Program-made: the position numbers and the translations under genes
Part shown: piece after piece, positions 1-64,000 of the stretch
Layout of the letters: each line of letters starts with the position of its first letter
How positions within the stretch are numbered: the first letter of the stretch is position 1
Virus record (IMG/VR): IMGVR_UViG_3300021400_000113
Coordinates: 40,932 to 104,931 of that record
Origin: a virus
Lineage: Duplodnaviria; Heunggongvirae; Uroviricota; Caudoviricetes
Strand: one strand, 5' to 3'
DNA length: 64,000 nucleotides
The notes under the pieces: generated by a model
The model's input: only the letters and a program-made list of their open reading frames with translations
The model's database searches: none
What the model was told of the DNA's origin: nothing

Positions 1-2
1 TT

Positions 3-140
3 TTTACCTTTGAAGATTCCGACATCAAAAATAATGGATGCCAATGGGATTGGGAAGAATATATTTATTGTCCTGAATGCAAACAACAAAACATTATTCA
101 CTCCCGTAAAATTTATCAAACTTTAAACTTTAAAAAATAA
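3..140 (+). CDS. C-terminal fragment of hypothetical Cys-containing protein (partial at window start)
   Basis: Open frame 3 running from the window edge to TAA at 138-140. Contains a CxxW...CPEC zinc-ribbon-like spacing. Frame 1 is also open to 126. Confidence 0.25.
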   Translation, partial: FTFEDSDIKNNGCQWDWEEYIYCPECKQQNIIHSRKIYQTLNFKK

Positions 141-144
141 TTGT

Positions 145-173
145 TTGACTAAATGTTAAAATTATGTTATAAT
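145..173 (+). promoter_or_regulatory. conserved phage promoter copy (-35 TTGACT, 17 nt, -10 TATAAT)
   Basis: ttgact at 145-150 and tataat at 168-173, 17-nt spacer. Matches the repeated consensus. Confidence 0.5.
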
Positions 174-260
174 TTTAATGTAAGTAGGAAAGAAAAAACC
201 AAGAACGAAATCTTATTTCAAGACTAATATGATACCAGAATTAGGAGGAAGAAAATAAAG

Positions 261-401
261 ATGAACGAACTTGACGATTTTCTTTGTAATCCTAGCTATG
301 AAGAACTTGAAGAAGAATTTGAAGCTTGGCTTCAACTTCAAAATCAGGTAGAAGTTAAATACTTGACTCAAAATAAAAATTGTGATATAATAAATATGTA
401 A
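261..401 (+). CDS. small acidic hypothetical protein (46 aa)
   Basis: AGGAGG at 244-249, ATG at 261, TAA at 399-401. The 3' end overlaps a promoter copy. Confidence 0.3.
   Translation: MNELDDFLCNPSYEELEEEFEAWLQLQNQVEVKYLTQNKNCDIINM
363..391 (+). promoter_or_regulatory. conserved phage promoter copy
   Basis: ttgact at 363-368 and TGtgaTATAAT at 386-391, followed by aaatatgtaaag. Precedes tRNA-Ala. Confidence 0.55.
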
Positions 402-408
402 AGTGAAT

Positions 409-483
409 GGGGCATTCGTTCACTCGGTAGGACACGACCCTTGCAAGGTTGAAAAATCGGATCGTAACCGATATGCTCCACCA
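409..483 (+). tRNA. tRNA-Ala (anticodon TGC)
   Basis: Acceptor ggggcat pairs with atgctcc. Anticodon stem cgacc/ggttg, loop cttgcaa. T-arm atcgg-atcgtaa-ccgat. CCA is encoded. Confidence 0.5.
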
Positions 484-608
484 GAGGCCGCGAGGATGAC
501 TGGGCGACGGCAATAAGCGGAGTCATGACCGCATCGCTTTCCCGAGATACTAATAGCATCAACTCGTTAAAGGTTGAAATAGAACCGTAATATGGATGCT
601 ATACGCGT

Positions 609-681
609 GCGCGCTTAGCTCAGTTGGCAGAGCGCTTCGTTTACACCGAAGAAGTCAGCAGTTCAAATCTGTTAGTGCGCA
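609..681 (+). tRNA. tRNA-Val (anticodon TAC)
   Basis: Acceptor gcgcgct pairs with agtgcgc. D-arm tagctcagttggcagagc. Anticodon stem cttcg/cgaag, loop tttacac. T-loop ttcaaat. Confidence 0.6.
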
Positions 682-795
682 TTATAGACTCTCACAGCAA
701 ACAAACACATTCAGTGTCGTGGGTTCGATTCCCATCTTATGCGCAATAGCACGAGTAGCTCAGAGGGTAGAGTATGAAATTAGAGAGTCTAGTTA

Positions 796-825
796 TTTGA
801 CTTAAAATGAAAATTATGATATAAT
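796..825 (+). promoter_or_regulatory. conserved phage promoter copy
   Basis: ttgact at 796-801 and tgaTATAAT at 820-825, followed by aaatatgtaagaaag. Drives the tRNA-Met gene and the GC-rich island. Confidence 0.55.
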
Positions 826-858
826 AAATATGTAAGAAAGAGATAATATTTCCTTCAT

Positions 859-934
859 CGCGGACAGGACAAGCGGTTAAGTCATGGGCCTCATAAGCCT
901 CAAGGACTGGGTTCGACTCCCAGGCCCGCGACCA
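859..934 (+). tRNA. tRNA with CAT anticodon (Met, fMet or Ile-lysidine type)
   Basis: Acceptor cgcggac pairs with gcccgcg with one mismatch. Anticodon loop ctcataa. T-arm ctggg-ttcgact-cccag. CCA is encoded. Confidence 0.45.
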
Positions 935-2047
935 GCCTCTGCCGATGGGGCAATGAAACTAAATCGGTCGATTAAAGTGAAAGACGTTGGCGAACGAAAC
1001 GTTAGGGCGAAAAGGTAGGAACTGGTATGTTCGGGTTCGAATCCCGACGGAGGCAAGGGCGCATACTCCGAACCCTGATGCACTTAGAGTCTAGCCCGCT
1101 CGAAGGTGGCAACTGGAGAGCGTAACCGCACATCGTTCGCGGTATATAAATATGCGGTGTCGGCAAGCAGGGCCAAACTGCTGCAGCTCTGGTAGTCAGG
1201 CAGAGAACTAGAGGCTCCCTAGCATAAATAGAAGGAGTGACGAGGAAGTTACGCAGTTATGGCACTGCGTCTAATCCACCCAGACCAATTGGTCATGTTT
1301 TAAGACATAGAGGTAGGAGAAATTAAATGAGTCGCGCTAATAGACCGCAAGTTCGCAATAGTCTGTTTAGGAAACGCAGTTGAAAAGATACTAAGCGCCT
1401 ATTGGTGCCCAAATGCCGTAGTTAGCGTGTAAGTTTTGAAAGACTAAGACTGAGAAGCTTTAGGTCGCGCGCTAGGAAGAATGGGTTAAATGGAGTTTGA
1501 AGAACAGCCAAGTCCAAACAGTAAGGACATAAAAGAAGGAATGTGAGTTCCCGCCACGCTCAGAGTTGATGGTGCGCTACACTTCGGAAATGGGAAGTGG
1601 GGATGGACGAAGACCAGATTGAGATAGATATACAAACAATGCGCGAAAACAGGCTTGAATGTATGTAGGCCACCTCAAAAGTCATGGCTGAAAAACGGGA
1701 TGGAAGGAAACGAGTTCTCTTGTCCTTACCCAGGTTAAAACCTCGGAAAAGCGATTAATAGTAGTCGCACCCGTCACATTGCGTAGGCCAATTGAGCAGC
1801 AATGCGGTAATACCAGTGCACTGGTAGCAAAGTTACCCTGGCTCCCCAGAGTTTGGGCGCAACCTGGGTTATCAAACGCCTATATGCCCGCATCGAATAA
1901 TTGGTTAGTTCGTCACCCTTTCAAGGTGAAAATTCCGGATCGTTCCCGGATGTGGGTGCCATTACAGGCGGCACGAGTCTGTATAAAGAAACGTGTTCTT
2001 CTCTTCGGGACGACGAAGACCAGGTGAGGTAGTCAGGCTCGCCATAT

Positions 2048-2124
2048 GACCCCATAGTTCAGCTGGTTAGAATACGGCGCTGTCACCGCCGAGATCGCGG
2101 GATCATAACCCGCTGGGGCCGCCA
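2048..2124 (+). tRNA. tRNA-Asp (anticodon GTC)
   Basis: Anticodon stem cggcg/cgccg, loop ctgtcac. D-arm tagttcagctggttagaa. 3' end ctggggcc-g-cca. Acceptor has one mismatch and the T-loop is atypical. Confidence 0.5.
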
Positions 2125-2560
2125 TTCGCATCGCCTCCTTTACGATGCAAGTCTGCGGAAAATACGGATTCTCACTAACCTACGGGTAGCGCCCGCTTGC
2201 GGCTTAGCAGCAGACTATAATAAAAAGACAGGCGAAGTAAGTGACGCCCGACCCCAACAGCAGGGCGTTATAAGCGAGACACGAATCTATAAATATTGAG
2301 GCTAGCTTTATCAATATTATAGTGTTGGGACGTATGTGGCAACCAGTAAGCGCCCGAAATGCTTACGTGAGAGACATCTTATAGCTTATGGAGACGTCCC
2401 TATAATGATGTATAGCTTAGAGTGCTATTTGTCGCGCCATTTAGATGGGTCAGCAATGTTTCTTAATCGTCTGCAACACGAGAGATATGGGTTCGATTCC
2501 CGTCCAGGAAACTGGTAGCTTAATGGAAAAAGCGTTATTATAAGTCCATCTAGTTTTTAT

Positions 2561-2589
2561 TTGACTTTTTCCTAAATTTATAGTATAAT
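2561..2589 (+). promoter_or_regulatory. conserved phage promoter copy
   Basis: ttgact at 2561-2566 and tagTATAAT at 2584-2589, followed by taatacataagaaagg. Confidence 0.5.
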
Positions 2590-2621
2590 TAATACATAAG
2601 AAAGGAAAAATTCCTTTCTGT

Positions 2622-2744
2622 GGCCGATTCGCCAAGTGGTTTGGCAGGTGGCTGGTTGGATAGAATTAGTCCTAGCTAGGTGTAAGACCTAGATCCAGCA
2701 CAATTAACCACCCCAGGGGAGTTCAATTCTCTCATCGGCCGCCA
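2622..2744 (+). tRNA. tRNA-like gene with ~50-nt insert enclosed by the anticodon stem (candidate intron-containing tRNA)
   Basis: Perfect 7-bp acceptor ggccgat/atcggcc with encoded CCA. Class-II-like D-arm gccaagtggtttggc. ggtgg...ccacc encloses about 57 nt. T-arm gggag-ttcaatt-ctctc. Confidence 0.3.
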
Positions 2745-2820
2745 GCCTGAGCAAATGTGGAAAGTCGTATGTGCGGTTGGCTGACCTTAAAGCTAATTAC
2801 AATTTATGAGGTATACCGAA

Positions 2821-3354
2821 ATGATAAGACTAAAAATTCTACCCCCTTGGACAATTTTAGTCCGTAAATTAGAAGCTTTACTTGACGGTGATCCACAGAT
2901 TGCTTTTAATGTCAATTTTAGTGGGGAACATCCTACCGTTGCACTTTCTTGTAATAACGGAGATAAAGTTGCGGCTTTATAGCAAATTTTGCCTGAACAA
3001 ATTTTTTTTGGTAATGTAACATTGAAAATTATGATTGATGGTACTCCAAGTAATCGCGCTTTTACAAGTAAGGTTGAACTATTTGATACAGCGTTTAAGG
3101 GTAATCCAGCATATGCATATTCTGTATGTCCTGCTGAAGAAGGTTATCAGTGGATCGGCACAACTTATGTTGTATTTAATAATTGCGTAGTACAGTTCGC
3201 TGCGGACAACCTAAACGATTGTCATGGTATTATTAGTACTCTATATCAAGATATTGCGGATGAAATTCTAACTGGCCCAGCAACAGAAGGTGTTTTCTAT
3301 AATACTAATGTTGAGCGCGCGAATCTTGGTAAACCTCTTGGCGAATGGCCATAA
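2821..3354 (+). CDS. hypothetical protein; contains one in-frame TAG (2980-2982)
   Basis: ATG at 2821 is in the same frame as ORF 2989-3354 and separated from it only by TAG. Ends with TAA. Confidence 0.4.
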
Positions 3355-3487
3355 TTAATTAAAATTTAAGACCTGTCAGCTAATTTTCTTTTGCTTAGGG
3401 AGCACGGTGTCGATGGTTCGAGTCCATCTCTTCGCATAGCGAAGATAGCTCAGTCGGTAGAGCACGTATATAGCGGGTCTTGTATTC

Positions 3488-3565
3488 CGGGCAGTAGCGC
3501 AGTTGGTTAGTCGCGCGAACCTGATAAGTTCGAGGTCGGTGGTTCAAGTCCACCCTGCCCGACCA
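3488..3565 (+). tRNA. tRNA-Ile (anticodon GAT)
   Basis: Acceptor cgggcag/ctgcccg. Anticodon stem cgaac/gttcg, loop ctgataa. T-arm ggtgg-ttcaagt-ccacc. CCA is encoded. Confidence 0.6.
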
Positions 3566-3618
3566 CTCTCGTAAGAGACCACTTTCATGCCCTAGCCTAT
3601 TGGGTTAAGTAGGCAAAT

Positions 3619-3692
3619 GCGGTATTGGTATAGCGGCTGTGCCCTGGCCTTCCAAGCCGGTGACGCGGGTTCAAGCCCCGCATATCGCTCCA
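3619..3692 (+). tRNA. tRNA-Gly (anticodon TCC)
   Basis: Acceptor gcggtat/atatcgc. Anticodon stem ctggc/gccgg, loop cttccaa. T-arm gcggg-ttcaagc-cccgc. CCA is encoded. Confidence 0.55.
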
Positions 3693-4109
3693 TGGCCTTA
3701 GACGGGTCAAACGATGTAGGCTTTTTCCCAGCTCATTGGGTTAAGTGAGCATTAAGAGACTTGCCCACGCCTCTTAATAATGCGTACCAGGGAAGCACGT
3801 GGCTACAACGGTTAATAGTAGCAATATGGCGAGGTAGACCAATTTGGCAGAGTCAAGAGACTTTAGTAAAATTGAGCACTAAATAGGAAACTATTTATGT
3901 GAATCGCGTCAAATTCGGTGAAACTCCTTACAGGACAATACCGAGCGAAGCCTTTTAGGAACGTGTAGAGACTTGACGGCGCGCACCTAAACAGAAATGT
4001 ATGGTGAAGATAAAGTCCAGACTACAACGCTATTGCGGCCATAGTAATATGGAGTAGTAAGAAAATCTCTGTAGTGTGGGTTCGAATCCCATCCTCGCTA
4101 CCATTTATG

Positions 4110-4185
4110 TCCTCGTAACAGAATTGGCATATGTATTCGGCTCAAACCCGAAGTTCTGTGGGTCCGACTCCCACCGAGGATACCA
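4110..4185 (+). tRNA. class-I tRNA with CAA anticodon (Leu codon UUG; short variable loop)
   Basis: Acceptor gtcctcg/cgaggat with a G-U pair. Anticodon stem ttcgg/ccgaa, loop ctcaaac. T-arm gtggg-tccgact-cccac. CCA is encoded. Confidence 0.45.
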
Positions 4186-4186
4186 T

Positions 4187-4264
4187 GTCCAGTTGGCGCA
4201 ATTTGGCAGACGCGCATGGTTTAGGCCCATGTTTTTGAAGGTTCAAATCCTTTACTGGACACCA
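4187..4264 (+). tRNA. class-I tRNA with TAG anticodon (reads CUA; short variable loop)
   Basis: Perfect acceptor gtccagt/actggac. Anticodon stem catgg/ccatg, loop tttaggc. T-arm gaagg-ttcaaat-ccttt. CCA is encoded. Confidence 0.5.
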
Positions 4265-4420
4265 TTCAAATATTTAGTGGCGGAATATGTAGACGCAGAA
4301 AATACGAACAAGTCAGTCCAACATTCTAGTCATGAATAGAACCACGGTCTGCCGGACATAGGAAATACTTGCAGCTTAGTAATAGGCGAACCTGTGTGGT
4401 GAAAATCCACACCTAAATAT

Positions 4421-4446
4421 TTGACTTTCTTCAAAATTATATATAG
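4421..4446 (+). promoter_or_regulatory. variant promoter copy
   Basis: ttgactttcttcaaaattatatata. Weaker -10. Precedes the small ORF at 4458-4631. Confidence 0.3.
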
Positions 4447-4457
4447 AGGAAAGTAAA

Positions 4458-4631
4458 ATGAATAAAAAAGAAATTATTCAAAAAATTTATAAAGAGTATG
4501 GAAAAGAAAATATAAAATTTTTAACAATAGAAATAGATGAAGATAACCAAAAGGAATACTATGTTCATTATTTAGTCTTAGATGATATTAAATGGATAAG
4601 TCATACAGAATATTTTCCAATTAATATTTGA
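4458..4631 (+). CDS. small hypothetical protein (57 aa)
   Basis: RBS agagga, ATG at 4458, TGA at 4629-4631. Confidence 0.4.
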   Translation: MNKKEIIQKIYKEYGKENIKFLTIEIDEDNQKEYYVHYLVLDDIKWISHTEYFPINI

Positions 4632-4656
4632 CTTTTCTTCAAAATTATTGTATAAT
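4628..4656 (+). promoter_or_regulatory. conserved phage promoter copy
   Basis: ttgact at 4628-4633 and tgtataat at 4649-4656, followed by aattatgtaagaaag. Confidence 0.5.
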
Positions 4657-4683
4657 AATTATGTAAGAAAGAAAGAAGGGAGA

Positions 4684-4905
4684 ATGAAAATGAACCCATT
4701 AAGTTATAAACTTGGCACAAAATTCTCCGGAAAAATTCTTAATGATTGGTTATCTGAACAGATTACTAATCATGGTAGTCATGAAAAAATAGCTCAAAAA
4801 ATTGATAAACATTTTATCCTAAAAAATGATAGAAATTATCAATTAGTACAAATGTCATATCGTGATCGTGAAGAAAAAAGTTTAGGATTTATGAAGGTGG
4901 AATAA
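4684..4905 (+). CDS. hypothetical protein
   Basis: RBS aagggag then ATG at 4684 (MKMNPL...). Stop TAA. Confidence 0.45.
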   Translation: MKMNPLSYKLGTKFSGKILNDWLSEQITNHGSHEKIAQKIDKHFILKNDRNYQLVQMSYRDREEKSLGFMKVE

Positions 4906-4906
4906 A

Positions 4907-5092
4907 ATGGCAATTTTAATTAAAGGCGTATCTAAATATAATAAAGATTGTTATAATTGTCCTTTTAATGATTCAAATTGCTGGTGTAATATCACTAAAA
5001 GTGAAATAGATCGTGATGATTATACCACAGAAGCTCCATGTCCAATTATTGAAATACCAGATTCAATACTTGACTTTTTCCAAAATTCATGA
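4907..5092 (+). CDS. small Cys-rich hypothetical protein
   Basis: ORF with multiple Cys residues (CYNCPF...CWC). The 3' end runs into a promoter copy. Confidence 0.45.
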   Translation: MAILIKGVSKYNKDCYNCPFNDSNCWCNITKSEIDRDDYTTEAPCPIIEIPDSILDFFQNS

Positions 5093-5098
5093 TATAAT
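5070..5098 (+). promoter_or_regulatory. conserved phage promoter copy
   Basis: ttgact at 5070-5075 and tgatataat at 5090-5098, followed by aaatatgtaagaaagg. Drives GC-rich non-coding island 5116-5700. Confidence 0.55.
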
Positions 5099-5732
5099 AA
5101 ATATGTAAGAAAGGAAAACGAAATGTAAAAGACATTTTGTTTAGCAATTATGAACCAAGTGAAGATGTGCTAACCACACAGCTTGGGATACTTGAATAAC
5201 AGCCATACACTACGGCCCGGGATACTAGGCAAGTGCGGCCGCGAAACTAGTAATAGTTAGCGATAGTGGAGAAACTCCAAATGTTAAGAGTATGCGCCAA
5301 GTAATTTGCTTGAAAATGCACGATTCCTTACGGCGACATAATAGGAAGCCAGGTTAAGAGCCAGGCCAAATCCAGATAAGGTATTGGGGTGGTAGCCAAT
5401 ACAAACTCTGGAAAAACCACAAGTCGCTATGTCGATGAAAGCCAGAAATGGCATATAAGTAAGGTTTGCGGTTGGAGTAGCCCAATTTGACAGTAATTCT
5501 AATAATATTTGATACAGATATTGAAGATGCTGAATGGTTTGGGTGAAACTTAGAGGTAAGCAATCCTCTCTATTCTCGGCGCTTGGCGTGGGAATCGGAT
5601 GGTATAAGGTCGCTACTTATACCACAGCCCGGTTTTCAATAGTAGCATAATATTCAAGAAGAATTATGAGGTACGGCGAAGGTCGCAGTAATTGTTAAAC
5701 AAAGTGTCTTTTATATTGAAAAAGGATATAAA

Positions 5733-5948
5733 ATGAAAGCTAAATGTATCAAATGTAAAACAGTTTGGGAATATGAAGCAAATGAAATGAAAGTTGAACT
5801 AAATGGAACAGGATTAATTATAGCTTTATATTGTCCGAAATGTCATAAACAGTTTTATGGATGCAATCCAAATGAACTTGCTTTAAGTGTAACGCCTGTT
5901 TCTGTTGATCATAAAATTGAACGTAAGGCAAAGTATGATTGGGAGTAA
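5733..5948 (+). CDS. small zinc-ribbon protein (CxxC...CxxC)
   Basis: ORF with CIKCK and CPKCH motifs. RBS aaaggatataaaatg. Confidence 0.5.
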   Translation: MKAKCIKCKTVWEYEANEMKVELNGTGLIIALYCPKCHKQFYGCNPNELALSVTPVSVDHKIERKAKYDWE

Positions 5949-5963
5949 ATATAATATTGATAT

Positions 5964-5992
5964 TTGACTTCATTCTAAAATTATGATATAAT
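5964..5992 (+). promoter_or_regulatory. conserved phage promoter copy
   Basis: ttgact at 5964-5969 and tgatataat at 5984-5992, followed by aaatatgt. Sits upstream of a tRNA cluster. Confidence 0.55.
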
Positions 5993-6179
5993 AAATATGT
6001 TGAGAACGTGGGACATATAAGTTATATGGAGTTAAGGCGCCACCACGAACAGTACTATATGCGGCGATTCTCAACATTAACTAAACGTGAAGGGAACAAG
6101 TTACCTTAGAAGACTTGCGCGTCAAGTGGACCTGTAACGGGAGGAGAAGGTCGTAAATATTCTCCCTCCGCCATTTAAT

Positions 6180-6258
6180 GCCCTATTAGCTCAGCGGAAT
6201 AGAGCACCGCGCTACGGACGCGGGTTTGTCAGGCGTTCAAATCGTCTATAGGGCACCA
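6180..6258 (+). tRNA. tRNA-Arg (anticodon ACG)
   Basis: Perfect acceptor gccctat/atagggc. D-arm gctcagcggaatagagc. Anticodon stem ccgcg/cgcgg, loop ctacgga. T-loop ttcaaat. CCA is encoded. Confidence 0.65.
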
Positions 6259-6332
6259 TTAACGACGATTACAGCAATAGTTTTAACAATAAATTAGGGA
6301 TTTATTTAGTTAGAAATCGTCGTGTTATTTAT

Positions 6333-6423
6333 GCGTCGGTGTGGCTAGTGGCGAAGCCAGCAGACTGTAAATCTGCTCCCCTCAGGGTAAACATCGTAGG
6401 TTCAACTCCTACTCGGCGCACCA
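6333..6423 (+). tRNA. tRNA-Tyr (anticodon GTA), class II with long variable arm
   Basis: Acceptor gcgtcgg/tcggcgc. Anticodon stem gcaga/tctgc, loop ctgtaaa. Variable arm cccctcaggg. T-arm gtagg-ttcaact-cctac. CCA is encoded. Confidence 0.55.
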
Positions 6424-6504
6424 ATAGTGTTGCGAGCTTAGTCGCAGGAAAGTTACTACCCTAAGGCAACCGTTGTGAGTTTGGTGTTCAAAACTCTCAT
6501 ATGG

Positions 6505-6632
6505 GCGAGTAGCCAAGTGGTCAAAGGCATTGGAACCATAAATGAATCTAGTGACTAAGGTTCTAACAGCTACTTAATGGACTGTAAATCCAAGGCGAAA
6601 GCTACGCAGGTTCAAATCCTGTCCTCGCCCAT
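6505..6632 (+). tRNA. tRNA-like gene with ~50-nt insert inside the anticodon stem (terminal loop ctgtaaa, GTA)
   Basis: Perfect acceptor gggcgag/ctcgccc. Class-II D-arm gccaagtggtcaaaggc. ttgga...tccaa encloses about 58 nt. T-arm has ttcaaat. Confidence 0.35.
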
Positions 6633-6637
6633 TACAA

Positions 6638-6727
6638 AGGGGAGTGGTGTAACGGCAACACGCAGGTCTCTAAAACCTGGGCCTTCTGAGGGCGTCATTC
6701 TCGGTTCAAATCCGAGCTCCCCCGCCA
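6638..6727 (+). tRNA. amber suppressor tRNA (anticodon CTA, reads UAG), with a long variable region
   Basis: Perfect anticodon stem caggt/acctg with 7-nt loop ctctaaa, giving U33-CUA-A37. D-stem gtgt/acac. T-arm ctcgg-ttcaaat-ccgag. 3' end ctccccc-g-cca. Variable region is about 20 nt. Confidence 0.6.
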
Positions 6728-6826
6728 ATTATAGACCATTTCTGCAAATAATTAATGGATAAAGAAAATTTCTGTAAAAAATTTTTGAATAGGTTCGATT
6801 CCTATAAATTTCAAATGGTCTAGTTC

Positions 6827-6899
<73 letters not shown>

Positions 6900-7034
6900 T
6901 TAAATCACATTAGATAAAAGTACGATCAATAAAATAGTCTATATCCTTCGTTGACGCTATAAGGGTAATTAATGAAAAGTCAATTACTGTGGATAGGTTC
7001 CATTTGGAGAATCGGGAGAATGGATGTGATTTAT

Positions 7035-7107
7035 GCGCGTGTAGCTCAGTTGGTAGAGCACGTGACTTTTAATCACGGTGTCGAGAGTTCAATTCTCTCC
7101 ACGCGCA
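7035..7107 (+). tRNA. tRNA-Lys (anticodon TTT)
   Basis: Perfect acceptor gcgcgtg/cacgcgc. D-arm tagctcagttggtagagc. Anticodon stem cgtga/tcacg, loop cttttaa. T-arm gagag-ttcaatt-ctctc. Confidence 0.7.
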
Positions 7108-7129
7108 CTAATTTGAAAGGAGTATTAAA

Positions 7130-7456
7130 ATGAATACTATACTAGGTAAAATTACTAATGTAAGATTTGGTTTTATTCCGGACTATCCGTTTCTTTTTGG
7201 AATTGATTTTGATTTTTCTCTTGGAGACGGTAGTGGTATTGGCTCTGGCGGAAAATATACTGTTAATATCAGTAAAGACTGTAAATGGAGCGCGGAAGAA
7301 CGTAAAGAAGCGATTGAAAGTTCAATTGACTTCATCGTTAAAATTTTAAAAGATGCTAAAGTAGATAATGTATATGATCTTAAAAATAAGCCAGTAGAAG
7401 TATATATTCAAGATAATACTTTTGTCAATTTTAGAATTTTAACAGAAGTTCTATAA
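7130..7456 (+). CDS. hypothetical protein
   Basis: ORF with RBS aaaggag. Gly-rich segment GDGSGIGSGG. Confidence 0.5.
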   Translation: MNTILGKITNVRFGFIPDYPFLFGIDFDFSLGDGSGIGSGGKYTVNISKDCKWSAEERKEAIESSIDFIVKILKDAKVDNVYDLKNKPVEVYIQDNTFVNFRILTEVL

Positions 7457-7474
7457 CATAAAGGAGTATATGAT

Positions 7475-7843
7475 ATGACTGTTCAGGAAGTAGTTTGGTT
7501 CATGAATCATAAATACGGTGAACAAGCATATGTTGTAGAAACAAAGGAAGAAATTTTATTGTTCTCATTAAAATCAAAATGGATTATTAAAAAATCTGAT
7601 TTTAAACACTTTCATACTTATACTCTATTTCATTTTAACGATATTGAACGTGAACATTATCATGTTCAATTAAAATCTCAAAATTTAGATTATCTCGTAT
7701 ACCAAGCAATCGCACACGATAATGAAAAAATTCCATATTCTAATAATGATTGGAAACAATTTAATGAAATGTGGAATATGTATTTATTAGGTAGAGAAAT
7801 TGAAGGACGTGCGGCAGCTTGGGATTGGTTATGTGGTCGGTAG
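7475..7843 (+). CDS. hypothetical protein (terminates at TAG; see rejected notes)
   Basis: ORF with RBS aaggag. The only stop before the tRNA cluster is TAG at 7841-7843. Confidence 0.45.
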   Translation: MTVQEVVWFMNHKYGEQAYVVETKEEILLFSLKSKWIIKKSDFKHFHTYTLFHFNDIEREHYHVQLKSQNLDYLVYQAIAHDNEKIPYSNNDWKQFNEMWNMYLLGREIEGRAAAWDWLCGR

Positions 7844-7904
7844 TTTAACGGTAAAACCTCGGATTGTGGCTCCGAAGACGCAGGTTCAACTCCTGTCCTT
7901 CCAA
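7833..7904 (+). tRNA. tRNA-His (anticodon GTG) with G-1; imperfect acceptor
   Basis: Perfect anticodon stem tcgga/tccga with loop ttgtggc. D-stem gttt/aaac. T-arm gcagg-ttcaact-cctgt. Acceptor tggtcgg/ccttcca has 2 central mismatches. Confidence 0.45.
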
Positions 7905-7905
7905 T

Positions 7906-7976
7906 GCAGGTATAGTATAGTGGTAATACATCACCTTGCCAAGGTGAAATCGCGGGTTCAAATCCCGCTACTTGCT
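7906..7976 (+). tRNA. tRNA-Gly (anticodon GCC)
   Basis: Acceptor gcaggta/tacttgc. Anticodon stem tcacc/ggtga, loop ttgccaa. T-arm gcggg-ttcaaat-cccgc. Confidence 0.6.
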
Positions 7977-7982
7977 TATTAT

Positions 7983-8057
7983 GGCATGGTAGCTGAGATG
8001 GATTAGCACTTGACTGAAAATCAAGATAGGTTGGATCGTTACCAACCCATGCCACCA
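7983..8057 (+). tRNA. tRNA-Phe (anticodon GAA)
   Basis: Perfect acceptor ggcatgg/ccatgcc. Anticodon stem cttga/tcaag, loop ctgaaaa. CCA is encoded. T-loop is atypical. Confidence 0.5.
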
Positions 8058-8060
8058 TAT

Positions 8061-8132
8061 AGGTCGGTGGTGCAATTGGTAGCATAGCGGTCTCCAAAAC
8101 CGTTGATTGGGGTTCGAGTCCCTGCCTTCCTG
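8061..8132 (+). tRNA. tRNA-Trp (anticodon CCA); imperfect acceptor
   Basis: Anticodon stem gcggt/accgt, loop ctccaaa. T-arm tgggg-ttcgagt-ccctg. Acceptor aggtcgg/ccttcct has 2 mismatches, the same pattern as tRNA-His. Confidence 0.45.
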
Positions 8133-8136
8133 CTAT

Positions 8137-8208
8137 GCGTCCAATTCTCGTCGGTCGGGAGAGGGTCTGCAAAATCCTTGTTAGTTGGTTCAACTCCAAC
8201 TGGACGCT
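8137..8208 (+). tRNA. tRNA-Cys (anticodon GCA)
   Basis: Perfect acceptor gcgtcca/tggacgc. Anticodon stem agggt/atcct, loop ctgcaaa. T-arm gttgg-ttcaact-ccaac. Confidence 0.55.
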
Positions 8209-8215
8209 TTATTAC

Positions 8216-8244
8216 TTGACTTTTAGTTAAAATTATAGTATAAT
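8216..8244 (+). promoter_or_regulatory. conserved phage promoter copy
   Basis: ttgact at 8216-8221 and tagtataat at 8236-8244, followed by aaatatgtaaagaac. Confidence 0.55.
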
Positions 8245-8263
8245 AAATATGTAAAGAACATGG

Positions 8264-8420
8264 GGTGTGATTAAAGCATCAGGGTAGTTTTCGCTGTACT
8301 TAGAAATAAGTACCGGTTCCGGGCAAACAGGAGCAAGCGTAAGGGTATGAAGCATTTTAATTGCACGCACCGAAGTGGGTCCGCACATCCACTGGGGTTC
8401 AATTCCCCCACACTCCACCA
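8264..8420 (+). ncRNA. ~157-nt RNA with tRNA-like termini (GGGG 5' end, T-arm plus CCA 3' end); long tRNA-like or intron-containing tRNA
   Basis: 5' ggggtgt pairs with 3' acactcc-a-cca. T-arm ctgggg-ttcaatt-cccc. About 85 extra nt in between. Lies directly downstream of a promoter copy. Confidence 0.3.
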
Positions 8421-8484
8421 GGTTCGTCTATGATGCCTTACGTAGACCGTGGGGTACAGACCACGTTAAAATTGCTGTACGTTA

Positions 8485-8560
8485 CGGGGTGTAGCGCAGT
8501 TGGTAGCGTGCTTGATTTGGGATCAAGAAGTCGTGGGTTCAAGTCCCACCACTCCGACCA
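8485..8560 (+). tRNA. tRNA-Pro (anticodon TGG)
   Basis: Acceptor cggggtg/cactccg. D-arm tagcgcagttggtagcg. Anticodon stem cttga/tcaag, loop tttggga. T-arm gtggg-ttcaagt-cccac. CCA is encoded. Confidence 0.6.
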
Positions 8561-8736
8561 GTAACCTTTGAGAATGGGAATATATAAAGGTGTTGCCGCC
8601 GAAGCGGGTCGCGAACCAAATCGGAAAGGAAAATTCTCGTATCCCGGACGAACCACTAGGGAATCTTAAGGAGGTGGCCGCCGTAAGCCCGGTCGTTAAA
8701 GATATACAAATGTTATTGGTATATCTGGCTTATTTT

Positions 8737-8806
8737 GCTTCATTGATGTAATGGCAACATAAGTGTTTCGTAAGCACCATATAGAGGTTCGACTCCCTAT
8801 GAAGCT
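8737..8806 (+). tRNA. tRNA-Thr (anticodon CGT)
   Basis: Perfect acceptor gcttcat/atgaagc. Anticodon stem gtgt/gcac, loop ttcgtaa. T-arm gagg-ttcgact-ccct. Confidence 0.45.
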
Positions 8807-8823
8807 TCAAGAAAGGTGATAAT

Positions 8824-9147
8824 ATGAAAGAAGATCGAAAACCAATCTATCGTATCCTCTTATTTTCAAAAATTCCTACATTAGATAAACTTGGATGGCC
8901 TGATTGTGGTACTCAGGATGACGTAGGTTTTTACTATGAATATGAAACCGCAGTTCGCGCGATGCATGAAAATTGGTGTGATATTCAAGACGGCGGATTA
9001 TTTAAAGCAGGATTTATTTTAACTTCATATCCAGGTTGTTATGATAACGCGACAAAAGATCGTCGTACTTATTTTGAATGGGATGAAGAACGCGGCGGGT
9101 TTTTTGAAAAAGAAGAACCAGAATGTTTTGAACATTTTTCTTATTAA
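8824..9147 (+). CDS. hypothetical protein
   Basis: ORF with RBS aaaggtgataatatg. Confidence 0.5.
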   Translation: MKEDRKPIYRILLFSKIPTLDKLGWPDCGTQDDVGFYYEYETAVRAMHENWCDIQDGGLFKAGFILTSYPGCYDNATKDRRTYFEWDEERGGFFEKEEPECFEHFSY

Positions 9148-9158
9148 GGAGAATTAAT

Positions 9159-9329
9159 ATGATGTATTTATCAGAATTACTAGACCGCCTAGAAGATTTA
9201 CGCATTTCTGACAGCGATTTTTTTGGAAAAGATTATGCTACTCAATGTGCCTATGAAAAAGCAAACGATATGCTTGATGAATGTTTACAAATAGTACAAG
9301 ATTATTTTGGAGAGCATACGTTTGAATGA
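9159..9329 (+). CDS. small hypothetical protein (56 aa)
   Basis: RBS aaggag, ATG at 9159. TGA overlaps the ATG of the next gene. Confidence 0.4.
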   Translation: MMYLSELLDRLEDLRISDSDFFGKDYATQCAYEKANDMLDECLQIVQDYFGEHTFE

Positions 9330-9760
9330 AATTATATACTTCATATTTCGCGCAATTGCGTAATTTTCCACCAAATCTCGTAGGGCTTTCAACTGCGATT
9401 TGGAATCCTAAATGGCTTCAATCTGGACGAGATAAAAATGGAGCAATATGGTTAGATGTGCCTCCTTTAAAACCTGGCCGCGAATGTGATGGCCTTTGCG
9501 CGGGAAAATGTAATCCAAAGCATCCACAAGACTGCGCCTTTCTTAAAGTTTATTATGAACAATTAAAGAAAATAGATTATTTTAAATTTATGAATAAACT
9601 ATTTGATTTACATGATAAAATTTGTGAAAGTGAAGGAATGACTGAATTAGATTTTGCTTTTCTTGTATATGAAACGCCGCAAAATCCTTGTAGTGAACGC
9701 GCAATAATTCAAAAATGGTTTTATGAAAATGGAATGGAAATTGAAGAATGGCATAAATAA
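9326..9760 (+). CDS. hypothetical Cys-containing protein
   Basis: ORF of 144 aa. Start overlaps the upstream stop (ATGA). Confidence 0.5.
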   Translation: MKLYTSYFAQLRNFPPNLVGLSTAIWNPKWLQSGRDKNGAIWLDVPPLKPGRECDGLCAGKCNPKHPQDCAFLKVYYEQLKKIDYFKFMNKLFDLHDKICESEGMTELDFAFLVYETPQNPCSERAIIQKWFYENGMEIEEWHK

Positions 9761-9789
9761 TTGACTTTATTTTAAAATTATGTTATAAT
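9761..9789 (+). promoter_or_regulatory. conserved phage promoter copy
   Basis: ttgact at 9761-9766 and tgttataat at 9781-9789, followed by atatatgtaaaaaag. Confidence 0.55.
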
Positions 9790-9822
9790 ATATATGTAAA
9801 AAAGAAGAGGAGAAAAAAGAAG

Positions 9823-10011
9823 ATGGATGAAAACAAAAACGCTACTTTAAATTTTAATTTTTACCCTGACGACTATCCCGATGTAGATCTAAGTTTTCAT
9901 TGCAGTGAGGACCTAGATATGGCTGAACTGGTAGACTACTTTAAGCGATTTGTTTATGCAATAGGCTTTGCGCCCGGTACTGTTGAGAAATATCTTAGCG
10001 AGGATTATTAA
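9823..10011 (+). CDS. small acidic hypothetical protein
   Basis: ORF with RBS aagaggag. Confidence 0.4.
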   Translation: MDENKNATLNFNFYPDDYPDVDLSFHCSEDLDMAELVDYFKRFVYAIGFAPGTVEKYLSEDY

Positions 10012-10022
10012 TCCTCCTATAT

Positions 10023-10099
10023 CGGGCATTCGTATATTGGTATGATTACGCCAGTCTTATAAACTGGTCAGGGTGGTCCGATTCCACCATGCCCGACCA
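10023..10099 (+). tRNA. tRNA-Ile (anticodon TAT, AUA-reading type)
   Basis: Perfect acceptor cgggcat/atgcccg. Anticodon stem ccagt/actgg, loop cttataa. T-arm ggtgg-tccgatt-ccacc. CCA is encoded. Confidence 0.5.
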
Positions 10100-10114
10100 T
10101 TAAAGGAGAATACT

Positions 10115-10582
10115 ATGTGGTTTTTAAAGAAAAAAGAAGAACCAATTCAAACCTATGAAGAAAGACCAAAAGAATGCCAACATAAATGGCGTGATTTTGA
10201 TCCAATTATGAAATTTAGTTTTTATCCATATCATGAGAATGAGGATAAAAATAAAAAGGGACAATTAAAAATCAGCATGAAAGAAAGTTATGTTTGCTGT
10301 TTATGCTTAGATCGTGAAGATAGAACTTTGTGCTCTTGGGTTTTTGAAAATTTAACTCAAGAGGAAGCATATAAAAAAGTTCAAGACTTCAAAAAAGAAT
10401 ATGAAGGATTTTATAAGCCAGAAGCTAAAATTGAGGATGAAATTCTTGATATGCAATATAATATTGATCGTGAATTTTTACGCAATTTAGCTTTATATCA
10501 TCCCGAAAAGGTTGGTTCTAGTTTTCAATCTATCACTCGTGTTCCTACACTTTCTGAATTTAAAGGTGATAAAAATGCTTAA
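10115..10582 (+). CDS. hypothetical protein
   Basis: RBS aaaggag then ATG at 10115 (MWFLKKKEE...). The upstream part of ORF 10073 overlaps a tRNA. Confidence 0.5.
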   Translation: MWFLKKKEEPIQTYEERPKECQHKWRDFDPIMKFSFYPYHENEDKNKKGQLKISMKESYVCCLCLDREDRTLCSWVFENLTQEEAYKKVQDFKKEYEGFYKPEAKIEDEILDMQYNIDREFLRNLALYHPEKVGSSFQSITRVPTLSEFKGDKNA

Positions 10583-10889
10583 TTATAATTATAATAGCGC
10601 AGAAGGATGGCGGTGTCCCCATTGTGGCGCAGTAATGGCTCCTTGGTAGCCTTCTTGTATTAATTGTACTGGCAAGAGTTAGAGACCAATAGAATATCAT
10701 ACTGCTGCTCCAAATATTACTATTCAATCTGGTAAAACTAACGCAACTCCTAACACTATTACTTGGGCTAGTTCATTAGATAATTGTATTACCACTGATA
10801 AAACTATAAATTGTACTTTAACTTCAAACACTATAACTGCTCAAGATAAATTACGTACAACTTTAAAATCTGCTGGAATTGATATTTGA
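10575..10889 (+). CDS. zinc-ribbon protein (CPHCG...CINCTG) with two in-frame TAGs
   Basis: ATG at 10575 overlaps the upstream stop. Frame stays open through 2 TAG codons to TGA at 10887-10889. Confidence 0.35.
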
Positions 10890-10914
10890 CTTTTATAAAA
10901 AATTATATTATAAT
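10886..10914 (+). promoter_or_regulatory. conserved phage promoter copy
   Basis: ttgact at 10886-10891 and attataat at 10907-10914, followed by atatatgtaaagaaaag. Drives GC-rich island 11040-11640 and downstream tRNAs. Confidence 0.5.
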
Positions 10915-11650
10915 ATATATGTAAAGAAAAGAGAAAGGAAAGGTGATTGATATGCGTAAAACTCGTCGTATTGTGTTTTCTTCCTCTTGGAGTCGTGCTC
11001 GTCAGGCTAAAGAAATTGATGAGTGGCAGATTTAAGCGCTTCATCTCAGATAGATGAGATGCGAAATTGCGGCCAATCGCTATACGGCGCTACCGTTAAT
11101 ACCCTTCTAACGCCTCTCGTAGAAGCGCACCACTAGAAGGTTTATCACCCGGGTATTGTGATGTAGGACATAGGGCCTACGGTTGTATGAAACAACGATA
11201 AAAATTCATAGCGAGAAGATGTCATCAGTAAATGAACTTGATGTGCATCCTCACAAATTGCGGCCAAATTGCATCGCTACCGTATCTTGCCTATTAAGTA
11301 GGTCGGCCGCTGAAAGATAGGAAGAAACCGCTAATTGATTATGTTCCTGCGGTATATAAAAAGAACGTAATTCGCGAAGAGAAGATTCTTAGAACGGAAC
11401 ACTTCATACCCCGAGCGTGGTAAAATAAAGTCCTCTAAGACGTAGCGCGGTATATAGCGGTCGCAACAGCGTGAGAGTAAAATAAAAACGCTAACAACAT
11501 GTTGGGGTTTACGGTGTAAAAATCCCCGCTATGGCGAAAAACCGTTTCCTTTGTAAGTGGCTAAGCCGATAGCCCATACATTGTGCGGTTTGTATAATAG
11601 TTATATAGATAAAGTATAGTGTCGCCGCAACATTATACATCGGCTTATAT

Positions 11651-11741
11651 GGGGAGGTACCCAAGTGGTTTAAGGGGGCTGCCTACTAAGCAGTTAGGCT
11701 AGGTAACTAGCGCGTGGGTTCAAATCCCACCCTCCCCGCCA
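11651..11741 (+). tRNA. class-II (Ser-like) tRNA with ACT anticodon
   Basis: Perfect acceptor ggggagg/cctcccc. D-arm cccaagtggtttaaggg. Anticodon stem gctgc/gcagt, loop ctactaa. Variable arm gctaggtaactagc. T-loop ttcaaat. CCA is encoded. Confidence 0.45.
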
Positions 11742-11742
11742 T

Positions 11743-11816
11743 GGGCGAGTAACCGAATTGGCATAGGTACCAGACTAAGAATCTGGGTTTTGAGGGTTCA
11801 ACTCCCTCTTTGCCCA
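11743..11816 (+). tRNA. tRNA with AAG anticodon (reads CUU; short variable loop)
   Basis: Acceptor gggcgag/tttgccc with G-U pairs. Anticodon stem ccaga/tctgg, loop ctaagaa. T-arm gaggg-ttcaact-ccctc. Confidence 0.4.
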
Positions 11817-11821
11817 TTTAT

Positions 11822-11896
11822 AGGCGAGTAGTCTAACGGTTTATTGGACATGCGGCTTTGACCCGCAGTGAGGTGGTTCGACTCCACCCTCGCCTG
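11822..11896 (+). tRNA. tRNA-Gln (anticodon TTG)
   Basis: Perfect acceptor aggcgag/ctcgcct. Anticodon stem tgcgg/ccgca, loop ctttgac. T-arm ggtgg-ttcgact-ccacc. Confidence 0.6.
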
Positions 11897-11971
11897 CTAA
11901 CGACTCTTACAGCAATTATTATAACCGCCATTTAATTTATATACAAGGTTAAGTATAGAGAGTCTAGATAT

Positions 11972-12161
11972 GCCGCCGTGGCTCAATGGTAGAGCAGCGC
12001 ACTTGTCAAGTTAGTTTAAGAGTAAAACACCCGAATCACAGGGATAAGACCGTATTAACTAATTAATTGACGAATTAATTAGGCGAAGATATGTAAGCTC
12101 AATACTTACACTTGGCTCCAGTAATGCGCAGGTTACAGGTTCAAGTCCTGCCGGCGGCTCC
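11972..12161 (+). tRNA. tRNA gene interrupted by a ~115-nt insertion in the anticodon loop (candidate intron-containing tRNA, possible TGT anticodon)
   Basis: Perfect acceptor gccgccg/cggcggc with CCA. D-arm gctcaatggtagagc. Anticodon stem 5' gcgca and loop start cttgtca at 11997-12008. Matching tgcgc lies at 12124-12128. T-arm cagg-ttcaagt-cctg follows. Confidence 0.45.
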
Positions 12162-12431
12162 AAGCGTTTAGGCGATATCGCTCTGAGAACAACCACCCAG
12201 GCAGTGAGGGGAGATAAGATATTCGCGAACAAGAGCTCCTTAGCCCTCACAATTAAGACAGGCTTTTCGGGTTAACACAGCAAATTATTTCCGAAGTAGT
12301 ATAAAGGTAGTACACTGTGAATAAAACCTCAGAGATTTCGGTTCGAATCCGAACCCCCTGTCTGTCTTGGAATTGCGGTTGAAATCTTCGGATGAAACCT
12401 GTCCCGGAGGATGCGTCCAAAGGGATTTTAT

Positions 12432-12517
12432 GGGCAGATGGCCGAGTGGCTTAAGGCGGCGGTCTTGAAAACCGTTGACGTGATGAACGTCCGTGGGTTC
12501 AAATCCTACTCTGCCCG
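12432..12517 (+). tRNA. tRNA-Ser (anticodon TGA), class II
   Basis: Perfect acceptor gggcaga/tctgccc. D-arm gccgagtggcttaaggc. Anticodon stem gcggt/accgt, loop cttgaaa. Variable arm gacgtgatgaacgtc. T-loop ttcaaat. Confidence 0.65.
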
Positions 12518-12536
12518 CTAATTATATATAAAGGAA

Positions 12537-12815
12537 GTGTTATCTATGAGGACAATGGCAGAAAAACGACACAATGATTACGTTAAGGCAATTCGTAAGC
12601 GTAGAATCGATCGTGAAACTTCTCCTTTATGTTGGAATCACGACTGGTATGATAACCTTCATCAATATAGTAAAAATAAAATTCACTGTTCTTGTCCAAT
12701 GTGCTCTGCTAAAACGAATAATCGCGGCAGAAAAGGTAGTTGGGAACCAAATACTACTTGGAGCATTACAGATCAGAAAAAATTAAATGCGTTAGCCTAT
12801 CAGGAGGATGAATAA
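12537..12815 (+). CDS. hypothetical Cys/His-containing protein
   Basis: ORF of 92 aa ending TAA. A hairpin terminator follows. Confidence 0.4.
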   Translation: MLSMRTMAEKRHNDYVKAIRKRRIDRETSPLCWNHDWYDNLHQYSKNKIHCSCPMCSAKTNNRGRKGSWEPNTTWSITDQKKLNALAYQEDE

Positions 12816-12831
12816 TCCTCCTCTTTTTTTT
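12802..12831 (+). terminator. rho-independent terminator
   Basis: Hairpin aggaggatgaataatcctcct followed by a T-run. Confidence 0.5.
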
Positions 12832-12833
12832 AT

Positions 12834-12862
12834 TTGACTTTTTTTATAATTTATTATATAAT
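12834..12862 (+). promoter_or_regulatory. conserved phage promoter copy
   Basis: ttgact at 12834-12839 and tatataat ending at 12862, 17-nt spacer. Confidence 0.45.
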
Positions 12863-12889
12863 ATAAATATAAAAGAAAGGAGATTAAAT

Positions 12890-13360
12890 ATGAAACCTAC
12901 ATTATATATTTTATGCGGGGCGCCAGGGAGTGGCAAATCAACCTTCGCCGCGAATTTAGTCCCTAATATTCATTGGGTCTCCCGCGATGCTACTCGATTT
13001 GAATTGGTTAAAGAAGAGGAAGAATATTTCTCTCATGAAAAAGAAGTATTTAATCGTTTTGTAGAACGAATTGTAATTTCACTACAAACTGGAGCAGATA
13101 CTATCGCAGACGCTACCCATTTAAACACCGCTTCCCGTAAAAAACTTACTAACGCGATTGATTCTTATTTTGAACTATATAATATTATTTATGTAATTTT
13201 TACTGCTTCCGCCGATTTATGCATCAAAAGAAATATTAATCGCGTGGGGCGCGAAAAGGTGCCAGAAGATGTAATTCGTAAAATGCGCGCTTCTCTTACT
13301 ATTCCTTATAATGAAGATGCCCGTGAAATTGGAAAATGGATTATTGAAGGAGAGGTTTAA
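12890..13360 (+). CDS. P-loop kinase, polynucleotide kinase (Pnk)-like
   Basis: N-terminal LYILCGAPGSGKSTFA Walker A resembles the T4 Pnk kinase domain. RBS aaaggag. Confidence 0.5.
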   Translation: MKPTLYILCGAPGSGKSTFAANLVPNIHWVSRDATRFELVKEEEEYFSHEKEVFNRFVERIVISLQTGADTIADATHLNTASRKKLTNAIDSYFELYNIIYVIFTASADLCIKRNINRVGREKVPEDVIRKMRASLTIPYNEDAREIGKWIIEGEV

Positions 13361-13365
13361 TTAAA

Positions 13366-13611
13366 ATGAGCTGGGAAGAAGAAGTAGAATTTAATAAACA
13401 ATTTGTTGATAGTCTTCCATTACGTGTTCCATTAGCAGGAGAAGATTTAGATGATTATATAGGTGAAATGGAAGAAGCTTTTAAAAATCAATTTCCACCA
13501 GAATTAGAGGGTTGTTTATTTAATTTTCTGTCTTTTGAAGAAAGTATTGAATATTTAGCAAAACGCTTTCATAAACGCATTTATGAAGTTACTAAATACT
13601 ATTTATATTGA
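13366..13611 (+). CDS. hypothetical acidic protein
   Basis: ORF of 81 aa. Confidence 0.4.
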   Translation: MSWEEEVEFNKQFVDSLPLRVPLAGEDLDDYIGEMEEAFKNQFPPELEGCLFNFLSFEESIEYLAKRFHKRIYEVTKYYLY

Positions 13612-13620
13612 GGAAATAAA

Positions 13621-14244
13621 ATGAGCGAATATTTTATAACTAGTGACCTTCATATTAATCATGAACAAGAGTTTTTATATGGACCACGTGGCTTTACTTC
13701 TGTTAAAGAAATGAATGAAGCCATCGTTGAAAAATGGAACTCAATAGTTAAACCAGAAGATATAATTTATAATCTTGGCGATATAGCAATGAATGATATT
13801 TCAGGCGCGATTCCATATCTTAAACAACTTAATGGCTTTCAATGGTGGATTCGTGGCAATCATTGTACCTTAAATAAAGTAAAAAGAATTTGCGAAGAGT
13901 GTAAAAATATTTCACTCATTAGTAATCCAGAAGCCTCTTGGGCAACAATGTTTAAATACGGAAAAATTTATTGCTATCTTTCCCATTATCCAACTATAAC
14001 CGCAAATTATGATGAAAAACATTTTAACCAGCATGTACTAGCATTACATGGGCATACGCATCAGCAAGCAAATTTTATGTATCCAAATAATCCTTTTTGT
14101 TATCATGTAGGAATGGATAGTCATAATTGTACTCCGGTTTCATTAGATGAAATTATTTGCGAAGTGCGACAGCGCTGGCTTGATTTACAAGCTTTAAAAA
14201 TTCCAGTTGAAGATTTATATACTTATCCAATGAGAGGAGAATAA
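13621..14244 (+). CDS. calcineurin-like metallophosphoesterase
   Basis: Motifs DLHINH, GDIAMND, GNHC and HGHTH match the metallophosphatase signature. Confidence 0.7.
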   Translation: MSEYFITSDLHINHEQEFLYGPRGFTSVKEMNEAIVEKWNSIVKPEDIIYNLGDIAMNDISGAIPYLKQLNGFQWWIRGNHCTLNKVKRICEECKNISLISNPEASWATMFKYGKIYCYLSHYPTITANYDEKHFNQHVLALHGHTHQQANFMYPNNPFCYHVGMDSHNCTPVSLDEIICEVRQRWLDLQALKIPVEDLYTYPMRGE

Positions 14245-14245
14245 T

Positions 14246-14629
14246 ATGAAAGAAGAAACTCGAATTCGTCAGCAAGAATATAAAGTTTATGTTACTAACG
14301 ACGGAAAAGAATTTACAAGTAAACGAGACGCAGAAAAACATGAAGTAGAACTTATGCCAGAAAAACAAATTCCAAACTTCCCTATCACTTTAAGAGCAAT
14401 GGAAGAATGCGGACGCTGCTATAAAATAGAATCCGAAGCAGATTTAAATTATTTGACATACAAAGAATGGAAAATTGCTTATTATGATTATATAGGGCCC
14501 GGATGGTATATCGTAATTTCACGCGATGGTGGCGATTCAGAAGATTACTATACGATATTTCCTGCAAGTAATTATATTCAAGATCTTCAGCATGATTTAA
14601 ATGAATTAAAGGAGTTGGATACTAAATGA
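14246..14629 (+). CDS. hypothetical protein
   Basis: ORF of 127 aa. Confidence 0.5.
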   Translation: MKEETRIRQQEYKVYVTNDGKEFTSKRDAEKHEVELMPEKQIPNFPITLRAMEECGRCYKIESEADLNYLTYKEWKIAYYDYIGPGWYIVISRDGGDSEDYYTIFPASNYIQDLQHDLNELKELDTK

Positions 14630-15189
14630 AATCATTTCTTGCTGGTGCCTTTATTGCCTTAGGATGTTGTTTATATATAAGTATTCCAGATAAAATTATT
14701 GGCGCTATTTGTTTTTCAATGGGACTTCTAGGTATTAGAATATTAGGTTTAAACTTATTTACAGGAAAAACACAATTTTTCTTAAAAAAAAATTCTCCTT
14801 ATAAACCACAAGATATATTAATGATATTTGTTGATAATTGTTTCGGTGTAGCGTTTATTTTATTTCTTACTCGCTGGACTCCAATCTATACCGCCGCACA
14901 GACAATTGGGTTAGCTAAAAACGCAATTCCAATTTATACATTATTTTTCAACAGTATAATGTGTGGCATCTTAATGACTATTGCTACCTATAAAGATACT
15001 CCATTATGGGTAAGTTCTCTTGCGGTTTTAGCTTTTATCACGGCGGGATTTAATCACTCAGTAGCAGATACATTTTATTTTATAGCAATGGGTGGTTGGG
15101 TTGCTCCATTAAAAATATTAATTATAGCCTTGGGCAACTTAATTGGTGGTCGTCTCGCGGCCTTAACTATTAGATTAAAAGAAAATTAA
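14626..15189 (+). CDS. integral membrane protein (multi-pass)
   Basis: Several hydrophobic segments. Confidence 0.5.
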   Translation: MKSFLAGAFIALGCCLYISIPDKIIGAICFSMGLLGIRILGLNLFTGKTQFFLKKNSPYKPQDILMIFVDNCFGVAFILFLTRWTPIYTAAQTIGLAKNAIPIYTLFFNSIMCGILMTIATYKDTPLWVSSLAVLAFITAGFNHSVADTFYFIAMGGWVAPLKILIIALGNLIGGRLAALTIRLKEN

Positions 15190-15201
15190 TAAAAAAAGGA
15201 G

Positions 15202-15230
15202 TTGAATTTTTTTTTATAAAATGCTATAAT
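15202..15230 (+). promoter_or_regulatory. variant promoter copy (TTGAAT -35) upstream of structural module
   Basis: ttgaat at 15202-15207 and tgctataat at 15222-15230, 17-nt spacer. Confidence 0.4.
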
Positions 15231-15299
15231 TCATCTATTAATTTACCACTTTATTTTTAGAAGTATTGGTGCAAAACTAATACATAAGGGGGGATAAAA

Positions 15300-15791
15300 A
15301 TGGCTATAAATAATTTAATACCTCCTAACCCACAACATGCGGTTTTAAAAAGAATTTATCCTTGGGATAAATATAATATTAATTTAATTCTCGAATGGTT
15401 ATATGAATAGGCATAGCAAACCGGATTCACTGGATCATTTGAAGAATTTAAATTACATTATGGGGAATATGTTGATTCTTTAGATATAGAAAAAATATAT
15501 GAAATTATCGGCCTTTATACCGAATCATATCATGTAACACCAACCGAAAATGAATAGGTTCTATTGACTAAAGATAAAATATTAAATCAAAATATAATAA
15601 TTAATCCCATTCCCTCAGAACTTATTCCGCAAGAATATTCTGGGGGATATTTAGTTACTCCTCTCCCTTATGTAGATCAAATTCTAAAAACAGAAAATAA
15701 AAAAATGACAGAAAATGTTGTGGTAGAGAAAATACCATACTATGAAACTAGTAATGCCGCTAATGGAAAAACAATTTATATTGGAAATTAA
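15300..15791 (+). CDS. hypothetical virion-associated protein with three in-frame TAGs
   Basis: RBS aagggggg then ATG at 15300. Frame is continuous with ORF 15564-15791 through 3 TAG codons. Ends TAA. Confidence 0.4.
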
Positions 15792-15803
15792 TGAGGTGAT
15801 TTT

Positions 15804-16412
15804 ATGGCTAATGAGTATATAAATAAAGTTATATACGGTGGAACTACTTTAATTGACTTAACTTCTGATGATATTACAGTATCTGACGTGCTAACAGGTA
15901 AAAAATTTCACTTACCTTCTGGTGCTCCAGCCACTGGTACATGCGCCTATGATGCTGACACATCTGACGCTACAGCTGTGGCAGCGGAAATTTTATCAAC
16001 AAAAACTGCTTATAAAAATGGTAGTAAATTAACTGGTACTATGCCAAATCGTGGTTCAGTAACTGGAACTATTTCAACCGTAAGTGGAGAATATACAATT
16101 CCACAAGGCTATCATGACGGATCAGGTAAGGTTAGTATCGCTTCTTCAGAGTAGGCTAAACTTATTGCAACTAATATTCGTGAAGGTGTAACTGTATTAG
16201 GGGTAACTGGTACTATGAATGGTAGTGAAAATGTTAAATCCACTGCCGCCTCAGTCACTCCTTATACGACCGCTCAAACAATTACTCCAACTGATTTAGG
16301 AGATTTTAACTCCATTACTCAAATTAATGTCGCAGCAATTGCGTACACAGAGACTGATAACGCAGCAGGCGGTAAAACTGTTACCATTGGTACAGTAAAT
16401 CCTAATAATTAA
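15804..16412 (+). CDS. tail fibre / receptor-binding-like protein, one in-frame TAG (16152-16154)
   Basis: ORFs 15804-16154 and 16215-16412 share a frame and are separated only by TAG. The N-terminal motif is paralogous to the next gene. Ser/Thr/Gly/Asn-rich. Confidence 0.5.
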
Positions 16413-16426
16413 TGGAGGAAAGGCCA

Positions 16427-16738
16427 ATGGCAAATAATCAATATATAAATAAAATAATATATGGAAATAATACCTTACTTGATTTATCTGAAGATACCGT
16501 TTCAGCAAATAAAGTATTTGTTGGAGAAAGTTTTCATTTGCCTACTGGCCAACGAACCATTGGAACGGCAACCTCAGATGCAACTGCGGCTGCCAATGAT
16601 ATAATAAGCGGTGAAACCGCGTATGTAAATGGATCAAAAATTACTGGTACTCTAGTAATTCAACATTATTATACGGGTTCCACCGCTCCGAGTTCATCTT
16701 TAGGTAATGATGGAGATATTTATTTACAACAAGATTAA
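16427..16738 (+). CDS. tail fibre-like paralog
   Basis: MANNQYINKIIYGNNTLLDLSEDTV... parallels MANEYINKVIYGGTTLIDLTSDDITV of the upstream gene. Confidence 0.5.
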   Translation: MANNQYINKIIYGNNTLLDLSEDTVSANKVFVGESFHLPTGQRTIGTATSDATAAANDIISGETAYVNGSKITGTLVIQHYYTGSTAPSSSLGNDGDIYLQQD

Positions 16739-16751
16739 GGAGGAATAAAAG

Positions 16752-19184
16752 ATGTCACAGGTAATTAATATTACTGATAGTAAAACTATTATTCCTTCTG
16801 GTTATGATAGTAATAACTCATCATATTCTAGTATTAATAGCAGTTATCCAGTAACCAACGGTTATACTGATGCCGATTCTACCTCTTATGCTTATATAAC
16901 TTGTAATACTGGCTCTCATGCTACTACGTATATTTCTTATACTTTTGATACTTCAGAAATTCCAGAAAACGCGGCAATAGATTCTATTACTTGTAAAGCT
17001 AAAGTACGCGTAAGTTCTACTTCTTATATTTCTACCGGAGTCACATAGCTGTACACCGGAAGTATAGCGAAAGGCAGTGCGACAACTACAAGAAGTACTA
17101 CAGCAACTACATATGATTTAACTACTGGAACTTGGACCCGTACAGAACTTAATGACGTTCAAGTACGTTTTACAGGCACGCGTGGTACAAGTAATACCAC
17201 CCGTGCCGCTTATTTATACTTTTATGGGGCTACTCTGACTATAAATTATTCTATTAATGGAACATAGTATAGTATTGTAGCAACCAGTAATGTTGAAAAT
17301 TATGAAATCTCTCCAAATCATCAAAATAAAATGGAAGGAGAGGAAGCAACGGTTACTATAACCGGAAATAATTTAGAAGATATTATCGTAACAGATAATG
17401 ATATAGATATAACAGAAAATTTAATATAGCATACAATTGAAAATACTGGAAGTGTATCCGCAATCCCAGGAGAAAATTTTGAAACAGGATTTAGTTCTTC
17501 TAATGCAAATTTTTATATGTCTTCAAGTTCAACCGGAACAACATGGTTAGAATATGCAATTGGGCACTCTGCTGAAAATCCATATACTTCTTCTAGCTCC
17601 CATAATACTTATGTTAAAGATAATGACAATAATACTGCAACTGGCTGGATTAGCTTCCCATTCGATTTTAGTGAAATTCCTTTTAATGCCGTAATAGATT
17701 TGGTTACAGTTAAAGTATATGGCGCACGTGAGAATTCAACCACTGATTCTACTCACGTAGCAAAATTTGGAGTCTATTGTAATGGAGTATTAAAAGGGGC
17801 AGAATAGCAATTTACTAGTACGACAAGTGGTATTGTTACTCTAACCTCCCCCGGAACCTGGACGCGCGAAGAATTACAATCAGCAGAACTTCGTTTTACA
17901 GTTGCGTATTATGGAGGACATTTAGATGGCGCTACTTGGACTGTAAATTACAGCGTTCCTAATACAGGAAATAATTATTATTGGACTTATGATTTAACTA
18001 ATATCAATGCAGACCATGTTATTTTAATAGATTAGCGTGGTGCTTTTATTCCTCCCGAAGAAAATCCAGAATATGAATATTATCCAATAACGATTTCTAG
18101 TATTAATGCTACTACAACCCCACATAATGGCTCTACCCGTATAATAGAAGGAAGCAATCAAACTATTACTATATCTCCTTCTGACCCACAATTAACACTT
18201 GCTTTAGATAATGGAGTAGACATTACAAGTCAATTGTAGGGAGGCACCCCTGAAAATACTTATACAATAACTACACAAGTCTCAGGAGCAAGTTATGGCT
18301 TTAATCTAAATGAATCAACTGGATATTATGTTTCAACTAATAGAGGAGTTTCAAATTCAGCAGCAGTTGCTAGACTTAATATGAATTTTGAAAGTAATTG
18401 TTTAGTAACAATACAATATATCAACTATGCTGAATCTGGATATGACTATGGACTATTTGGAAAATTGGACACGGTAGTATCAACAAGCGGTCTAACCGCT
18501 TCCAGTGGTAGTTCCTCCCCATCTGATAGTGATAACTATCAGTTAGCAATGGCATCTAATAATAGTGGCACACAAACAATAACTTATGAAGTACCCTATG
18601 GAGAACATTTTATTGATATTAAATATGGTAAAGATGCTGCGACCGATTCTAATAATGATACTTTATAGTGGAAAGTATTAAGTATAGAAGCCACCAGTGT
18701 CGGTGGAGATTATACATATACATTAACAAATATACAAGAAAAACATAGTTTAATTTTCATATTTGGTAATGTAAATTATTATTTTATAAATTCTTCCGGA
18801 ACAGAATGTAAATTATACCCGGATGGATAGATGGTTAAACTGGAAGGAGATAAATATAATTTAAGAATAATTCCAAATGATGTGAAAGCAACCGTAACCA
18901 TTGTAGATAATAATGTAAATGTTACAAATTTATTATCTATAGAAGAAGGAATAGATAAAAATAACAATCCAATTATTAATTATATATATACTTTAAATAA
19001 TATTATACAAACACATAATTTAGTTATTACATGCATTACTCATCATTAGATTTTATATACTAAAATTAATGGAAATTGGATTAATTTTAGTAAAGCTTAT
19101 GTTAAGATTAATGGCTCTTGGGCAGAGCAAACAGAACTAAGGTAGGTATTCGATAGCCGATTAAATTATGTAAAAGGAAATTAA
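16752..19184 (+). CDS. large tail fibre / adhesin-like protein (~811 codons) with ~10 in-frame TAG codons
   Basis: ORFs 16752-17048, 17517-17807, 18381-18668 and 18831-19049 all share frame 0. Only TAG codons interrupt them. First TAA is at 19182-19184. Composition is Thr/Ser/Asn/Gly-rich. Confidence 0.55.
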
Positions 19185-19187
19185 TAT

Positions 19188-19216
19188 TTGACTTTTCTCT
19201 AAATTTATATTATAAT
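19188..19216 (+). promoter_or_regulatory. conserved phage promoter copy
   Basis: ttgact at 19188-19193 and tataat at 19211-19216, followed by atatatgtaaaaaag. Confidence 0.55.
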
Positions 19217-19281
19217 ATATATGTAAAAAAGAAAACCTACGGTCGTGACAACGACTAAGATGAAAAGGAGAGAAAAGGAAT

Positions 19282-20790
19282 ATGAATACTTTACTAAATG
19301 CGATGAAAAATGCTACTAATTATACTCACACCGAAAATGGAGCTATTACTCATGTTACTTCTAATTCCGCTCTACTAGACATGTTTGGTATGGGCGGTTC
19401 TATGCGCAATCGCTCTGATAATGATGTAATTTTTATGTTTAAAAAGGCATATGATGAAAATCCTGAATATGCCCTAAAGTGCTTATTTTATCTTCGTGAC
19501 GTGCGCGGTGGTCAGGGAGAACGTCGTTTTTTCCGCACTGTAATTAATTAGCTTGCTAATGAAAACAAGGAAGCGGTTATTCGCAATCTTGAGGCTATTC
19601 CTGAAATGGGACGTTGGGATGATTTATATTCTCTAATTGGTACTTCTTGTGAAAAGGAAGCATTAAACTTTATGCTTCATCAAATCACCCTTGACGCCGC
19701 AAGTAAGACTCCCTCTCTACTTGCTAAGTGGCTGAAATCTGAAAATACTTCTTCTGCGGAAAGTCGTCGTTTAGCCACTAAGACTCGTGAATATTTTGGA
19801 CTAACTCCTCGTGAATATCGTAAAATGCTTTCTAGTCTACGTACCAAAATCAATGTTCTTGAAAAGCTAATGTCTCAAAATCGTTGGGATGAAATCGAAT
19901 TTGATAAGATTCCTTCTAAGGCTGGACTTATCTATAAGAATGTTTTTGCTACTAAAGATGTAACCAAAGCTCGCTATGCGGCTTTTATGGCAAATAAAGA
20001 GACCAAGGTAAATGCTAGCGTACTAAATCCCGTAGATATCGCCAAACAAATTTTTTCCTCTAACTATGCCTCTAAGGTAGACCGTCTTGCTTGGGATAAA
20101 TATTGGGCAAATTTAAAAGACTATTACAATGGTCGTGAAGAACGCGGCATTGCCGTAGTAGATGTCAGTGGTAGTATGTATGGTACACCTCTATACGCCG
20201 CAGTATCTATGGGTGCTTATATCGCAGAACGTGGTAAGGGGCCTTTCCAGAATCACTTTATCACTTTCTCTGATAAACCTGAACTTGTTGAGTTCAATGG
20301 TATCGACCTTTATGATAAGTTCCGTCGCGCGGAAACTGCGAACTGGCAAGGTAGTACTAATGTTGAAGCAGTGTTTGACTTGCTACTTGATACCGCTAAG
20401 AAAAATCATGTGACTCAGGAAGAAATGCCTGAAACACTTTATATCCTTTCTGATATGGAATTTAATAGTTGTATGACTGATAGCACAGTTACTTACGATT
20501 ATTGGGGTCGTCCTCGCCGTAAGATTCTTGAAAATTCCGCAGAAGTAAATACTCTAATCGAAAAGAAAGCTAAGGAATGGAAGGCCGCGGGATATAAAGT
20601 ACCTAATGTGGTATTCTGGAATCTTGATGCGCGGCAAGATAATATTCCTGCAATTGGGGAAGGATTCTTTTACGTATCTGGTAATTCTATGAACGTAATT
20701 GAAAGTATTCTTTCTCGTACTCCTCCTAAAACCGCGACAGAATTAATGATGGACGTTTTAAACCGTCCTAGATATAGCAATATTCATTAA
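19282..20790 (+). CDS. vWA-domain protein (DUF2828/TROVE-like), one in-frame TAG (19549-19551)
   Basis: ORFs 19282-19551 and 19606-20790 share a frame across TAG. Has a MIDAS-like VVDVSGSM motif. Confidence 0.5.
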
Positions 20791-20800
20791 TATAAAAATA

Positions 20801-20836
20801 GGGTTAGACGAAAGTCTAACCCTTGATTTTTTTTTA
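20801..20836 (+). terminator. rho-independent terminator
   Basis: Hairpin gggttagacgaaagtctaaccc followed by a T-run. Overlaps the -35 of the next promoter. Confidence 0.6.
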
Positions 20837-20851
20837 AATTTATGATATAAT
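20823..20851 (+). promoter_or_regulatory. conserved phage promoter copy (TTGATT variant)
   Basis: ttgatt at 20823-20828 and tgatataat at 20843-20851. Confidence 0.5.
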
Positions 20852-20884
20852 ATTTTTGTAAGAAAGAAAGAAAGGATTGATCTT

Positions 20885-21475
20885 ATGCTTCCGAATTTTC
20901 ACTTCTCTATTGAACGTTGGCGCAAGAATAAGGAATATGGAGTATGGGTTAGTACAGAAGGGCGCATTCGACTTATTCAAAATAAAGAATTTCTTAATGT
21001 TCGTATTGATAAAAGTGGATATTGTGTTGTCTTTACAGAGAAAGGACAACAATTCGTACATCGCCTTGTAGCTTACACTTGGCTTGGGGACAAACGAAAT
21101 GAGAAGTATAATATTGATCATATCAATAGCAATAAACGCGATAATTCTGTGAGAAATCTGCGTTGGGTAAAAATTGAAATTAATACCCAATATGCTCAAT
21201 ATACACGAACACAACTTGATTCAATAGAGTGTATTGAAAAAAAAGAAGATATAGAGACACGAAAACAGCTATTATATCAGCGCTTTCGTAATAAGGAAAT
21301 CTATATTGGTATTAATGACAATTACTTTTCCGATTATGTAGAAATTTGTAAATTTTTACATATCTCTAATACCCCTCCTCTTAAAGTATTTTGCGCAAAT
21401 GTATTAATGGCTATTGAAAAGAATACTACATATATGGGATATATATGGAATATTAAGGAGAAGGACGATGAATAA
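20885..21475 (+). CDS. HNH homing endonuclease
   Basis: HRLVAYTW...IDHINSNKRDNSVRNLRWV is an HNH_3 / NUMOD-type motif. Confidence 0.6.
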   Translation: MLPNFHFSIERWRKNKEYGVWVSTEGRIRLIQNKEFLNVRIDKSGYCVVFTEKGQQFVHRLVAYTWLGDKRNEKYNIDHINSNKRDNSVRNLRWVKIEINTQYAQYTRTQLDSIECIEKKEDIETRKQLLYQRFRNKEIYIGINDNYFSDYVEICKFLHISNTPPLKVFCANVLMAIEKNTTYMGYIWNIKEKDDE

Positions 21476-22262
21476 GACAGAGATTTTAGAAAAAGTTAAA
21501 AATCATACCACCTTAGTAAAAGAATTTGTTCATGATTTAGGCTATCAACACATTATGACTGTATTAGTAGGTTCTCAAAATTATGGGCTAGATTCAGAAA
21601 ATAGTGATATTGATACATATTCTTTTGTTGCACCAAAGTTATACGATTTAATGACAGGCAAAGAACCACTAAGTAAAGAATATGAAGTTGAAGATGGTAA
21701 ATGCGTAGTAAAAGATATTCGTTTAGCATTTAATCTTTTACGTAAGCCCTCTCCTAATAGTGTTGAATGCTTTGTTTCTAAATATAAATATTACGAACCT
21801 GCTTATGAATCAATTCTCAAATATTTCTTAGAAACCGAAGTTGTATTACGTGTTCTTGTTCATGCCAATTTTAAAAATATGCTAAATGCTATTGCTGGTA
21901 CAGCATTTGGACTACATGGTCGTAATATGACGGAAGGCAAAAAATATTCTCATTGTTTGCGACTTGAAGAAATGATGGCGCGTTATTTAAATTGGAATGT
22001 AAGTCCATTTCTTTATTTAGATTTACATACTAAAAATCTTGCTGAAGCACGCGCCGCAAAATTTGGAGAATTAAATCTAACTGATGAATATATGCAGCAA
22101 CAGTGTGAAGCAATCGCCGAGATTCTGACCATTAAAGCAAACAACTTTATTCCTTCTGAAGGACAAATAACATATGAACATTTTAGTTTAGTATTAATTG
22201 ATTCTTTCCAAGAATTATTATTTGATAAGTATCTTGAATTAAATGGATATAAAAAGGAGTAA
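21468..22262 (+). CDS. Pol-beta superfamily nucleotidyltransferase
   Basis: GSQNYGLDSENSDIDTY matches the GS-x-G...DxD nucleotidyltransferase signature. RBS aaggagaagg then ATG at 21468. Confidence 0.5.
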   Translation: MNKTEILEKVKNHTTLVKEFVHDLGYQHIMTVLVGSQNYGLDSENSDIDTYSFVAPKLYDLMTGKEPLSKEYEVEDGKCVVKDIRLAFNLLRKPSPNSVECFVSKYKYYEPAYESILKYFLETEVVLRVLVHANFKNMLNAIAGTAFGLHGRNMTEGKKYSHCLRLEEMMARYLNWNVSPFLYLDLHTKNLAEARAAKFGELNLTDEYMQQQCEAIAEILTIKANNFIPSEGQITYEHFSLVLIDSFQELLFDKYLELNGYKKE

Positions 22263-22265
22263 GTT

Positions 22266-22658
22266 ATGAATACATTACACAAAGGCGCGCGAGTGGCGTT
22301 TCGTCGTGATATTTTTAGTCCTTGGGAAATTGGCACTTTGGATGCTGCTACATTAAACAAGCACAATCTACTATTTGGTATCTGGAAAGATGATAATGAA
22401 TATGTCGGAGAAATTAAACTTAATGGCTTATTTTGGGATATTTATGAAATGAGTCCAGATAATCCTTGGTGTGGAGATATTGTATCTCGTGAAGAATTTG
22501 CCGAATGGGTATCAGATGGTTATGTATCTAGTTATGATGGGCAAGGATTTTATTATGATGGTAAATATGAATATATGCCAGTTGATGCCGATAACGCCGA
22601 AAATGTAATGTGCTCTGTTTATTCAAATTTTCCATACGTGATTTGGTATAATAAGTGA
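22266..22658 (+). CDS. hypothetical protein
   Basis: ORF of 130 aa. Confidence 0.45.
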   Translation: MNTLHKGARVAFRRDIFSPWEIGTLDAATLNKHNLLFGIWKDDNEYVGEIKLNGLFWDIYEMSPDNPWCGDIVSREEFAEWVSDGYVSSYDGQGFYYDGKYEYMPVDADNAENVMCSVYSNFPYVIWYNK

Positions 22659-22665
22659 GGTAAGT

Positions 22666-23280
22666 ATGAAGAATAAGATTACTTTTAAAAATGCCTGGGC
22701 ACATTTTCGCAAAATTCAAACACACCGTAAATGGGTTCGTCGTTATTGCTTTATGGCAGGTATTCCTTGGCGCGGTATTACACATGATTTATCTAAATAT
22801 AGCCCTACGGAGTTTTGGGAAAGCGTAAAATATTACGTTGGAACAAGTTCTCCTATTAATGAAGCTAAAAAACAACAGGGTTATTCTAATGCTTGGCTTC
22901 ATCATCGCGGACGTAATCGCCACCATTGGGCCTATTGGGCTGATAATTTTAGTGAAGGCATGACTGTATACATGATGCCTAAAAATGATTTTGTTGAAAT
23001 GGTCTGTGATTTTTTAGGCGCGGGACAGGCTTATTCTCCTAATAAATTTACATTTGCGGAAGAGCGCGAATGGTGGCTAAAAGAACGTGACCGAGATTGT
23101 AAGGCTATGCATCCAAAGAATAAATTAATGCTTGATATTATTTTTTCTGACTTAGAAAAGGCCGAAAGCCCTGAACTCATCGGGGAAGACGGGACATTCT
23201 TTATGAAAAGTTGGGTTCCAACACCAGAACAATTAATTAAATCTGGCTATATTCAACAGGTTTGGGAGGCTAATAAATGA
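22666..23280 (+). CDS. HD-motif protein (possible phosphohydrolase)
   Basis: ITHDLSKYSP is paralogous to the HDLAKLDTP motif of gene 25153-25620. His-rich downstream. Confidence 0.4.
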   Translation: MKNKITFKNAWAHFRKIQTHRKWVRRYCFMAGIPWRGITHDLSKYSPTEFWESVKYYVGTSSPINEAKKQQGYSNAWLHHRGRNRHHWAYWADNFSEGMTVYMMPKNDFVEMVCDFLGAGQAYSPNKFTFAEEREWWLKERDRDCKAMHPKNKLMLDIIFSDLEKAESPELIGEDGTFFMKSWVPTPEQLIKSGYIQQVWEANK

Positions 23281-23492
23281 ATTGGGAACGTGCAAATAGC
23301 CCGCGTACATTAGATCAAATTTATGAAAATTTTAGAGATATTATAGCCATTAATGCTGAACCGTATTTTATGACTACTTTTAAAAAAGATAATATTATAT
23401 ATATTGCTTCTCCAAATAATTTTGATCAATATCCCGATGAAATTTTAAAGTCGATTAAAGAATTTTATTTATGGAAATTAGAAAGTGATTAA
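23277..23492 (+). CDS. hypothetical protein
   Basis: ORF of 71 aa followed by a terminator. Confidence 0.4.
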   Translation: MNWERANSPRTLDQIYENFRDIIAINAEPYFMTTFKKDNIIYIASPNNFDQYPDEILKSIKEFYLWKLESD

Positions 23493-23519
23493 TTTAAAAA
23501 TTAATCACTTGATTTTTTT
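23485..23519 (+). terminator. rho-independent terminator
   Basis: Hairpin gtgattaatttaaaaattaatcac followed by a T-run. Confidence 0.55.
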
Positions 23520-23537
23520 CTAAAATTATGATATAAT
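23509..23537 (+). promoter_or_regulatory. conserved phage promoter copy (TTGATT variant)
   Basis: ttgatt at 23509-23514 and tgatataat at 23529-23537. Confidence 0.5.
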
Positions 23538-23569
23538 ATTTATAGAAAAGAGAAAGGAAAGTGATTTTA

Positions 23570-24415
23570 ATGGCAGTTGCTAAGTCTTATGAGAAGATGG
23601 AAATTGTCGGTGAGCCCTTCCAGCAGGACGGAAAAATGTATGTAAATGTAATCGGTCCATGTAAGCGTTGCGGCGGCAGCGGCCATTATTCTTACAATCC
23701 TAAGGATGGAACTGTTTGCTTTGGTTGCGGTGGCAGCGGCAAAGAAAAACTTTCTGTGCGCTGGTACACCGATGCTCAGCGCGCGGCTATGGATCGAGCC
23801 GCCGAAAAGCGTGCTGCGGTAAAGGCCGAAAAAGATGAAGAACGACGCATCAAATTTGCGGCCCGCAATGCTTTTGGCTTTGGAGAAGATGGATATATTT
23901 TCCTTGTCTATGGCGACAATGAACGCATTAAGAGCTGGCGCGAAGAACTTCCTCAACTTACTGTATGGTATAACGAAACCTTTGGTTGGTATATTCCTTC
24001 TACTCGTGAATATGACGGACTAGAATTTCCCGAAGATATTCATTTTACTAAACTGGATTGGGAAACCGTTCGCGACAAGGAAGATAAAGAAAATCTTCAA
24101 ATGATGGATCACGCTACCGTGCGCGAAATCGTTGAGAAAATTATTTATGAGCCTAGTAAAAGTGAGTTCCAAGGTGAAGTAAATACTTGGCTAGAAAAGG
24201 AAGTAAAGATTACTAAAAATATTGCGCTTGATTCTCATTATGGCGAATCCCATATGCACATTATGGAAGATGCCGAAGGTAATGTATATGTATGGACTAC
24301 CGCCTCTAAAAATCTTGAAGAAGGAAAAACCTTTGTAATCAAAATGAAGGTTAAAGAACATAAAGAATATCGCGGTACAAAGCAAACCGTAGTTTATTAC
24401 TGTAAGATTAAATAA
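23570..24415 (+). CDS. hypothetical protein with CxxCGGSG zinc-binding repeats
   Basis: CKRCGGSGHY...CFGCGGSGKE motifs. RBS aaaggaaag. Confidence 0.45.
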   Translation: MAVAKSYEKMEIVGEPFQQDGKMYVNVIGPCKRCGGSGHYSYNPKDGTVCFGCGGSGKEKLSVRWYTDAQRAAMDRAAEKRAAVKAEKDEERRIKFAARNAFGFGEDGYIFLVYGDNERIKSWREELPQLTVWYNETFGWYIPSTREYDGLEFPEDIHFTKLDWETVRDKEDKENLQMMDHATVREIVEKIIYEPSKSEFQGEVNTWLEKEVKITKNIALDSHYGESHMHIMEDAEGNVYVWTTASKNLEEGKTFVIKMKVKEHKEYRGTKQTVVYYCKIK

Positions 24416-24426
24416 GGAGAGTAAAT

Positions 24427-24651
24427 ATGAAACTGTATTTTGAAAATTCTAATGGCGACGCGCGACAAATTGCCACTTGTAAAAATGAAACCGAAGTAAT
24501 TCAGAATATTCATAAGTTTATTAAAACTTGTAATGAACATAAACCTAAGAGTAAGCAATTTAAATCATTTTATACTCGTACCTGGACTGAAAACGGCAAA
24601 ACTTGGTATGATGTTGGCTCCCACACCGAATTTTTCTATACGGAGGAATAA
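24427..24651 (+). CDS. hypothetical protein
   Basis: ORF with RBS aaggagag. Confidence 0.4.
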   Translation: MKLYFENSNGDARQIATCKNETEVIQNIHKFIKTCNEHKPKSKQFKSFYTRTWTENGKTWYDVGSHTEFFYTEE

Positions 24652-24653
24652 TT

Positions 24654-24923
24654 ATGGTAACTAAAGCCGCAGTCGTTATTTTTGATAAACGACAGAACAA
24701 AAATATTACCATTCCTGTACATCGACATTGCGATGCTTTTTATATCTTAAAAGAATTTGGTTATAAGCTAAATAAAGATTATACTATTTTACAGCAAGGC
24801 TTTCTAAATGAACATGATGAATTTATGACACGAGTGCAGGCATATAATGAAGCTAAAAATTGTAATCAAATTATTCCTGAATCAGATTTGCCTACAGAAT
24901 TATTTTCGGAGGATTTATATTAA
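24654..24923 (+). CDS. hypothetical protein
   Basis: ORF of 89 aa. Confidence 0.4.
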   Translation: MVTKAAVVIFDKRQNKNITIPVHRHCDAFYILKEFGYKLNKDYTILQQGFLNEHDEFMTRVQAYNEAKNCNQIIPESDLPTELFSEDLY

Positions 24924-25156
24924 TGGTTGAAAAATATACAGATGACTATGTTGAAGGATATACAAAAGCAAAAGAAGAAGATAAGGAAGAAATAAATAAA
25001 GCCTATGAAATTTCTCATAAATATGAACATGAGTATGCTATTTTAAAAGAGGAAAACGCGAAAAACTCTAATTTTATTCGTGAGAATATTCAATATGTAG
25101 AATTAGGCAAAGCGCTTAAAACTATTTTAGATTATATGAAAGAAGGGGTAGAATGA
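24923..25156 (+). CDS. hypothetical protein
   Basis: ORF of 77 aa. Confidence 0.4.
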   Translation: MVEKYTDDYVEGYTKAKEEDKEEINKAYEISHKYEHEYAILKEENAKNSNFIRENIQYVELGKALKTILDYMKEGVE

Positions 25157-25620
25157 CTATTAATGATTGTCGTGTAGAAACTTACAAGCATATTGAAAAA
25201 GTACGAAAATATATTCGTTTCTTTACTGATAAACTAACTACACGCGCGGTTAAACATGACTTAGCTAAACTAGATACTCCAGAGGTAGAAATTTTTACTG
25301 AGCATACCGAAGCTTTAAAAGAAACGACTTATAATTCACCTGAATATCAGGAACACCTCGCTGCAATGAAAGTAGCATTAGATCATCATTATGCTACTTA
25401 TCGTCATCATCCTGAACATTTTCAGAATGGTATTAATGATATGAATTTAGTAGACCTGGTTGAAATGATTGCAGACTGGAAAGCAGCCAGCGAACGTCAA
25501 CATGACGGTAATCTACTTACTTCTATTGAACAAAACGCTATTCGTTTTAAGATGTCTGACCAGTTAAAACAAATTTTAATTAATACAGCTAAAATGTTAG
25601 ATGAAAGTGAGAACGAATAA
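25153..25620 (+). CDS. HD-domain phosphohydrolase-like protein
   Basis: VKHDLAKLD HD motif and DHHYATYRHH His cluster. Confidence 0.45.
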   Translation: MTINDCRVETYKHIEKVRKYIRFFTDKLTTRAVKHDLAKLDTPEVEIFTEHTEALKETTYNSPEYQEHLAAMKVALDHHYATYRHHPEHFQNGINDMNLVDLVEMIADWKAASERQHDGNLLTSIEQNAIRFKMSDQLKQILINTAKMLDESENE

Positions 25621-25823
25621 TGAGTAATGAATATAAGGATTGGCTTTGGAATACTGCCCAAGAACATGTATTAGATAATGAATGCGTACAATCTATTGAT
25701 TACTTCACCGTGTGGGAAGATGGATATTTAGCACTTTGTACTGGAGTGTATGGAGATAAAATAATGTATTTTATTTGGCTAGATGATATTGACGGATGGA
25801 GCTGCCGATTAATTGAAGTTTAA
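25620..25823 (+). CDS. hypothetical protein
   Basis: ORF of 67 aa. Confidence 0.4.
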   Translation: MSNEYKDWLWNTAQEHVLDNECVQSIDYFTVWEDGYLALCTGVYGDKIMYFIWLDDIDGWSCRLIEV

Positions 25824-25835
25824 TAAGGAGAAAAA

Positions 25836-26201
25836 ATGAAATTAAATTTTAAACATTCTGATATTGATTGGCCATGGGTTATTTTTATAATTATAGCAAT
25901 TTTAGCCGTCATATTAATTATAGGCGCGATTGGATATGGGATTCATAATCATAATGAACAACTTTTAATTACAGATGGATATGTAACTGATAAAGTTTAT
26001 CATGCACCATGGACCGGCTATCACACTACTGGCACCGAAAAAAATAAAATTAGTGTTCCAGTTTATCATGAAGCCCATTATTATATTTATGTTAAAAGCC
26101 CAGATGGAAAACATACCGCTCAATATGAAGTAACCCCTACTAAATATGAACAAATTAAAATTGGTGATTATTTAAGTAACGTAAATAGAGAATTAAAATA
26201 A
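25836..26201 (+). CDS. membrane-anchored hypothetical protein
   Basis: N-terminal TM segment WPWVIFIIIAILAVILIIGAIGY. Confidence 0.45.
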   Translation: MKLNFKHSDIDWPWVIFIIIAILAVILIIGAIGYGIHNHNEQLLITDGYVTDKVYHAPWTGYHTTGTEKNKISVPVYHEAHYYIYVKSPDGKHTAQYEVTPTKYEQIKIGDYLSNVNRELK

Positions 26202-26218
26202 GAAAGGAATGATAAATT

Positions 26219-27445
26219 ATGCTAAATGCTAAACAAGAACGCGAACTAGCTTATGTAGTCATTGTAGATGGAATTGAACCTATTCCTGGTTATGATCGCG
26301 TAGAACATGCTATTATTGGTGGTTGGCGAGTAATTGTTCAGAAAGACCAGTTTAAAGTGGGTGATCCCGCTATTTACTTTGAAATTGATTCTCGTGTGCC
26401 CGCAGATAGAGAATGCTTTGCTTTCCTTGAAAAGCGTAATTATAAAGTAAAAACTTTAAAGATGTGCAAAACTATTTCTCAGGGATTACTAATGCATGCC
26501 GCTGATTTTGGATGGCATATTGAAAATCTTGCAGAAGATGTAAATATTTGCATTGTTGATGATAAAGGCGTTCGTCATTATCCTCATGACGAATCTCGTT
26601 TCTTAACTAAGCAACTTGGTATAACCTATGCCGACGAAGAAGATAACCAACGGAAAACCCCTTCTGTAGATAAGTATAAGAAAATGGCTGGACGCCATCC
26701 TAAATTATTTAAAAAGCCTTTTATTCGTTGGTTAATGAAGTATTCTTGGGGTCGTAAAATCATGTTCTTTTTCTTCGGTAAAAAGAAGGACAAGAAGAAC
26801 GGATGGCCTGCTTGGGTTCAAAAAACAGATGAAGAAAGAATAGAAAATATGCCTTTTGTGCTTCAGAACAAGAATCCTTGGATTGTAACCGAGAAAGTGG
26901 ATGGTTCTTCCACTAGCTTTACTATGAAACGCGGAAAATTCGGTAAAAAAGAGTTCTATGTTTGCTCTCGTAATGTGTGTTTTGACAGCGTAGATAAACC
27001 TTGCTATTACGATACAAATATTTATTGGGAAATGGCACAGAAATATCATATGTTTGAGGCATTATCTAAACTTCTTGATTCTATGCCCGCGGTTGAATGG
27101 GTAACTATTCAGGGCGAAACCTATGGTGAGGGAGTTCAGCGTAACACTTATGGACTTAATTACCATGATTTTATGGCTTTTAACCTTATTACTTCTGATA
27201 AGGGCCGTTGGAATAGTTGCGACATGAAGGAGATTCTTGAAAAAGATTATAATATCCCTTGTGTGCCTATTCTTAATGATAATTATATCCTCCCTGATAC
27301 TGTAGAAGAACTTCGTGAGTATGTAAATAGTCAGCCCTCAGTTATTGATGGCAAGATGAAAGAGGGCATTGTATGTCGCTCTCCCGATGGTATTCATTCA
27401 TTCAAATGTGTTTCACCTGAATATCTTCTAAAATATCATAGTTAA
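26219..27445 (+). CDS. ATP-dependent polynucleotide ligase-like protein (KxDG nucleotidyltransferase; RNA-ligase-like)
   Basis: IVTEKVDGSS is the motif I lysine-adenylate signature of the ligase family. Confidence 0.45.
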   Translation: MLNAKQERELAYVVIVDGIEPIPGYDRVEHAIIGGWRVIVQKDQFKVGDPAIYFEIDSRVPADRECFAFLEKRNYKVKTLKMCKTISQGLLMHAADFGWHIENLAEDVNICIVDDKGVRHYPHDESRFLTKQLGITYADEEDNQRKTPSVDKYKKMAGRHPKLFKKPFIRWLMKYSWGRKIMFFFFGKKKDKKNGWPAWVQKTDEERIENMPFVLQNKNPWIVTEKVDGSSTSFTMKRGKFGKKEFYVCSRNVCFDSVDKPCYYDTNIYWEMAQKYHMFEALSKLLDSMPAVEWVTIQGETYGEGVQRNTYGLNYHDFMAFNLITSDKGRWNSCDMKEILEKDYNIPCVPILNDNYILPDTVEELREYVNSQPSVIDGKMKEGIVCRSPDGIHSFKCVSPEYLLKYHS

Positions 27446-27456
27446 AAGGAGAAAAT

Positions 27457-27642
27457 ATGAAAATTTGGCAAGATGAAAGTAAAAATATCAATATCATTAT
27501 GTCTCCAATAGAATATGAACGTATATTCGCTGCACTTGAAGATCATGGATGTGAATATTACAATAAACATGATATATTAAATACGATACTTGACCAAATG
27601 GAAAAGTTTGATGAACAAAAATATGACACAAACAACTTATGA
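27457..27642 (+). CDS. hypothetical protein
   Basis: ORF of 61 aa with RBS aaaggag. Confidence 0.35.
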   Translation: MKIWQDESKNINIIMSPIEYERIFAALEDHGCEYYNKHDILNTILDQMEKFDEQKYDTNNL

Positions 27643-27841
27643 TTTTCCTCTTCCCAATAACGGGGAGAGATATGATTTATCACTACAGGAATTAGATGAA
27701 TTATTAAGTAAAGCTTATTACAAAGGATTTAAAGATGGACAAGATTCAATTCCCGCCTATACAACAACTTCTTTAGATGATGATGATTGGTGGGATAGGC
27801 CACTAACTATGAGCAATGATCAATGGAGGTTTAATGACTGA
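27590..27841 (+). CDS. hypothetical protein (start uncertain; overlaps upstream ORF)
   Basis: ORF of 83 aa. Alternative ATGs at 27608 and 27623. Confidence 0.3.
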   Translation: MTKWKSLMNKNMTQTTYDFPLPNNGERYDLSLQELDELLSKAYYKGFKDGQDSIPAYTTTSLDDDDWWDRPLTMSNDQWRFND

Positions 27842-28106
27842 AATTTCTTGGTATAACTTTACACATCCAAATCAGGACGCTATTAAAAAAAGGGACAAAT
27901 TTTTAGAAGAGCCAGTTAAGAGTTGTATCAATTGTACGCATTTTTATTTTAATAATGATGGAAGTGCAGGTTGCGATGCCCCTTATGAATATACTTGTTT
28001 AAAACTAAAACATAAATTCTTTGAATTAATTGCTCAAAAAACCAGTGAAGAATATTTAAAAACAGTAGAAGAAGAAATTCAACATTACGGAGAATTAGAA
28101 AAATGA
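27834..28106 (+). CDS. Cys-rich hypothetical protein
   Basis: RBS ggagg then ATG at 27834. Carries a CINCTHF...GCDAPYEYTC motif. Confidence 0.4.
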   Translation: MTEISWYNFTHPNQDAIKKRDKFLEEPVKSCINCTHFYFNNDGSAGCDAPYEYTCLKLKHKFFELIAQKTSEEYLKTVEEEIQHYGELEK

Positions 28107-28564
28107 AAATGATTCATGGATTTGATAATAAATACTCCTTTCTAAGCAACTTTTATGCTTGCCAGGTAGAATATGAAGGAATCATATATCCTACTTCTGA
28201 ACATGCTTTTCAAGCCGCAAAATCTCTCGACCCAGATGTACGCAAATGGGTCGCGGCCGCGCCTACTCCTGGGCAAGCTAAACGACGCGGGCACACGATT
28301 GAATTGCGGCCCGATTGGGAAGAAGTAAAAGACAAAGTTATGCTTGATATTGTGCGTGAAAAATTCAGAAATGAAGATATGCGCGCCCGTTTAATTGCTA
28401 CAATTAATGAAGGATATAGCGGTTTCTGTGAAGATAATTATTGGCATGACAATTATTGGGGTAATTGTAATTGTTCTAAATGCGCAAACATTGAGGGTAA
28501 AAATATGTTAGGTAAAGTTTTAATGGAAGTCGCGCGCGAAGTTATTAGTGAAATTATTAATTGA
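28103..28564 (+). CDS. NADAR-domain protein (YbiA/DUF1768 family)
   Basis: FLSNFYACQVEYEGIIYPTSEHAFQAAK matches the N-terminal NADAR signature. Confidence 0.6.
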   Translation: MKMIHGFDNKYSFLSNFYACQVEYEGIIYPTSEHAFQAAKSLDPDVRKWVAAAPTPGQAKRRGHTIELRPDWEEVKDKVMLDIVREKFRNEDMRARLIATINEGYSGFCEDNYWHDNYWGNCNCSKCANIEGKNMLGKVLMEVAREVISEIIN

Positions 28565-28589
28565 CTTTTTTATAAATTTGCGATATAAT
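28561..28589 (+). promoter_or_regulatory. conserved phage promoter copy
   Basis: ttgact at 28561-28566 and gcgatataat at 28580-28589, followed by atatatgtaagaaaaag. Confidence 0.55.
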
Positions 28590-28623
28590 ATATATGTAAG
28601 AAAAAGAAAAGGAGAATGATTTT

Positions 28624-29193
28624 ATGAATAGTAATGTATTTAATGGAATGTTTGGTAAGGTAGCTCCAGGCCAGTGTCGAGTATCTATTAATGGTGAAAT
28701 CGCAATTAAAACCTCAAATGGCTACAAGACTTATAATGTTAAAACCGGAACACTAACAAACTGTGATAACTTTGCTTTTGATATTGGTGAAGATTGGTTT
28801 TTCGTTATTCCTACCAATAAGGTTGTTAAGGGCGATATTATTCTCGCCGCAGGAAAGCCACGCTGTGTAATTGAAGTTGGAAATAATGAAATTAAGACTT
28901 TCTGTTATGAAGATGGCACTATTGGAACTATTGTTCCAGAGCATCATGTATTTATGGGTAAGCAATACTTCTATGGAAAGATTGTTTCTATGTTTGGTAA
29001 TATGATGTCCGAAAAGGGCGGCATGAACAACATGATGAAGTACATGATGATGGCAGAAATGATGAAGGGCAGCGGTAATAACAACTCTATGGCAAGTATG
29101 ATGCCCATGATGTTTATGATGAACGGCGGTGGGTTCAACTTTATGGAAGGTATGTTTGATACTGACGACGACGAGAAAGAGGAGGATAAGTAA
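28624..29193 (+). CDS. hypothetical protein with Met-rich C-terminal low-complexity tail
   Basis: C-terminus MMSEKGGMNNMMKYMMMAEMMKGSG...MMPMMFMMNGGG followed by an acidic DTDDDEKEEDK end. Confidence 0.45.
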   Translation: MNSNVFNGMFGKVAPGQCRVSINGEIAIKTSNGYKTYNVKTGTLTNCDNFAFDIGEDWFFVIPTNKVVKGDIILAAGKPRCVIEVGNNEIKTFCYEDGTIGTIVPEHHVFMGKQYFYGKIVSMFGNMMSEKGGMNNMMKYMMMAEMMKGSGNNNSMASMMPMMFMMNGGGFNFMEGMFDTDDDEKEEDK

Positions 29194-29195
29194 TT

Positions 29196-30047
29196 ATGGG
29201 ATGGGGAGGTTGGGACTCTCAAACTTATTGTTCTACGGTGCGGTCTATGGGCTTTTCCAGTACAACCACTATGGCAAATGCTAGTGTACAAACAGTTTAT
29301 CGTGAAAGTCGATTACATCCATTACTTAATCCTTGTGGTGTAGTACGTGAATGCTGCGATACAGAAGAGCATCCCGAAACAATTCCAGTAATTCTCGCAC
29401 TAGATGTTACTGGAAGTATGGGCGCGGCTGCTACTATGTGCGCAAGTAAGCTTGACGAAATTATGGAAGAACTTTATGGCAAGGTTAAAGATGTAGAGTT
29501 CTTAATGATGGGTATTGGAGACCTAGCTTGTGATGATGCACCAATTCAAGCTTCTCAGTTTGAAAGCGATATTCGCATTTTAGACCAGACTACAAAAGTT
29601 TATTTTGAAGCAGGTGGCGGTGGGAACTCTTACGAATCTTATACCGCTGCTTGGTACTTTGGTCTTCATAATACCAGACTTGATTGTTGGAAACGCGGTA
29701 AGAAAGGTATTATTATCACAATGGGTGATGAGCCTTTGAATCCTTATTTGCCTGGAAAGCGTCTTAGTGAAGTACTAGGACAGCCTACCCAGGATGTTGA
29801 CACGGATACTCTTTATAAAGAAGTTTGTGAAAAATATGATGTATATCATATTGCTATTACAAACAATAGCAGTTATAATTATTATGCTGATGGTATTAAA
29901 AACACCTGGGGAAAATTACTAAATCAGCATCTAATTACTGCTTCAAGTGAAGATTTACCAGAAGTTATTAGTAATATCATTGTAGAACACGAAAATAATT
30001 TTACTGGTAATACTGTTACTGTAACAGAGGAAGGAATTAGTTGGTAA
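29196..30047 (+). CDS. von Willebrand factor A (vWA) domain protein
   Basis: VILALDVTGSMG is a MIDAS-type motif. Confidence 0.55.
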   Translation: MGWGGWDSQTYCSTVRSMGFSSTTTMANASVQTVYRESRLHPLLNPCGVVRECCDTEEHPETIPVILALDVTGSMGAAATMCASKLDEIMEELYGKVKDVEFLMMGIGDLACDDAPIQASQFESDIRILDQTTKVYFEAGGGGNSYESYTAAWYFGLHNTRLDCWKRGKKGIIITMGDEPLNPYLPGKRLSEVLGQPTQDVDTDTLYKEVCEKYDVYHIAITNNSSYNYYADGIKNTWGKLLNQHLITASSEDLPEVISNIIVEHENNFTGNTVTVTEEGISW

Positions 30048-30048
30048 T

Positions 30049-31131
30049 ATGGAAGTTAAAGTTGTAATTGGAGCTAACTACGGCGATGAAGGAAAAGGTT
30101 TGGTTTCTGGTAATCTGGCAAGAGAAGCGCAAAAAGAACAGAAAAAAACACTAACAGTATTTTATAATGGAACTGCGCAACGCGCCCATAGTTTTGGTAA
30201 TACTGTACAGCATTGGCTCGCTGCGGGAGAAATTTTTGGTAGCGATACCTTTTATCATTCAATGTTTGTAGTTGATCCAATTACACTTTGGCTTTCTAAT
30301 TCTCCTGTTTATATTGATCCACGGTGTCGTGTTATTCTTCCATGTGATGTATTTTCTAATCGTAAATTAGAAACTAGTCGTGGAGATAAACGACATGGCT
30401 CTTGTGGATTTGGACTTTTTGCCGCGGTTCAACGTAGTAAATATCCTGAATATTGTATAACTGTTAATGACTTTCAAGATCCATATAATTTATATTTTAA
30501 ATTAAAAGAAATTAATGAAAAACATTATCCCATGAATTTTGATGATATATATAATATAGATAATTTTATGAAAGCCGTTGCCCACATCACAAGCAAATGT
30601 AAAATTATTACTTTTGAAGATTTAATTCAAGAAAAAAATTATGATACTATTATCTATGAAGGCGGGCAAGGTTTGCTTCTTGATCAGACTAATATGGATT
30701 GCTTTCCGCACTTAACTCCTTCTAGTGTTGGCATGTATAATATTGCTAATGATATTAAAAGCTTAAATTGTTCAGTAGATTTATTTTATGTATCTCGTAC
30801 ATATATGACTCGTCACGGAGCTGGACCCATGGAAAGTGAATGTTTAAAACGGCATATTAATCCAAATATTGTAGACCTTGTAAATCAACCTAATAAATGG
30901 CAAGGAGAATTGCGGTTTGGACATATTAATTTAGATACTCTATATGCTCGTATTAAAAAAGATGCTAATATCTATTCAGACAATGCCAATATCAATTTAG
31001 TATTTACACAATTAAATTATACAAACAATAAAATTGATACAATTGAAGGTAAAAAAGAAATTGTAAAGCCCGGCTTTTGTTCTAAACTCTATGTTTCAGA
31101 TAATAAACTATATATTGAAAGGAAGGAATAA
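30049..31131 (+). CDS. adenylosuccinate synthetase (PurA)-like enzyme, short form (PurZ candidate)
   Basis: N-terminal VVIGANYGDEGKG matches the PurA GDEGKGK P-loop. At 360 aa it is shorter than bacterial PurA. Confidence 0.6.
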   Translation: MEVKVVIGANYGDEGKGLVSGNLAREAQKEQKKTLTVFYNGTAQRAHSFGNTVQHWLAAGEIFGSDTFYHSMFVVDPITLWLSNSPVYIDPRCRVILPCDVFSNRKLETSRGDKRHGSCGFGLFAAVQRSKYPEYCITVNDFQDPYNLYFKLKEINEKHYPMNFDDIYNIDNFMKAVAHITSKCKIITFEDLIQEKNYDTIIYEGGQGLLLDQTNMDCFPHLTPSSVGMYNIANDIKSLNCSVDLFYVSRTYMTRHGAGPMESECLKRHINPNIVDLVNQPNKWQGELRFGHINLDTLYARIKKDANIYSDNANINLVFTQLNYTNNKIDTIEGKKEIVKPGFCSKLYVSDNKLYIERKE

Positions 31132-31137
31132 TAAATT

Positions 31138-31530
31138 ATGGCTAAATATCTAATTGTTGCATATGACTCTATGTATAGTGGATTACATGGTATGGTAGAT
31201 TGGGCTTGTATTGAGGGAGATTATGAAGAAGCCTGTGAATTAGGACATGAGATGGGCTACTCTGTAATTGAATCTTATGGTACTATTATGGATTCTCTGC
31301 ACGAAGAAGCAGAAGAGATATATCGTGAAGAACTTGATGATTCTACTAAAGAACTAAATGAAGAAGATATGGATAGAGTTGATAATATTCTTGATGAATT
31401 AATTGAAGAAGATATTGAATTTTCTATCTATACATTGAAAAATGATACTCCAATTTATGAACTAAATCAAAATTCTACTATTGATTGGGAAACAATTGTT
31501 GAAGAATATCAAAAGGAGGACAATGAATAA
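31138..31530 (+). CDS. acidic hypothetical protein
   Basis: ORF of 130 aa, very Glu/Asp-rich. Confidence 0.45.
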   Translation: MAKYLIVAYDSMYSGLHGMVDWACIEGDYEEACELGHEMGYSVIESYGTIMDSLHEEAEEIYREELDDSTKELNEEDMDRVDNILDELIEEDIEFSIYTLKNDTPIYELNQNSTIDWETIVEEYQKEDNE

Positions 31531-32477
31531 TGATTCTATTTATTTTAGCTATTGTCGCGCTTATTGTGGGCTTAATTCTTGCTATTGTATCAGATGAATA
31601 TAAAGGGTTATGCGCCGCTATTGGTGTCATTTGCTCCGTTGTATTAATAATTCTTGCTAGTGTATCATATGTGCCTACTGGACACACTGGTATTGTAACA
31701 ACCTTTGGTAAAGTACATGATGAAACCCTTGAAGCTGGTCTGGCTTGGCACGCCCCATGGGATAATGTAATTAAAATGGATAATCGAGAACAGCGTGTTG
31801 CTTTTAATCTACAAGCTTTCTCCAAAGATATTCAACAAGTAGACATTCAAGGTTCCATTAATATTAATATTAATAAATCAACTGCAATGATTTTATATCG
31901 CGAAGTTGGTACAGATTATGTTAATATTTTTGTAACTCCTCGTATTCAAGAAGATGTAAAAATTGTAATTGCGGGTTATACCGCGGAAAATCTAATTAGT
32001 AATCGACAAGCCGCCTCTGATGCCATTTATGAATTAATTAAAGACGAGCTAACAGAAAAGGGAATTAATGTAATTTCTCTTGCGCTTGAAAATGTAGATT
32101 TTACCGATGCTTTTGAAGCTGCGGTTGAGGCTAAGCAAGTGGCTACTCAGGAAAAACAGCGCGCTCAAACAGAACAAGAACGTATGACTATGGAAGAAGA
32201 AGCAAAGGCCAAACGGTCTGTGATTGTGGCAAATGCCGAAGCAGAAAAAGCTAAGATTGCCGCTCAAGCAGACTTAGAAGTTGTAAAGATTCAGGCCGAA
32301 GCGGCTCTATATGCAGGTGAAAAAGAAGCAGAAATGAATAAACGTATTTCGGAAGCCTTAACCAATGAACTAATTCAATACTATTGGATTAAACAATGGA
32401 ATGGCAAACTGCCTACTGTAACTACTGACACTTCTATGCCTATCTTTGATATGGGAGGACTAAATTATGACGAATGA
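31530..32477 (+). CDS. SPFH/band-7 (prohibitin/stomatin-like) membrane protein
   Basis: N-terminal TM segment, then an SPFH-like core (VPTGHTGIVTTFGKV...) and an Ala/Glu/Lys-rich coiled coil. Confidence 0.6.
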   Translation: MILFILAIVALIVGLILAIVSDEYKGLCAAIGVICSVVLIILASVSYVPTGHTGIVTTFGKVHDETLEAGLAWHAPWDNVIKMDNREQRVAFNLQAFSKDIQQVDIQGSINININKSTAMILYREVGTDYVNIFVTPRIQEDVKIVIAGYTAENLISNRQAASDAIYELIKDELTEKGINVISLALENVDFTDAFEAAVEAKQVATQEKQRAQTEQERMTMEEEAKAKRSVIVANAEAEKAKIAAQADLEVVKIQAEAALYAGEKEAEMNKRISEALTNELIQYYWIKQWNGKLPTVTTDTSMPIFDMGGLNYDE

Positions 32478-32584
32478 AGCTAAGATTGCCATTTTAAATG
32501 CTCGAAGGCAACTACTCTTAACTCGCGGTTTTCACAATGCGAAAATCGCCGCAAAAATCGCGCGAAAAATTCGGCAGCTTGGTG

Positions 32585-32614
32585 GAACCGTTATAGAATA
32601 ACGGTTCTTTTTTT
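32585..32614 (+). terminator. rho-independent terminator
   Basis: Hairpin gaaccgttatagaataacggttc followed by T7, directly abutting the next promoter. Confidence 0.55.
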
Positions 32615-32615
32615 A

Positions 32616-32644
32616 TTGACTTTTTTAAAATTTTATGATATAAT
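32616..32644 (+). promoter_or_regulatory. conserved phage promoter copy
   Basis: ttgact at 32616-32621 and tgatataat at 32636-32644. Confidence 0.55.
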
Positions 32645-32660
32645 TATAATATGAAAGGGG

Positions 32661-33578
32661 ATGAAAATGATGCACGATGTATTTTACTTTACTGATATTC
32701 ATGGGGAATGGCGCCTATATCGTACTATGGTAGATTATTGTAAAAAACAGGATTCAGAATGCACCATAATTTTTGGCGGTGATGCTTGTGATCGCGGCCA
32801 GGACGGATATAAAATTATGAAAGATATTATTGCTGATCCTCAAATTATCTATCTTACCGGGAATCATGAATATCTTTTTGTTCGCGCTTGTGACGCTATC
32901 ATCGGTCATCATGCCCAAAGCGATGAACTTTATAATAAGCTACATTCTTATACGAAAGAACAGGCAGAATCTTTTATTCAAGAATTTGCTTTTAAAAACG
33001 TAGATGTAAATATTTCATGTGGAAATGGTGGCTTACCTACTCTGGTTGATTGGATTCTTGATGGAGCAGATGAAGAATTTGTAGATACAATTCGTATGCT
33101 TCCTTATACTTTTTCATATGAAAATTATGATTTTTGTCATGCAGGCTCAACATATTCTTATTTTAAAGAAGTAGCAGACGAGGAATATGAAAATATGCAG
33201 GCTCATTTTATCGCAGAACAAAAGATACTTTGGGATAGGGATTGTATTCCTCTTGGATGGGAAAATGGTCGTATTTGCGTTCATGGCCATACTCCTACAA
33301 TATATTTGCCTTCTCGCGCATATGGCAGCCGCGATAAAAGTCCATTACGTATCCACCCCGCAGTATGGGGAGAAATGATGGGTGGAGAAGCCAAACGGGG
33401 CGGAAAGAAAATAGATATGGATACCGGCGCTTGTTTTACTGGTCGTGCCTATTTAATGAATGTGCTTACAAAAGAAGTTATTGGATTTTATGATTCCAAA
33501 GTAACCAATGGAGATATTGATGTAATTTACATTTTTGAAAAATATACCATTGAAGAAAAAACTTTAAACGAAGATTAA
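32661..33578 (+). CDS. Ser/Thr protein phosphatase-family metallophosphoesterase
   Basis: Motifs DIHG, GGDACDRG and GNHE. The true start may be ATG at 32667 or 32670. Confidence 0.6.
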   Translation: MKMMHDVFYFTDIHGEWRLYRTMVDYCKKQDSECTIIFGGDACDRGQDGYKIMKDIIADPQIIYLTGNHEYLFVRACDAIIGHHAQSDELYNKLHSYTKEQAESFIQEFAFKNVDVNISCGNGGLPTLVDWILDGADEEFVDTIRMLPYTFSYENYDFCHAGSTYSYFKEVADEEYENMQAHFIAEQKILWDRDCIPLGWENGRICVHGHTPTIYLPSRAYGSRDKSPLRIHPAVWGEMMGGEAKRGGKKIDMDTGACFTGRAYLMNVLTKEVIGFYDSKVTNGDIDVIYIFEKYTIEEKTLNED

Positions 33579-33600
33579 TTTTATTACAAATAAATGAGGA

Positions 33601-33909
33601 ATGATAATGCGGGAAGAAATACTTGAATTTATTTATCGTCGATTTAATAATGACTGTCATTGGACAGACGGTAATTGTTATTACTTCGCAGTCATTTTAA
33701 AAGCTCGTTTTCCCAAAGGTGAAATTTGGTATGACGCAGTTGATGATCATTTCATATGTAAAATAGAAGATTTATTTTATGATTGGAATGGAACCTGTAC
33801 ACAATATCAAATTGATGAGCGATTATTAAAACATGTTTATAAATGGGATGATTACAGAAAAATTGATCCTATACATTATGAAAGAATAGTTAAAGATGTA
33901 ATAAGGTAA
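33601..33909 (+). CDS. hypothetical protein
   Basis: ORF of 102 aa followed by a terminator hairpin. Confidence 0.45.
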   Translation: MIMREEILEFIYRRFNNDCHWTDGNCYYFAVILKARFPKGEIWYDAVDDHFICKIEDLFYDWNGTCTQYQIDERLLKHVYKWDDYRKIDPIHYERIVKDVIR

Positions 33910-33932
33910 GCAAAAGCTTACCTTATTTTTTT
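33904..33932 (+). terminator. rho-independent terminator
   Basis: Hairpin aaggtaagcaaaagcttacctt followed by a T-run. Confidence 0.5.
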
Positions 33933-33947
33933 ATTGGTGGTGATAGA

Positions 33948-36821
33948 ATGGCAATAAAAAGTAAACCTCATAAATCCCCAAATTTAAATTGGCATAATAT
34001 GGGCAATTTAATTTTTTATAATGGACTAGAACCTTTTAATTTTTATTTTGATCTATTGTTAGAGGACTATGAAAAGCGTCCTCCTGAATATAATAGCTTT
34101 GCTAACGCTATTGGAGAAGCCGCGAAAAGTAAATTTAATTCAACTATAAACTCATTAAAAAATAATAAAGACGACGAAGGAATGACAAAATTAGAATCAA
34201 TACCCGCTTATTTAGAAAAAGCTATTTAGAAAGAATCAAATAATGAATTAGCTTTTTTTAAACAAAAATATGAATGGTTTAAATCAAATTTTTCTGAAGA
34301 AGAATTAAATAATTTACCAGAATTAAAATTTTTATTCGATTTTTTTTCCAATCCAACCACTCAAAGTGGAACTATTGATTATCCTCGCTTTTTAGCCGCA
34401 ATAAATATATTAATACAAGGATATGATAATGCAAAAGAAATAGTAAAATATGAGCGAAAGCGTCTAGAAGATTTAGAAAAACGATTCGCAGAAGCGAGAA
34501 AGGCCGCGGGAAGACGTGCAGTCGGATTAGCGAAAAAAAAATATGGATATGACGATATTGAAAAATAGGAATAGTGGCGAGAAACCGCAAAAATGAAAAA
34601 TCGTCGAAAAGTAGAAATTCATTATTTAAAAAATAAAAATTTCAATGATGAAAAAAAAATAAAAGGCTTAGGGTTAAAAACACGACTAGAAGGATTAGCG
34701 AAAACTGCCGATGTTGAAGTCGCAGATTGGATTACTAAAACATTATAGAATATGTTAGAATAGCCAGCAATACGTAATAAAATAGAAACATTAATTATTA
34801 AAAATAAAAACTTAGTATTTACAAATCCATAGCAATTAGCGCAAAAAGTCAAAAGCTCTTTAGTACAAAATATAACTAGTTATGGCGTTAAAAATATAGG
34901 AAAAATATTATCAAATCAAATTACTACAAAAAATCTCGATGAAATTATTTCAGAAGTTGAAAAAGATTTTACATATGATTATGAAATAGAAGGATTTTAC
35001 GAAAATTTTGGATAGTATGGTATTGAATTGGATTTTTTTAGAAATCCTAATAACTTAAATAAAGATGGCACTAAATCCGCGGAAAGACTATATGAAGCAT
35101 TAAAGCGCCTACAACATTTGCTTTCTTTATCACGACAAAAAAATAGTAGAATAAAACTTACCGACGAACAAAAATTTGTTGCTTCTGTTTTTTTTAAAGA
35201 TGAAGGAATTATTAATATAATGAGCATGATTTCTACTATTGAAAAATAGATGAAAGAAGTAGAGAAGGCAATTGAAGAAGTAAAAAAAACAGGACAGGCG
35301 CGAGATAAAACCTTAAGACTTACATATAAAGAATATATTCCCAATCAGCTCAGAGGTGAAAAAAATGATGGTAAAATTAAACTTCATATTGACGCAAATG
35401 GGAATATAGATTTAACCTCTCTTAATAGAATATATGGTAAATATACTAAAGAATTAGGATTTGGCTCTGACCGCATAAGAGCAAATACTTTATAGGGATT
35501 AGTATCAGGATTAAAATCTCGTCTAAGTTAGAAAATGCGAAATCAATTAGAAGATTTAATTTCTGGAAATACAAAAATTAAACGCAATAAAAAATTTTCT
35601 ACTTAGTCACAAATTAATCAAGCATTATAGGAAGGACTTGAAGGAATAACCGTATTTATAAGCGCCCCAGATCTCTCAGAAATTGCGCAAGGACTTCAGT
35701 TTCATATGGATGGAGATAACGTTTCTTTAATATGGACAGGACCACATAAAACAAAAAATGACTTCGTTACTATTACTATTAATACCCCAATAGCAGAAAT
35801 AAAAACAGAAGTTTCTTCTATATTAAATACTGATATTGAAAATCTTGGAGAAGATATAGAACAATTAATTTAGAATAGCAGAAAAGAAACTGCGAAACTT
35901 TTAGGAGAAGGACTAGCACACTATTCAACTAGCTTATCAGATAAAAAACAATATAATAAACAAAATGAAATTATGAAAGAATATGAAAATTCATAGAAAG
36001 AATACTTTGAACTATCTGAAAAAAATAATGAATTATTAGAAAATATGCCAAATCTTAAAGAATTATTAGAACGTGTAGAACGCACAAATAAAGGGCAATC
36101 CCCAGAACAAATTTCCGCGAAGAAAAAACAACTTCTTACAATGTTAACAGATTTCTTTTACGAATCTTCTACAATGAAAACCTTTAATCATTATGTTAAT
36201 GATGTTGGATTTGTAGGAGGAGGAATAGGAGGAGACGTCATAGCCCAAATGAATAAAATTGAAGAAATGTTTTTAAATGCAGGAATTTAGCTTGGAACTG
36301 ATAAAGATTGGTTAATAGGAGCTATTATTAACTGTTCTTCTCATAGTGTTATAGGAACTGAATATTAGAGTACTATTGAGCAATATTTAGGAGCTATAGC
36401 GGTTTTTGCAATGTTTGATGAAGGAGCCGTCGAATAGAGTGTAATAAATAATACCGCCAATATAAAAGGTAATACTAAATTTTTACATTTATACAGATTA
36501 AACGGAGGATATTATTTAGGTTCATATGTACTAACAAGAGTATTAGAATAGTTTAATGAATATATTTCTAAAATAGAAGAAGTTTCTACTAAATATTCTA
36601 ACATACACGGAGGAATTGCTATTCTAGGAGGTGGAATGACTCCACAAGATATACCAAATAGAGGACTTTATTCTTCAGAACCACAAAATCGTTCTCCTTG
36701 GCAAACTGTATCTGCTACTGCAAAAGGACGCGCATCAATATAGGTAGTATTTTTAGCAGGATTATTACAGACATTAAATTAGATTGAGGCCGCATTAAAT
36801 AATATTGAATATCCCGCCTAA
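33948..36821 (+). CDS. large (~958 codon) protein with ~21 in-frame TAGs; possible tape-measure or internal virion protein
   Basis: ORFs 33948-34229, 35028-35249, 35250-35495 and 36045-36290 all lie in frame 0. The frame is unbroken by TAA or TGA until TAA at 36819-36821. Gly-rich GFVGGGIGGDV segment and coiled-coil-like regions. Confidence 0.45.
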
Positions 36822-36904
36822 AGATTTTACCAAACTTTTTCTCCTTTTTCCCTACTTATAAATGATGAATACGGATACTTTCTGTATTCTAGGAGGGATA
36901 AAGT

Positions 36905-37360
36905 ATGCTTGCAAAAATATGGGGGTTCTTTAAAAAGATTCCCAACGCTTATTACAATTGGAAAAAACGTAACGAAGCCCTTTCAGAATTTTTAGGACGT
37001 TGTGATCAAACACAAAACGCACTTAGAAAAATTGACAATTCCGTTAATAACATTACGACTTCTGTTGGAGAAATTAAAGAACAGGTTAATGCAATTGAAG
37101 GGCAAGTAGATCAAATTAATACTAAAATTGAAACCATTAGTGAAGGGACAAAAATTGAATTATTTGAAACCTTACATAATTGGCGCGTAAGATTGGTTTG
37201 TGATAAACGATGGGCCTCTGTAGAAGAAAAAAAAGAAGTAAAAGATATTTATAATCTTTATACCGCTTTAGAAGGTAATGGACAGGGTACTCATTATTAT
37301 GAAGAAATTATGAATTTACCTGAAAGTGAAGAAGAATTAAAAAGAAAGGAGGGCAAATAA
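36905..37360 (+). CDS. coiled-coil hypothetical protein
   Basis: ORF of 151 aa with heptad-like repeats. Confidence 0.45.
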   Translation: MLAKIWGFFKKIPNAYYNWKKRNEALSEFLGRCDQTQNALRKIDNSVNNITTSVGEIKEQVNAIEGQVDQINTKIETISEGTKIELFETLHNWRVRLVCDKRWASVEEKKEVKDIYNLYTALEGNGQGTHYYEEIMNLPESEEELKRKEGK

Positions 37361-37361
37361 T

Positions 37362-37583
37362 ATGAAATATAGTTTTAAAGAATGGATTAAAGCCGCGGGT
37401 ATGCGTGCTTTAAAAACTGTGGCTTAGACAGCAATTGCTACAATAGGAACTACTGCTGTACTATCTGATGTAAATTGGGCAATAGTAGGATCTTCAGCCG
37501 CATTAGCAGGTATTTTAAGTTTATTAACAAGCATAGCTGGACTTCCAGAACTTAAAGAACCACAAGAAGAAATAAAGGAATAA
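37362..37583 (+). CDS. holin-like small membrane protein with one in-frame TAG (37425-37427)
   Basis: RBS aaaggaggg. Sequence MKYSFKEWIKAAGMRALKTVA-[TAG]-TAIATIGTTAVLSD...SSAALAGILSLLTSIAGLP has two hydrophobic segments. Confidence 0.5.
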
Positions 37584-37592
37584 ATTAAATTC

Positions 37593-37621
37593 TTGACTTT
37601 TTTATAGTTTTATAGTATAAT
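37593..37621 (+). promoter_or_regulatory. conserved phage promoter copy
   Basis: ttgact at 37593-37598 and agtataat at 37614-37621. Confidence 0.55.
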
Positions 37622-37651
37622 ATTTATAGAAAAGAAAAGGAGATTTAATTA

Positions 37652-38149
37652 ATGGAAAGACGCAGTAAGGAGCGAGTATTAAATTTAGAAATTTATACTG
37701 ACGGCTCATTAAAAAAATCTGGTAAAAGTACATTCGGTGGCTGGGCCTTTCTGGTAGTTAAAGATAGTCAACAAATTCATGACGCGGCGGGTAGTGAAAA
37801 AAATACAACTAATCAACGAATGGAATTACAGGCAATTGTAAATGCCCTTGAATACGCGACAACTGCCCGCCGCGAAAATGAAAAGGTGATTATTTATAGT
37901 GATTCTGCCTATGCTATTAACTGCTATCTAAACGATTGGTATGTCACTTGGATGAGTAATGGCTGGGTTAATAGCAAGGGCCAACCAGTGGCTAATCAAG
38001 ATTTATGGTATAAAATTATTCCTTATTTTGATAATTTCTGGTATGAATTTAAAAAAGTGCCAGGCCATGCAGGTAACTACTGGAATGAACGTTGTGATGA
38101 AGCCGCACAAGCGCAAGCGGATAACTTAAAGAAACAATGGCGAGGTTAA
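37652..38149 (+). CDS. ribonuclease H (RNase HI family)
   Basis: LEIYTDGS...TNQRMELQA...IYSDSAYAIN... matches the RNase H catalytic D-E-D motifs. Confidence 0.75.
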   Translation: MERRSKERVLNLEIYTDGSLKKSGKSTFGGWAFLVVKDSQQIHDAAGSEKNTTNQRMELQAIVNALEYATTARRENEKVIIYSDSAYAINCYLNDWYVTWMSNGWVNSKGQPVANQDLWYKIIPYFDNFWYEFKKVPGHAGNYWNERCDEAAQAQADNLKKQWRG

Positions 38150-38150
38150 T

Positions 38151-38471
38151 ATGGATAATGATATTTATGAAGTAACAAGAGATGAATATGTAGGGTTTGT
38201 AAGTGAAATTAAACAAGAATGTAGAGACGTTGAAGTTTCACATTTAGAAGATTGTACAATTATGAAAATTTTAAGTAAAAAAACCGGAACCCATTTTTGT
38301 ACTCGTATCGTTTCAGAAAATGGAGAAGAACATTACTTTATTTTTAATATGCCGTTAGATGAAGAACGACAAGCAGGAAAACCAATTTTAAAAATAAGAT
38401 TAGAATCAAGAGAAGAAGTACAAGCATTTTTAAATGCTTTATCTAAAATCTCTAAGGAGAAAAAAGAATGA
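38151..38471 (+). CDS. hypothetical protein
   Basis: ORF of 106 aa. Confidence 0.45.
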   Translation: MDNDIYEVTRDEYVGFVSEIKQECRDVEVSHLEDCTIMKILSKKTGTHFCTRIVSENGEEHYFIFNMPLDEERQAGKPILKIRLESREEVQAFLNALSKISKEKKE

Positions 38472-38686
38472 TTGAAATTTTTCCCAATATACCACAAGAA
38501 GTAAGAAATTCCGCCGCAATGATGTTTGATTTAGCTTCAATGCAACACAATCCTCTTAAAATGGTACAAATGTTAAATGAATATACCAATACTTGTGAAA
38601 ACGAAGAGGAAATAGAATTCCTTCGTTTTTATTTCAATTTAAGAATGGAGCAGATGAAAAATGAAAGTGATAATGATAAGCGGTAA
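38468..38686 (+). CDS. hypothetical protein
   Basis: ORF of 72 aa. Confidence 0.4.
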   Translation: MIEIFPNIPQEVRNSAAMMFDLASMQHNPLKMVQMLNEYTNTCENEEEIEFLRFYFNLRMEQMKNESDNDKR

Positions 38687-39227
38687 AAGCGGACATGGTA
38701 AAGATGCTTTTTCTAATGCTTTTGAACAATACGGAAAAGAAAAAGGAAATAAAATTATTGTAATTCATTTCGCTGATTTAGTTAAATATTATGCTAAACA
38801 ATATTATAATTGGAACGGCGAAAAGGATAATGATGGACGCCATTTGCTTCAATATATCGGAACCACATTAATGCGCGGGTATCGTTCTGAATATTGGGCA
38901 CAGATTGTAGCCGAATTTCTCGCTGCCGCAAGTAAAGATTTTGATATTGCCTTAATTCCAGATTGGCGTTTTGCGAATGAATTTTACACTGTATCAGAAT
39001 ACAATCCTGAAACTTATACAATTCGTGTTGAAAGACATGATGAAGAAGGAAACTTATACAAAAATCCTAATATGACAGAAGAACAATTAAATCATATAAG
39101 TGAAACTGAATTGGATCATTTTCCTTTTGACTGGAAAGTTATTAATCAAGATACTTTGGAATTTTTAGAAGGCTCAGCCCAAACATTATTTGATGTAATT
39201 ATAAATGGAGAAGATACAAATGATTGA
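38661..39227 (+). CDS. deoxynucleoside monophosphate kinase-like P-loop protein
   Basis: MKVIMISGKSGHGKD N-terminus resembles T4 Dnk (LSGVKRSGKD). Confidence 0.55.
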   Translation: MKVIMISGKSGHGKDAFSNAFEQYGKEKGNKIIVIHFADLVKYYAKQYYNWNGEKDNDGRHLLQYIGTTLMRGYRSEYWAQIVAEFLAAASKDFDIALIPDWRFANEFYTVSEYNPETYTIRVERHDEEGNLYKNPNMTEEQLNHISETELDHFPFDWKVINQDTLEFLEGSAQTLFDVIINGEDTND

Positions 39228-40338
39228 TTATTTTACTAGCGAGCCAATGAAATATTGGTCTATGCCTTCTACAATGTCTTCTTCTGCCCGTAGATTAAAA
39301 TTAGAACAAATGGCAGAAAGTGGAGAATATTTATTCGGACTAAAAACTGATGGCAATTGGTCTCGCGCCATTATCACTAATGAACGTTGCGCCTTACAGA
39401 CCCGCGGAATTTCTAAAACAACTGGAACCTATGGTGAAATTCAAGAAAAAGTTTTATTTTGGAATGAAGTATGTAAAGCCTTTCCTTATGGTACAACTGT
39501 TATACTTGGAGAAATATACCGCGAAGGCGATATTGACAAAGATATTGGCTCTGTCCTAAGATGCTTACCTCCTAAGGCATTAGCGCGACAAAAAGATAAT
39601 CCACTAAGATGGAGAATTTTTGATGTTCTTTGTATTGATGGAAAAGATTTAATGAATATTCCATTTGAAGAACGCATTGGATATATTCCAGAAGTTGTTT
39701 CTCGTATTCATTCCAATTTAGTAGAAGGGGTATCCTATTTTCCTATGGATGAAAATTTCTTTGAAAATATGGGTACAATATTCGCAAACGGCGGTGAGGG
39801 TGCGGTATGCTACAAGCGTAGTGCTTTATATGAACCTGGCAAACGCGGTCCTCATTCTTGGGATAGCGTTAAAGTAAAACAAGAAATTTCCTCTGACATA
39901 GACTGCTTTATTATTTCTACCGTACCCTGTGAAAGAAATTACTATGGTATGGATGTTCCACACTGGCAATTTTGGGAAAATGTAAGAACTGGCGAAAAAT
40001 TATATGGTAATTATTTTGGAGAGTATCAACAAGGTAAAACTTTAATTCCGGTTACAAAAAATTATTATTATAATTGGCCAGCAAGTATTATGGTTGGGGT
40101 ATATAATAATGAAGGTGAAATTGTTGAACTATGTAAGGTGGCGGGCTTAACTGAAGATTTTAAGACTGAGTTACGCGACCATTTTGAGGAATGGTATATG
40201 TGCCCTGTAAGTATTAACGGCATGATGGTCTCTACCGCGCGCGAAAATATTTCTATTCGTCATCCAGTTTTAAAATCAATTAGAAAAGAAGATATAGATG
40301 TACATGATTGTACTCTTGAAAAGATAATGGGAGCATAA
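39205..40338 (+). CDS. ATP-dependent DNA ligase-like protein
   Basis: GLKTDGNWSRAI is a KxDG motif I. Confidence 0.5.
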   Translation: MEKIQMIDYFTSEPMKYWSMPSTMSSSARRLKLEQMAESGEYLFGLKTDGNWSRAIITNERCALQTRGISKTTGTYGEIQEKVLFWNEVCKAFPYGTTVILGEIYREGDIDKDIGSVLRCLPPKALARQKDNPLRWRIFDVLCIDGKDLMNIPFEERIGYIPEVVSRIHSNLVEGVSYFPMDENFFENMGTIFANGGEGAVCYKRSALYEPGKRGPHSWDSVKVKQEISSDIDCFIISTVPCERNYYGMDVPHWQFWENVRTGEKLYGNYFGEYQQGKTLIPVTKNYYYNWPASIMVGVYNNEGEIVELCKVAGLTEDFKTELRDHFEEWYMCPVSINGMMVSTARENISIRHPVLKSIRKEDIDVHDCTLEKIMGA

Positions 40339-40356
40339 GCTCCCACTTTTCTTTTT
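40329..40356 (+). terminator. rho-independent terminator
   Basis: Hairpin gggagcataagctccc followed by a T-rich run. Confidence 0.5.
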
Positions 40357-40368
40357 ATCTATAAACAC

Positions 40369-40397
40369 TTGACAATAATTTAAATTTATGATATAAT
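40369..40397 (+). promoter_or_regulatory. conserved phage promoter copy (TTGACA)
   Basis: ttgaca at 40369-40374 and tgatataat at 40389-40397. Confidence 0.5.
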
Positions 40398-40419
40398 AAA
40401 AGAAAAAGGAGAACATAAT

Positions 40420-40722
40420 ATGGAATTTGAAAAAAGTAAAAAGAATTTTTGGGCAATCTATGAAGGGCTAGAACAACTAGATTTTAATATTGAGGATTGG
40501 ACAGAAATAATTTATGAAGCATCATCAGAAGATGTTTATGCTATGGCAGCGCTAGTAACCGTTCTAAATCATAGATGCTGGTATTGGTATGAAAAAAATA
40601 ATCAAGAACTTTCAGATCTTTATTCAGAATTATATTATAAATATAATGAAATAGAATGGGATTGGTTAGAAGCGAACGGCACAGCTGAAGAAAAAAATTG
40701 GTATTTTGAAACATTGGATTAA
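40420..40722 (+). CDS. hypothetical protein
   Basis: ORF of 100 aa with RBS aaaggag. Confidence 0.45.
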   Translation: MEFEKSKKNFWAIYEGLEQLDFNIEDWTEIIYEASSEDVYAMAALVTVLNHRCWYWYEKNNQELSDLYSELYYKYNEIEWDWLEANGTAEEKNWYFETLD

Positions 40723-40737
40723 TTTTGGAGGTGTAAA

Positions 40738-41607
40738 ATGGATAAATCCCCATTTAATTATGTTGGTAATAAATTTAAATAGTTACCGCAACTATTTTAG
40801 ATTTTCCCTACAGATATAAATAATTTTGTAGATTTATTTACAGGAGGAGCAGACGTAGCTACTAATATGATTTCACACGCTAATATCATATATGCTAATG
40901 ATATAAATAAATTTACAATAGATATAATGAAAGTTTTTTAGGAGAAATCAATTAATGAAATATTAAGGTTTATAGATAATCGTATAGCAGAATTTCAATT
41001 AAGTAAAACCAATAAAGAAGGATATTTAAAATATAGAGAATTATATAATAATGGAACTTATTCAACTCCATTAGATTTATTTACTTTAACACGATTTAGC
41101 TTTAATAATAATTTACGTTTTAATAATAATTGTTAGATGAACCAAGCCTTTGGAGCTAATCGTTCTTCATTTAATCCAGCTATGAGAAAAAATACAATTA
41201 AATTTCATAAAAATATTCAATCAATTATTTTATCATGTCAAAGTTTTGAACTATTTTCAATAAATAATTTAAATTCAAAAGATTTTATATATGTAGATCC
41301 TCCTTATTTAATTTCAGACGCTTATTATAACGTCGGCGCGAAAAATGCTGAATTAAGATGGGAACAAAAAGATGATTTAAAATTATTTGATTTTTTAAAT
41401 AAAATCAATGACAAACAAATTCCTTTTGCTATGTCAAACTTTATTCATCATAAAGGAAAAACAAATGAAAAGCTTATAGAATGGATAAATGATATGAAAT
41501 TGAATACTTATGATATTAATTCTGATTATTCTCATTGCATAGCAAATATAAATAAAAATGATAATCCTACACTTGAAGTAGTAGTGACTAATTATAAAAA
41601 GGAGTAA
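40738..41607 (+). CDS. Dam-like N6-adenine DNA methyltransferase with four in-frame TAGs
   Basis: ATG at 40738 is in frame with ORF 41137-41607. N-terminus FNYVGNKFK-[TAG]-LPQLF...FVDLFTGGADVA is a Dam SAM-binding motif. DPPY catalytic motif at YVDPPYLISD. Confidence 0.65.
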
Positions 41608-41613
41608 AATTAT

Positions 41614-41802
41614 ATGAATAAACAAAAATATGATAAGGCACAAGTATGGGAAGATATAATAACAGAATATTTCAATCGTCATCCTGATGCTGGCCTTGCT
41701 TGGTGGCAGCTTCCACTAGAAGAACAGCCCGAAGAATTTAAGGTACATATGTATGATATTATTTGGACATTTTTAAATAATAAGGAGGAAAATAATAAAT
41801 GA
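41614..41802 (+). CDS. hypothetical protein
   Basis: ORF of 62 aa with RBS aaaggag. Confidence 0.4.
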   Translation: MNKQKYDKAQVWEDIITEYFNRHPDAGLAWWQLPLEEQPEEFKVHMYDIIWTFLNNKEENNK

Positions 41803-42353
41803 AAATTTATTTAGCTGGTTCAATTTTTTATTATGGTGATGTACTTCGTAACACAGAATGGGCTAAAAAAATCCGTGAAGCAATTCCAAATGTAGATTTA
41901 TATAGCCCTATTGAAAATACAGCTATAAATGGAACTGAGGGGAAAAAGAAATTTGCGGGCTCACAAGAGATTGCGAATGGAGATAATATTCGTCTAAATA
42001 ATACAGATATTCTTGTGGCTTGTATTGATGGCGATATTCTTCCAGCAGGCACTTGCGCTGAAATTGGGAAATTTCACGAAAAAATTGAACGCGGCGATCA
42101 TAAATATATTGTTGGAATTTGTACTGATAATAGGCAAATGTTCTTAACTCACAGTGAAGCAAAAGATCAAGGCGGTGCGGCGGCACTTGGAGAACAGCAA
42201 TATAGTTATCAAAATTTATATGTTACAGGATTAATTAAACAAGGTGGTATTTTAGTATCAAATATTGATGAGGCTATCGAATTTATTAAAGGTAAAGAAT
42301 ATGAATTTAATACTGAAAACCCATTAACATATTGCGATCCAATAATTTTATAG
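41799..42353 (+). CDS. nucleoside 2-deoxyribosyltransferase-family protein
   Basis: MKIYLAGSIFY N-terminus is typical of the NDT/Rcl fold. RBS aaggagg. Confidence 0.55.
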   Translation: MKIYLAGSIFYYGDVLRNTEWAKKIREAIPNVDLYSPIENTAINGTEGKKKFAGSQEIANGDNIRLNNTDILVACIDGDILPAGTCAEIGKFHEKIERGDHKYIVGICTDNRQMFLTHSEAKDQGGAAALGEQQYSYQNLYVTGLIKQGGILVSNIDEAIEFIKGKEYEFNTENPLTYCDPIIL

Positions 42354-42371
42354 AAAATTTGTTTAAAAACT

Positions 42372-42602
42372 ATGGCAAAAGGAAAACCTATAATTTATTG
42401 TAATCAATTTTTTGCTAATAAACTAATTAATTCAATATTTAAATATACAACAACTAATAAAATAGAAGAAAAAGAAGAAGAAGAAGAAGAATTAGTAGAA
42501 GAAGGATACATAGGAAAATTTAGAGGAACTCCTGTTTATTTAATAAAACATTTTCCACAAGAAACTCCTTATGCTATTGTATTGCCAATGCTAAAGGAAT
42601 AA
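42372..42602 (+). CDS. hypothetical protein
   Basis: ORF of 76 aa with a Glu-rich stretch. Confidence 0.35.
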   Translation: MAKGKPIIYCNQFFANKLINSIFKYTTTNKIEEKEEEEEELVEEGYIGKFRGTPVYLIKHFPQETPYAIVLPMLKE

Positions 42603-42646
42603 TTCATTTGATGAAATTTTACCAATTTTGAAGGAGCAATATAAAA

Positions 42647-43951
42647 ATGAATAATATGTTATATAATATAAATGATAAACCACAAACTCTAAAAGAATGG
42701 ATTGGTTATTCTTTACAAGTTGTCTTATCTTGTATTACCGCAACACTTTTAATTTGTTTGATTGCAGGTACTAATTTAACCGCAGGTATGTGCGCGGCAG
42801 GTATTTCAACGATATTTTTTCTATTTATTACAAGATTTAGAGCCCCTATTGTAATTTCAAATAGCGGGGCAACAGTCTCCGCGGTCATTGGAGCAATTGC
42901 TCTTACAGAACCCATTCAAAAAAATTTTGCTGGGGTAATTTTAGGTGGTATAGTTATTGCCATTATTTACTGTGTCGCGGCATTATTTATTAAACGATTT
43001 GGCGTGGATTGGATAACCAAATTAATTACACCAGTAATGTCAGGAGCAATTATATTAATTATTTCTATTCAATTAGGATTCTTTATTCCTACTTATGCAC
43101 AAATTAATGGTTCTTATTCTTTACTTGGCGTCGGGATAGCATTATTTGATATGCTAATTACTTTACTTTGTGCTTTTTATGGTAAAGGAATTATTAAACG
43201 TTGGCCTATTCTTTTTGGAGTTTTAGGAGGTTATATTTTAAGTTTAATCTTAACATTAACTAATTTTGCTCCATTAGTAGATTTAACACGTTTTCAAAAT
43301 ATGAAATTAATTACCATTCCTGATTTTGCCTTTTTACACGTTTCATTTAAAAATTTTAATTGGAGTGTTTTACCACAGATTATTATTAGTTTTGCATTAG
43401 TTTCCGCTGCGGCATTAGCCGAACATCTTGGGGATATGATAAATGCTTCTAATATTTGTGGAAGAGATTTCCTGAAAGATCCTAGCTTATCTCGAACACT
43501 CTGCGGCGATGGCTTAGGCTCTTTAATTGGAACGATTATTGGTGCTCAACCAAATACGACCTATACAGAAAACCTTTCTGCTATTCTTATTAGTAAATGT
43601 GCTAGCGTATATATTACATTACTCGCGGCAATAGAACTAATTTTATTAGCATTTTTAGGACCTTTTAACGCAGTACTTCAAGCAATGCCTAATGCAGTAT
43701 TTGCGGGTGCTTCTATTTGCTGTTACGGTATGATTGGCGCGAGCGCAATGAAATATTTAAAACAAGCAAATATTAACTTTGAAAATCAAAAAACCATGTG
43801 GATTTTTGCCATTATGTTAATGGTAGGAACCTCTGGTTTAGCAATTTCTACTGGTCGTCTAAACATTAGTGGTATTTGTCTAGCTATTATAGTTGGTATT
43901 ATTTTGAATGTAGTTTTAAAAGATAAATCTACTGATTTAGAAAATAAATAA
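42647..43951 (+). CDS. NCS2-family nucleobase permease (xanthine/uracil permease-like)
   Basis: 434-aa polytopic membrane protein. N-terminal region ...LKEWIGYSLQVVLSC... resembles uracil/xanthine permeases. Confidence 0.55.
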   Translation: MNNMLYNINDKPQTLKEWIGYSLQVVLSCITATLLICLIAGTNLTAGMCAAGISTIFFLFITRFRAPIVISNSGATVSAVIGAIALTEPIQKNFAGVILGGIVIAIIYCVAALFIKRFGVDWITKLITPVMSGAIILIISIQLGFFIPTYAQINGSYSLLGVGIALFDMLITLLCAFYGKGIIKRWPILFGVLGGYILSLILTLTNFAPLVDLTRFQNMKLITIPDFAFLHVSFKNFNWSVLPQIIISFALVSAAALAEHLGDMINASNICGRDFLKDPSLSRTLCGDGLGSLIGTIIGAQPNTTYTENLSAILISKCASVYITLLAAIELILLAFLGPFNAVLQAMPNAVFAGASICCYGMIGASAMKYLKQANINFENQKTMWIFAIMLMVGTSGLAISTGRLNISGICLAIIVGIILNVVLKDKSTDLENK

Positions 43952-43965
43952 AGGAGATTAAAATT

Positions 43966-45276
43966 ATGGAATTTTTAGAAAAACATTTTCACATTAAGGA
44001 ACGCGGTTCAACAGTTTCTCGTGAAATAATGGGTGGTCTTGTTACTTTTATGGCTATGGCATATATAATCTTCGTTAATCCTTCAATTTTAGGAGCGACA
44101 GGAATGGATTATACTGCTCTAACCCTAGCGACTTGTATTAGCGCCGCAATTGGCACTCTATTAACTGCCTTTATGGCTAATGTGCCTTTCGCACAAGCTC
44201 CTGGTCTTGGTATCAATGCTCTATTTACTTATACTTTATGTATGAAGATGGGTTATACTTGGCAGCAATGTTTAGGTATGACTTTCATCAGTGGTTTAAT
44301 TTTTCTAATCATTACTCTTTCTCCACTTCGTAATAAAATTATTGAAGCCATTCCCGCACAGCTAAAGCGCGCGATTAGTGTTGGTATTGGTATGTTTATT
44401 GCTCTTATTGGTCTAATTAATGCTGGCATTGTAACTGCCAATAACAATCTACTTGACTTAGGAACTATTACTAGCGGCGCAGCTCTACTAGCAATTATTG
44501 GCCTTATTATTACTTCTATTCTACTTGTATTTAAAGTTCGTGGAGCAATTCTATATTCAATTATTGCGACAACTATTATTGGTATTCCTCTTGGAGTAAC
44601 AAATTTAAATGTAACCTTTAATTTCCAAAATCTTTCTCTTGCTCCAACCTTATTCAAGCTAACTTTCTCTGGTCTAGCTGCGTTCGGTATCTTTCCTCTA
44701 ATTACATCTATTCTAACTCTTAGTATGTGCGACTGTTTTGATACTGTTGGTACGCTAACTGGTTGCGCAGCAGGTTGTGATATGCTAGATGAAAATGGTG
44801 AAATGAAGAGCAAAGATATGACTAAGGCTCTAACCGCCGACGCTATTGCTACTTGCACTGGTTCTGTATTAGGCACAAGCACAGTTACTACATTCATTGA
44901 GTCTTCTACTGGTGTAGCTGCGGGTGCTCGCACAGGCTTTGCCTCAATAATTACAGGTGTTCTATTCTTACTTGCTTGTTTATTTGCGCCAATCGCAGGT
45001 ATTGTACCTTCCGCCGCAACTGCTCCTGCACTAATTATTGTTGGTATCTTTATGATGAAGAATGTTACTCAAATTGATTGGAGTGATATGGAAATTGCTA
45101 TTCCTGCTTTCTTAACTATCGCAATGATGCCATTTTCATATTCAATTAGTGACGGTATTGGATTTGGTCTAATTTCTTGGACGTTACTAAAAATGGTTCG
45201 TGGTAAGTTTAAAGAAATTCCAGTTCTAATGTATATACTTTCCGCATTATTTATTCTAATGTATATCGTAACATAA
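43966..45276 (+). CDS. NCS2/AzgA-family purine (adenine/guanine/hypoxanthine) permease
   Basis: FHIKERGSTVSREIMGGLVTFMAMAYIIFVNPSILG is the characteristic N-terminus of PbuG/AzgA-type permeases. Confidence 0.65.
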   Translation: MEFLEKHFHIKERGSTVSREIMGGLVTFMAMAYIIFVNPSILGATGMDYTALTLATCISAAIGTLLTAFMANVPFAQAPGLGINALFTYTLCMKMGYTWQQCLGMTFISGLIFLIITLSPLRNKIIEAIPAQLKRAISVGIGMFIALIGLINAGIVTANNNLLDLGTITSGAALLAIIGLIITSILLVFKVRGAILYSIIATTIIGIPLGVTNLNVTFNFQNLSLAPTLFKLTFSGLAAFGIFPLITSILTLSMCDCFDTVGTLTGCAAGCDMLDENGEMKSKDMTKALTADAIATCTGSVLGTSTVTTFIESSTGVAAGARTGFASIITGVLFLLACLFAPIAGIVPSAATAPALIIVGIFMMKNVTQIDWSDMEIAIPAFLTIAMMPFSYSISDGIGFGLISWTLLKMVRGKFKEIPVLMYILSALFILMYIVT

Positions 45277-45307
45277 GGGTTGAAAATTCAACCCTTTTAT
45301 TTTTTTT
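45277..45307 (+). terminator. rho-independent terminator
   Basis: Hairpin gggttgaaaattcaaccc followed by a T-run. Confidence 0.6.
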
Positions 45308-45334
45308 GACTATTTTTAAAAATTATGCTATAAT
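45306..45334 (+). promoter_or_regulatory. conserved phage promoter copy
   Basis: ttgact at 45306-45311 and tgctataat at 45326-45334. Confidence 0.5.
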
Positions 45335-45363
45335 ATAATTAGAAAGGTATAAGGAGAACGAAT

Positions 45364-45531
45364 ATGTCAATATATAGAATTTATACAAAACGAATTGCTT
45401 ATGAATTAAGAAAACAAGGTTTTAAATTTTTAGGAACAGATATAAATGAAAACTTCCCGCAATATTTAGTCTATTTATTTGAAGATACTCCTGAACTTCA
45501 TGCGGCATTAGTAAAACTCACGCATAAGTGA
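45364..45531 (+). CDS. small hypothetical protein (55 aa)
   Basis: RBS aaggag then ATG at 45364. Stop TGA. Confidence 0.35.
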   Translation: MSIYRIYTKRIAYELRKQGFKFLGTDINENFPQYLVYLFEDTPELHAALVKLTHK

Positions 45532-45544
45532 GGAGGTATCTAAT

Positions 45545-45877
45545 ATGGCAAATATTAATAATTCTCCGGCATTATATATTCGCGGGAAAAAGTGGAGAGA
45601 ACCAAACGAACAGCGCATAAGTGTGGCAGATAGATTATTGGTGGCAATAGGTCAAGAAAAGGGACTAACCGCGAATGATAGACTATTACTAATTTTACTT
45701 ATTGGTCAAACCGATGATCCAACCAAACCTTTTCATCCATCAGAGAAGTGGATTCGTGATAGAACTGGTATGTCACATGATACATATATTTCGCGGCGAA
45801 AAGCACTTGCTGAAAAAGGTATTATCAATTTTATAGAATATGATTCTATTACTGTGAATCTTGATTATTTTGAATAA
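45545..45877 (+). CDS. putative replication initiator / DNA-binding protein
   Basis: RBS gaggagg. HTH-like segment. Iteron array lies immediately downstream. Confidence 0.4.
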   Translation: MANINNSPALYIRGKKWREPNEQRISVADRLLVAIGQEKGLTANDRLLLILLIGQTDDPTKPFHPSEKWIRDRTGMSHDTYISRRKALAEKGIINFIEYDSITVNLDYFE

Positions 45878-45879
45878 GT

Positions 45880-46150
45880 CAGAAAATCCTACCTCTCAAG
45901 AGGTAGGATTTTTAGTCTATATTTTAAGTAGGATTTTCCTACCTGATATAGTAGGATTTTCCTACTTACGATATAGTAGGATTTTCCTACCCACGAGAAG
46001 CCTAAAAATCCTACCTATAACATAATATATAACATAATATATAAACATAATATAACATAAAAAATATTTATAGCACCGCCGAAAAATCCTACCTTCCTTC
46101 ATAATTAGCCGCTTCGCACTTCGTGCTTCGCCGCTAATTATGAAGGCGCA
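45880..46150. repeat. origin-like region: iterons, AT-rich direct repeats and a large palindrome
   Basis: Iteron gtaggattttcctac in at least 3 direct copies plus inverted copies (aaaatcctacct). AT-rich aacataatata repeats at 46015-46070. Near-perfect ~22-bp-stem palindrome at 46100-46150. Confidence 0.5.
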
Positions 46151-46159
46151 AGCGAACAT

Positions 46160-46188
46160 TTGACAAAAAGTAAATTTTATGTTATAAT
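46160..46188 (+). promoter_or_regulatory. conserved phage promoter copy (TTGACA)
   Basis: ttgaca at 46160-46165 and gttataat at 46181-46188. Confidence 0.5.
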
Positions 46189-46207
46189 AAAAGAAAAAGG
46201 TGAAAAT

Positions 46208-46612
46208 ATGAAACTAACTTTAAAAGATAGAATTAAATTTCTATTTCGTAAGCGTTATAGTAATAAATGTAAACTAAGTACGCGCGGCAACTATATGGTT
46301 TATTATTTAATTCGTAAATATATTAATGAAGAAAAAATTGATACCATTCAGGCTTATGAAGAACAAGTTGATAACTGCTTGAAAGAAATTAATGAAATGA
46401 AGTTTTTTGAAACAGTAACAAAAGAAAAACCTGAATATCCAGATACTCCTGAAATTCGTAGAGTTTTTGCCGCGACATTAGTTATAAATATAATACTTAA
46501 AACTGCTATTCCAGAGGATAAAGAAAAAATATTATCTTATATTTCTGAAGAAAAATATAAAAAAGATATATTAGAAATTCAACAAAAATCTGACTGGATA
46601 AAATTTATATAA
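46208..46612 (+). CDS. hypothetical protein
   Basis: RBS aaaggtg then ATG at 46208 (MKLTLKDRIKF...). Confidence 0.4.
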   Translation: MKLTLKDRIKFLFRKRYSNKCKLSTRGNYMVYYLIRKYINEEKIDTIQAYEEQVDNCLKEINEMKFFETVTKEKPEYPDTPEIRRVFAATLVINIILKTAIPEDKEKILSYISEEKYKKDILEIQQKSDWIKFI

Positions 46613-46625
46613 GAGGTGATATATT

Positions 46626-46913
46626 ATGAAAACTATTATTCGTGGCCGTGACAGCGGAAAAGCAAAAGAATTATTAGAATATGCTCAACAAAATGATGCT
46701 ATGATTATTACTCAAAATAAAAGAGCATTTAAAGTAAAAGCAGAATCATTAGGATTTAAAGATATTGAAATTATTGATTATGAAGATTTACAATATGATA
46801 ATTATGATGATAATAAACCAGTAGTAATTCACAATGGTGATAAAATGTTATATTGGCTTATTTCTCAAAAATATGGCCTTGAAACTATTGGTTTTACCGC
46901 GACGGAGGTTTAA
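46626..46913 (+). CDS. small P-loop-like protein (paralog of 48061-48354)
   Basis: MKTIIRGRDSGKAKELLEYAQQN parallels MLRIIGTRGSGKTTQLLRYAAEN. Confidence 0.45.
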   Translation: MKTIIRGRDSGKAKELLEYAQQNDAMIITQNKRAFKVKAESLGFKDIEIIDYEDLQYDNYDDNKPVVIHNGDKMLYWLISQKYGLETIGFTATEV

Positions 46914-46915
46914 AT

Positions 46916-47116
46916 ATGTTTGAAGTAGATGAATATGTAAAAATAGATAAACCATTTTTTAAAGATGGAAAAATCAGTATAAACGTAAACACAGATAAAG
47001 AAAAAATTGAAGAAGACGTAGATACATTAAAACATATTCTTTATAAATTATATAAATTATTTGGAAGAAAAATAATTCTTGTTATAGATGAAAATGGAGT
47101 AGAATTATATCAATAA
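46916..47116 (+). CDS. hypothetical protein
   Basis: ORF of 66 aa. Confidence 0.4.
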   Translation: MFEVDEYVKIDKPFFKDGKISINVNTDKEKIEEDVDTLKHILYKLYKLFGRKIILVIDENGVELYQ

Positions 47117-47117
47117 C

Positions 47118-47146
47118 TTGACTTTTTATTAAAGTTAAAATATAAT
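47118..47146 (+). promoter_or_regulatory. conserved phage promoter copy
   Basis: ttgact at 47118-47123 and tataat at 47141-47146. Confidence 0.5.
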
Positions 47147-47177
47147 ATATATAGAAAAAAGAAAGGAAGTAGGAGTT

Positions 47178-47642
47178 ATGAGAATTTATCTTGCTGGTCC
47201 TTGTGATAGTGAAAATCGTTCTATGATGGTAATGGTCGCAAAAGAGCTTCGTAATTATGACAGTGATATTGAAGTTTATTGCCCGTTTGAATTAAAAATT
47301 GAAAATGCCTGGGACTATTCTCAGGAAGATTGGGCACAAATGGTATTTGATAAAGACGTAGAAGCAATTGATAATTGTGACGTTATGTTTATGATTAGTC
47401 TTGGTCGCATTTCTAGCGCGGGAACCAACTGGGAACAGGGCTATGCTTATGCCAAGGGAAAGCAAGTTATTGTATTCCAGATTACAGAAGTTCCTACTTC
47501 CTTGATGACGTATTGCGGATGCAAGTATTTTATTAATACTACAAAAAAAGAACTAATTCATGAGTTATATTGGACTCTTGAAAAGCTATATGACAATACA
47601 CTTTGTTACTATACCGATAAATGTAGGACGGTGCTTACTTAA
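47178..47642 (+). CDS. nucleoside 2-deoxyribosyltransferase-like protein (second copy)
   Basis: MRIYLAGPCDS N-terminus. RBS aaaggaag. Confidence 0.5.
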   Translation: MRIYLAGPCDSENRSMMVMVAKELRNYDSDIEVYCPFELKIENAWDYSQEDWAQMVFDKDVEAIDNCDVMFMISLGRISSAGTNWEQGYAYAKGKQVIVFQITEVPTSLMTYCGCKYFINTTKKELIHELYWTLEKLYDNTLCYYTDKCRTVLT

Positions 47643-47893
47643 TGAAAATTAAATATATATTAACTTATGAATGGGAAGAAGATGAAGCTTCTATTTTAGA
47701 TTACATGGCGAGTAATGAATGTACGTTCGAAGAAGCTATTGAAGAATTAAAAAAATGGAATAAAGAGCAGCTTGCCGATAGGGTGGATACTCGCGCGGCA
47801 AACATTTTAGATAATTATACTTCTACTTTTAATTGTAAAGTAATACAAGAGCAAACAGGAGAAGAAAGTAATGACAGTTCAACAATTAATTAA
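47642..47893 (+). CDS. hypothetical protein
   Basis: ORF of 83 aa. Confidence 0.4.
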   Translation: MKIKYILTYEWEEDEASILDYMASNECTFEEAIEELKKWNKEQLADRVDTRAANILDNYTSTFNCKVIQEQTGEESNDSSTIN

Positions 47894-48056
47894 TGAACTG
47901 CAAAAATATCCAAAAGATATGCCAATTGCAATTTATGATGATATTAATTGGAAAAATAAAGATATACCTGATATAATACAAATACAAAAACGAGTATGGA
48001 CAGATAGTAATTATCCATATGATAAACCTGATTTTTTATATATAAATTTGGAGTGA
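47871..48056 (+). CDS. hypothetical protein
   Basis: ORF of 61 aa. Confidence 0.35.
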   Translation: MTVQQLINELQKYPKDMPIAIYDDINWKNKDIPDIIQIQKRVWTDSNYPYDKPDFLYINLE

Positions 48057-48060
48057 TAAA

Positions 48061-48354
48061 ATGCTAAGAATTATTGGAACACGCGGAAGCGGAAAAACTA
48101 CGCAATTATTACGTTATGCGGCAGAAAATAATGCAATATTTGTTTGCTCCTATCCGCCATATGCTAAGCAATTAGCAAAAAGATTAAATATTCCAAATTA
48201 TGAAAATATGGAATTTATATCCTATCATGATTTTCATAATTTTAATTATGATAAAAATCGTTTTGTTGTTATTGACAAACTTAGCGGCCTTATAAATTAT
48301 GAATATGGAGCAAAAATCATTGGTTATACAGAAGGACAAGATTGGAATGACTAA
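48061..48354 (+). CDS. small P-loop-like protein (paralog of 46626-46913)
   Basis: GTRGSGKTTQLL Walker-A-like motif. Confidence 0.45.
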   Translation: MLRIIGTRGSGKTTQLLRYAAENNAIFVCSYPPYAKQLAKRLNIPNYENMEFISYHDFHNFNYDKNRFVVIDKLSGLINYEYGAKIIGYTEGQDWND

Positions 48355-48616
48355 TAGAGAAAAATTTGAGGAAACTTTTAATTTATACGCTATAGAAGTA
48401 TGGAGTAAATCAATGAAAGAATTTTTAGAATGGGCAGACTCGGAGTATAAAGAAGTTTTAACTAATTCTAAAAAATTTAAGTGCGATAAATGTGGATATG
48501 AATATTTGACAGAAGTAGAACCGCAATGGGATGAAAATTATTGTTTTACATATTGGGAATCAAATTGTCCTAAATGTAATAATTTAAATGAAATAAATGA
48601 TTGCTATTGGAGATAA
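48347..48616 (+). CDS. zinc-ribbon hypothetical protein
   Basis: ATG at 48347 (MTNREKFEE...). Motifs CDKCGYEY and CPKCNN. Confidence 0.4.
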   Translation: MTNREKFEETFNLYAIEVWSKSMKEFLEWADSEYKEVLTNSKKFKCDKCGYEYLTEVEPQWDENYCFTYWESNCPKCNNLNEINDCYWR

Positions 48617-48621
48617 GCAAA

Positions 48622-48867
48622 ATGTTCGATGAAGAAAGAGTTATGAAAATTATTTAGAAATTAAATCAACAAATTTAGCAAGAATTAAGTGACTATAATA
48701 ATGATTATCGTCCTTTAATTTTAGCTTTTATTTTATATTGCAACCCAAATAAATAGAATAATGATAAATATAATTATGAAACATTTTGTAAAGTTTCTAA
48801 AATTATTAAAAGCAACAAAGAATTACAAGAAATTTTTATGATACGTATAGGTGAAATAAATGATTAA
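48622..48867 (+). CDS. hypothetical protein with three in-frame TAGs
   Basis: ATG at 48622. Frame is open through TAGs to TAA at 48865. Confidence 0.3.
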
Positions 48868-49171
48868 AAGTGAAGCACTTGAAAATTTAGATTGGTATTT
48901 TTCAGTTGGTGATGGATTTAACGCTGAAATTGTATCAGAAAGTTATTAGTTCATAAAAAAACGACTTGAAGACTCAGAGCAATTAACCGATACATTAATA
49001 AAAATTTTAATTTATTTATTTAATCATTATAAATAGGATTTATTTAAAAATTTTAATTGTAATGGTGATAATTGGATTGATTTATTAACTATTTATAATA
49101 AAATTGTAGATGAAATGAAAAAAGAAATGCCTGAACCTTGGTATAATTATGGAATAAAATTAAAAGATTGA
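48860..49171 (+). CDS. hypothetical protein with two in-frame TAGs
   Basis: ATG at 48860. Frame is open to TGA at 49169-49171. Confidence 0.3.
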
Positions 49172-49196
49172 CTTTTTCTTAAAATTATATTATAAT
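49168..49196 (+). promoter_or_regulatory. conserved phage promoter copy
   Basis: ttgact at 49168-49173 and tataat at 49191-49196, followed by taatatgtaaaagag. Confidence 0.55.
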
Positions 49197-49228
49197 TAAT
49201 ATGTAAAAGAGAAAGGAGAATAATAATA

Positions 49229-49468
49229 ATGGCTCGTTATTATTATCATGCATATTGTCATCATCATTCTGTATTAAAGAAAAATTTTAATGAGGAATAT
49301 CAACGATTAATGAATGTGTATGGCAAAGAAAATATTGAATTAGAGAAAGAACTTACTTTTGCATATTTGTATAAATGTTGGGTAAATGAAGCGATTGGTG
49401 AATATATTTTTGATCCTCTAATTAATGAATATGTATTTATTTTAGATGCTGAAGAAAGGAATATATAA
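49229..49468 (+). CDS. hypothetical protein
   Basis: ORF of 79 aa with RBS aaaggag. Confidence 0.4.
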   Translation: MARYYYHAYCHHHSVLKKNFNEEYQRLMNVYGKENIELEKELTFAYLYKCWVNEAIGEYIFDPLINEYVFILDAEERNI

Positions 49469-49668
49469 TGAATAAAACCATTGATAAATTTATTTGTCCC
49501 AAGTGCGGTAGTAATGATTGTTATTCATATGATACAGATGAAATTGATTTTTCTTCTGATGGCACCGGACATTATTATGTTTATTGTCATTGTAAAAATT
49601 GCAATAAAGACTTTAAACAATGCTACGAATTTAAATATGAAATCACTAAAGAATGGAGTAGATATTAA
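49468..49668 (+). CDS. zinc-ribbon hypothetical protein
   Basis: Motifs CPKCGSNDC and CHCKNCNK. Confidence 0.4.
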   Translation: MNKTIDKFICPKCGSNDCYSYDTDEIDFSSDGTGHYYVYCHCKNCNKDFKQCYEFKYEITKEWSRY

Positions 49669-50081
49669 TGCGTTTATGGCATACTCAACTTATTAATGTA
49701 TTACCACGAGAACAACTAGTAGCACAATGGCGCGAACTAAGTAGCATTGCGGGCGCAATTCAAAAGAATGGAACTCCTAATCATATTCTTGTAAATTTTG
49801 TTCTTGATTATGATTATGACCATTTCATTTCTTATGCATATTATGTGCGCGAAGAAATGACGAAACGCGGCTACCGGACAATGAATAGTGTTTGGGATAA
49901 AATTGTTTCATTGAAGAAAGATTGGACATTACTACCATTGCATGAAGTTTATAAAGAAAAAATGAATGAAGTTTATATGGAAATTTGTTCTTGGAATCTA
50001 TATGAGAAATATTTATGCGGTGGAATCGCTGAAGAAGATATGAAAAAGATAGAAGAAAAATATATTAATATTAATCAATAA
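49668..50081 (+). CDS. pyrimidine-dimer DNA glycosylase (endonuclease V / Pyr_excise)-like protein
   Basis: N-terminus MRLWHTQLINVLPREQLVAQWRE resembles the conserved start of the DenV/Pyr_excise family. Confidence 0.45.
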   Translation: MRLWHTQLINVLPREQLVAQWRELSSIAGAIQKNGTPNHILVNFVLDYDYDHFISYAYYVREEMTKRGYRTMNSVWDKIVSLKKDWTLLPLHEVYKEKMNEVYMEICSWNLYEKYLCGGIAEEDMKKIEEKYININQ

Positions 50082-50107
50082 AATATTTAAGTCAGCTAAT
50101 TAAAAAG

Positions 50108-50136
50108 TTGACTTTTTATTAAAATTATGATATAAT
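50108..50136 (+). promoter_or_regulatory. conserved phage promoter copy
   Basis: ttgact at 50108-50113 and tgatataat at 50128-50136. Confidence 0.55.
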
Positions 50137-50167
50137 AAATTATAAACAAGAAAGGAAGTATTTATTA

Positions 50168-50767
50168 ATGAATTATCTTGAACATTTTGGAAATCAACTT
50201 AAAAAAGTTGCAATGGACCCTAATGCAACTCGTAGTTCTGCACTTATTGAGCCTATGCATACAGAAATTGCAAAACAAGTAGAATCATATGGTTTTCAAA
50301 CACGAAGTTTGCAAAATAAAGAATATGAATTTATTGGGCCTTATGGTAGTAAAAAATTAGATATTGGTATTTTTAAAAATGGAAAATTAGTTGGTGCAAT
50401 TATGTTTAAAGGAATTAGAAGTGAATATAATAAAAATGCTAATAATTATTTTGAAGGAATGCGTGGAGAAAGTCAATTACTAATTGATGGGGGCGTTCCA
50501 GTATATCAGCTTCTTTTAATTCCTACCAAAGTAAAACATAAAAAAAATAAAGAAACAGTATTTGAAATTCCGTCTGAAAAACACACAATTGATTATAGTA
50601 ATTATATTAATAGTAAATATAAGCCAAATAAATTAAAAGTTGGTGTATATTACGTAGATGTAGATTATAATACATATAAAGTAAATTATTCTGATAAAAA
50701 AATTTTAAATGTTGAAGACACCATAGAAGAAGGTATTAAAAATTTTATATCCTCACTTGGAGTGTGA
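50168..50767 (+). CDS. putative restriction endonuclease (by context with adjacent methyltransferase)
   Basis: 199-aa ORF immediately upstream of a gamma-class N6A methyltransferase. No motif confidently recognised. Confidence 0.3.
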   Translation: MNYLEHFGNQLKKVAMDPNATRSSALIEPMHTEIAKQVESYGFQTRSLQNKEYEFIGPYGSKKLDIGIFKNGKLVGAIMFKGIRSEYNKNANNYFEGMRGESQLLIDGGVPVYQLLLIPTKVKHKKNKETVFEIPSEKHTIDYSNYINSKYKPNKLKVGVYYVDVDYNTYKVNYSDKKILNVEDTIEEGIKNFISSLGV

Positions 50768-50803
50768 TATAATATGGATAAAATTAAACAATTGGGTTAG
50801 GTT

Positions 50804-51952
50804 ATGACACCAATAAATATTGTCAATCATATGATTGACATTCTTTGTTTATCAGAAGAAGAAATAAAAAATAAGTTATTTTTAGATAATAGTTGTGGAA
50901 ATGGAAATTTTATTAAGGTATTAATAGATATAGGAGTACCTCCTACTCATATATATGCTTGTGATATAGATGAAGAAATCAGTCAATTAATTACCACTTT
51001 AATTCCACAAAATAACTTTTATCTAGGATCAGCGTTTAATAAAACTGATTGGTTTAATAAATTTGATTATGTTATAGGAAATCCTCCATATGTACGTATA
51101 CATAATTTAGATATTACTTTAAAAAATTTTTTAAAAACAAATTATAATACTTGTATAGGAATGTTTGATTTATATTATGGATTTTATGAATTAGGATTAA
51201 AATTTTTAAATGATAAAGGTACTTTATTATATATTACTCCTAATAGTTTTATTAAAAATGTTTCTGGGAAAAATTTAAGAGATCTTATAAAAAATAAAAT
51301 TAATCTTTGGTATTTTGAAGATTTTGAGCATCAGAATAATTTTAATAATTACTCAACTTATACATGTATTGTAGGATTAAGTAAAATAAAAAATAAAATT
51401 CCAATTCCTTGGGATACAGTACGTAATAAAATTGGATTAAGTTTTTCTTCTTTACAAAATGGTATTGCAACATTAGCAGATAAAATTTTTATACAAGATG
51501 ATTTTTCTTTTCTTGAACCTAATTTGATTCATCCAATATTAAAAGCCTCCACTGGTGAAAAAAAATATGTAATTGTCCCACCCAAAACAGAAGAAGAATT
51601 AAAAAAATTTCCTAAAACTTATGAATATTTAAATAATAATAAAAATAAGTTACTAGCTCGTGCAATTACGGGAAAGACTCAATGGTTTGAGTTTGGGCGT
51701 TCACAAGGATTAATTAATATGAATAATGAAAAAATTGCAATTCCAACTACTGTTTCATTTGATGAATTAAAAATTTATAGATTACCAAAAGATTATTATG
51801 TATATTCAGGATTATATGCAACAGCAAAAGATTTAGATAAATTAGAAAATGAATTACACAGTGAAAATTTATTAAATTATTTAATAGAAAATGGTAAGCC
51901 GATGCAAGGTAATTATGTACAAATTAGTTCAACTTTATTAAAAAATTATTAA
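50804..51952 (+). CDS. N6-adenine DNA methyltransferase (NPPY gamma-class, Eco57I/TaqI-like)
   Basis: DYVIGNPPYVRIH catalytic motif. FLDNSCGNGNF SAM-binding motif. Confidence 0.6.
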   Translation: MTPINIVNHMIDILCLSEEEIKNKLFLDNSCGNGNFIKVLIDIGVPPTHIYACDIDEEISQLITTLIPQNNFYLGSAFNKTDWFNKFDYVIGNPPYVRIHNLDITLKNFLKTNYNTCIGMFDLYYGFYELGLKFLNDKGTLLYITPNSFIKNVSGKNLRDLIKNKINLWYFEDFEHQNNFNNYSTYTCIVGLSKIKNKIPIPWDTVRNKIGLSFSSLQNGIATLADKIFIQDDFSFLEPNLIHPILKASTGEKKYVIVPPKTEEELKKFPKTYEYLNNNKNKLLARAITGKTQWFEFGRSQGLINMNNEKIAIPTTVSFDELKIYRLPKDYYVYSGLYATAKDLDKLENELHSENLLNYLIENGKPMQGNYVQISSTLLKNY

Positions 51953-51978
51953 GTCAAGTTAAATAACTTGACTTTTTC
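51952..51978 (+). terminator. terminator hairpin overlapping next promoter -35
   Basis: agtcaagttaaataacttgact palindrome followed by ttttt. Its 3' arm is the -35 TTGACT. Confidence 0.45.
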
Positions 51979-51996
51979 TTTAATTTATGTTATAAT
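51968..51996 (+). promoter_or_regulatory. conserved phage promoter copy
   Basis: ttgact at 51968-51973 and tgttataat at 51988-51996. Confidence 0.55.
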
Positions 51997-52025
51997 TAAA
52001 TGTAAAGAAAAGGAGGATTGATATA

Positions 52026-53882
52026 GTGGCTTATGATATTAATTCAATTGAAAGTTTAAGTTTTAGAGAAGGCGTCCGCACTCGTATTCAAATGTATTTA
52101 GGTTCGGATGATATAGAAGGCACCTATCAAGCCTTAAAAGAAATTATAAACAATAGCACAGATGAAGCTCTTGCTGGATATGGTAAGAAAATTCAAATAG
52201 CATTAAATGAACAAACTAATACAATTACTGTACGTGATTATGGCCGCGGAGTTCCTTTTGGAAAACGCGAAGATGGTGAAAATGTTCTGGTATCTATCTT
52301 TACTAAGCCCCATACAGGTGGCAAATTTTCTCATGATGCTTATAAAAATGCATCAGGTCTTAATGGAATCGGCGGTAGTTGTGTATGCCTTTCTTCCAAA
52401 ACTTTTACAGTACAGAGTTTTCGTGATGGAAAAAGAGCCGCGGCAATATTTGAAAAAGGAATTCTAAAGGAATATATTGAAGAAAAATGTAATAATCCTA
52501 ATGGAACTAGAATAGATTTTAGTCCTGATCCTGAAGTATTTCGTAATGGTGAAATAGGATATGAATATTCACGTATTTGTCAGGATATTCAAGATATTTC
52601 ATATTTATATCCCGGTATTGAATTTATAGTTTCTAATGATAATGAACGGCATGTCTATTGCGCGAAAAATGGTATTGTAGATTTTATTACCGATAATTTA
52701 GAAAAGCCACTTCAAAAGCATATTATTACTAGTTATGCAAGTGATGGAACCGATAGTGTAGAAATTGCTTTTCAATGGGGTACTAAACATGAAACTGGTT
52801 ATGTTTTTGTAAATGGTCTGCGCTGCCCAGAGGGCGGCTCCCCGATTACCGGTGCTCGCGCGGCCCTAACGAAAACATTTAATTCATTAGCAAATGAAGC
52901 ATTTGATGGAGAAAAGATCCGACAAAACTTGTTCTATGTAATCAATTGTAAGGTAGAAAATCCTTCATTTGCTAATCAAACAAAAACAAAAATTAATAAT
53001 CCATCTCTGCGCACGTTAGCCTCTAATGCCTTTACTGCGGCTTTAAAGGATATGAATACAAAGTATAATACAGAGTTTAATACTATTGTAGAATTACTTC
53101 GTAAGGTTGAGAAAGCAGAAGCCGCCGCAGAGAAAGCTAGAAACGCAGTTCTAAATATGGAACGCAAAGAAACTGAACAGAAGAAAAAGAAAATTACTTC
53201 TTCTGATAAGTTTAAGGATTGTGAAAAGCATGGGCAGGATTCAATGTTAATTATTTGTGAAGGCAATAGTGCTCTTGGTGGTCTTATGCCCGCGCGTGAC
53301 GTAAATAAAGAGGCGTTGTACGCGGTACGTGGCAAAGTAAAAAATTTATTAAAGCATCCACTAGATGAATGTCTTGAAAATCAAGAAGTCTCTGACATTA
53401 TTCTTGCCCTTGGATGCGGTATTCAAAATCGCTATAATAGTAAAAAATTAAATTATGGTAAAGTCGCTATTGCAGTCGATGCTGATGTTGATGGCTATAA
53501 CATTATGTGTCTAATTGCTACAATGTTTTATGTACTTATGCCTGACTTTATTAAAGAAGGACGCTTATGTTGGCTGCGTGCTCCACTATATCGTTTAACA
53601 AAAGGTGATAAGCGTGTATTTGCTTATGATGACAATGAACTTGCCGAGCTTCGTAAGAAATATCCTAATTGGGAGCAAGGACGCCAAAAAGGTCTTGGTG
53701 AAATGACAGCAGAAGATATGGAAAACTCTATGCTTCATCCTACCGAACGCCATCTTGAAGTACTTACTATTAAAGATATGGAAGCCGCGGCTGAAAGTCT
53801 TAAAATGTTAATGGGTGAAGATGTTGAACCCCGTCGTGATTTCTTGTTTGAGAATGTTGATTTTAGTATTTTGAATAATTAA
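52026..53882 (+). CDS. type II DNA topoisomerase, ATPase/Toprim subunit (GyrB/T4 gp39-like)
   Basis: GHKL motif EIINNSTDEALAGYG. Toprim motif ICEGNSALGG. Confidence 0.75.
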   Translation: MAYDINSIESLSFREGVRTRIQMYLGSDDIEGTYQALKEIINNSTDEALAGYGKKIQIALNEQTNTITVRDYGRGVPFGKREDGENVLVSIFTKPHTGGKFSHDAYKNASGLNGIGGSCVCLSSKTFTVQSFRDGKRAAAIFEKGILKEYIEEKCNNPNGTRIDFSPDPEVFRNGEIGYEYSRICQDIQDISYLYPGIEFIVSNDNERHVYCAKNGIVDFITDNLEKPLQKHIITSYASDGTDSVEIAFQWGTKHETGYVFVNGLRCPEGGSPITGARAALTKTFNSLANEAFDGEKIRQNLFYVINCKVENPSFANQTKTKINNPSLRTLASNAFTAALKDMNTKYNTEFNTIVELLRKVEKAEAAAEKARNAVLNMERKETEQKKKKITSSDKFKDCEKHGQDSMLIICEGNSALGGLMPARDVNKEALYAVRGKVKNLLKHPLDECLENQEVSDIILALGCGIQNRYNSKKLNYGKVAIAVDADVDGYNIMCLIATMFYVLMPDFIKEGRLCWLRAPLYRLTKGDKRVFAYDDNELAELRKKYPNWEQGRQKGLGEMTAEDMENSMLHPTERHLEVLTIKDMEAAAESLKMLMGEDVEPRRDFLFENVDFSILNN

Positions 53883-53897
53883 GGAGTTATAAGAATA

Positions 53898-54053
53898 ATG
53901 ATTAATGAAAACAATTTAACTATAAATGACATAGAAAATTTAATTGATTATTATTGTAGTGATTGCTGCCGCAGTTGTGATGAATGTTCTTTAAGAGATT
54001 TTAGTAATGAACTTTATTATACAATAGAATCCTATAATAAGATGAATAATTGA
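53898..54053 (+). CDS. small Cys-rich hypothetical protein (51 aa)
   Basis: RBS aaggag then ATG at 53898. Stop overlaps the next promoter. Confidence 0.3.
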   Translation: MINENNLTINDIENLIDYYCSDCCRSCDECSLRDFSNELYYTIESYNKMNN

Positions 54054-54078
54054 CTTCTCTTTAAAATCATGATATAAT
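54050..54078 (+). promoter_or_regulatory. conserved phage promoter copy
   Basis: ttgact at 54050-54055 and tgatataat at 54070-54078. Confidence 0.55.
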
Positions 54079-54109
54079 ATAATAAATAAGAAAAGGAAGT
54101 GAAACCAAT

Positions 54110-56485
54110 TTGATTTACGAAACTGATTTTCAAAAACAAATTGAAAATGCTTTCTTGACCTATGGAGCATCCGTGGCGCAAGAACGTGCCATTCCCGATG
54201 TTCGGGATATGCTCAAAATCGGCTTACGTCAAGGATTGTATGCTCAATTTACAAATAAGCTAACTCATAAAGATAAGATGCAAAAGGCACAAAAATCTGT
54301 CGCCGCAGCAATGGCTCAGTCATATGTTCACGGTGACGTAGCGATGTATGATACCTTTATTCGCGCTGCTCGTCCTTGGTCTTATCGTTATCCAGTAGAA
54401 GATGTTCAAGGTAGTTTTGGTAATCCATCTTCTCCCGATAGTCACGCGGCTGCACGTTATGTAGAAATGCGTGCAGGAGAAATTGCAGATTTCTTCTTTG
54501 CTGGGTTAAAAAAGAACGCAGTAAATGAATGGTATTGGAACTATGATGATACAGAACAAATTCCTTCTGTATTACCTTCAATTGGATTTTGGAATATTGT
54601 AAATGGATGTTCCGGTATTGCTGTTGCCATGGCAACCTCTGTGCCGCAATTCAATTTAAAAGAAGTAAATGAAGCACTTATTAAAATTATTCAAAACCCA
54701 GCAGTAGATTTTAATGATATTTATTGTGCGCCGGATTTTGCTTGTGGTGGAACAATTATCAATGCACACGCCGTAAAAGAGAGTTTAAAGGTTGGCAAGG
54801 GAGAATCGGTTCGTCTACAAGCTAAGCTTACTTATTATCCTGATCAAAATATGATTCAGGCAACTGAGTTACCTTATGGCGTATTTACAAATACTGTAAT
54901 TGACCAACTTGCAGGACTTACAGAAGAAAATCCGGATTATGGGATTGAAAAAGTTGTAGATCATACAAAGAAAGTAGCAGATATTCGTATTTATTTATCT
55001 AAGGGAATTAACCCCAAGCGAATGATTGCGAAACTTTATAAAGATACTTCCTTAGAGAATTGGTTTTCCATTAATATGATTCTTCTCGATCGGGGTCGTT
55101 TTCCTCGGGTCTTTGGCTGGCGCGAAGCTTGTGATGCTTATATTGAACATATTCGTCAATGTGAAAGAAATATTATTCAATTTGATTTAGATAAGGCCCT
55201 CGCGCGAAAAAATGCAGTTGATGGATTGATTAAAGCATATTCAATTATTGATGAAGTTGTTGCTTTAATTCGCGGTTCTAATAGTCCATCAGAAGCTTCA
55301 ACAAAACTAATCAATACTTATGATTTTAATGAGGAGCAAGCTAAGGCTATTCTGGCAATGAAATTATCCAGTCTAACTAAATTGGATATTGTAAAGTTAA
55401 ATGAGGAATGCGAAGAACTTGCTAGAAAAATTGAGGAGTATCGTCACTTATTAAATGATTCTACGGCATTAGATAATGAACTTATTAAAATTTTACGCGA
55501 AGTAATTAATAAATATGGCGACGAGCGACGCACCAAAGTATTAAATCTTACTGATTCAGAAAATGAAACAGAAGCTCCAAAAGAAGAAGAAATTGGTATT
55601 ATGTTATTTGATAATAACATGCTTCGTTTGGTGAAGAAAGAAGATTTACAAGGCGGTAAGCGAGGCAAGAAGGGAGTAAATGTTAAGCCTCCGAAGAATG
55701 CGAACTTAATTAATACTCTTTATACTACAAATCTTGGAATCGCGGCCGCATTTACAAATCTCGGTCGTATGTATAACTTCTCTTTATCTGATTTAGATTA
55801 TGATAAAGATTATTCAGTATATGAAGTAATTACTTTACAAGATAATGAAAAAGTAATGTTATTAATTGATACGACTTCATTCAATGCTTATAAGAATCTT
55901 ATTACTGTAAGTAAAAATGGTTATATTAAAAAGACTGCCACGGTTGAATATGGTTCCCGCGCGAAGAAAGGAACCGCAGCGGTAAAATTAGAGCCAGAAG
56001 ATTCACTTGTTGGAGTTTATCTTTCTATGAGTGATGAAGATAAGATTTTTGTTACTAGCAGTAGTGGATATTATAATTTTTATAAATTAAGCGAAATCTC
56101 TTCTACTGGGCGCGTAACAAAGGGCGTAAAGGCAATTAAATTAAATGACAAAGAACAGATTTGTTCCGCTACTATCGTAAAAGATAATATAAACTATCGT
56201 GGCATTTTAACTATTACAAGTGGCGGCCGCGGGAAAATTACATCAGTTGAAGATTTTAATGAAACCTCTCGTGCAGTTCGCGGTAATCAAGTAATGATAT
56301 TAAAGGATGAAAAACTTGCTGTGGTATATGCCGTACCAGAAGAGCAAGAAAAAATCTTCATTTCCGCTAATAATAAAGCGGTATTAATTGAAGTAAATAA
56401 TATTCCATTACAGAATAGAGCGACTGCTGGAGTTCGTATTATTGATGCGCGTAATGGAGAAACCAATAAAATTGAAATCATGTGA
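54110..56485 (+). CDS. type II DNA topoisomerase, DNA-cleavage subunit (GyrA/T4 gp52-like)
   Basis: Active-site region HAAARYVEMR with the catalytic Tyr. TTG start; GyrA-like N-terminus ...ERAIPDVRDMLKIGLRQ. Confidence 0.75.
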   Translation: MIYETDFQKQIENAFLTYGASVAQERAIPDVRDMLKIGLRQGLYAQFTNKLTHKDKMQKAQKSVAAAMAQSYVHGDVAMYDTFIRAARPWSYRYPVEDVQGSFGNPSSPDSHAAARYVEMRAGEIADFFFAGLKKNAVNEWYWNYDDTEQIPSVLPSIGFWNIVNGCSGIAVAMATSVPQFNLKEVNEALIKIIQNPAVDFNDIYCAPDFACGGTIINAHAVKESLKVGKGESVRLQAKLTYYPDQNMIQATELPYGVFTNTVIDQLAGLTEENPDYGIEKVVDHTKKVADIRIYLSKGINPKRMIAKLYKDTSLENWFSINMILLDRGRFPRVFGWREACDAYIEHIRQCERNIIQFDLDKALARKNAVDGLIKAYSIIDEVVALIRGSNSPSEASTKLINTYDFNEEQAKAILAMKLSSLTKLDIVKLNEECEELARKIEEYRHLLNDSTALDNELIKILREVINKYGDERRTKVLNLTDSENETEAPKEEEIGIMLFDNNMLRLVKKEDLQGGKRGKKGVNVKPPKNANLINTLYTTNLGIAAAFTNLGRMYNFSLSDLDYDKDYSVYEVITLQDNEKVMLLIDTTSFNAYKNLITVSKNGYIKKTATVEYGSRAKKGTAAVKLEPEDSLVGVYLSMSDEDKIFVTSSSGYYNFYKLSEISSTGRVTKGVKAIKLNDKEQICSATIVKDNINYRGILTITSGGRGKITSVEDFNETSRAVRGNQVMILKDEKLAVVYAVPEEQEKIFISANNKAVLIEVNNIPLQNRATAGVRIIDARNGETNKIEIM

Positions 56486-56494
56486 GGTATGGTT

Positions 56495-56875
56495 ATGGAT
56501 GAAGGATATAGAAATTTAATGATTGAAATGTGTCGTAGCGCACAAGTCGCAGCTGAGCAAGTTATGGAATATGATAGAAAACATAACGATGAAAAGGGAG
56601 AAAAAGTTGCGGAGACAATGCGCGCAGATTATTAGAAATTAGAAGATAAATTATCTAATAAAGAAGTAATCACTAAAAATGATTATCTAAAATTAATGGC
56701 GGCGGCCTATATTGTAAGTAATAATCTTCAAGATAGAGTTAATACTTATAATAAAGTAATTCAAATGTATAAAATTGATATTATTCCAAAGTTAGGCCGC
56801 ATTACTGCTGAATCTTCTAATGATGAAGGGTGTGAAAAATTAGCTCATGAATTATTACAAACTGAAAAAGTTTAA
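56495..56875 (+). CDS. hypothetical protein with one in-frame TAG
   Basis: RBS gtgaggt then ATG at 56489 or 56495. Frame is open through TAG at 56633 to TAA at 56873-56875. Confidence 0.35.
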
Positions 56876-56878
56876 TAT

Positions 56879-56907
56879 TTGACAAAAATTAAAATTCATG
56901 ATATAAT
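56879..56907 (+). promoter_or_regulatory. conserved phage promoter copy (TTGACA), first of tandem pair
   Basis: ttgaca at 56879-56884 and tgatataat at 56899-56907. Confidence 0.5.
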
Positions 56908-56979
56908 ATATACAGAAAGAGAGAAAAAAGAAAATCTCTGAAAGCCCTATTCAAAAGGGAAAAAATAATAGATAAATAC

Positions 56980-57008
56980 TTGACAATTGAATAAAAATCT
57001 GATATAAT
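56980..57008 (+). promoter_or_regulatory. conserved phage promoter copy (TTGACA), second of tandem pair
   Basis: ttgaca at 56980-56985 and tgatataat at 57000-57008. Confidence 0.5.
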
Positions 57009-57105
57009 ATGTATATAAAGTGGAGCGGAAAAACTGAATAATGAAACGCACTACTTTGATATAAAAATTAATTAATTAAATGAATTTTAAGGAGAATGAT
57101 GTATT

Positions 57106-57465
57106 ATGACAGCAAATAGTGAATTAGTTCTAAACTTTCTAAAGAAGAATTATGGTAAGGAATTTACTAAGAAGGAAATTTCAGAAGCAGTTGGTGTTTC
57201 CGTTCCCGCAGTTACTGGTAGTCTAAATGGTTTAATTAAGAAGGGTTATGCTGAAACTACTCGCACTGAGGAAGTAGTAGTATCCGAAGCGACTGAAACC
57301 CGTAAGGCTCAGGTTAAGAATGTTCTATATCATCGTCTAACCGAAGCTGGCCTAACTTATGATCCCGTAGCCGAAGAAGCCGCCGCGAAGGAAGCGAAGG
57401 AAGCCGCTAAGGCTGCTCGCGCCGCAGAACGTGCTGCTGCTAAGGCCGCAAAGGAAAACGCCTAA
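57106..57465 (+). CDS. winged-helix DNA-binding protein with Ala/Lys/Glu-rich histone-H1-like tail
   Basis: N-terminal HTH-like region (...ISEAVGVSVPAVTGSLNGLIKKGY...). C-terminus AEEAAAKEAKEAAKAARAAERAAAKAAKE. RBS aaggag. Confidence 0.5.
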   Translation: MTANSELVLNFLKKNYGKEFTKKEISEAVGVSVPAVTGSLNGLIKKGYAETTRTEEVVVSEATETRKAQVKNVLYHRLTEAGLTYDPVAEEAAAKEAKEAAKAARAAERAAAKAAKENA

Positions 57466-57542
57466 TTTAAATTATAAATGGGCGATTCATGAAAATGGGT
57501 CGCCCATTAATCTTATCACTGAAATATAAGGAGAAATAAATA

Positions 57543-58442
57543 ATGAAGACGATTAATGATATTGGAAATAACAAAGTAAATATTACAGGTAAATTACTAG
57601 ACGCAACGTTTAATAGTGGTAAGACTAAAACTGGTGCTCCATATGATAGAGCAAATTTAACGATTCGTGTAGTTCAAACTTTTGGTGGACATGAAGAAGT
57701 AAGCGAGATTCCAGTAAGTATGTTTGCTTCTAAGTTTAAGTCTGACGGCGGCCCTAATCCCGCTTTCCAGAGTATTCAAGACCTACGTGAAATGAAGACT
57801 GCGCAGAATGTTGGTATTGACAATGCAGATTCACTTCGTATGACTGGTGCGACTCTTCGTGAAAATAACTTTGTAGCAAAGAGTGGTCAGCTTATTAATG
57901 GATGGCAAATTAATGGCTCATTTATTAATAGTGCTTCAACTGCGGATGTAGCTTCATTCAACCTTGATATTTTCATTATGGATATGACTGATGAAGTAGA
58001 TCGTGATGGTGATGAAACCGGTCGTTTACTTATCAAGGGCGCACTTGTACAATATGGCGGGAAGCTAGATGTACTACAATTCATTGTTGAAAATCCAGAT
58101 ACAGTAGACTATATTCGTTCTCACTGGGAAGTAAATAGTACAGTATCTGTACGTGGACGTATTCGTGTAAATGTAATTGAAGAAAAATCTTCTGGCTCTG
58201 ATAATTCTTGGGGCGAAGAAATTCCAGAAACTACAACTCGTACAGTTCGTGAACTTATTATCACTAAGGGTGATGATGAACCCAAGGAAGAAGAATTTGC
58301 TTATGATCCCGCTGAAATTAAGAAAGGATTTAATGTAAGAAAGGCTCTAATTGAACAGATGCAGTTAGACGCTCGTAATAAGAGCACCGCTAAGCCCGCT
58401 ACGGCTACTGCTTCTGCCTCTAAGTTTGACTGGGAAGAATAA
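57543..58442 (+). CDS. putative single-stranded DNA-binding protein (OB-fold) with acidic C-terminus
   Basis: 299-aa protein. Position in the replication module and acidic/aromatic tail ...SKFDWEE. Confidence 0.35.
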   Translation: MKTINDIGNNKVNITGKLLDATFNSGKTKTGAPYDRANLTIRVVQTFGGHEEVSEIPVSMFASKFKSDGGPNPAFQSIQDLREMKTAQNVGIDNADSLRMTGATLRENNFVAKSGQLINGWQINGSFINSASTADVASFNLDIFIMDMTDEVDRDGDETGRLLIKGALVQYGGKLDVLQFIVENPDTVDYIRSHWEVNSTVSVRGRIRVNVIEEKSSGSDNSWGEEIPETTTRTVRELIITKGDDEPKEEEFAYDPAEIKKGFNVRKALIEQMQLDARNKSTAKPATATASASKFDWEE

Positions 58443-58472
58443 TCCAGTCAAACTTTTAGGAGGAATTAAGTT

Positions 58473-59471
58473 ATGGCTAATATTGATATATTTACTCTTG
58501 AGCCAAGTAAAATTTCAAGAGATTTAAAAGGTAAGTTTTTACTTATTTATGGTTTGCCAAAATCCGGTAAATCAACTTTTGGATCTTAGTTACCTCGTTC
58601 GTTGTTCCTTAATTTTGAACAAGGTACAAACGCATTAGCTGGTATTCGTAGCGTACCTATTCTTCGTTGGACAGATTTTAAAAAGGTATTAAGTTAGTTA
58701 AGAAAACCGCAAGCACGCGAAATGTATGATAGTATAGTTGTTGACACTGCTTCGATTGCTTGGCAACTATGCGAAGAATATATTAAACAGCGTGAGGGAG
58801 TAGATTCAATTCGGGATATTCCTTGGGGCCAAGGATGGAATATGCTAAAAACAGAATTTTCAGAGTGTTGGCGCGAAATTACCCTACTCGGTTTTGGCAT
58901 ATTATTTATTGCTCATAGTAAGGAAAAGCCCACAGAAATGCGCGATGAAGAAGGCAATCCTATTACAGCAGTCGCTCCCGATCTACCAAATAATGCCTAT
59001 ACAATCATTAATTCCATTGTAGACATTATTGGATACTTACAAGTTCAGATGAATCCGGACGGTACTTCTCAACGCTACCTATATACTCGTTCTACTCCAA
59101 CAGTATTCGCCGGTTCTCGTTATCAATATTTAGCGCCAAAAATTAAGTTTGGTTATAAAGAACTTGTAGAAGCAATTGGTGATGCAATTGATAAAGCGGT
59201 TGAACTTGATGGAGCAGAAGTAACAGATCATACTGAAATGGCACATATTGTAGATAGACCTTTCCAAGAAGTAATGGAAGAAGCAAAACGAATTTGGATC
59301 GGATATATAGAAAGTGCTGAAACAGAAGAAGAAAAAGAACGGCACTTAATGATTATGAAGGATATTATAAAGAAAGTATTTGGAACAGAAGATTTCAAAT
59401 TAAGTCAAGCCGTTCCTTCACAATCTAGTTTGGTCGAGTTGTTTATTGATGAAATGAAAAATCTTTCCTAA
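58473..59471 (+). CDS. Sak4-like / AAA_24 RecA-fold ATPase with two in-frame TAGs
   Basis: RBS aggagg then ATG at 58473. Walker A YGLPKSGKSTFGS. Frame is continuous with ORF 58722-59471 across 2 TAG codons. Confidence 0.55.
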
Positions 59472-59474
59472 ATA

Positions 59475-59499
59475 AAAAGAGCTATAAGCTCTTTTTTTA
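59475..59499 (+). terminator. rho-independent terminator
   Basis: Hairpin aaaagagctataagctctttt followed by a T-run. Confidence 0.55.
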
Positions 59500-59500
59500 T

Positions 59501-59529
59501 TTGACTTTCTTTTGAGTTTATGATATACT
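59501..59529 (+). promoter_or_regulatory. conserved promoter copy (-10 TATACT variant)
   Basis: ttgact at 59501-59506 and tgatatact at 59521-59529. Confidence 0.45.
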
Positions 59530-59559
59530 AATTATAGAGAAAAATAAGGAGATAATAAT

Positions 59560-60051
59560 ATGGGTGGATTACGAAAGGTTTTATTATGTCATGGTTGTCA
59601 TGATAAATTTTTAAGAGAAGAGCTGGTTTATTATACAACCGCTAGGGCACAAAAAGGATATTATTATTGTCAGAAATGCTTAAAGGAAAAGAAAGATAGA
59701 GAATTATTTTTAGAAAAAGTATGCGAAATTTTTGGTATAAAGTCTCCTGGCCAGCGCATATGGAAAGAGCGGGAACGAATTATAAATAAATATGGATTTA
59801 CTGATAAAGTAATTGTTGACTGTTTAGATTATCTTTATAACGAAGTAAAAGTGAAAAAATTAGTTGAAACAATTGTTTTAGTTAATCCTGTTAATGTACA
59901 AAAAATGCGTCAATTTCAACATGACCAGACGGCACAAGCCAATCAGATTGTAAACGCATTTAAGACAGAAGTACGCGAGTATAATATCAAGCCACGCGAA
60001 AATACAGAAGAGAAAAAAGAAGAATGGAATCCAGATGACTGGTTAGATTAA
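59560..60051 (+). CDS. zinc-finger hypothetical protein
   Basis: CHGCHD...CQKC motifs. RBS aaggag. Confidence 0.45.
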   Translation: MGGLRKVLLCHGCHDKFLREELVYYTTARAQKGYYYCQKCLKEKKDRELFLEKVCEIFGIKSPGQRIWKERERIINKYGFTDKVIVDCLDYLYNEVKVKKLVETIVLVNPVNVQKMRQFQHDQTAQANQIVNAFKTEVREYNIKPRENTEEKKEEWNPDDWLD

Positions 60052-60071
60052 GGTAAGAGAGGGGATTAATA

Positions 60072-61331
60072 TTGACATTATCAGATAAAGCTGCTTATCG
60101 TAGCGTTATCGGCAGTCTTATGCATAATCCACTTTTTTTTATAGAATATCCAGATATGGTGCCGACTGATTTTGATCAGGAAATAGCCCGTATTTGTTTT
60201 TTAATTATTAAAAAATTATATAATGAAGGCGCTGTAGTTATTACGCCAATAGAAGTAGATCAAGAAGTAGAAAGACATGAACGAACAGCAATAATATATA
60301 AAAGAGAACATGGTCTGGATTATATAAAAGATGCTTATGAGATTGCTGAACCGGGAAATTTCCCGTTATTTTATTCACGAGTAAAAAAGTGCGCATTATT
60401 ACGTCGCTTAAAAAAAGATAAATATGATATTAGTGAATTTTATATAGATGAAAAAGAAGCGGAGAATCCTTTACAGGAAGTAAAAGCACAAGAGCGATTC
60501 GAAGGTGCAACAATAGAAGAAATTTTAAATTCTGTTGAAGGAAAATACAATATTATAAGAAATGAGTTCTTAGCGGGTGGAAAAACAAAAGGAGATCCCG
60601 CAGAAGGTATATTTACATTAATTGAAGATTTAAAACAATCTCCAAGTATTGGCCCCGCATTAGAAGGAGATATTTTTAGTATGGCGTGTCGCGGAGCAAG
60701 AGCTGGATGTTTTTATTTAAAATCCGCCTCAACCAGTGCCGGTAAGACAAGAACTGCGGTATTTGATGCCTGTAAATTAGCATATCCAACAAGATGGTCT
60801 CATGAACTTGGAACTTTTGCCCAAGATGCATTTAAAACAACGGGGGAATTTGTTGAGCCACGAAAAGTTTTATTCATCGTTACAGAAATGGATAAAGTAG
60901 AATTACAAACAATTATGTTAGCGTATTTATCAGGAGTAGATGAAGATCATATTCTTAGAGGAGATTATGATATGGGAGAAGAAAGTAGAGTTAAATACGC
61001 GGCAAGAATTATTGAAAAATATAAGGGAAATTTTATTGTTGAAGAAATTAGTGATCCGAACTTAACAAATGTTGAAGCAACAATAAAAAAATATGCGACT
61101 ATTGATAAAGTAAAATATGTATTTTTTGATTATATACATTCAACCGCAAGTATGATTGGACAATTTGCTAAAAATAATATTCGTGAAGATAGTATTTTGA
61201 TGATGATGGCTAATCAATTAAAGCAATTAGCAAAAGATTATAATATTTTTATTTTTTCCGCAACACAGGTAAATGCTAATGCTATGATGGATGATGCAGA
61301 ATTTAAAAATGAAACCTGTATAAGGGGTTCC
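60072..61331 (+). CDS. DnaB-like replicative helicase, exon 1 (interrupted by intron)
   Basis: TTG start. DnaB N-terminal motif YRSVIGSLMHNP. Walker A SAGKT. ATQVNAN (DnaB SQLNR-like). Ends ...ETCIRGS immediately before TGA. Confidence 0.55.
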
Positions 61332-62319
61332 TGATAGTTGTGCCCCAAAAAACCCTAACCGCTTACCGGCGGGGTCGCAATAGCGGCTAACGAGGAAGTC
61401 CTAAAAATTTTTAGGATAATCTCGTGTCATGTAAGAAAATATCATAAATTAATTGTCGGAAAAATACTTATCTTATGACAGTAAGATAAGGAGGGATGCT
61501 TTATGGATAAAGTATCAGGAATATATGTAATAACAAATTTAATTAATAATAAACAATATGTTGGTTTATCAAAAGACTGCCATAAACGTTGGGCTGATCA
61601 TTATAATAAAAGTTATACTTCTAATAGAAAAGATGATTTAGAAAAGGCATTATACAAGGCAATGAAAAAATATGGCAGAGATAATTTTTCTTTTTAGATA
61701 ATCGAAGAATGTTCAGAAGATAAATTAGCAGAAAGAGAAATTTATTGGATTGAATAGCTTAATAGCTATGAAAAAGGATATAATGAAACTCGCGGAGGAG
61801 ATATATCAGGTCCAAATAATATTCACCTCGGAGAAGAACATGGAATGGCTAAATTAACAGAAGAAGAAGTTATTCAATGTAGAAATTGGTATAAAGAAGG
61901 AAAACGTAGTAAGGAGATATGGGAAAAATATTTTCAAAATAAAATTCAATATAGCGGATTTTAGAGAATGTGGCATGGAAAGACATGGAAACATATAATG
62001 CCAGAAGTTTTTGAAAATAATCCTCATCCGCGGAAAAAAGTAACTCCTGAAATAATATAGCAAATAAAAGATATGTATAATATTCAAAATATGAGTTGTG
62101 CTGAAATATACCATTATTTTGATGAAACAATTAGTAGAACTAGTATAAACGATTACTGTCATAATCGTAGATGATATTTTCTTAAGCGATGTATCGACTA
62201 TTCCCTTAATCGGGAAGTACAATAACTATTGGTACGTTATTGGAAACGGGTTTTCTTATCTAATTAGATAAGTAAGAAATAGTCAGTGCCATTGGTAACA
62301 ATGGAATAAACGGCAAAAG
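61332..62319 (+). mobile_element. putative group I intron in the helicase gene, carrying a GIY-YIG homing-endonuclease ORF
   Basis: ~1-kb insertion between helicase segments. Joining exon 1 (...CIRGS) to 62320 (IADKADMGFVM...) restores the conserved DnaB region (RESGSIEQDADvvmf). The insertion ends in G at 62319 and exon 1 ends in U. Confidence 0.45.
61503..62174 (+). CDS. GIY-YIG homing endonuclease with four in-frame TAGs
   Basis: RBS aaggaggg. GIYVITNLINNKQYVGLS GIY-YIG motif. Further YWIE-[TAG]-LNSYEKGYNETRGG. Frame is open to TGA at 62172-62174. Confidence 0.55.
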
Positions 62320-62660
62320 CCATAGCAGATAAGGCAGATATGGGTTTCGTTATGACGCGAATAAGTGAAAAAACTTGGAATAGCGTTGTTGGAAAATTTC
62401 GTATGGCGGCGCTGGAAGGAATAATAGATAAAGAAATAATTGATAATCCAGATAAGCGTCCAACACATATACTTGATATATATAAAATGAGACGCGGTCG
62501 TTATAAAAATGTAAGAATTTGGATTAGCTTACATCTTGGAACTGGTTATAGAAAAGATCTTATTATGACAACCGCGGATAATCAACCTATTGATAGAATA
62601 GATAAATTTAATACAACAGTTCCAATTCAGATTTCTAACTGGGCGGAGGAAATTAAGTGA
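62320..62660 (+). CDS. DnaB-like replicative helicase, exon 2
   Basis: Frame of ORF 62340-62660 extended upstream to 62320. ...IADKADMGFVM... and ...KMRRGRYKNVRIWISLHLGTG... match the DnaB C-terminal motifs. Confidence 0.5.
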
Positions 62661-63784
62661 TTTACAGTTTAAATGAGCAAGATAATGAATTAGATTTATT
62701 AGAAGCCAGTAAAATGGATATAATAAATTCAATTACATTAAATGACGTAAAAACTTTTTTAGAAAGCCTAGGAGTAGATCAAATAAGTGTTAATGAAGAA
62801 AAACAATATTTAATCTGTCCAACAATATGCCATAATCCATTACATGAAGCAGAATCAATGAAATTGTATTGGTATCAAAATAATAAAATATTTAGATGTT
62901 ATACTGAATGTAATGAAGCAATGTCTATATTCACTTTGTATAAAAAATTTATCGCGCAGAATGAAGATAGAGATATAACAGATGAAGAAGCAGAAGATTA
63001 TGTAAAGCATTGCTTAAAACAAGTTATTAAAGTAAATCAGCAAAAGGTTTCTGGGATTACATTAGATAGAGAAAAATATAAATTTACAAAAAATATTCCA
63101 GTATTAGATGAATATTCACCTAATATTTTATCATATTTTACCCATTATTATCATCCATTATGGCTGCGAGATGGAATAACAAAAGAGTCTATGGATCATT
63201 TTCAGATTGGGTTTTCCATAGCGCAAAATAAAATTATAATTCCACATTTTGATATAAATGGTCGCTTAGTAGGTATTCGCGCGCGAACTATTGATCCGCA
63301 GGAAGCCGAAGAATTTGGTAAATATAGACCAGTACAAATAGGGAATACAATATATACACATCAACTTCAATTTAATTTATATGGTATTTATGAACATCAA
63401 ATTAGTATCCAGCATCGTCGTTCCGCTATTATCGTAGAAGGAGAAAAATCAGTTTTATTAGATGACGGATATTATGGAGAATTAAGTAATACAGTGGCTT
63501 GTTGTGGTTCAACATTTAACAAATATCATATAAGTCTTTTAACTAATGTTTTAGGCGCAAATGAAATTATTGTAGCACTTGATAAGGAATATGATGATTA
63601 TAGAAGCGACAAAGCTAAAAAATATAAAGAAAAGATTGAAGGTATGTGCCGTAAATACTTAAATCAAGCTAATTTTTCATATATATGGGATAAAGAAAAC
63701 TTATTAAGAGAGAAAGATTCTCCATTTGATAGAGGAAAAGAAGTATTTGAATATTTATATAAACATAGAATAAAAGTTAAATAA
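62657..63784 (+). CDS. DnaG-like DNA primase (zinc-binding plus Toprim)
   Basis: GTG start with RBS ggagg. Zinc-ribbon CPTICHNPLHEAESMKLYWYQNNKIFRCYTEC. Toprim IIVEGEKSVLLDD and ALDKEYDD. Confidence 0.6.
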   Translation: MIYSLNEQDNELDLLEASKMDIINSITLNDVKTFLESLGVDQISVNEEKQYLICPTICHNPLHEAESMKLYWYQNNKIFRCYTECNEAMSIFTLYKKFIAQNEDRDITDEEAEDYVKHCLKQVIKVNQQKVSGITLDREKYKFTKNIPVLDEYSPNILSYFTHYYHPLWLRDGITKESMDHFQIGFSIAQNKIIIPHFDINGRLVGIRARTIDPQEAEEFGKYRPVQIGNTIYTHQLQFNLYGIYEHQISIQHRRSAIIVEGEKSVLLDDGYYGELSNTVACCGSTFNKYHISLLTNVLGANEIIVALDKEYDDYRSDKAKKYKEKIEGMCRKYLNQANFSYIWDKENLLREKDSPFDRGKEVFEYLYKHRIKVK

Positions 63785-63801
63785 AGGGGACTGATGAGCA
63801 A

Positions 63802-64000
63802 ATGAAATACCGACTAAAAAAGAATTATCCTACCAATCCAGATGAAGCCTTACCTGCAATTTTAGCTGATCGCGGCGTGAAAGAAATAGAAAAATTTTTA
63901 AATCCATCTTTTGCCTGTGAATTAAATCCATATGATTTAGAAAACATTGAAGCAGGCGTAGAAATGCTATTAAGACATTTGCGTGCGAATAGTAGCATAC
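63802..64000 (+). CDS. RecJ-like ssDNA exonuclease (DHH family), N-terminal fragment (partial)
   Basis: PAILADRGVKEIEKFLNPSFACELNPYDLENIEAGVEMLLRHL resembles the RecJ N-terminus. Runs off the window end. Confidence 0.4.
   Translation, partial: MKYRLKKNYPTNPDEALPAILADRGVKEIEKFLNPSFACELNPYDLENIEAGVEMLLRHLRANSSI

Follow-up and report, generated by a model that had tools for sequence, protein, structure and literature searches.

The phage DNA analysed here encodes a suppressor tRNA with two loops of anticodon type: one, in the usual place, carries CUA and reads UAG, and the other, in an enlarged variable arm, displays the glutamine anticodon CUG. This stretch of DNA, hereafter the window, is 64,000 nt long and comes from a large phage whose relatives occupy contigs as long as about 190 kb. 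A minority of the phage genes use TAG as a reassigned sense codon, and no gene ends with it; judged from codon alignments, TAG almost certainly stands for glutamine decoded by this tRNA. TAG-to-Gln recoding by phages that encode a suppressor tRNA has been described before. The design of the arm recurs across 73 unique CUA tRNAs from phages, their stems being unrelated, and the arm triplet matches the amino acid of TAG, CUG or UUG going with Gln and CCA with Trp. We propose natural pseudo-anticodon-arm suppressor tRNAs as a class newly set out here, in which the arm probably restores an identity signal lost when the anticodon became CUA.

In-frame TAGs number 62 in about 20 of the ~85 window genes, where they lie inside conserved domains (Table 1). 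Thirty of them are concentrated in the 810-aa and 957-aa genes; the product of the former had no Pfam or PHROG match, and neither of these two TAG-richest genes obtained a functional assignment, including tail fibre, from Pfam or PHROG. Relatives L190 and L191 have CAA/CAG, TAG or glutamine-like residues at the TAG sites of the 957-aa gene, and L190 also retains the Dam TAGs. In Dam, AAA_24, the holin, the GIY-YIG endonuclease and the DUF2828/DUF7788 gene, the TAGs are spanned by a single Pfam domain, and relatives align straight through the in-frame TAG positions of the window. The original prediction that a series of genes carries TAG in a continuous frame was therefore sound: these are single ORFs with TAG as sense, and the check it suggested, alignment of the TAG-interrupted ORFs to homologues as one protein, came out in its favour with both Pfam and the relatives. 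Its count of 10 TAGs for the 810-aa gene was right, that of ~21 for the 957-aa gene was one too many, and the supposed single gene at 48622-49171 resolves into two ORFs.

Table 1 Recoded genes and suppressor tRNA features of the window
Feature	Position	Strand	In-frame TAGs	Remarks
Gene	2806..3354	+	1 (2980)	Q or E in relatives
Gene	10401..10889	+	2-3 (10647, 10680, possibly 10488)	Relatives have Q and I
Two genes	15300..15791 and 15804..16412	+	3 and 1	PHROG unknown-function families only
Gene, 810 aa	16752..19184	+	10	Variable cassette, absent from relative L049
DUF2828/DUF7788 (vWA-like) gene	19282..20790	+	1 (19549)	Pfam
Gene, 957 aa	33948..36821	+	20	Full-length relatives L190 (56% identity) and L191 (41%)
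r1t-type holin	37362..37583	+	1 (37425)	PF16945 spans the site
Dam (D12 class) methyltransferase	40738..41607	+	4 (40780, 40798, 40939, 41134)	PF02086 spans all four
Nucleoside 2-deoxyribosyltransferase-like gene	41799..42602	+	1 (42351)	
Two small ORFs	48622..48867 and 48860..49171	+	3 and 2	
Gene	56489..56875	+	1 (56633)	Commonest residue in relatives Q (11/34)
AAA_24 (Sak4-like) ATPase	58473..59471	+	2 (58587, 58695)	PF13479 spans both
DnaB helicase gene, split	60120..61334 / 62340..62660		0	
GIY-YIG homing endonuclease	61503..62174	+	4	PF01541; within the insertion splitting the DnaB helicase gene
Suppressor tRNA(CUA)	6638..6727	+		90 nt; ARAGORN, Rfam, RNAfold, covariation
Anticodon stem CAGGT/ACCTG	6663..6667 / 6675..6679			
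Decoding anticodon CUA	6670..6672	+		Loop CUCUAAA 6668-6674; direct sequence, ARAGORN
Variable region	6680..6699	+		20 nt: 1-nt 5' linker, hairpin, 6-nt 3' linker GUCAUU
Extra-arm hairpin GCC-UUCUGAG-GGC	6681..6693	+		3-bp stem, 7-nt anticodon-type loop
Putative pseudo-anticodon CUG (glutamine anticodon)	6686..6688	+		Flanks U 6685, A 6689
Discriminator G73	6724			
Encoded CCA	6725..6727			

The window genes terminate in TAA (63) or TGA (22) and none in TAG, as had been claimed for the confidently called genes, and the codons that relatives align to these terminators are TAA 58, TGA 30 and TAG 0 (88 aligned). Stop triplets inside the alignments of relatives comprise 61 TAGs and 10 TAA/TGA, the latter all at the N-terminal edges of ORFs. 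If nothing were reassigned, pseudogenes, assembly errors or low-level read-through would have to account for the TAG-interrupted genes. This reading has virtually no probability left and is already refuted by the alignments of domains and homologues across TAGs, the lack of TAG terminators and the presence of a cognate tRNA; moreover, TAG sites are conserved or swapped with CAA/CAG among 48 relatives.

The original prediction also held that TAG is sense throughout and not a late-gene switch. Taken as a whole this was overstated, and the denial of a late-gene switch finds only partial support, since genes differ greatly in their use of TAG. No TAG occurs in either topoisomerase II subunit or in DnaB, primase, DNA ligase, RNA ligase, a PurZ-like enzyme, a dNMP kinase or RNase H. 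Set beside the late-gene model of Borges et al., the core replication enzymes lack TAG and the holin is recoded, yet Dam, AAA_24/Sak4 and the homing endonuclease are recoded as well, which argues against a clean early/late split. The late structural module is located outside the window. At the stop of the helicase ORF of the window, 37 relatives read on with AAA/AAG.

The amino acid had been left open, with Gln named as the precedent; codon alignment and substitution scores now settle on Gln and reject Ser, Leu, Tyr and Trp. BLOSUM62 sums over 32 window TAG sites were 66.1 for Q, 39.9 for E, 18.8 for K and 4.6 for S, with Leu, Tyr and Trp lower still, and over 81 TAG sites in relatives Q reached 116 and K 72. 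An empirical substitution model applied to 679 TAG sites of the family placed Q best and K 188 lnL units behind. Lys is found opposite TAG sites more frequently than opposite true Gln codons (26% vs 12%), and plain BLOSUM62 put Lys level with Gln in one subset, where the alignment-derived substitution model favours Gln. Residues were tallied from non-overlapping ORFs and later only from alignments of 25-65% identity. Because database translations made with TAG = Q would have rendered the comparison circular, P0001-P0003, which are homologues of the 957-aa protein, and the near homologues of the L247 protein were discarded; codons from DNA or distant homologues were used in their place.

Individual sites tell the same story. 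Among 47 relatives the two AAA_24 positions are occupied by CAA 16, CAG 20 and TAG 11 at one and by CAG 36 and CAA 11 at the other, so that every non-TAG relative has CAA/CAG at both. The holin site is Q in 120/120 homologues, bearing out the tentative suggestion in the original prediction of glutamine at this position in some holins. Two window sites are not Gln-like: 19549, an outlier with W/Y in relatives, and 40780, which is Leu in both T4 Dam and EcoDam.

The suppressor is confirmed as a tRNA. ARAGORN reported a 90-nt tRNA with anticodon cta, its 'Pyl' label reflecting the anticodon only, in agreement with the perfect caggt/acctg stem and CUA anticodon described beforehand. The Rfam tRNA model, the covariance check called for at that stage, accepted it with 52.1 bits against a gathering score of 29. 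RNAfold returned a cloverleaf with an extra hairpin (-31.0 kcal/mol), and in the covariation analysis of 38 homologues 94.2% were paired, compared with 70.5% after shuffling. The geometry is the standard 7/5 of acceptor and T-stem, backed by covariation, and the decoding loop CUCUAAA is invariant across the 38-sequence alignment.

The tRNA body is of Gln/Trp type, with a weak or mismatched 1:72 pair, G2:C71, G3:C70, G10:C25, G73 and a small D-loop. The 1:72 position of the window tRNA is an A1·C72 mismatch; among the 38 homologues it is mismatched in 19 and A-U/U-A in 18, while G2:C71 and G10:C25 each occur in 36 and pair 3:70 is G-C in only 19. The acceptor and core determinants of GlnRS in the set of PMC9976931 are present. 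As for the anticodon determinants, U35 is kept, position 36 is A, and the full C-U-G is found only in the extra arm. The departure from class I lies in the variable region, 20 nt with a hairpin rather than a 4-5-nt loop.

This region had been taken as Ser/Leu/Tyr-like, an attribution that did not survive: the D-arm and acceptor are of Gln/Trp type, and the arm is a mimic of an anticodon loop. A class II identity, with charging by SerRS, LeuRS or TyrRS and TAG as Ser, Leu or Tyr, is accordingly barely credible, even though the length of the variable region and a G73 like that of tRNA-Ser would fit. The D-arm has a 4-bp stem and a 7-nt loop (AACGGCA), unlike the tRNA-Ser and tRNA-Tyr of the window; the substitution data given above refute a Ser, Leu or Tyr meaning; and true type-II-body suppressors form a separate class with ordinary arms, in which TAG scores as Tyr. 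Three further identities were considered and rejected. tRNA-Pyl has a 3-nt variable loop, a 6-bp anticodon stem and G1:C72, against the 20-nt region, 5-bp stem and A1·C72 found here, and TAG sites align to Gln. tRNA-Sec and allo-tRNAs are at odds with the 7/5 geometry, which is not 8/5, 8/4 or 9/3. A small spliced intron as the source of the 13-20 nt insertion was dismissed: the introns of bacterial tRNAs are group I elements of large size, and conservation of an anticodon-like loop would not be expected of an intron.

The layout of the extra arm follows from direct sequence and the parsing of 95 CUA tRNAs. Its loop, UUCUGAG, is a copy of the anticodon loop of tRNA-Gln(CUG), and the hairpin is extendable through U·G and U-A pairs, leaving a CUG triloop. 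All three stem pairs covary in the homologue alignment, with changes on both sides.

The 73 unique long-arm CUA tRNAs span 40 different acceptor stems and carry the Gln triplet CUG or UUG in 70 arms and the Trp loop CUCCAAA in 3. An arm loop reproducing the cognate anticodon loop (N-U-NNN-A-N) was found in 73/73 of them and in 0/119 control type-II tRNAs, and U-YUG-A in 63/73 and 0/119, respectively; the collected sequences are related to one another, and p-values for these contrasts overstate their independence. Of 43 unique arms, 37 have U:A at 33:37; at 32:38, 21 have U:G and 17 have C:A. Scans in which the arm was not specified in the pattern returned the arm triplet design in 62/62 and 20/20 cases. 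CUG outnumbers UUG, which suggests that the host possesses a true GlnRS and does not depend on the GluRS/GatCAB route.

Relatives were best found with patterns that either used the arm sequence or left the arm unspecified; the anticodon stem-loop as an exact pattern gave one other contig, and a tRNA-flanking protein as query gave two. Deposited phage genomes yielded no relative in nucleotide searches, near or distant, that used 24 kb of the window, the tRNA region or an L053-type suppressor. A Bacteroidota-type long-arm query against deposited phages matched phAss-1, a published phage that carries a long-arm CUA tRNA of the same type.

Could the arm be a functionless relic of the origin of the suppressor, for instance of an anticodon-arm duplication in which one copy kept the old anticodon? 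The 5' half of the tRNA is identical to the phage's own tRNA-Gln at 15/18 nt, and the ancestral triplet would have been retained. Nevertheless, the anticodon stem is longer than the arm stem and has no sequence relationship to it, and the UG of the arm loop is invariant and its flanks nearly so (alignment A1) while every tRNA stem has turned over. Neutral sequence would not survive the divergence represented by 40 acceptor stems, and we regard a relic as very unlikely. An alternative fold that decodes with the extra arm, giving a two-headed tRNA that reads UAG plus CAG/CAA, is extremely unlikely. The arm of relative L137, a perfect 5-bp stem with a 7-nt loop CUCUGAC, would suit such a fold, but the stem comprises just 3 pairs in most arms, a variable arm lies in the decoding centre in no known ribosome-competent fold, and the phage already encodes a tRNA-Gln(UUG).

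The reading we prefer, a pseudo-anticodon that informs the synthetase, is consistent with the agreement between arm and code. At YUG-arm loci of other lineages Q scored best over 355 sites in 70 loci, and phAss-1, which bears a YUG-type long-arm tRNA, is a phage whose authors showed TAG = Gln (PMC10607447). At CCA-arm loci W scored best over 10 sites with Y 17 lnL units behind, the homing endonuclease TAG sites gave W 30.7 vs Q -11, and TAG sites of a third protein align to Y, Y/F and W; this Trp side of the correlation consists of one phage lineage (L247/L251), with 3-4 loci and about 13 sites. A description of TAG-to-Trp in phages was not found in the literature searched. Database proteins P0004-P0010 have Q where homologues have W or Y, and gene callers assuming TAG = Gln appear to mistranslate at least this one phage lineage, in which TAG looks like Trp.

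As a more general scheme, to which we give even chances, these would be two-anticodon suppressors: the CUA arm would read the stop on the ribosome and a portable second arm would tell the synthetase what to load, a change from CUG/UUG to CCA setting Gln or Trp. Where the synthetase tolerates CUA, as TyrRS does, the arm would not be needed, and TAG there appears to be Tyr.

We hypothesize that a switch of the real anticodon to CUA deprives the tRNA of a determinant, G36 for GlnRS or C35 for TrpRS, and that the resulting body would be ambiguous between GlnRS, TrpRS and possibly LysRS. The arm would then present the lost anticodon bases to the host synthetase and allow efficient charging with one defined amino acid, and the charged suppressor would compete with release factor 1 for UAG. 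The window proteins scanned included neither a GlnRS nor a release factor nor any other translation factor, and, except for the two large proteins of unassigned function, no window ORF was big enough to have escaped notice. Two features count against the mechanism: the variable arm exits the tRNA core far from the usual contact between anticodon and GlnRS, and the extra-arm stem is only 3-5 bp. GlnRS recognizes U35, G36, pairs 1-72 and 3-70, the discriminator and pair 10-25, and anticodon mutations cost up to 10^4-10^5 in kcat; TrpRS needs C34, C35 and A36, and tRNA-Trp(CUA) is charged with Gln (PMC9976931).

It is possible, if unlikely, that the arm is irrelevant to identity and that a Gln-like acceptor stem is enough for host GlnRS to charge any CUA tRNA, as it does supE and su+7. 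The arm would then serve stability, processing, nuclease protection, competition with RF1 or binding of a phage protein. supE and su+7 are charged by GlnRS with no extra arm (PMC9976931), and armless amber suppressors are readily glutaminylated (PMC9976931; Borges et al.). Many phages have a normal-size CUA tRNA beside the long-arm one, and suppression therefore does not strictly depend on the arm. The RNA-repair set of the window (kinase, phosphatase, RlaP and RNA ligase) suggests pressure from tRNA-cleaving defences. What this alternative leaves unexplained is a Gln anticodon set in anticodon-loop register on unrelated stems, and the reading of TAG as Trp by the single lineage whose arm bears a Trp anticodon loop.

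TAG-to-Gln 'code 15' phages are known among crAss-like, Lak, Garnet/Agate and other clades and in phAss-1 (10.1101/2021.08.26.457843; PMC9523058; PMC10607447). They share with the window in-frame TAG as Gln, a Sup-CTA tRNA, TAA/TGA terminators, low GC (34%) and an uneven use of TAG that spares core replication genes; the window differs in being without a near relative in the deposited phage collection. The structure and charging of the suppressor tRNAs are not described in these reports: 'variable arm' has 0 occurrences in Borges et al. (10.1101/2021.08.26.457843) and 'variable' 0 in the phAss-1 paper, and Borges et al. state the charging mechanism as an open question. If the pseudo-anticodon reading is true, it would supply the missing mechanism by which host enzymes charge the suppressors of recoded phages, and would add a new natural class of tRNA identity element.

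Full-text literature searches returned no natural pseudo-anticodon arm and no long-arm tRNA-Gln(CUA), only an engineered precedent. Mukai 2020 (PMC7590224) made an amber suppressor whose V-arm pseudo-anticodon mimics an anticodon arm and recruits a synthetase anticodon-binding domain, with modest effect. That system is synthetic, built on an allo-tRNA chassis with a HisRS fused to an extra anticodon-binding domain; the phage arm, in contrast, occurs widely in nature and would need to function with the GlnRS or TrpRS of the host in unmodified form. The classical suppressors supE (tRNA-Gln CUA) and su+7 (tRNA-Trp CUA) share a Gln/Trp-type body and the CUA anticodon and receive Gln from GlnRS via U35 and the acceptor stem (PMC9976931), but are class I tRNAs of 75-76 nt with a 4-5-nt variable loop in place of the 20-nt region and its structured, conserved arm. 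Class II tRNAs (Ser, Leu, bacterial Tyr), tRNA-Sec and allo-tRNAs have a long variable arm, and tRNA-Ser and tRNA-Sec have G73; they differ in D-arm, 7/5 geometry, conserved arm loop and the decoding of Gln. The thrS operator and the TYMV TLS (PMC9976931) are comparable mimics, in which a synthetase reads a hairpin that reproduces a cognate anticodon loop. Those elements regulate translation or tag viral RNAs, whereas the phage mimic would act inside an elongator tRNA, beside a different real anticodon.

On the same reading, the arm of a suppressor tRNA could directly predict the code of a phage. For synthetic biology it would offer a compact natural module that sets suppressor identity with the anticodon untouched; such modules have so far been attempted only by design (PMC7590224). 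Hints of the host of the window phage come from its r1t-type holin and from the presence of similar tRNAs on contigs binned with Bacillota genomes.

Genes in the window read continuously through TAG. With TAG taken as a sense codon, each gene named in the original prediction is a single ORF on the + strand, and one Pfam domain spans the TAGs in each of Dam, AAA_24, the r1t holin, GIY-YIG, and DUF2828/DUF7788, which bears out the claim of in-frame TAGs within continuous genes. The exception is 48622-49171, put forward as one recoded gene, where TAG does read as sense but the stretch comprises two ORFs. In-frame TAGs total 62 and are spread over about 20 of the window's roughly 85 genes; the late structural module falls outside it. 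As predicted, many lie in the gene for a 957-aa protein, although they number 20 rather than 21, and genes end in TAA (63) or TGA (22). TAG use is highly uneven, with 30 of the 62 in two genes, and Pfam and PHROGs searches assigned no function to the TAG-richest genes, whose tail-fibre label is only putative. No TAG occurs in the genes for topoisomerase II (both subunits), DnaB, primase, DNA ligase, RNA ligase, a PurZ-like enzyme, a dNMP kinase, RNase H, or a tail protein. The view that TAG is sense throughout, and not a late-gene switch, is partly supported: Dam, AAA_24, and homing endonuclease genes are recoded, but it must be tempered by this unevenness and by the TAG-free core replication enzymes. 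The distribution resembles the pattern of Borges et al., in which early genes stay compatible with the standard code, but differs in that the early/late split is not clean, the holin being recoded along with those three genes.

A search for relatives among 50,697 deposited phage genomes found nothing similar. The AAA_24 protein retrieved 48 related IMG/VR loci (82-89% identity, contigs up to about 190 kb), and two more distant syntenic loci (56% and 41% identity) carry a counterpart of the 957-aa protein, for which DNA codons were used because the database proteins there are translated with TAG as Q. Opposite the AAA_24 TAG sites, relatives carry CAA (16), CAG (20), or TAG (11) at one and CAG (36) or CAA (11) at the other, and the relatives' own in-frame TAGs lie mostly opposite Q in the window. 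In tallies restricted to real genes, BLOSUM62 sums were highest for Q at the window TAG sites (n = 32; Q 66.1, E 39.9, K 18.8, S 4.6) and at those of relatives (n = 81; Q 116, K 72, E 68). Q was also best under an empirical substitution model over 679 TAG sites of the window family, with K 188 lnL units behind. The holin site, tentatively predicted to be Gln, is Q in 120 of 120 distant homologues. At window-aligned terminators, relatives have TAA 58 times, TGA 30 times, and TAG 0 times. By these residue tallies and aligned terminators, TAG encodes glutamine in this family of phages and does not act as a stop. Two sites depart from Gln: 19549 (DUF2828) is W/Y in relatives, and 40780, the first Dam site, is Leu in both T4 Dam and EcoDam. 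Lys stands opposite 26% of TAG sites versus 12% of true Gln codons, an excess that may stem from AAG-to-TAG mutation.

ARAGORN places 25 tRNA genes within the window's first 12.5 kb, among them the predicted CUA tRNA, which the Rfam tRNA model also recovers; its ARAGORN label 'Pyl' is a consequence of the anticodon alone. This suppressor has a D-arm with a 4-bp stem and 7-nt loop, a standard 5-bp T-arm, discriminator G, and an encoded CCA. Its 5' half (AGGGGAGTGGTGTAACGG) is identical at 15 of 18 positions to that of the phage's own tRNA-Gln(UUG) (AGGCGAGTAGTCTAACGG), with which it shares G73, and its D-arm differs from those of the window tRNA-Ser and tRNA-Tyr. The body combines the A1·C72 mismatch with G2:C71, G3:C70, G10:C25, and G73; such features, including a weak 1:72 pair, are E. 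coli GlnRS determinants and are near those of TrpRS (PMC9976931). The variable region had been described as Ser/Leu/Tyr-like, a reading contradicted by the Gln match, the D-arm, and the CUG in its arm loop.

That arm is a hairpin whose 7-nt loop is laid out as an anticodon loop, with the glutamine anticodon CUG at 34-36, U before it, and A after it. On its 3' side the arm is followed by a linker of 6-7 nt. In the orthologue from comparison locus L050, the acceptor, anticodon, and T stems carry compensatory changes and the arm is identical. Three scans were run: viral contigs with the arm sequence itself as pattern, viral contigs with only CTCTAAA, a long spacer, and a T-loop, and metagenome contigs with these last elements plus a D-loop. 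Combined, they yielded 95 parsed unique CUA tRNAs. In fifteen of them the variable region is 12-18 nt long, the body is class II, and the arm is ordinary. A variable region of at least 19 nt goes with a Gln/Trp-type body in all 73 cases (40 acceptor stems, 46 arms), and the arm loops of these 73 read U-CUG-A in 53, U-UUG-A in 10, CUG or UUG with one flank altered in 7, and CUCCAAA in 3. Anticodon-loop arms make up 62 of 62 when only arm-agnostic scans are counted and 20 of 20 in the fully unconstrained scan; U-YUG-A occurs in 0 of 119 ordinary class II tRNAs of the same loci. Across 38 diverse sequences, 94.2% of cells are paired versus 70.5% when shuffled (0 of 500 shuffles reach 94.2%), with both-sided changes at all three pairs of the arm stem and an invariant UG in the arm loop. 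By these sequence comparisons, the extra arm is a conserved module. Of 43 arms, 37 have U:A at loop positions 33:37, and 32:38 are U:G or C:A; in the GlnRS complex of Rould et al. from 1991, pairs at 32:38 and 33:37 reportedly lengthen the stem and bases 34-36 are splayed out.

CUCCAAA is the exact anticodon loop of tRNA-Trp, including the window tRNA-Trp at 8061-8133. Were identity set by the arm, TAG would therefore be expected to mean Trp in phages that carry this loop. In two GIY-YIG endonucleases of such CCA-arm loci, TAGs fall at canonical Trp positions (8 sites; W 30.7, Y 7.5, Q -11), and in a third protein, 43 distant homologues place Y, Y/F, and W opposite the three TAGs, the Q of close homologues being an artefact. 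When 5,554 ORFs from 284 loci were compared all against all and scored by the empirical substitution model, Trp came out best for the CCA arm (10 TAG sites; runner-up Tyr, -17 lnL), Gln for CUG/UUG arms of other lineages (355 sites, 70 loci; Lys, -106 lnL), and Tyr for the class II body (20 sites, 7 loci; Trp, -14 lnL). On these alignments the Trp prediction held, and the class II result suggests a TAG-to-Tyr code of supF type. Class II-body CUA suppressors (Ser/Tyr/Leu-type, ordinary arms) occur, for example, in L072, L081, L100, L110, L134, and L147, and a 71-nt UCA (TGA suppressor) tRNA is also present in the CCA-arm loci L251 and L278. Public gene calls for a homologue of the 957-aa protein (P0001) and for relatives of an L247 protein (P0004-P0010) render TAG as Q (code 15), a translation that is probably wrong for the CCA-arm lineage, with W, Y, or F at those positions in distant homologues.

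GlnRS binding and recognition depend in part on G36, and kcat drops by up to 10^4-10^5 when the anticodon is mutated; TrpRS requires C34, C35, and A36, and tRNA-Trp with CUA receives Gln (PMC9976931). Given these needs and this mischarging, a Gln/Trp-type body with CUA would be a poor and ambiguous substrate. We hypothesize that an arm showing the missing anticodon would restore charging efficiency and fix amino-acid identity. Because the anticodon is not read by SerRS or LeuRS, and CUA is tolerated by TyrRS (as in supF), class II suppressors would need no such decoy, in keeping with the classes observed. The B. subtilis-type GluRS depends on modified U34 (PMC9976931), and the fact that CUG arms outnumber UUG arms points to a true GlnRS in the hosts.

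Recoding with a Sup-CTA tRNA is already known; Borges et al. declared its charging mechanism unknown and proposed that GlnRS is intrinsically permissive (10.1101/2021.08.26.457843). In the searchable full-text literature we found no natural pseudo-anticodon arm, only an engineered one that required a HisRS fusion protein (PMC7590224), and no description of TAG-to-Trp in phages; a 2020 review of non-canonical tRNAs does not include long-arm tRNA-Gln(CUA). Phage phAss-1, whose authors showed TAG to be Gln and left the arm unmentioned, has Sup-CTAs of 72 and 88 nt side by side (OQ749652, 62445-62610), the long one with arm CCC-UCUGAA-GGG. A CUA tRNA of normal size (72-75 nt) sits 5-6 nt upstream of the long-arm tRNA in many large phages, as in L053, L057, L058, L063, L064, L068, and L186.

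Features of the window and, where a locus is named, of comparison loci
Feature	Coordinates	Strand	Remarks
Suppressor tRNA, 90 nt, anticodon CTA	6638-6727	+	ARAGORN; Rfam tRNA model 52.1 bits (gathering score 29)
Suppressor acceptor stem	6638-6644/6717-6723	+	A1·C72 mismatch
Suppressor anticodon	6670-6672	+	stem CAGGT/ACCTG, loop CUCUAAA
Suppressor variable region, 20 nt	6680-6699	+	from sequence
Variable-region hairpin	6681-6693	+	GCC-UUCUGAG-GGC; from sequence
CUA tRNA, CUCCAAA arm loop	L247 5673-5767	-	5-6 bp arm stem
CUA tRNA, CUCCAAA arm loop	L251 6819-6911	-	5-6 bp arm stem
CUA tRNA, CUCCAAA arm loop	L252 1831-1925	-	5-6 bp arm stem
CUA tRNA, CUCCAAA arm loop	L278 1072-1164	+	5-6 bp arm stem
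TAG-rich gene	16752-19184	+	10 in-frame TAGs
TAG-rich gene, 957-aa protein	33948-36821	+	20 in-frame TAGs
tRNA-Leu(UAA)	3828-4103	+	198-nt group I intron in anticodon loop; ARAGORN with introns
Intron_gpI	3854-4038	+	Rfam, 58.3 bits
ROOL RNA, full-length	5131-5705	+	Rfam RF03087, 323 bits
tRNA-Tyr(GUA)-like gene	6503-6631	+	47-nt insertion between positions 32 and 33; Rfam only 30 bits
tRNA-Ile(UAU)	10023-10099		unusual anticodon
tRNA-Ser(ACU)	11651-11741		unusual anticodon
tRNA-Leu(AAG)	11742-11817		unusual anticodon
tRNA-like match	859-931	+	Rfam, 43.5 bits
tRNA-like match	12296-12354	+	Rfam, 29.7 bits
AAA_33 kinase	12890-13360
Metallophosphoesterase	13621-14244
RlaP-family nucleotidyltransferase	21468-22262
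RNA ligase	26219-27445
Formate/nitrite-transporter-like protein	14626-15189	+	PF01226, E 4.5e-19
Adenylosuccinate-synthetase homologue	30049-31131	+	PHROG 1211 ('2-aminooxy adenylosuccinate synthetase'), E 1e-36

The ROOL RNA lies within the tRNA array and precedes the suppressor by about 1 kb, and the tRNA-Tyr(GUA)-like gene, kept in comparison locus L049, ends 7 nt upstream of it; the insertion in that gene falls short of group I intron size. Bacterial tRNA-Leu normally has a long variable arm, and all four in the window (4109-4185, 4187-4264, 11742-11817, and the exons of 3828-4103) are 76-78 nt and without one. In other loci, several tRNA-Ile(UAU) carry a long variable arm whose loop displays GAU, the usual Ile anticodon (CAGAUUA in two, CGAUAAA in one), and may apply the same decoy principle to IleRS. 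Neither of the two tRNA-like matches was called by ARAGORN, with introns allowed or not.

The AAA_33 kinase, metallophosphoesterase, RlaP-family protein, and RNA ligase form an apparent RNA-repair set, consistent with protection of phage tRNAs from host anticodon nucleases. The adenylosuccinate-synthetase homologue, whose L190 orthologue matches Pfam Adenylsucc_synt, resembles PurZ, which may mean that 2-aminoadenine is present in the genome. The DnaB-like helicase gene (60120-62660, +) is interrupted by an insertion with a GIY-YIG endonuclease, with no match there to an intron RNA family; at the stop of the window ORF (61332-61334), 37 relatives continue with AAA/AAG. The formate/nitrite-transporter-like gene, unusual in a phage, adjoins the tRNA array.

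Follow-up and report, generated by a model that had tools for sequence, protein, structure and literature searches.

Interrupted tRNA genes in the phage tRNA array

The window analysed here, a 64 kb stretch of DNA from an uncultured rumen phage of roughly 130-190 kb, carries an array of tRNA genes with several interrupted members and, beside it, a set of predicted RNA-repair genes (Table 1). When ARAGORN was run without its intron search, 25 tRNAs were recovered from positions 1-12600 and the interrupted elements were skipped; inclusion of the intron search added four interrupted tRNAs, at 2622-2744, 3828-4103, 6503-6631 and 11972-12162. The same search returned no further interrupted tRNAs from the remaining 51 kb of the window, and 886 kb of reversed related sequence, utilized as a control, yielded no tRNAs and no introns, hence the calls are not attributable to chance. 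An earlier note on this DNA had suspected interrupted tRNA genes, and the intron mode of ARAGORN bore this out, revealing genuine genes that are split in the anticodon loop. In-silico removal of the inserts from genes of the window and its relatives produced normal cloverleaf tRNAs in 11 of 11 cases, with the bases flanking the inserts always rebuilding a canonical 7-nt anticodon loop and a standard isotype. Two isotypes, Asn and Thr(UGU), are present in the window only as interrupted genes, the former being required for a full 20-amino-acid set.

Table 1. Interrupted tRNA genes, tRNA-like RNAs and RNA-repair genes of the window
Feature	Position	Strand	Description	Basis
Free-standing tRNA-like RNA, ~118 nt	935-1054	+	Acceptor GCCUCUG/CGGAGGC; T-arm UCGGG-UUCGAAU-CCCGA	Sequence, fold
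tRNA-Asn(GUU) exon 1	2622-2654	+	Last base G34	100% identity with 5' part of intact Asn gene L012:398-471
Nested 49-nt minihelix in Asn	2655-2703	+	Between G34 and U35	Clean 49-nt indel versus L012
tRNA-Asn(GUU) exon 2	2704-2744	+	First base U35	
tRNA-Leu(UAA)	3828-4103	+	198-nt group I intron at 3864-4061, between U34 and A35	ARAGORN
Second tRNA-Tyr(GUA)	6503-6631	+	47-nt insert at 6535-6581, on 5' side of anticodon stem/loop	ARAGORN intron mode
Free-standing tRNA-like RNA, ~157 nt	8262-8421	+	Acceptor helix, T-arm, ACCA end	Fold
tRNA-Thr(UGU) exon 1	11972-12004	+	Acceptor 5' strand, D-arm, anticodon-stem 5' strand, C32 U33 U34	ARAGORN intron mode
Nested 116-nt tRNA-like element in Thr	12005-12120	+	Insert after U34	
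Thr insert, acceptor-type helix	12005-12011 with 12110-12116	+	7/7 paired	
Thr insert, D-like hairpin	12014-12028	+		
Thr insert, short anticodon-like hairpin	12030-12043	+		
Thr insert, long variable hairpin	12059-12082	+		
Thr insert, T-arm-type hairpin	12093-12109	+	5 bp, 7-nt loop, adjoins acceptor-type helix	
Thr insert, tail	12117-12120	+	UCCA (discriminator + CCA)	
tRNA-Thr(UGU) exon 2	12121-12162	+	G35 U36 A37 A38, anticodon-stem 3' strand, T-arm, acceptor 3' strand, UCCA	
5'-OH polynucleotide kinase (Pnkp-type kinase domain)	12890-13360	+		Pfam AAA_33; NCBIfam bacter_Pnkp; PHROG 'polynucleotide kinase'
Metallophosphoesterase	13621-14244	+	Candidate 2',3'-cyclic phosphodiesterase / 3'-phosphatase	Pfam Metallophos; PHROG phosphoesterase E=7e-40
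RlaP nucleotidyltransferase	21414-22262	+	RNA-repair-linked family	Pfam PF10127
ATP-dependent RNA ligase, Naegleria gruberi (Rnl5) type	26219-27445	+	N-terminal OB domain	Pfam RNA_ligase, PHA02142 OB

Nested tRNA-like elements in tRNA-Asn and tRNA-Thr

The gene at 2622-2744 was called Thr(GGU) by ARAGORN, a call that proved to be wrong, as the gene without its insert is identical at 74 of 74 positions to the uninterrupted Asn(GUU) gene L012:398-471. An intact orthologue was also found in L007. The interruption had been recognized previously, as a stem ggtgg/ccacc enclosing 57 nt; the insert itself measures 49 nt (2655-2703) and retains the minihelix part of the tRNA shape only. The insert comprises an acceptor-type helix (GUUGGAU/AUCCAGC) that is paired at 7 of 7 positions from the first insert nucleotide, a 14-nt linker, an adjoining hairpin (CUAGG-UGUAAGA-CCUAG) with a fully paired 5-bp stem and a 7-nt loop, and the tail ACAA. 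A homologous 49-nt insert is present in the Asn gene of L070, in which length, site and tail are kept and the interior has diverged almost completely. Between these two genes 100% of the compared cells are paired, with 11 compensatory pairs, seven in the outer tRNA and four in the nested element.

In the Thr gene, a composite of 191 nt becomes a normal 75-nt Thr(tgt) cloverleaf when the insert is taken out, and the orthologous gene L001:7590-7664 has no insert; the insert itself recurs in L046, L089, L090 and L091. Comparison of three variants demonstrated that 99.3% of cells are paired, with seven compensatory pairs (three outer, four nested), against 0-1 in shifted controls. The element had earlier been described at 11972-12161 as a split tRNA with an insert starting after cttgtca; the split tRNA stands, whilst the insert starts after ctt (U34), and 'gtcaagt' forms the 5' strand of a terminal helix that belongs to the insert. 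The tRNA-Asn and tRNA-Thr genes each carry a nested tRNA-like element between nucleotides 34 and 35, and the pattern of substitutions indicates that host tRNA and nested element both evolve under selection for their helices. The predicted exon-exon junctions are defined to the nucleotide, namely GGUGGCUG joined to UUAACCACC in Asn (also given as GGTGGCTG joined to TTAACCACC) and GCGCACUU joined to GUAAUGCGC in Thr (also given as GCGCACTT joined to GTAATGCGC).

Minimum-energy folds of three elements, which had z-scores of -2.4 to -3.5, gave extended anticodon arms, and this architecture was not apparent from them; it came to light through comparison with relatives, not through single-sequence folds, and the tRNA-shaped nature of the inserts was absent from the earlier note. 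Neither the Thr insert of the window nor its host was scored by the Rfam tRNA model RF00005 at E<=10. Exact-pattern scans for the Thr insert gave no match in bacterial genomes, nor with the first pattern applied to viral contigs, and a BLAST search of positions 11600-12600 against isolate phages retrieved ordinary tRNAs only.

Nested elements in related rumen phages

Approximately 15 lineages of such inserts were identified in related rumen phages, with tRNAs for Gln, Asn, Thr, Ile, Lys, Leu and Glu as hosts. Amongst 13 tabulated nested elements, a count that takes the three Thr variants separately, a terminal helix paired at 7 of 7 positions from insert position 1 was found in 12, a hairpin of 5 bp with a 7-nt loop directly adjoining that helix in 10, and an NCCA end, for which the chance expectation is 1/64 each, in eight. 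Tails are not uniform, including NCCA, NCAA, AC, AU and GUG, and a further NCCA-ended case beyond the 13 occurs in L091. The nested helix in the Glu gene of L091 has 6 bp, or 7 bp if one exon base is counted, such that RNase P, if it measured its distance from the T-arm, would miss the junction by one position.

The insertion sites range from 32/33 to 36/37 and are confined to the 7-nt anticodon loop, the stems and the other loops being free of inserts. Once their inserts are removed, the genes of L017 and L025 are identical to that of L050 (72/72), and the gene of L080 to those of L063, L053, L026 and L003 (72/72), whilst four unrelated inserts occupy one site of near-identical tRNA-Gln genes. 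Otherwise identical tRNA genes thus differ in whether they carry an insert, which points to recent gain or loss.

Some nested elements resemble tRNAs closely enough to be recognized as such. The Rfam tRNA model (threshold 29) assigned 36.5 bits to L064:2513-2581, 35.6 bits to L035:2471-2540 and 27.7 bits to the nested element of L080, and ARAGORN called three nested elements as tRNAs at a relaxed threshold. One nested type also has a free-standing homologue, L044:5277-5346. A single sequence family did not emerge, as BLAST finds close orthologues only, and a profile built from unrelated nested elements (without the Thr type) matched the Thr insert at E=0.67, a level that ordinary tRNAs reached as well. 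Together with the silence of the Rfam model on the Thr insert, this indicates that the nested elements are alike in shape and do not form one sequence family.

RNA-repair genes beside the tRNA array

The kinase encoded downstream of the Thr gene matched the Clostridium thermocellum Pnkp kinase, Pnkp1 and T4 Pnk in the PDB, and the metallophosphoesterase gene adjoins the kinase gene in 81 of 88 related loci. The ligase matched PDB entry 5cot (E=2.5e-27) and is conserved at 60-86% identity in 22 related loci. Naegleria-type ligases prefer nicks in duplex RNA over loops, which counts against the excision route proposed below. Judged by their domains, the kinase, phosphoesterase and ligase would make up a healing-and-sealing set of the Pnkp/Rnl type that is encoded together and kept in relatives. 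Members of the RlaP family add 1-2 nucleotides to damaged RNA 3' ends (PMC12776372). The cluster was also present in relatives whose sampled tRNAs carry no inserts, hence it is not specific to the inserts. No candidate for a splicing endonuclease, EndA/Sen included, was identified among ~50 ORFs of the 64 kb window that were scanned with Pfam, PHROGs or NCBIfam. A kinase-profile scan of bacterial genomes retrieved distant cellular Pnkp genes only (<=34% identity) and gave no clue to the host. Further conserved ORFs in the cluster include two DUF5662 copies, 23561-24415 and 29196-30047.

A possible route of excision

We consider the chances about even that each nested insert is an intron with a built-in module by which tRNA end-processing enzymes recognize it. 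The 5' cut would be made by RNase P where the nested acceptor helix begins, leaving exon 1 with a 3'-OH, and a second endonuclease would cut after the tail, leaving exon 2 with a 5'-phosphate; candidates for this second cut are an RNase Z-type enzyme cutting after CCA, or a phage enzyme. The exon halves would be held together by the stems of the host tRNA whilst the phage ligase (26219-27445) sealed the anticodon loop, with the kinase, phosphoesterase and RlaP on hand if ends needed healing, and the small tRNA-like RNA would be the released product. By their predicted structures, the Thr and Asn inserts both have the geometry of an RNase P substrate, namely an acceptor helix with an adjoining 5-bp T-stem and 7-nt loop. 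The 3' NCCA of such substrates is matched by the UCCA of the Thr insert but not by the ACAA of the Asn insert, so this feature is not universal. RNase Z normally cuts after the discriminator, in which case the CCA would stay on exon 2, a point against this scheme.

A processing system specific to the phage or its host, as suggested in the earlier note, is the best idea remaining once bulge-helix-bulge and group I splicing fail. Our broader proposal is that the inserts constitute a third kind of tRNA intron, which is mobile and tRNA-shaped and is excised by the universal enzymes of tRNA end processing (RNase P for the 5' end, a CCA-proximal cut for the 3' end), the exons being joined by a phage ligase; this we advance tentatively, as possible and somewhat short of probable. 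As the inserts span exactly from a mature 5' end to CCA, they may have originated through insertion, by the phage repair ligase, of a mature tRNA-like RNA into an anticodon loop that a host nuclease had broken, with the product then copied back into DNA. The searchable literature yielded no account of tRNA introns that are nested or tRNA-like.

Alternative interpretations

The composite RNA could instead remain unspliced, being itself the product or merely the precursor of the nested RNA, which we regard as unlikely. The tRNA body would then be a scaffold that presents or stabilises a small RNA, for example a decoy for tRNA-targeting host nucleases, whilst the halves of the host tRNA would either be lost or serve as tRNA halves. 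Such a role would suit a nested element that is under selection of its own, as the four nested compensatory pairs in each of Thr and Asn suggest, that has a free-standing homologue for one of its types (L044:5277-5346), and that lies in an array with other non-decoding tRNA-like RNAs (935-1054 and 8262-8421) and YrlA-like modules; nor was a 3' nuclease found among the ~50 window ORFs scanned. A scaffold, however, has no need of an intact anticodon stem and loop, yet removal of the insert always restores a canonical loop and a standard isotype, sister phages have working tRNA genes to which the exons are identical, and the window holds no other gene for Asn or Thr(UGU).

Alternatively, the inserts may be mobile elements, selfish and tRNA-like, that do no more than inactivate the tRNA genes they enter; the interrupted copies would then be recent pseudogenes that are tolerated because host tRNAs suffice. 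Inserts that come and go between 100% identical exons are expected of such elements, as are four unrelated inserts sharing a site in near-identical tRNA-Gln genes, and excision itself is something that we infer from sequence. Against inactivation, the outer helices have been kept through seven (Asn) and three (Thr) compensatory changes with one unpaired cell in total, and every insert lies inside the 7-nt anticodon loop, leaving the stems and other loops free. The Asn insert has, in addition, kept its length, site and tail constant in two lineages despite diverged interiors. These observations render the pseudogene interpretation quite improbable.

That the short inserts are self-splicing or self-cleaving RNAs, either very reduced group I introns or a novel ribozyme, appears very unlikely. 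Genuine small group I introns of 174-295 nt do occupy the same loops in the same arrays, and the kinase and phosphoesterase could heal ribozyme-type ends. The short inserts, however, matched no Rfam ribozyme or intron family at E<=1, are only 49-118 nt long with unrelated interiors and no common core, and have as their conserved part a tRNA minihelix in place of a catalytic core. RF00028 gave no match in 2655-2703, 6535-6581 or 12005-12120 at either E<=1 or E<=10. In Asn the last base of exon 1 is G; the inserts finish in A, not G (in Thr, at the boundary that the nested helix defines), and no allowed boundary shift provides both U(-1) and a terminal G in Asn or Thr. The earlier judgement that the short inserts are not typical group I introns therefore holds, there being no Rfam ribozyme match and no combination of a terminal G with a U-ending 5' exon.

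The likeness to archaeal or eukaryal introns that had been noted earlier, for which the shortness of the inserts, their position in the anticodon loop and the nearby RNA ligase gene might speak, is scarcely credible, since, with boundaries set by intact orthologues and every allowed shift tried, the central 4-bp helix of the bulge-helix-bulge (BHB) structure is incomplete (0-3 of 4 pairs) in 13 of 13 cases and the flanking helices are poor, the sites run from 32/33 to 36/37 and never fall at 37/38, no EndA/Sen-type domain occurs among the ~50 window proteins scanned, and features of a bacterial phage are present (a group I intron in tRNA-Leu(UAA), ROOL RNA, DnaB).

Relation to known processing systems

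The established routes of tRNA intron removal are self-splicing (group I and group II) and the BHB endonuclease pathway. Group I introns of bacterial and phage tRNAs are likewise situated in the anticodon loop, position 34/35 included, are likewise present or absent between identical exons, and co-occur with the short inserts in the same arrays, as in the window (3864-4061) and the suppressor tRNAs of L007 and L046. Unlike them, the short inserts (49-118 nt) lack a catalytic core (P3-P9), a U-ending 5' exon that pairs with a guide (U.G in P1) and a terminal G, and what is conserved in them is an NCCA-tailed tRNA minihelix. BHB introns, whose splice sites lie in two 3-nt bulges parted by a 4-bp helix and which are removed by EndA/Sen and RtcB or Trl1 ligase, are similarly short and non-catalytic, and in both cases cutting and rejoining would probably need an RNA ligase and possibly end-healing enzymes; the presumed recognition element of the inserts, by contrast, is a tRNA-like shape inside the intron and not a structure at the exon-intron junction.

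Processing signals of tRNA-like shape are known from the MALAT1 mascRNA, from mitochondrial tRNA punctuation and from tRNA-snoRNA precursors. Here too an embedded tRNA-shaped module would guide RNase P and RNase Z, whose cuts would release the RNA on either side, but in mascRNA-type systems the flanks stay unjoined, whereas the flanks considered here are halves of another tRNA and ligation is needed for function. The tRNA restriction-repair system of phage T4 consists of the anticodon nuclease PrrC, countered by Pnkp and Rnl1 (PMC3400036). As in T4, the tRNA genes have as neighbours phage genes for a kinase, a phosphoesterase and an RNA ligase, by which a broken anticodon loop could presumably be resealed. 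In T4 it is damage to host tRNA-Lys that is repaired, with no intervening sequence removed; the ligase of the present phage is of the Rnl5 type, not Rnl1, and is accompanied by RlaP.

Should the proposed excision prove correct, tRNA-likeness as a means of intron recognition would represent a third route of removal and would give bacterial systems their first pathway of enzyme-dependent tRNA splicing. The RNA-repair enzymes of phages, which have up to now been viewed as countering anticodon nucleases, would gain a routine role in tRNA maturation, and the question of how nested elements move would be raised. Standard tools miss or mistype such genes (Asn as Thr, Ile and Lys as Trp, and Gln as Pro or Thr), which biases the tRNA repertoires drawn up for uncultured phages, together with what is inferred for them about codon usage and predicted about recoding.

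Other interrupted and tRNA-like RNAs in the array

The remaining interruptions differ from those of Asn and Thr. The tRNA-Leu(UAA) intron, which had been missed in the earlier note, matched Rfam Intron_gpI (RF00028) over 3854-4038 with 58.3 bits against a threshold of 50, and an intronless copy, L012:1242, matches its exons at 100% and 97.6%. The element previously placed at 6505-6632 is indeed an interrupted tRNA, now identified as Tyr(GUA) at 6503-6631 with an insert of 47 nt whose boundary can be shifted by up to 4 nt. A match of 30 bits to the Rfam tRNA model covers the whole element, and the interrupted Tyr gene is ~93-95% conserved in five contigs, the neighbouring Tyr gene being far more variable. 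Its insert has neither the 7-bp acceptor/T-arm geometry nor a BHB motif. RNAalifold instead proposed an alternative 7-bp helix (UGGAACC/GGUUCUA) from nucleotide 28, as well as base pairs between ACAG and the anticodon loop, neither of which shows covariation. The Tyr insert is of a different class from the Thr and Asn inserts and is not explained by the nested-element model. An 11-codon AUG...UAA frame within it is probably due to chance.

Two further elements, at 8264-8420 and 935-1054 in the earlier account, do have the 7-bp terminal helix and T-arm attributed to them, but are not demonstrable interrupted tRNAs. The ARAGORN intron search returned nothing for 8262-8421 or 935-1054, the former matched no Rfam family, and an exhaustive deletion scan of 8255-8430 and 930-1060 produced scattered, mutually inconsistent isotypes and boundaries. 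Both elements are outside the class of the Thr and Asn inserts. The array also contains weak Rfam matches to YrlA, at 698-802 and 3404-3468. These bacterial Y RNA modules share with the nested elements a non-decoding acceptor/T-arm/D-arm shape and a place in the same array, but they are permuted and free-standing, whereas the nested elements are unpermuted, have open acceptor ends and lie inside the anticodon loop of another tRNA.

Interrupted tRNA genes in the window

A plus-strand array of tRNA and tRNA-like genes occupies the first 12.6 kb of the window. ARAGORN recognised 25 standard tRNAs in it, to which Rfam added one further tRNA (859-931) and weak YrlA-like matches; the rest of the window consists of dense plus-strand ORFs with 34% G+C, in which the standard code reads well. 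In intron mode, ARAGORN retrieved four extra interrupted tRNAs, every one within the array, and found nothing in a control of 886 kb of reversed related sequence. The Asn, Tyr and Thr genes among these had been proposed as interrupted in an earlier note made from the sequence alone, and are truly so, whilst the Leu gene had been missed. Two other elements proposed in that note, 8262-8421 (~157 nt) and 935-1054 (~118 nt), do each carry an acceptor helix of 7 bp together with a canonical T-arm, and one has an ACCA end, but ARAGORN called neither as an interrupted tRNA and an exhaustive deletion scan returned only scattered, inconsistent solutions. They are treated here as free-standing tRNA-like RNAs; their interiors matched no Rfam family, and homologues were not found in the sampled relatives.

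Features of the window and of related loci (L numbers; positions are in the window unless a locus is named)
Feature	Position	Details
Interrupted tRNA-Asn(GUU)	2622-2744	49-nt insert; ARAGORN intron mode
Interrupted tRNA-Leu(UAA)	3828-4103	198-nt insert, group I intron; ARAGORN intron mode
Interrupted tRNA-Tyr(GUA)	6503-6631	47-nt insert; ARAGORN intron mode
Interrupted tRNA-Thr(UGU)	11972-12162	116-nt insert; ARAGORN intron mode
Group I intron-bearing tRNAs of relatives	L007 744-1010; L046:3815-4202	L007 on minus strand
ROOL RNA, full-length	5131-5705	mid tRNA array; Rfam RF03087, 323 bits; kept in L001, L007, L064
Permuted tRNA-like modules	698-802, 3404-3468, 2484-2533	T-arm, closed acceptor hairpin, D-arm; weak Rfam YrlA (Y RNA-like) matches, 25-35 bits
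tRNA with CUA anticodon	6638-6727	amber suppressor; long variable arm
tRNA-Ser	11651-11741	anticodon ACU, unusual
Truncated tRNA-like match	12296-12354	between Thr and Ser genes; Rfam 29.7 bits, model positions 7-64
Skipping-rope RNA	L001:3408-3475	tRNA array of close relative; Rfam RF02924, 53.8 bits
AT-rich repeat, sites 1-6	~795-840, 4613-4674, 5953-6003, 8215-8250, 9753-9802, 10881-10944	TTGACT...TATAAT-like
AT-rich repeat, sites 7-12	19165-19235, 20822-20871, 23497-23549, 28555-28618, 49146-49208, 56874-56925	TTGACT...TATAAT-like
Pnkp-type 5'-OH kinase	12890-13360	
Metallophosphoesterase	13621-14244	
RlaP nucleotidyltransferase	21414-22262	
DUF5662 paralogues	22666-23280, 25153-25620	between RlaP and RNA ligase
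ATP-dependent RNA ligase	26219-27445	closest solved relative, Naegleria gruberi ligase
394-aa ORF	19606-20790	matches DUF2828, DUF7788 and PHROG 850 'RNA-binding protein'
Nucleotide-metabolism genes	42647-45276, 30049-31131, 41799-42353, 47178-47642	auxiliary

Related loci and exact insert boundaries

A total of 93 related loci were fetched via the neighbouring kinase gene and DNA patterns. They belong to uncultured phages, about 130-190 kb in size, of the IMG/VR and JGI metagenome collections; a rumen origin is suggested by the ROOL RNA and the series of samples. ARAGORN identified 456 intact tRNAs in the first 88 of them together with the window. The gene at 2622-2744 has the intact tRNA-Asn(GUU) of L007 as its orthologue, and with 49 nt (2655-2703) taken out it matches the uninterrupted Asn gene of L012 at 74/74 positions. 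It is therefore an Asn gene with its insert between G34 and U35, and the ARAGORN call of Thr(GGU) was rejected. The Thr(UGU) gene of the syntenic locus L001 has no insert, with flanks and acceptor stem conserved. The same insertion events were independently recovered by split-BLAST of 332 distinct intact tRNAs against all loci.

Several ARAGORN calls in relatives were likewise reassigned. In L017, L025 and L058, the 'Pro(UGG)' and 'Thr(UGU)' calls prove to be Gln(UUG), with up to 100% identity to intact Gln genes, and the 'Trp(CCA)' of L084 is Lys(UUU) (91% identity to an intact Lys gene). The 'Trp(CCA)' genes of L035 and L078 are best read as Ile(UAU), since their gene bodies resemble Ile, Lys or Met, not Trp. 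In all three of these loci the apparent CCA anticodon is the 3' end of the insert.

Architecture of the nested elements

Once boundaries had been fixed, one architecture was found to be common to the inserts. A 7-bp helix starts at the first base of the insert (fully paired in 12 of 13 elements), and in 10/13 the 17 nt directly 5' of its 3' strand fold into a 5-bp stem capped by a 7-nt loop, the loops including UUCGAUC, UGCAACU and UUCAAAU. The tail that follows the helix is NCCA in 8/13, NCAA in the two Asn inserts and the dinucleotide AC or AU in two; two further L091 inserts have ACCA and GUG as their ends. The arrangement is that of a tRNA's acceptor/T-arm minihelix with discriminator and CCA, to which the longer inserts add D-like hairpins and shortened anticodon-like ones. 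The Rfam tRNA model, which is blind to this hypothesis, scored nested elements of L064 and L035 at 36.5 and 35.6 bits (threshold 29) and that of L080 at 27.7, and relaxed ARAGORN called three nested elements of relatives as tRNAs. The 116-nt Thr insert of the window, whose variable hairpin is long and whose anticodon-like stem has 3 bp, received no score from the Rfam tRNA model, and its tRNA-like character rests on geometry and covariation.

The nested elements do not make up a single sequence family. The same RNA exists both nested and free, as a 70-nt tRNA-like gene of L044 (L044:5277-5346) is a free-standing homologue of the element nested in tRNA-Gln of L025, L058 and L092. The acceptor helix GUCAAGU/ACUUGGC is identical in the window Thr insert and the L017 Gln insert, which hints at movement between tRNAs that have a common CUU context before the insert.

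Evidence of selection on the interrupted genes

Three variants of the Thr(UGU) gene with its insert were compared (the window; L046/L089/L090; L091). Of 150 base-pair positions 99.3% were paired, and seven pairs had changed on both sides, relative to 0-1 in shifted controls; three lie in the outer tRNA (two acceptor, one T-stem) and four in the nested element (two acceptor, one variable hairpin, one T-arm). Between the Asn genes of the window and L070, 66/66 positions were paired with 11 compensatory changes, of which seven fall in the host tRNA and the other four in the minihelix, and the insert interior had diverged almost wholly whilst the 49-nt length, the site and the NCAA tail were kept. 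In the window, Asn and Thr(UGU) are encoded by interrupted copies only. The simplest reading of these sequence patterns is that the insert-bearing genes have long been kept as working tRNA genes, which would require excision of the insert at the RNA level.

Comparison with known intron classes

The archaeal or eukaryal-type introns to which the earlier note likened the inserts did not withstand inspection: the central 4-bp helix of the bulge-helix-bulge (BHB) motif was never complete in 13 cases, at exact boundaries and every allowed shift, the insert sites are 32/33, 34/35, 35/36 and 36/37 and never 37/38, and no EndA/Sen-type splicing endonuclease was found among the scanned window ORFs. The short inserts, which the note judged too small for typical group I introns, do not belong to that class: no group I core was detected in them by Rfam at E<=1, they span 49-118 nt, and the end bases are wrong (Asn exon 1 ends in G, inserts in A).

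In tRNA-Leu(UAA) the insert, at U34/A35, is a group I intron of the ordinary small kind (Rfam 58 bits, match 3854-4038). Such introns, of 174-295 nt, occur in tRNA-Leu(UAA) and in the CUA-suppressor tRNA of relatives, and are present or absent between near-identical exons, L012:1242 being a Leu(UAA) gene without one; the 174-nt intron fell under the Rfam threshold, yet is clearly homologous.

The Tyr insert is a case apart; it interrupts a second Tyr(GUA) gene adjoining an ordinary one. This gene, insert included, is 93-95% conserved across five contigs, whilst its neighbour is far more variable. The insert (6535-6581) lies on the 5' margin of the anticodon stem/loop, with 4 nt of ambiguity in its boundary, and displays neither acceptor/T-arm geometry nor a BHB motif; it may represent a further kind of intron, or else an extra arm that is retained. 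It holds an AUG...UAA frame of 11 codons (MNLVTKVLTAT), kept in the L001/L014 variant with one synonymous and two non-synonymous changes, which is probably due to chance.

RNA-repair genes and a possible route of removal

An RNA-repair gene set, made up of the kinase, the metallophosphoesterase, RlaP and the RNA ligase, lies directly downstream of the tRNA array. Enzymes of the RlaP family extend damaged RNA 3' ends by one or two nucleotides (PMC12776372). The ligases of the nearest isolate phages are only about 29% identical. The DUF5662 paralogues, conserved in the cluster of relatives, are candidates for a role in RNA processing.

The acceptor/T-arm minihelix, the minimal module recognised by RNase P, RNase Z and the CCA-adding enzyme, is kept in every nested insert, down to those of 49 nt. 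RNase P cuts at the base of the acceptor helix, and is proposed for the 5' cut because the 5' junction is always the base of the nested acceptor helix. We infer a mechanism in which this cut would free exon 1 with a 3'-OH, a second nuclease would cut behind the insert tail, the exon halves would stay together through the host tRNA stems, and the phage ligase would seal them, while the kinase, phosphoesterase and RlaP would be at hand should the ends need repair. Against it, tails differ between inserts and the nested helix is 6 bp in one Glu case; ordinary RNase Z would cut before the CCA, Naegleria-type ligases are known for duplex nicks, and the repair cluster is also present in relatives without sampled inserts. 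The exact span of the inserts from a mature 5' end to CCA would also fit an origin at the RNA level, with a mature tRNA-like RNA ligated into an anticodon loop that had been broken, a scenario that would need reverse transcription.

Full-text literature searches turned up no account of tRNA introns, in phages or bacteria, that are tRNA-like or nested; what came nearest were reviews on the group I and BHB classes and a 2026 study of Patescibacteria tRNAs with group I introns. An insertion class of tRNA-like elements in phage tRNAs is well supported, and the splicing pathway is offered as a hypothesis.

Other features of the window

The CUA suppressor tRNA suggests TAG recoding somewhere in the window phage. 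No PDB sequence match was found for the 394-aa protein, which together with the YrlA-like modules may constitute a phage Ro/Y-RNA-type pair. The AT-rich repeat, of ~50 nt, carries promoter-like hexamers (TTGACT...TATAAT-like), is also present in L007 and is probably a family of early promoters. The nucleotide-metabolism set comprises two xanthine/uracil permease-family, one adenylosuccinate synthetase-like and two nucleoside 2-deoxyribosyltransferase-like genes.

Follow-up and report, generated by a model that had tools for sequence, protein, structure and literature searches.

The segment at 16752-19184 is almost certainly one protein-coding gene that is read through its in-frame TAG codons. 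It lies in a 64,000-nucleotide stretch of phage DNA, referred to as the window. The complete reading favored here is that of a code-15 gene in which UAG specifies glutamine and the product is of the host-adhesion type, and this reading is probably correct. The gene is the last of a four-gene operon, and its coordinates and those of the associated features are listed in Table 1.

Table 1. Coordinates of the large gene, its predicted domains and TAG codons, the operon, the promoters and the suppressor tRNA
Feature	Coordinates	Strand	Description
tRNA(CUA), amber suppressor	6638..6727	+	90 nt; ARAGORN; Rfam tRNA model 52 bits
Promoter-like site	15202..15230	+	TTGAAT-17-(TG)TATAAT, i.e. TTGAAT-17-TGnTATAAT; ahead of the four-gene operon
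Operon gene 1	15300..15791	+	163 aa; 3 TAGs (codons 37, 39, 86); phrog_31538 (function unknown)
Operon gene 2	15804..16412	+	202 aa; 1 TAG (codon 117); paralog of 16427-16738
Operon gene 3	16427..16738	+	103 aa; no TAG; phrog_13589 and phrog_38337 matches
Large gene	16752..19184	+	RBS AAGGAGG 7 nt upstream of ATG; stop TAA; full-length orthologs
Module A1, aa 1-230 (approximate)	16752..17441	+	jelly-roll beta-sandwich, then small Ig-like beta-sandwich; TAGs 99, 172, 226; AF2 and BLASTP repeat
Module A2, aa 231-496 (approximate)	17442..18239	+	second jelly-roll and Ig-like copy; TAGs 352, 428, 496; AF2 and BLASTP repeat
Most conserved jelly-roll, aa 497-650 (approximate)	18240..18701	+	many invariant residues among 53 homologs; TAG 639
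C-terminal beta-sandwich and terminal beta-hairpin repeats, aa 651-810	18702..19181	+	TAGs 693, 766, 798; AF2
TAG codons of the large ORF (first bases)	17046, 17265, 17427, 17805, 18033, 18237, 18666, 18828, 19047, 19143		codons 99, 172, 226, 352, 428, 496, 639, 693, 766, 798
Consensus-type promoter	19188..19216	+	TTGACT-17-TATAAT; directly after the large gene

A single reading frame with ten TAG codons

Translation of the segment gives 811 codons, 810 in the sense frame and a terminal TAA at 19182-19184. The only in-frame stops are ten TAGs. At the base composition of the window (34% G+C), a stretch of 810 codons should contain about 48 TAA and TGA codons, and the probability of finding none is about 3e-22; the remaining five frames of the region contain 45-107 stops each. 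The encoded protein is rich in threonine, serine and asparagine (13.3%, 10.7% and 9.8%). With glutamine at the TAG positions it is an acidic product of 810 amino acids, about 88.8 kDa and a pI of about 4.6.

The standard code cuts the frame into 11 pieces of 12-142 codons. Only four of these, 72-98 amino acids long, are listed as ORFs of at least 60 amino acids under translation table 11, and since the later three begin 765, 1629 and 2079 nt after 16752, all four are in one frame. The first-pass annotation had joined the four into one Ser/Thr/Asn-rich protein by way of TAG codons, and both the absence of TAA and TGA and the end-to-end collinearity of TAG-free orthologs, described below, bear this out. 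It was also right that the standard code would shred the gene, but its estimate of about eight fragments was too low.

Homologs of the protein are numerous. Screening of about 5.8 billion proteins yielded more than 1,300, and most of the best 120 are 790-820 amino acids long and span 100% of the query, to which they are 53-98% identical. Among 1.8 billion cluster representatives, 1,463 homologue clusters were found, which are metagenomic. The homologs range from 450 to 1,680 amino acids and have up to 12 matched stretches, which indicates that the number of domains varies. One database protein, encoded on a 9-kb ENA metagenome contig, differs from the large protein at three residues.

The DNA of eleven orthologous loci was retrieved and aligned codon by codon. 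The orthologs of five loci (L003, L004, L005, L006 and L009) contain no TAG at all; each is an unbroken ORF of 790-810 codons that is collinear with the window gene from end to end (60-65% identity). The coding coverage of L003, L004, L006 and L009 is nearly equal under either code, and that of L005, at 0.58 versus 0.61 between the two codes, is less clear. The orthologs of L001, L007, L011 and L012 have 12-21 TAGs, and in these loci coding coverage, 0.39-0.45 under the standard code, reaches 0.87 with TAG as sense. Across the related phages the number of TAGs in the gene is 0, 5, 10, 12 or 18-21. Because the TAG-free orthologs are collinear and align with the window gene in a single frame, both circumstances that could have undone the one-gene reading, namely unrelated fragments and a switch of frame between them, are excluded.

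Known phages and reference genomes offer little for comparison. Megablast of 15000-21000 against GenBank phages gave no match, and tblastn of the large protein against the same phages gave a single partial match, to an unannotated fecal contig. No relative of the protein was found in the 185,579 species genomes scanned, and there is thus no sign of it in reference-genome prophages.

Glutamine at the TAG positions

At the ten TAG columns of the window gene, the five TAG-free orthologs have Gln (CAA or CAG) in 25 of 50 cells. The background frequency of Gln is 3.35%, and the binomial probability of this enrichment is 7e-24. At codons 99, 639 and 693, every one of the five standard-code orthologs has Gln. 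When the 31 columns that have a TAG in any sequence are considered, Gln is the top alternative (89/256, about 10-fold enriched). Glu and Lys, which commonly exchange with Gln, are mildly enriched at these columns, and Ser (26/256), Tyr (3) and Leu (3) are at or below background. The alignment therefore suggests, with a high degree of confidence, that TAG is read as Gln in the large gene.

The first 12.5 kb of the window contain 25 tRNA genes, one of which has the anticodon CUA. This tRNA has an A1.C72 mismatch together with G2:C71, G3:C70, G10, G73 and U35, a combination that matches the identity set of E. coli GlnRS. Its variable region is unusually long, about 20 nt; such a region is a usual feature of the tRNAs for Ser, Leu and Tyr but not of those for Gln. 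The tRNA is conserved in L014 and, with compensatory changes in its stems, in L088 (divergent homolog), where the long variable region is also kept.

The large gene is one of many recoded genes in the window. In-frame TAGs, 57 in total, are spread over 17 of the 77 genes, and the terminators of the 77 are TAA in 60 cases, TGA in 17 and TAG in none. CAG is depleted in the TAG-bearing genes, and the coding coverage of the window increases from 0.60 under the standard code to 0.76 with TAG as sense. PHROG and Pfam profiles cross the TAG positions of the Dam-type methylase, GIY-YIG endonuclease, Sak4-like and TROVE-like genes. TAGs are also present in replication and recombination genes, so that recoding in this phage is not confined strictly to late genes. 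A strict pairing of TAG-rich genes with one type of promoter was considered and rejected on the basis of a census of promoters and TAGs.

The recoding is that of the TAG-to-Gln code already known from phages, code 15. This code has been described in many gut phage clades, including cases of close standard-code relatives and of scattered alternatively coded modules (bioRxiv 10.1101/2021.08.26.457843; PMC10607447). Structural and lysis genes are the main sites of TAG-to-Gln recoding (bioRxiv 10.1101/2021.08.26.457843), recoded tail-fiber genes have been reported (PMC10607447), and metaproteomic validation of code 15 is reported, with direct protein evidence of Gln at UAG known from crAss-like phages only (PMC9523058).

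Domain organization of the product

An AlphaFold2 monomer model of the large protein, built from 53 homologs, is confident and all-beta, with a mean pLDDT of 85.6 and a pTM of 0.42. A low pTM of this kind is common for chains of independent domains. The two N-terminal modules, A1 and A2, are copies of each other; a BLASTP self-comparison detects the repeat between residues ~36-224 and 276-495 with an E-value of 8e-18, and TAG codons 99 and 352 occupy equivalent positions of the two copies. In the conserved jelly-roll that follows, TAG codon 639 falls inside a conserved LQW motif. The hairpin repeats at the C-terminus are two K(I/V)NGxW units, and orthologs align with the protein to its last residues.

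The jelly-rolls of the model have a fold-level likeness to carbohydrate-binding modules. Fold matches to the whole chain have low TM scores and are to generic beta-sandwiches. The monomer model has no coiled coil, beta-helix or recognizable tail-attachment domain, and a search for a signal peptide or a catalytic domain found neither. Profile searches with the large protein and seven longer homologs gave no sequence-family match in Pfam, PHROGs, NCBIfam or the PDB, and no name is attached to the homologue clusters in any source looked up. The first-pass designation of the gene as a tail fiber is therefore not borne out as such: no fiber family is matched by sequence, and the model is a row of beta-sandwich beads without a recognizable trimeric fiber. 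By context and fold the label is plausible.

The operon and its promoters

The four genes between 15300 and 19184 are tightly packed, and each is preceded by a Shine-Dalgarno sequence. The 163-aa gene is syntenic with a 165-aa gene of L007 and L011, which holds eight TAGs. The 202-aa and 103-aa proteins are paralogs (48% identity over 87 amino acids, E-value 2e-20). They have in common the N-terminal motif MAN(E/NQ)YINK(V/I)IYG..TL(I/L)DL, as had been noticed at first pass, and match the same part of phrog_13589. The 202-aa protein has three [DN]I..G.TAY..G.K.TGT-like repeats. The 103-aa gene is a minimal form of a repeat protein that is 259-1,063 amino acids long in relatives, and its product keeps only the N-terminal MANNQYINKIIYG and the conserved C-terminal YYTGSTAPSSSLGNDGDIYLQ motifs.

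The proposal that the region consists of duplicated modules holds within the large protein and between the two small genes. It does not extend to a relationship of the large ORF with the small genes, and the large ORF was rejected as their paralog (BLASTP E-value 1.6).

A phage promoter of strongly conserved sequence, TTGACTTTTT...AAAATTATGATATAATAAATATGTAA, occurs about 30 times in the window. The operon is preceded by a degenerate version of this consensus. The variant promoter that had been placed immediately upstream of the large gene thus exists and deviates from the consensus, but it is 1.5 kb away, with three genes in between. The consensus-type promoter that follows the large gene marks the next transcription unit, that of the TROVE-like gene at 19282-20790.

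Gene neighborhood in the window and in relatives

The flanks of the operon in the window are non-structural; they comprise kinase, phosphoesterase, FNT-like transporter, TROVE-like and HNH genes, and the large gene is distant from any recognizable structural gene. A tail or fiber module beside lysis genes is seen for the orthologs in relatives. The order in L007, L011 and L012 is the 165-aa gene, a 201-aa gene, its 179-aa paralog, two extra fiber-like genes and the ortholog of the large gene. L003, which uses the standard code, has an Mtd_N fiber-like gene, two endolysins, genes of 201 and 306 amino acids and the ortholog, followed by a protein with Laminin_G_3 and CBM_4_9 domains. In L001, holin and SH3 genes are directly downstream of the ortholog. 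PHROGs gave almost no annotation for the fiber-like neighbors in these relatives. In 11 of 12 loci, the gene that ends 13-20 nt before the ortholog carries the C-terminal peptide YYTG(S/T)(S/T)AP(S/A)SSLG.(D/N)GDIY(L/I)Q.

Homologs of the 202-aa protein, at 50-77% identity, are present in 72 loci, mostly in Clostridia genomes and MAGs. In the Oscillospiraceae phage PV036438 the homolog is located between the tail genes and the holin/endolysin genes. In a prophage of [Ruminococcus] torques ATCC 27756 it follows Dit, a minor tail protein and a DGR reverse transcriptase/Avd pair, and no lysis gene was identified near it. In the tail modules of Clostridia prophages and phages, the homologs of the 202-aa protein occupy the distal end.

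Proposed decoding and role

Decoding of the ten UAGs most likely falls to the tRNA(CUA) that the phage itself encodes, which would be charged with glutamine by a host enzyme. The full-length protein would be made only once this tRNA is present, and its expression would then fall at a later stage of infection. With ten UAGs in the message, full-length synthesis should depend steeply on the abundance of the suppressor and would be tied to expression of the tRNA array. A published model for recoded phages likewise has expression timed through a suppressor tRNA (bioRxiv 10.1101/2021.08.26.457843).

The most likely role of the product is that of a virion-associated accessory for host adhesion or receptor binding that would bind a surface polysaccharide of a Clostridia-type host. 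An adhesion or tail-associated role is reasonably likely, given the fold-level likeness to carbohydrate-binding modules and the synteny with fiber-like and lysis genes in relatives. The large protein probably works with the repeat protein encoded directly upstream; this partner is proposed because its conserved C-terminal peptide accompanies the large gene almost everywhere. A broader proposal, which we regard as doubtful, is that the ~800-aa protein and its adjacent repeat partner form a new, widespread and unannotated two-component adhesion device of large Clostridia phages, with new families of carbohydrate-binding modules (>1,400 clusters at 50% identity), whose translation would depend on an atypical glutamine-accepting suppressor tRNA with a class-II-like, long variable arm. 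If so, a class-II-like tRNA that accepts glutamine would be an unusual substrate for the glutamine-charging machinery of the host.

Alternative interpretations

If the TAGs were genuine stops, the segment would be a pseudogene in decay or several small, unconnected ORFs of the standard code. The host is presumably on the standard code, and table 11 does list only the four short ORFs; such a reading is nevertheless extremely improbable in the face of an 810-codon frame free of TAA and TGA, whole-length collinear orthologs without TAG and with Gln at the TAG columns, a tRNA(CUA), the lack of any window gene ending in TAG, and the gain in coding coverage when TAG is taken as sense. It is also quite improbable that TAG is read through as Ser, Tyr or Leu. 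The 90-nt tRNA, with its G73 and its class-II-like variable region retained in L088, would fit one of these amino acids, but its identity elements, G73 among them, match the E. coli GlnRS set. The orthologs also argue for Gln, with its roughly 10-fold enrichment at the TAG columns, where Ser, Tyr and Leu are not enriched, and with its invariance at codons 99, 639 and 693 in the five standard-code sequences. Published phage TAG reassignments are, moreover, to Gln only (bioRxiv 10.1101/2021.08.26.457843).

The function of a gene recoded in this way is a separate matter. The product may be neither a tail fiber nor a receptor-binding protein but a Hoc-like decoration of the capsid, or a carbohydrate-binding protein that is not part of the virion, for example a lysis accessory that targets the cell wall. 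The beads-on-a-string model of Ig-like and jelly-roll domains, which is devoid of fiber hallmarks, the lack of tail-fiber homology, the distance of the window locus from recognizable structural genes and the holin and endolysin genes that adjoin the large gene in several relatives are consistent with a protein of this kind. It is rather unlikely, however, in view of the 13-20-nt coupling to fiber-like repeat proteins with conserved terminal motifs and the distal position of the partner 202-aa family in the tail modules of unrelated Clostridia phages and prophages; the large protein is also without a signal peptide or a catalytic domain. The adhesion-type reading of the code-15 gene is therefore retained.

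Significance

TAG-to-Gln recoding of phage genes, including fragmented tail-fiber genes, is already established. The gene is a clean worked example of a well-described phenomenon, and its general significance is modest. The only parts with some potential for novelty are the large uncharacterized protein family and the structurally unusual suppressor tRNA. Standard-code gene calling, in reducing the gene to pieces, hides a conserved, unannotated family of 89-kDa phage proteins. The graded series of TAG counts in the orthologs is a natural set in which the spread of recoding within a gene, by change of CAG to TAG, can be tracked. Should the large protein be a component of host adhesion, it and its partner gene would be markers of host range for large gut and rumen Clostridia phages.

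Comparison with known systems

Code 15 is known from crAss-like, Lak, Jade, Sapphire, Agate, Garnet and Amethyst phages (Borges et al., bioRxiv 10.1101/2021.08.26.457843; Peters et al., PMC9523058) and from Phassvirus (PMC10607447). Like these phages, the phage of the window is large and AT-rich, has TAGs in a subset of its genes and encodes its own tRNA(CUA). Its TAGs align with Gln, the same gene is written in the standard code in its near relatives, and recoded modules are scattered, as in the known clades. It differs from them in the long variable region of its suppressor tRNA and in the presence of TAGs in methylase, homing-endonuclease and recombination genes as well, and it has no nucleotide match to GenBank phages.

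The jelly-roll fold of the large protein resembles that of galactose-binding-like/jelly-roll carbohydrate-binding modules (CBM4, 6, 15, 16, 29, 32 and 86) and of MAM domains, but the identity to them is 5-14% and no Pfam CBM family is matched. With T4 Hoc the protein shares a string of small beta-sandwich domains, an acidic character and the lack of an enzymatic domain. Unlike decoration proteins of the Hoc type, it is much larger, is dominated by jelly-rolls and is linked to fiber-like and not to head genes. In comparison with the adhesion proteins of phages that infect Gram-positive bacteria (CBM-decorated tail, baseplate and fiber proteins and those of the Mtd type), the large protein, known here from its gene and a monomer model, is set apart by the lack of sequence homology to annotated tail proteins and of a trimerization signature. 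It resembles the same adhesion proteins in its modular construction with a variable number of domains and in the position of its orthologs, which in relatives adjoin Mtd_N-type, repeat fiber-like and lysis genes.

Codon replacement and the second TAG-rich gene

Across the window (77 genes), CAG specifically seems to be the codon that TAG has replaced. CAG is nearly absent from the TAG-bearing genes, the GC3 of which is very low (0.09-0.29), and the whole window contains 116 CAG codons in total. The 57 in-frame TAGs are unevenly spread, 30 of them being concentrated in two genes: the large gene at the end of the studied operon, with 10 TAG versus 2 CAG, and a second very TAG-rich gene, with 20 versus 4. 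The product of the second gene is helical and rich in Lys and Glu; it has no match in Pfam and only a marginal match in PHROG. A terminator-like hairpin is located just ahead of this gene, and a holin gene follows about 0.5 kb further on.

The amber suppressor tRNA

In the amber suppressor tRNA(CUA) of the window, the variable region is class-II-like, being about 20 nt long, and there are also an A1.C72 mismatch and G73. For a tRNA whose apparent amino acid is Gln, such an architecture is unexpected. The copy in the phage contig L014 is identical, and that in L088, another phage contig of 169 kb, is divergent. The L088 copy nevertheless keeps the long variable region and carries compensatory changes in the anticodon stem and the T stem. 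Directly 5' of the suppressor lies a tRNA-like sequence whose variable region is longish and whose anticodon loop holds a 54-nt insertion. It was not called by ARAGORN and may be a tRNA with an intron, or else a disrupted one. Elsewhere in the window, three tRNA-Leu genes are just 76-78 nt each and are devoid of the long variable arm, and tRNA-Ser(ACT) and tRNA-Ile(TAT) have unusual anticodons.

Features of the window and of the compared contigs
Feature	Position	Remarks
Amber suppressor tRNA(CUA)	window 6638-6727; L014 11608-11697 (-); L088 7931-8021 (-)	90 nt in window
tRNA-like sequence	6504-6630	Rfam tRNA, 30 bits, barely over gathering score
tRNA-Leu, tRNA-Ser(ACT) and tRNA-Ile(TAT) genes, jointly	4109-4264, 11742-11817, 11651-11741, 10023-10099	
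Formate/nitrite-transporter-like membrane protein	14626-15189	PF01226, E 4.5e-19
TROVE-like gene	19282-20790	DUF2828/DUF7788; phrog_850 (annotated 'RNA-binding protein'); one TAG
Second very TAG-rich gene	33948-36821	957 codons, 20 in-frame TAGs
Holin gene	37362-37583	1 TAG, phrog_443
Extended promoter, example sites	145, 363, 797, 2561, 4628, 5070, 8216, 19188, 28561, 37593, 49168, 54050	

Promoters and surroundings of the operon

About 30 sites across the window carry an extended promoter that is highly conserved, TTGACTTTTT...AAAATTATG(A/T)TATAAT(A)AATATGTAA, and its copies precede tRNA clusters and blocks of genes. At 15202, ahead of the studied operon, the site is a degenerate form. The operon is flanked on both sides by accessory genes, encoding the transporter-like and TROVE-like proteins.

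Orthologues in related phages

The gene directly upstream of the large gene (16427-16738, 103 aa) was compared with the upstream genes of L001, L004 and L007 and looks like a collapsed form of a repeat protein, which has 259-1,063 aa in relatives. Conserved N-terminal and C-terminal motifs and one repeat are all that it retains. The orthologues of the large gene itself, from the related loci L001 and L003-L012, contain 0, 5, 10, 12 or 18-21 TAGs. Protein identity to the window gene is 57-65% in standard-coded-looking and recoded-looking loci alike, and the orthologues form a natural series of code transition inside one gene family.
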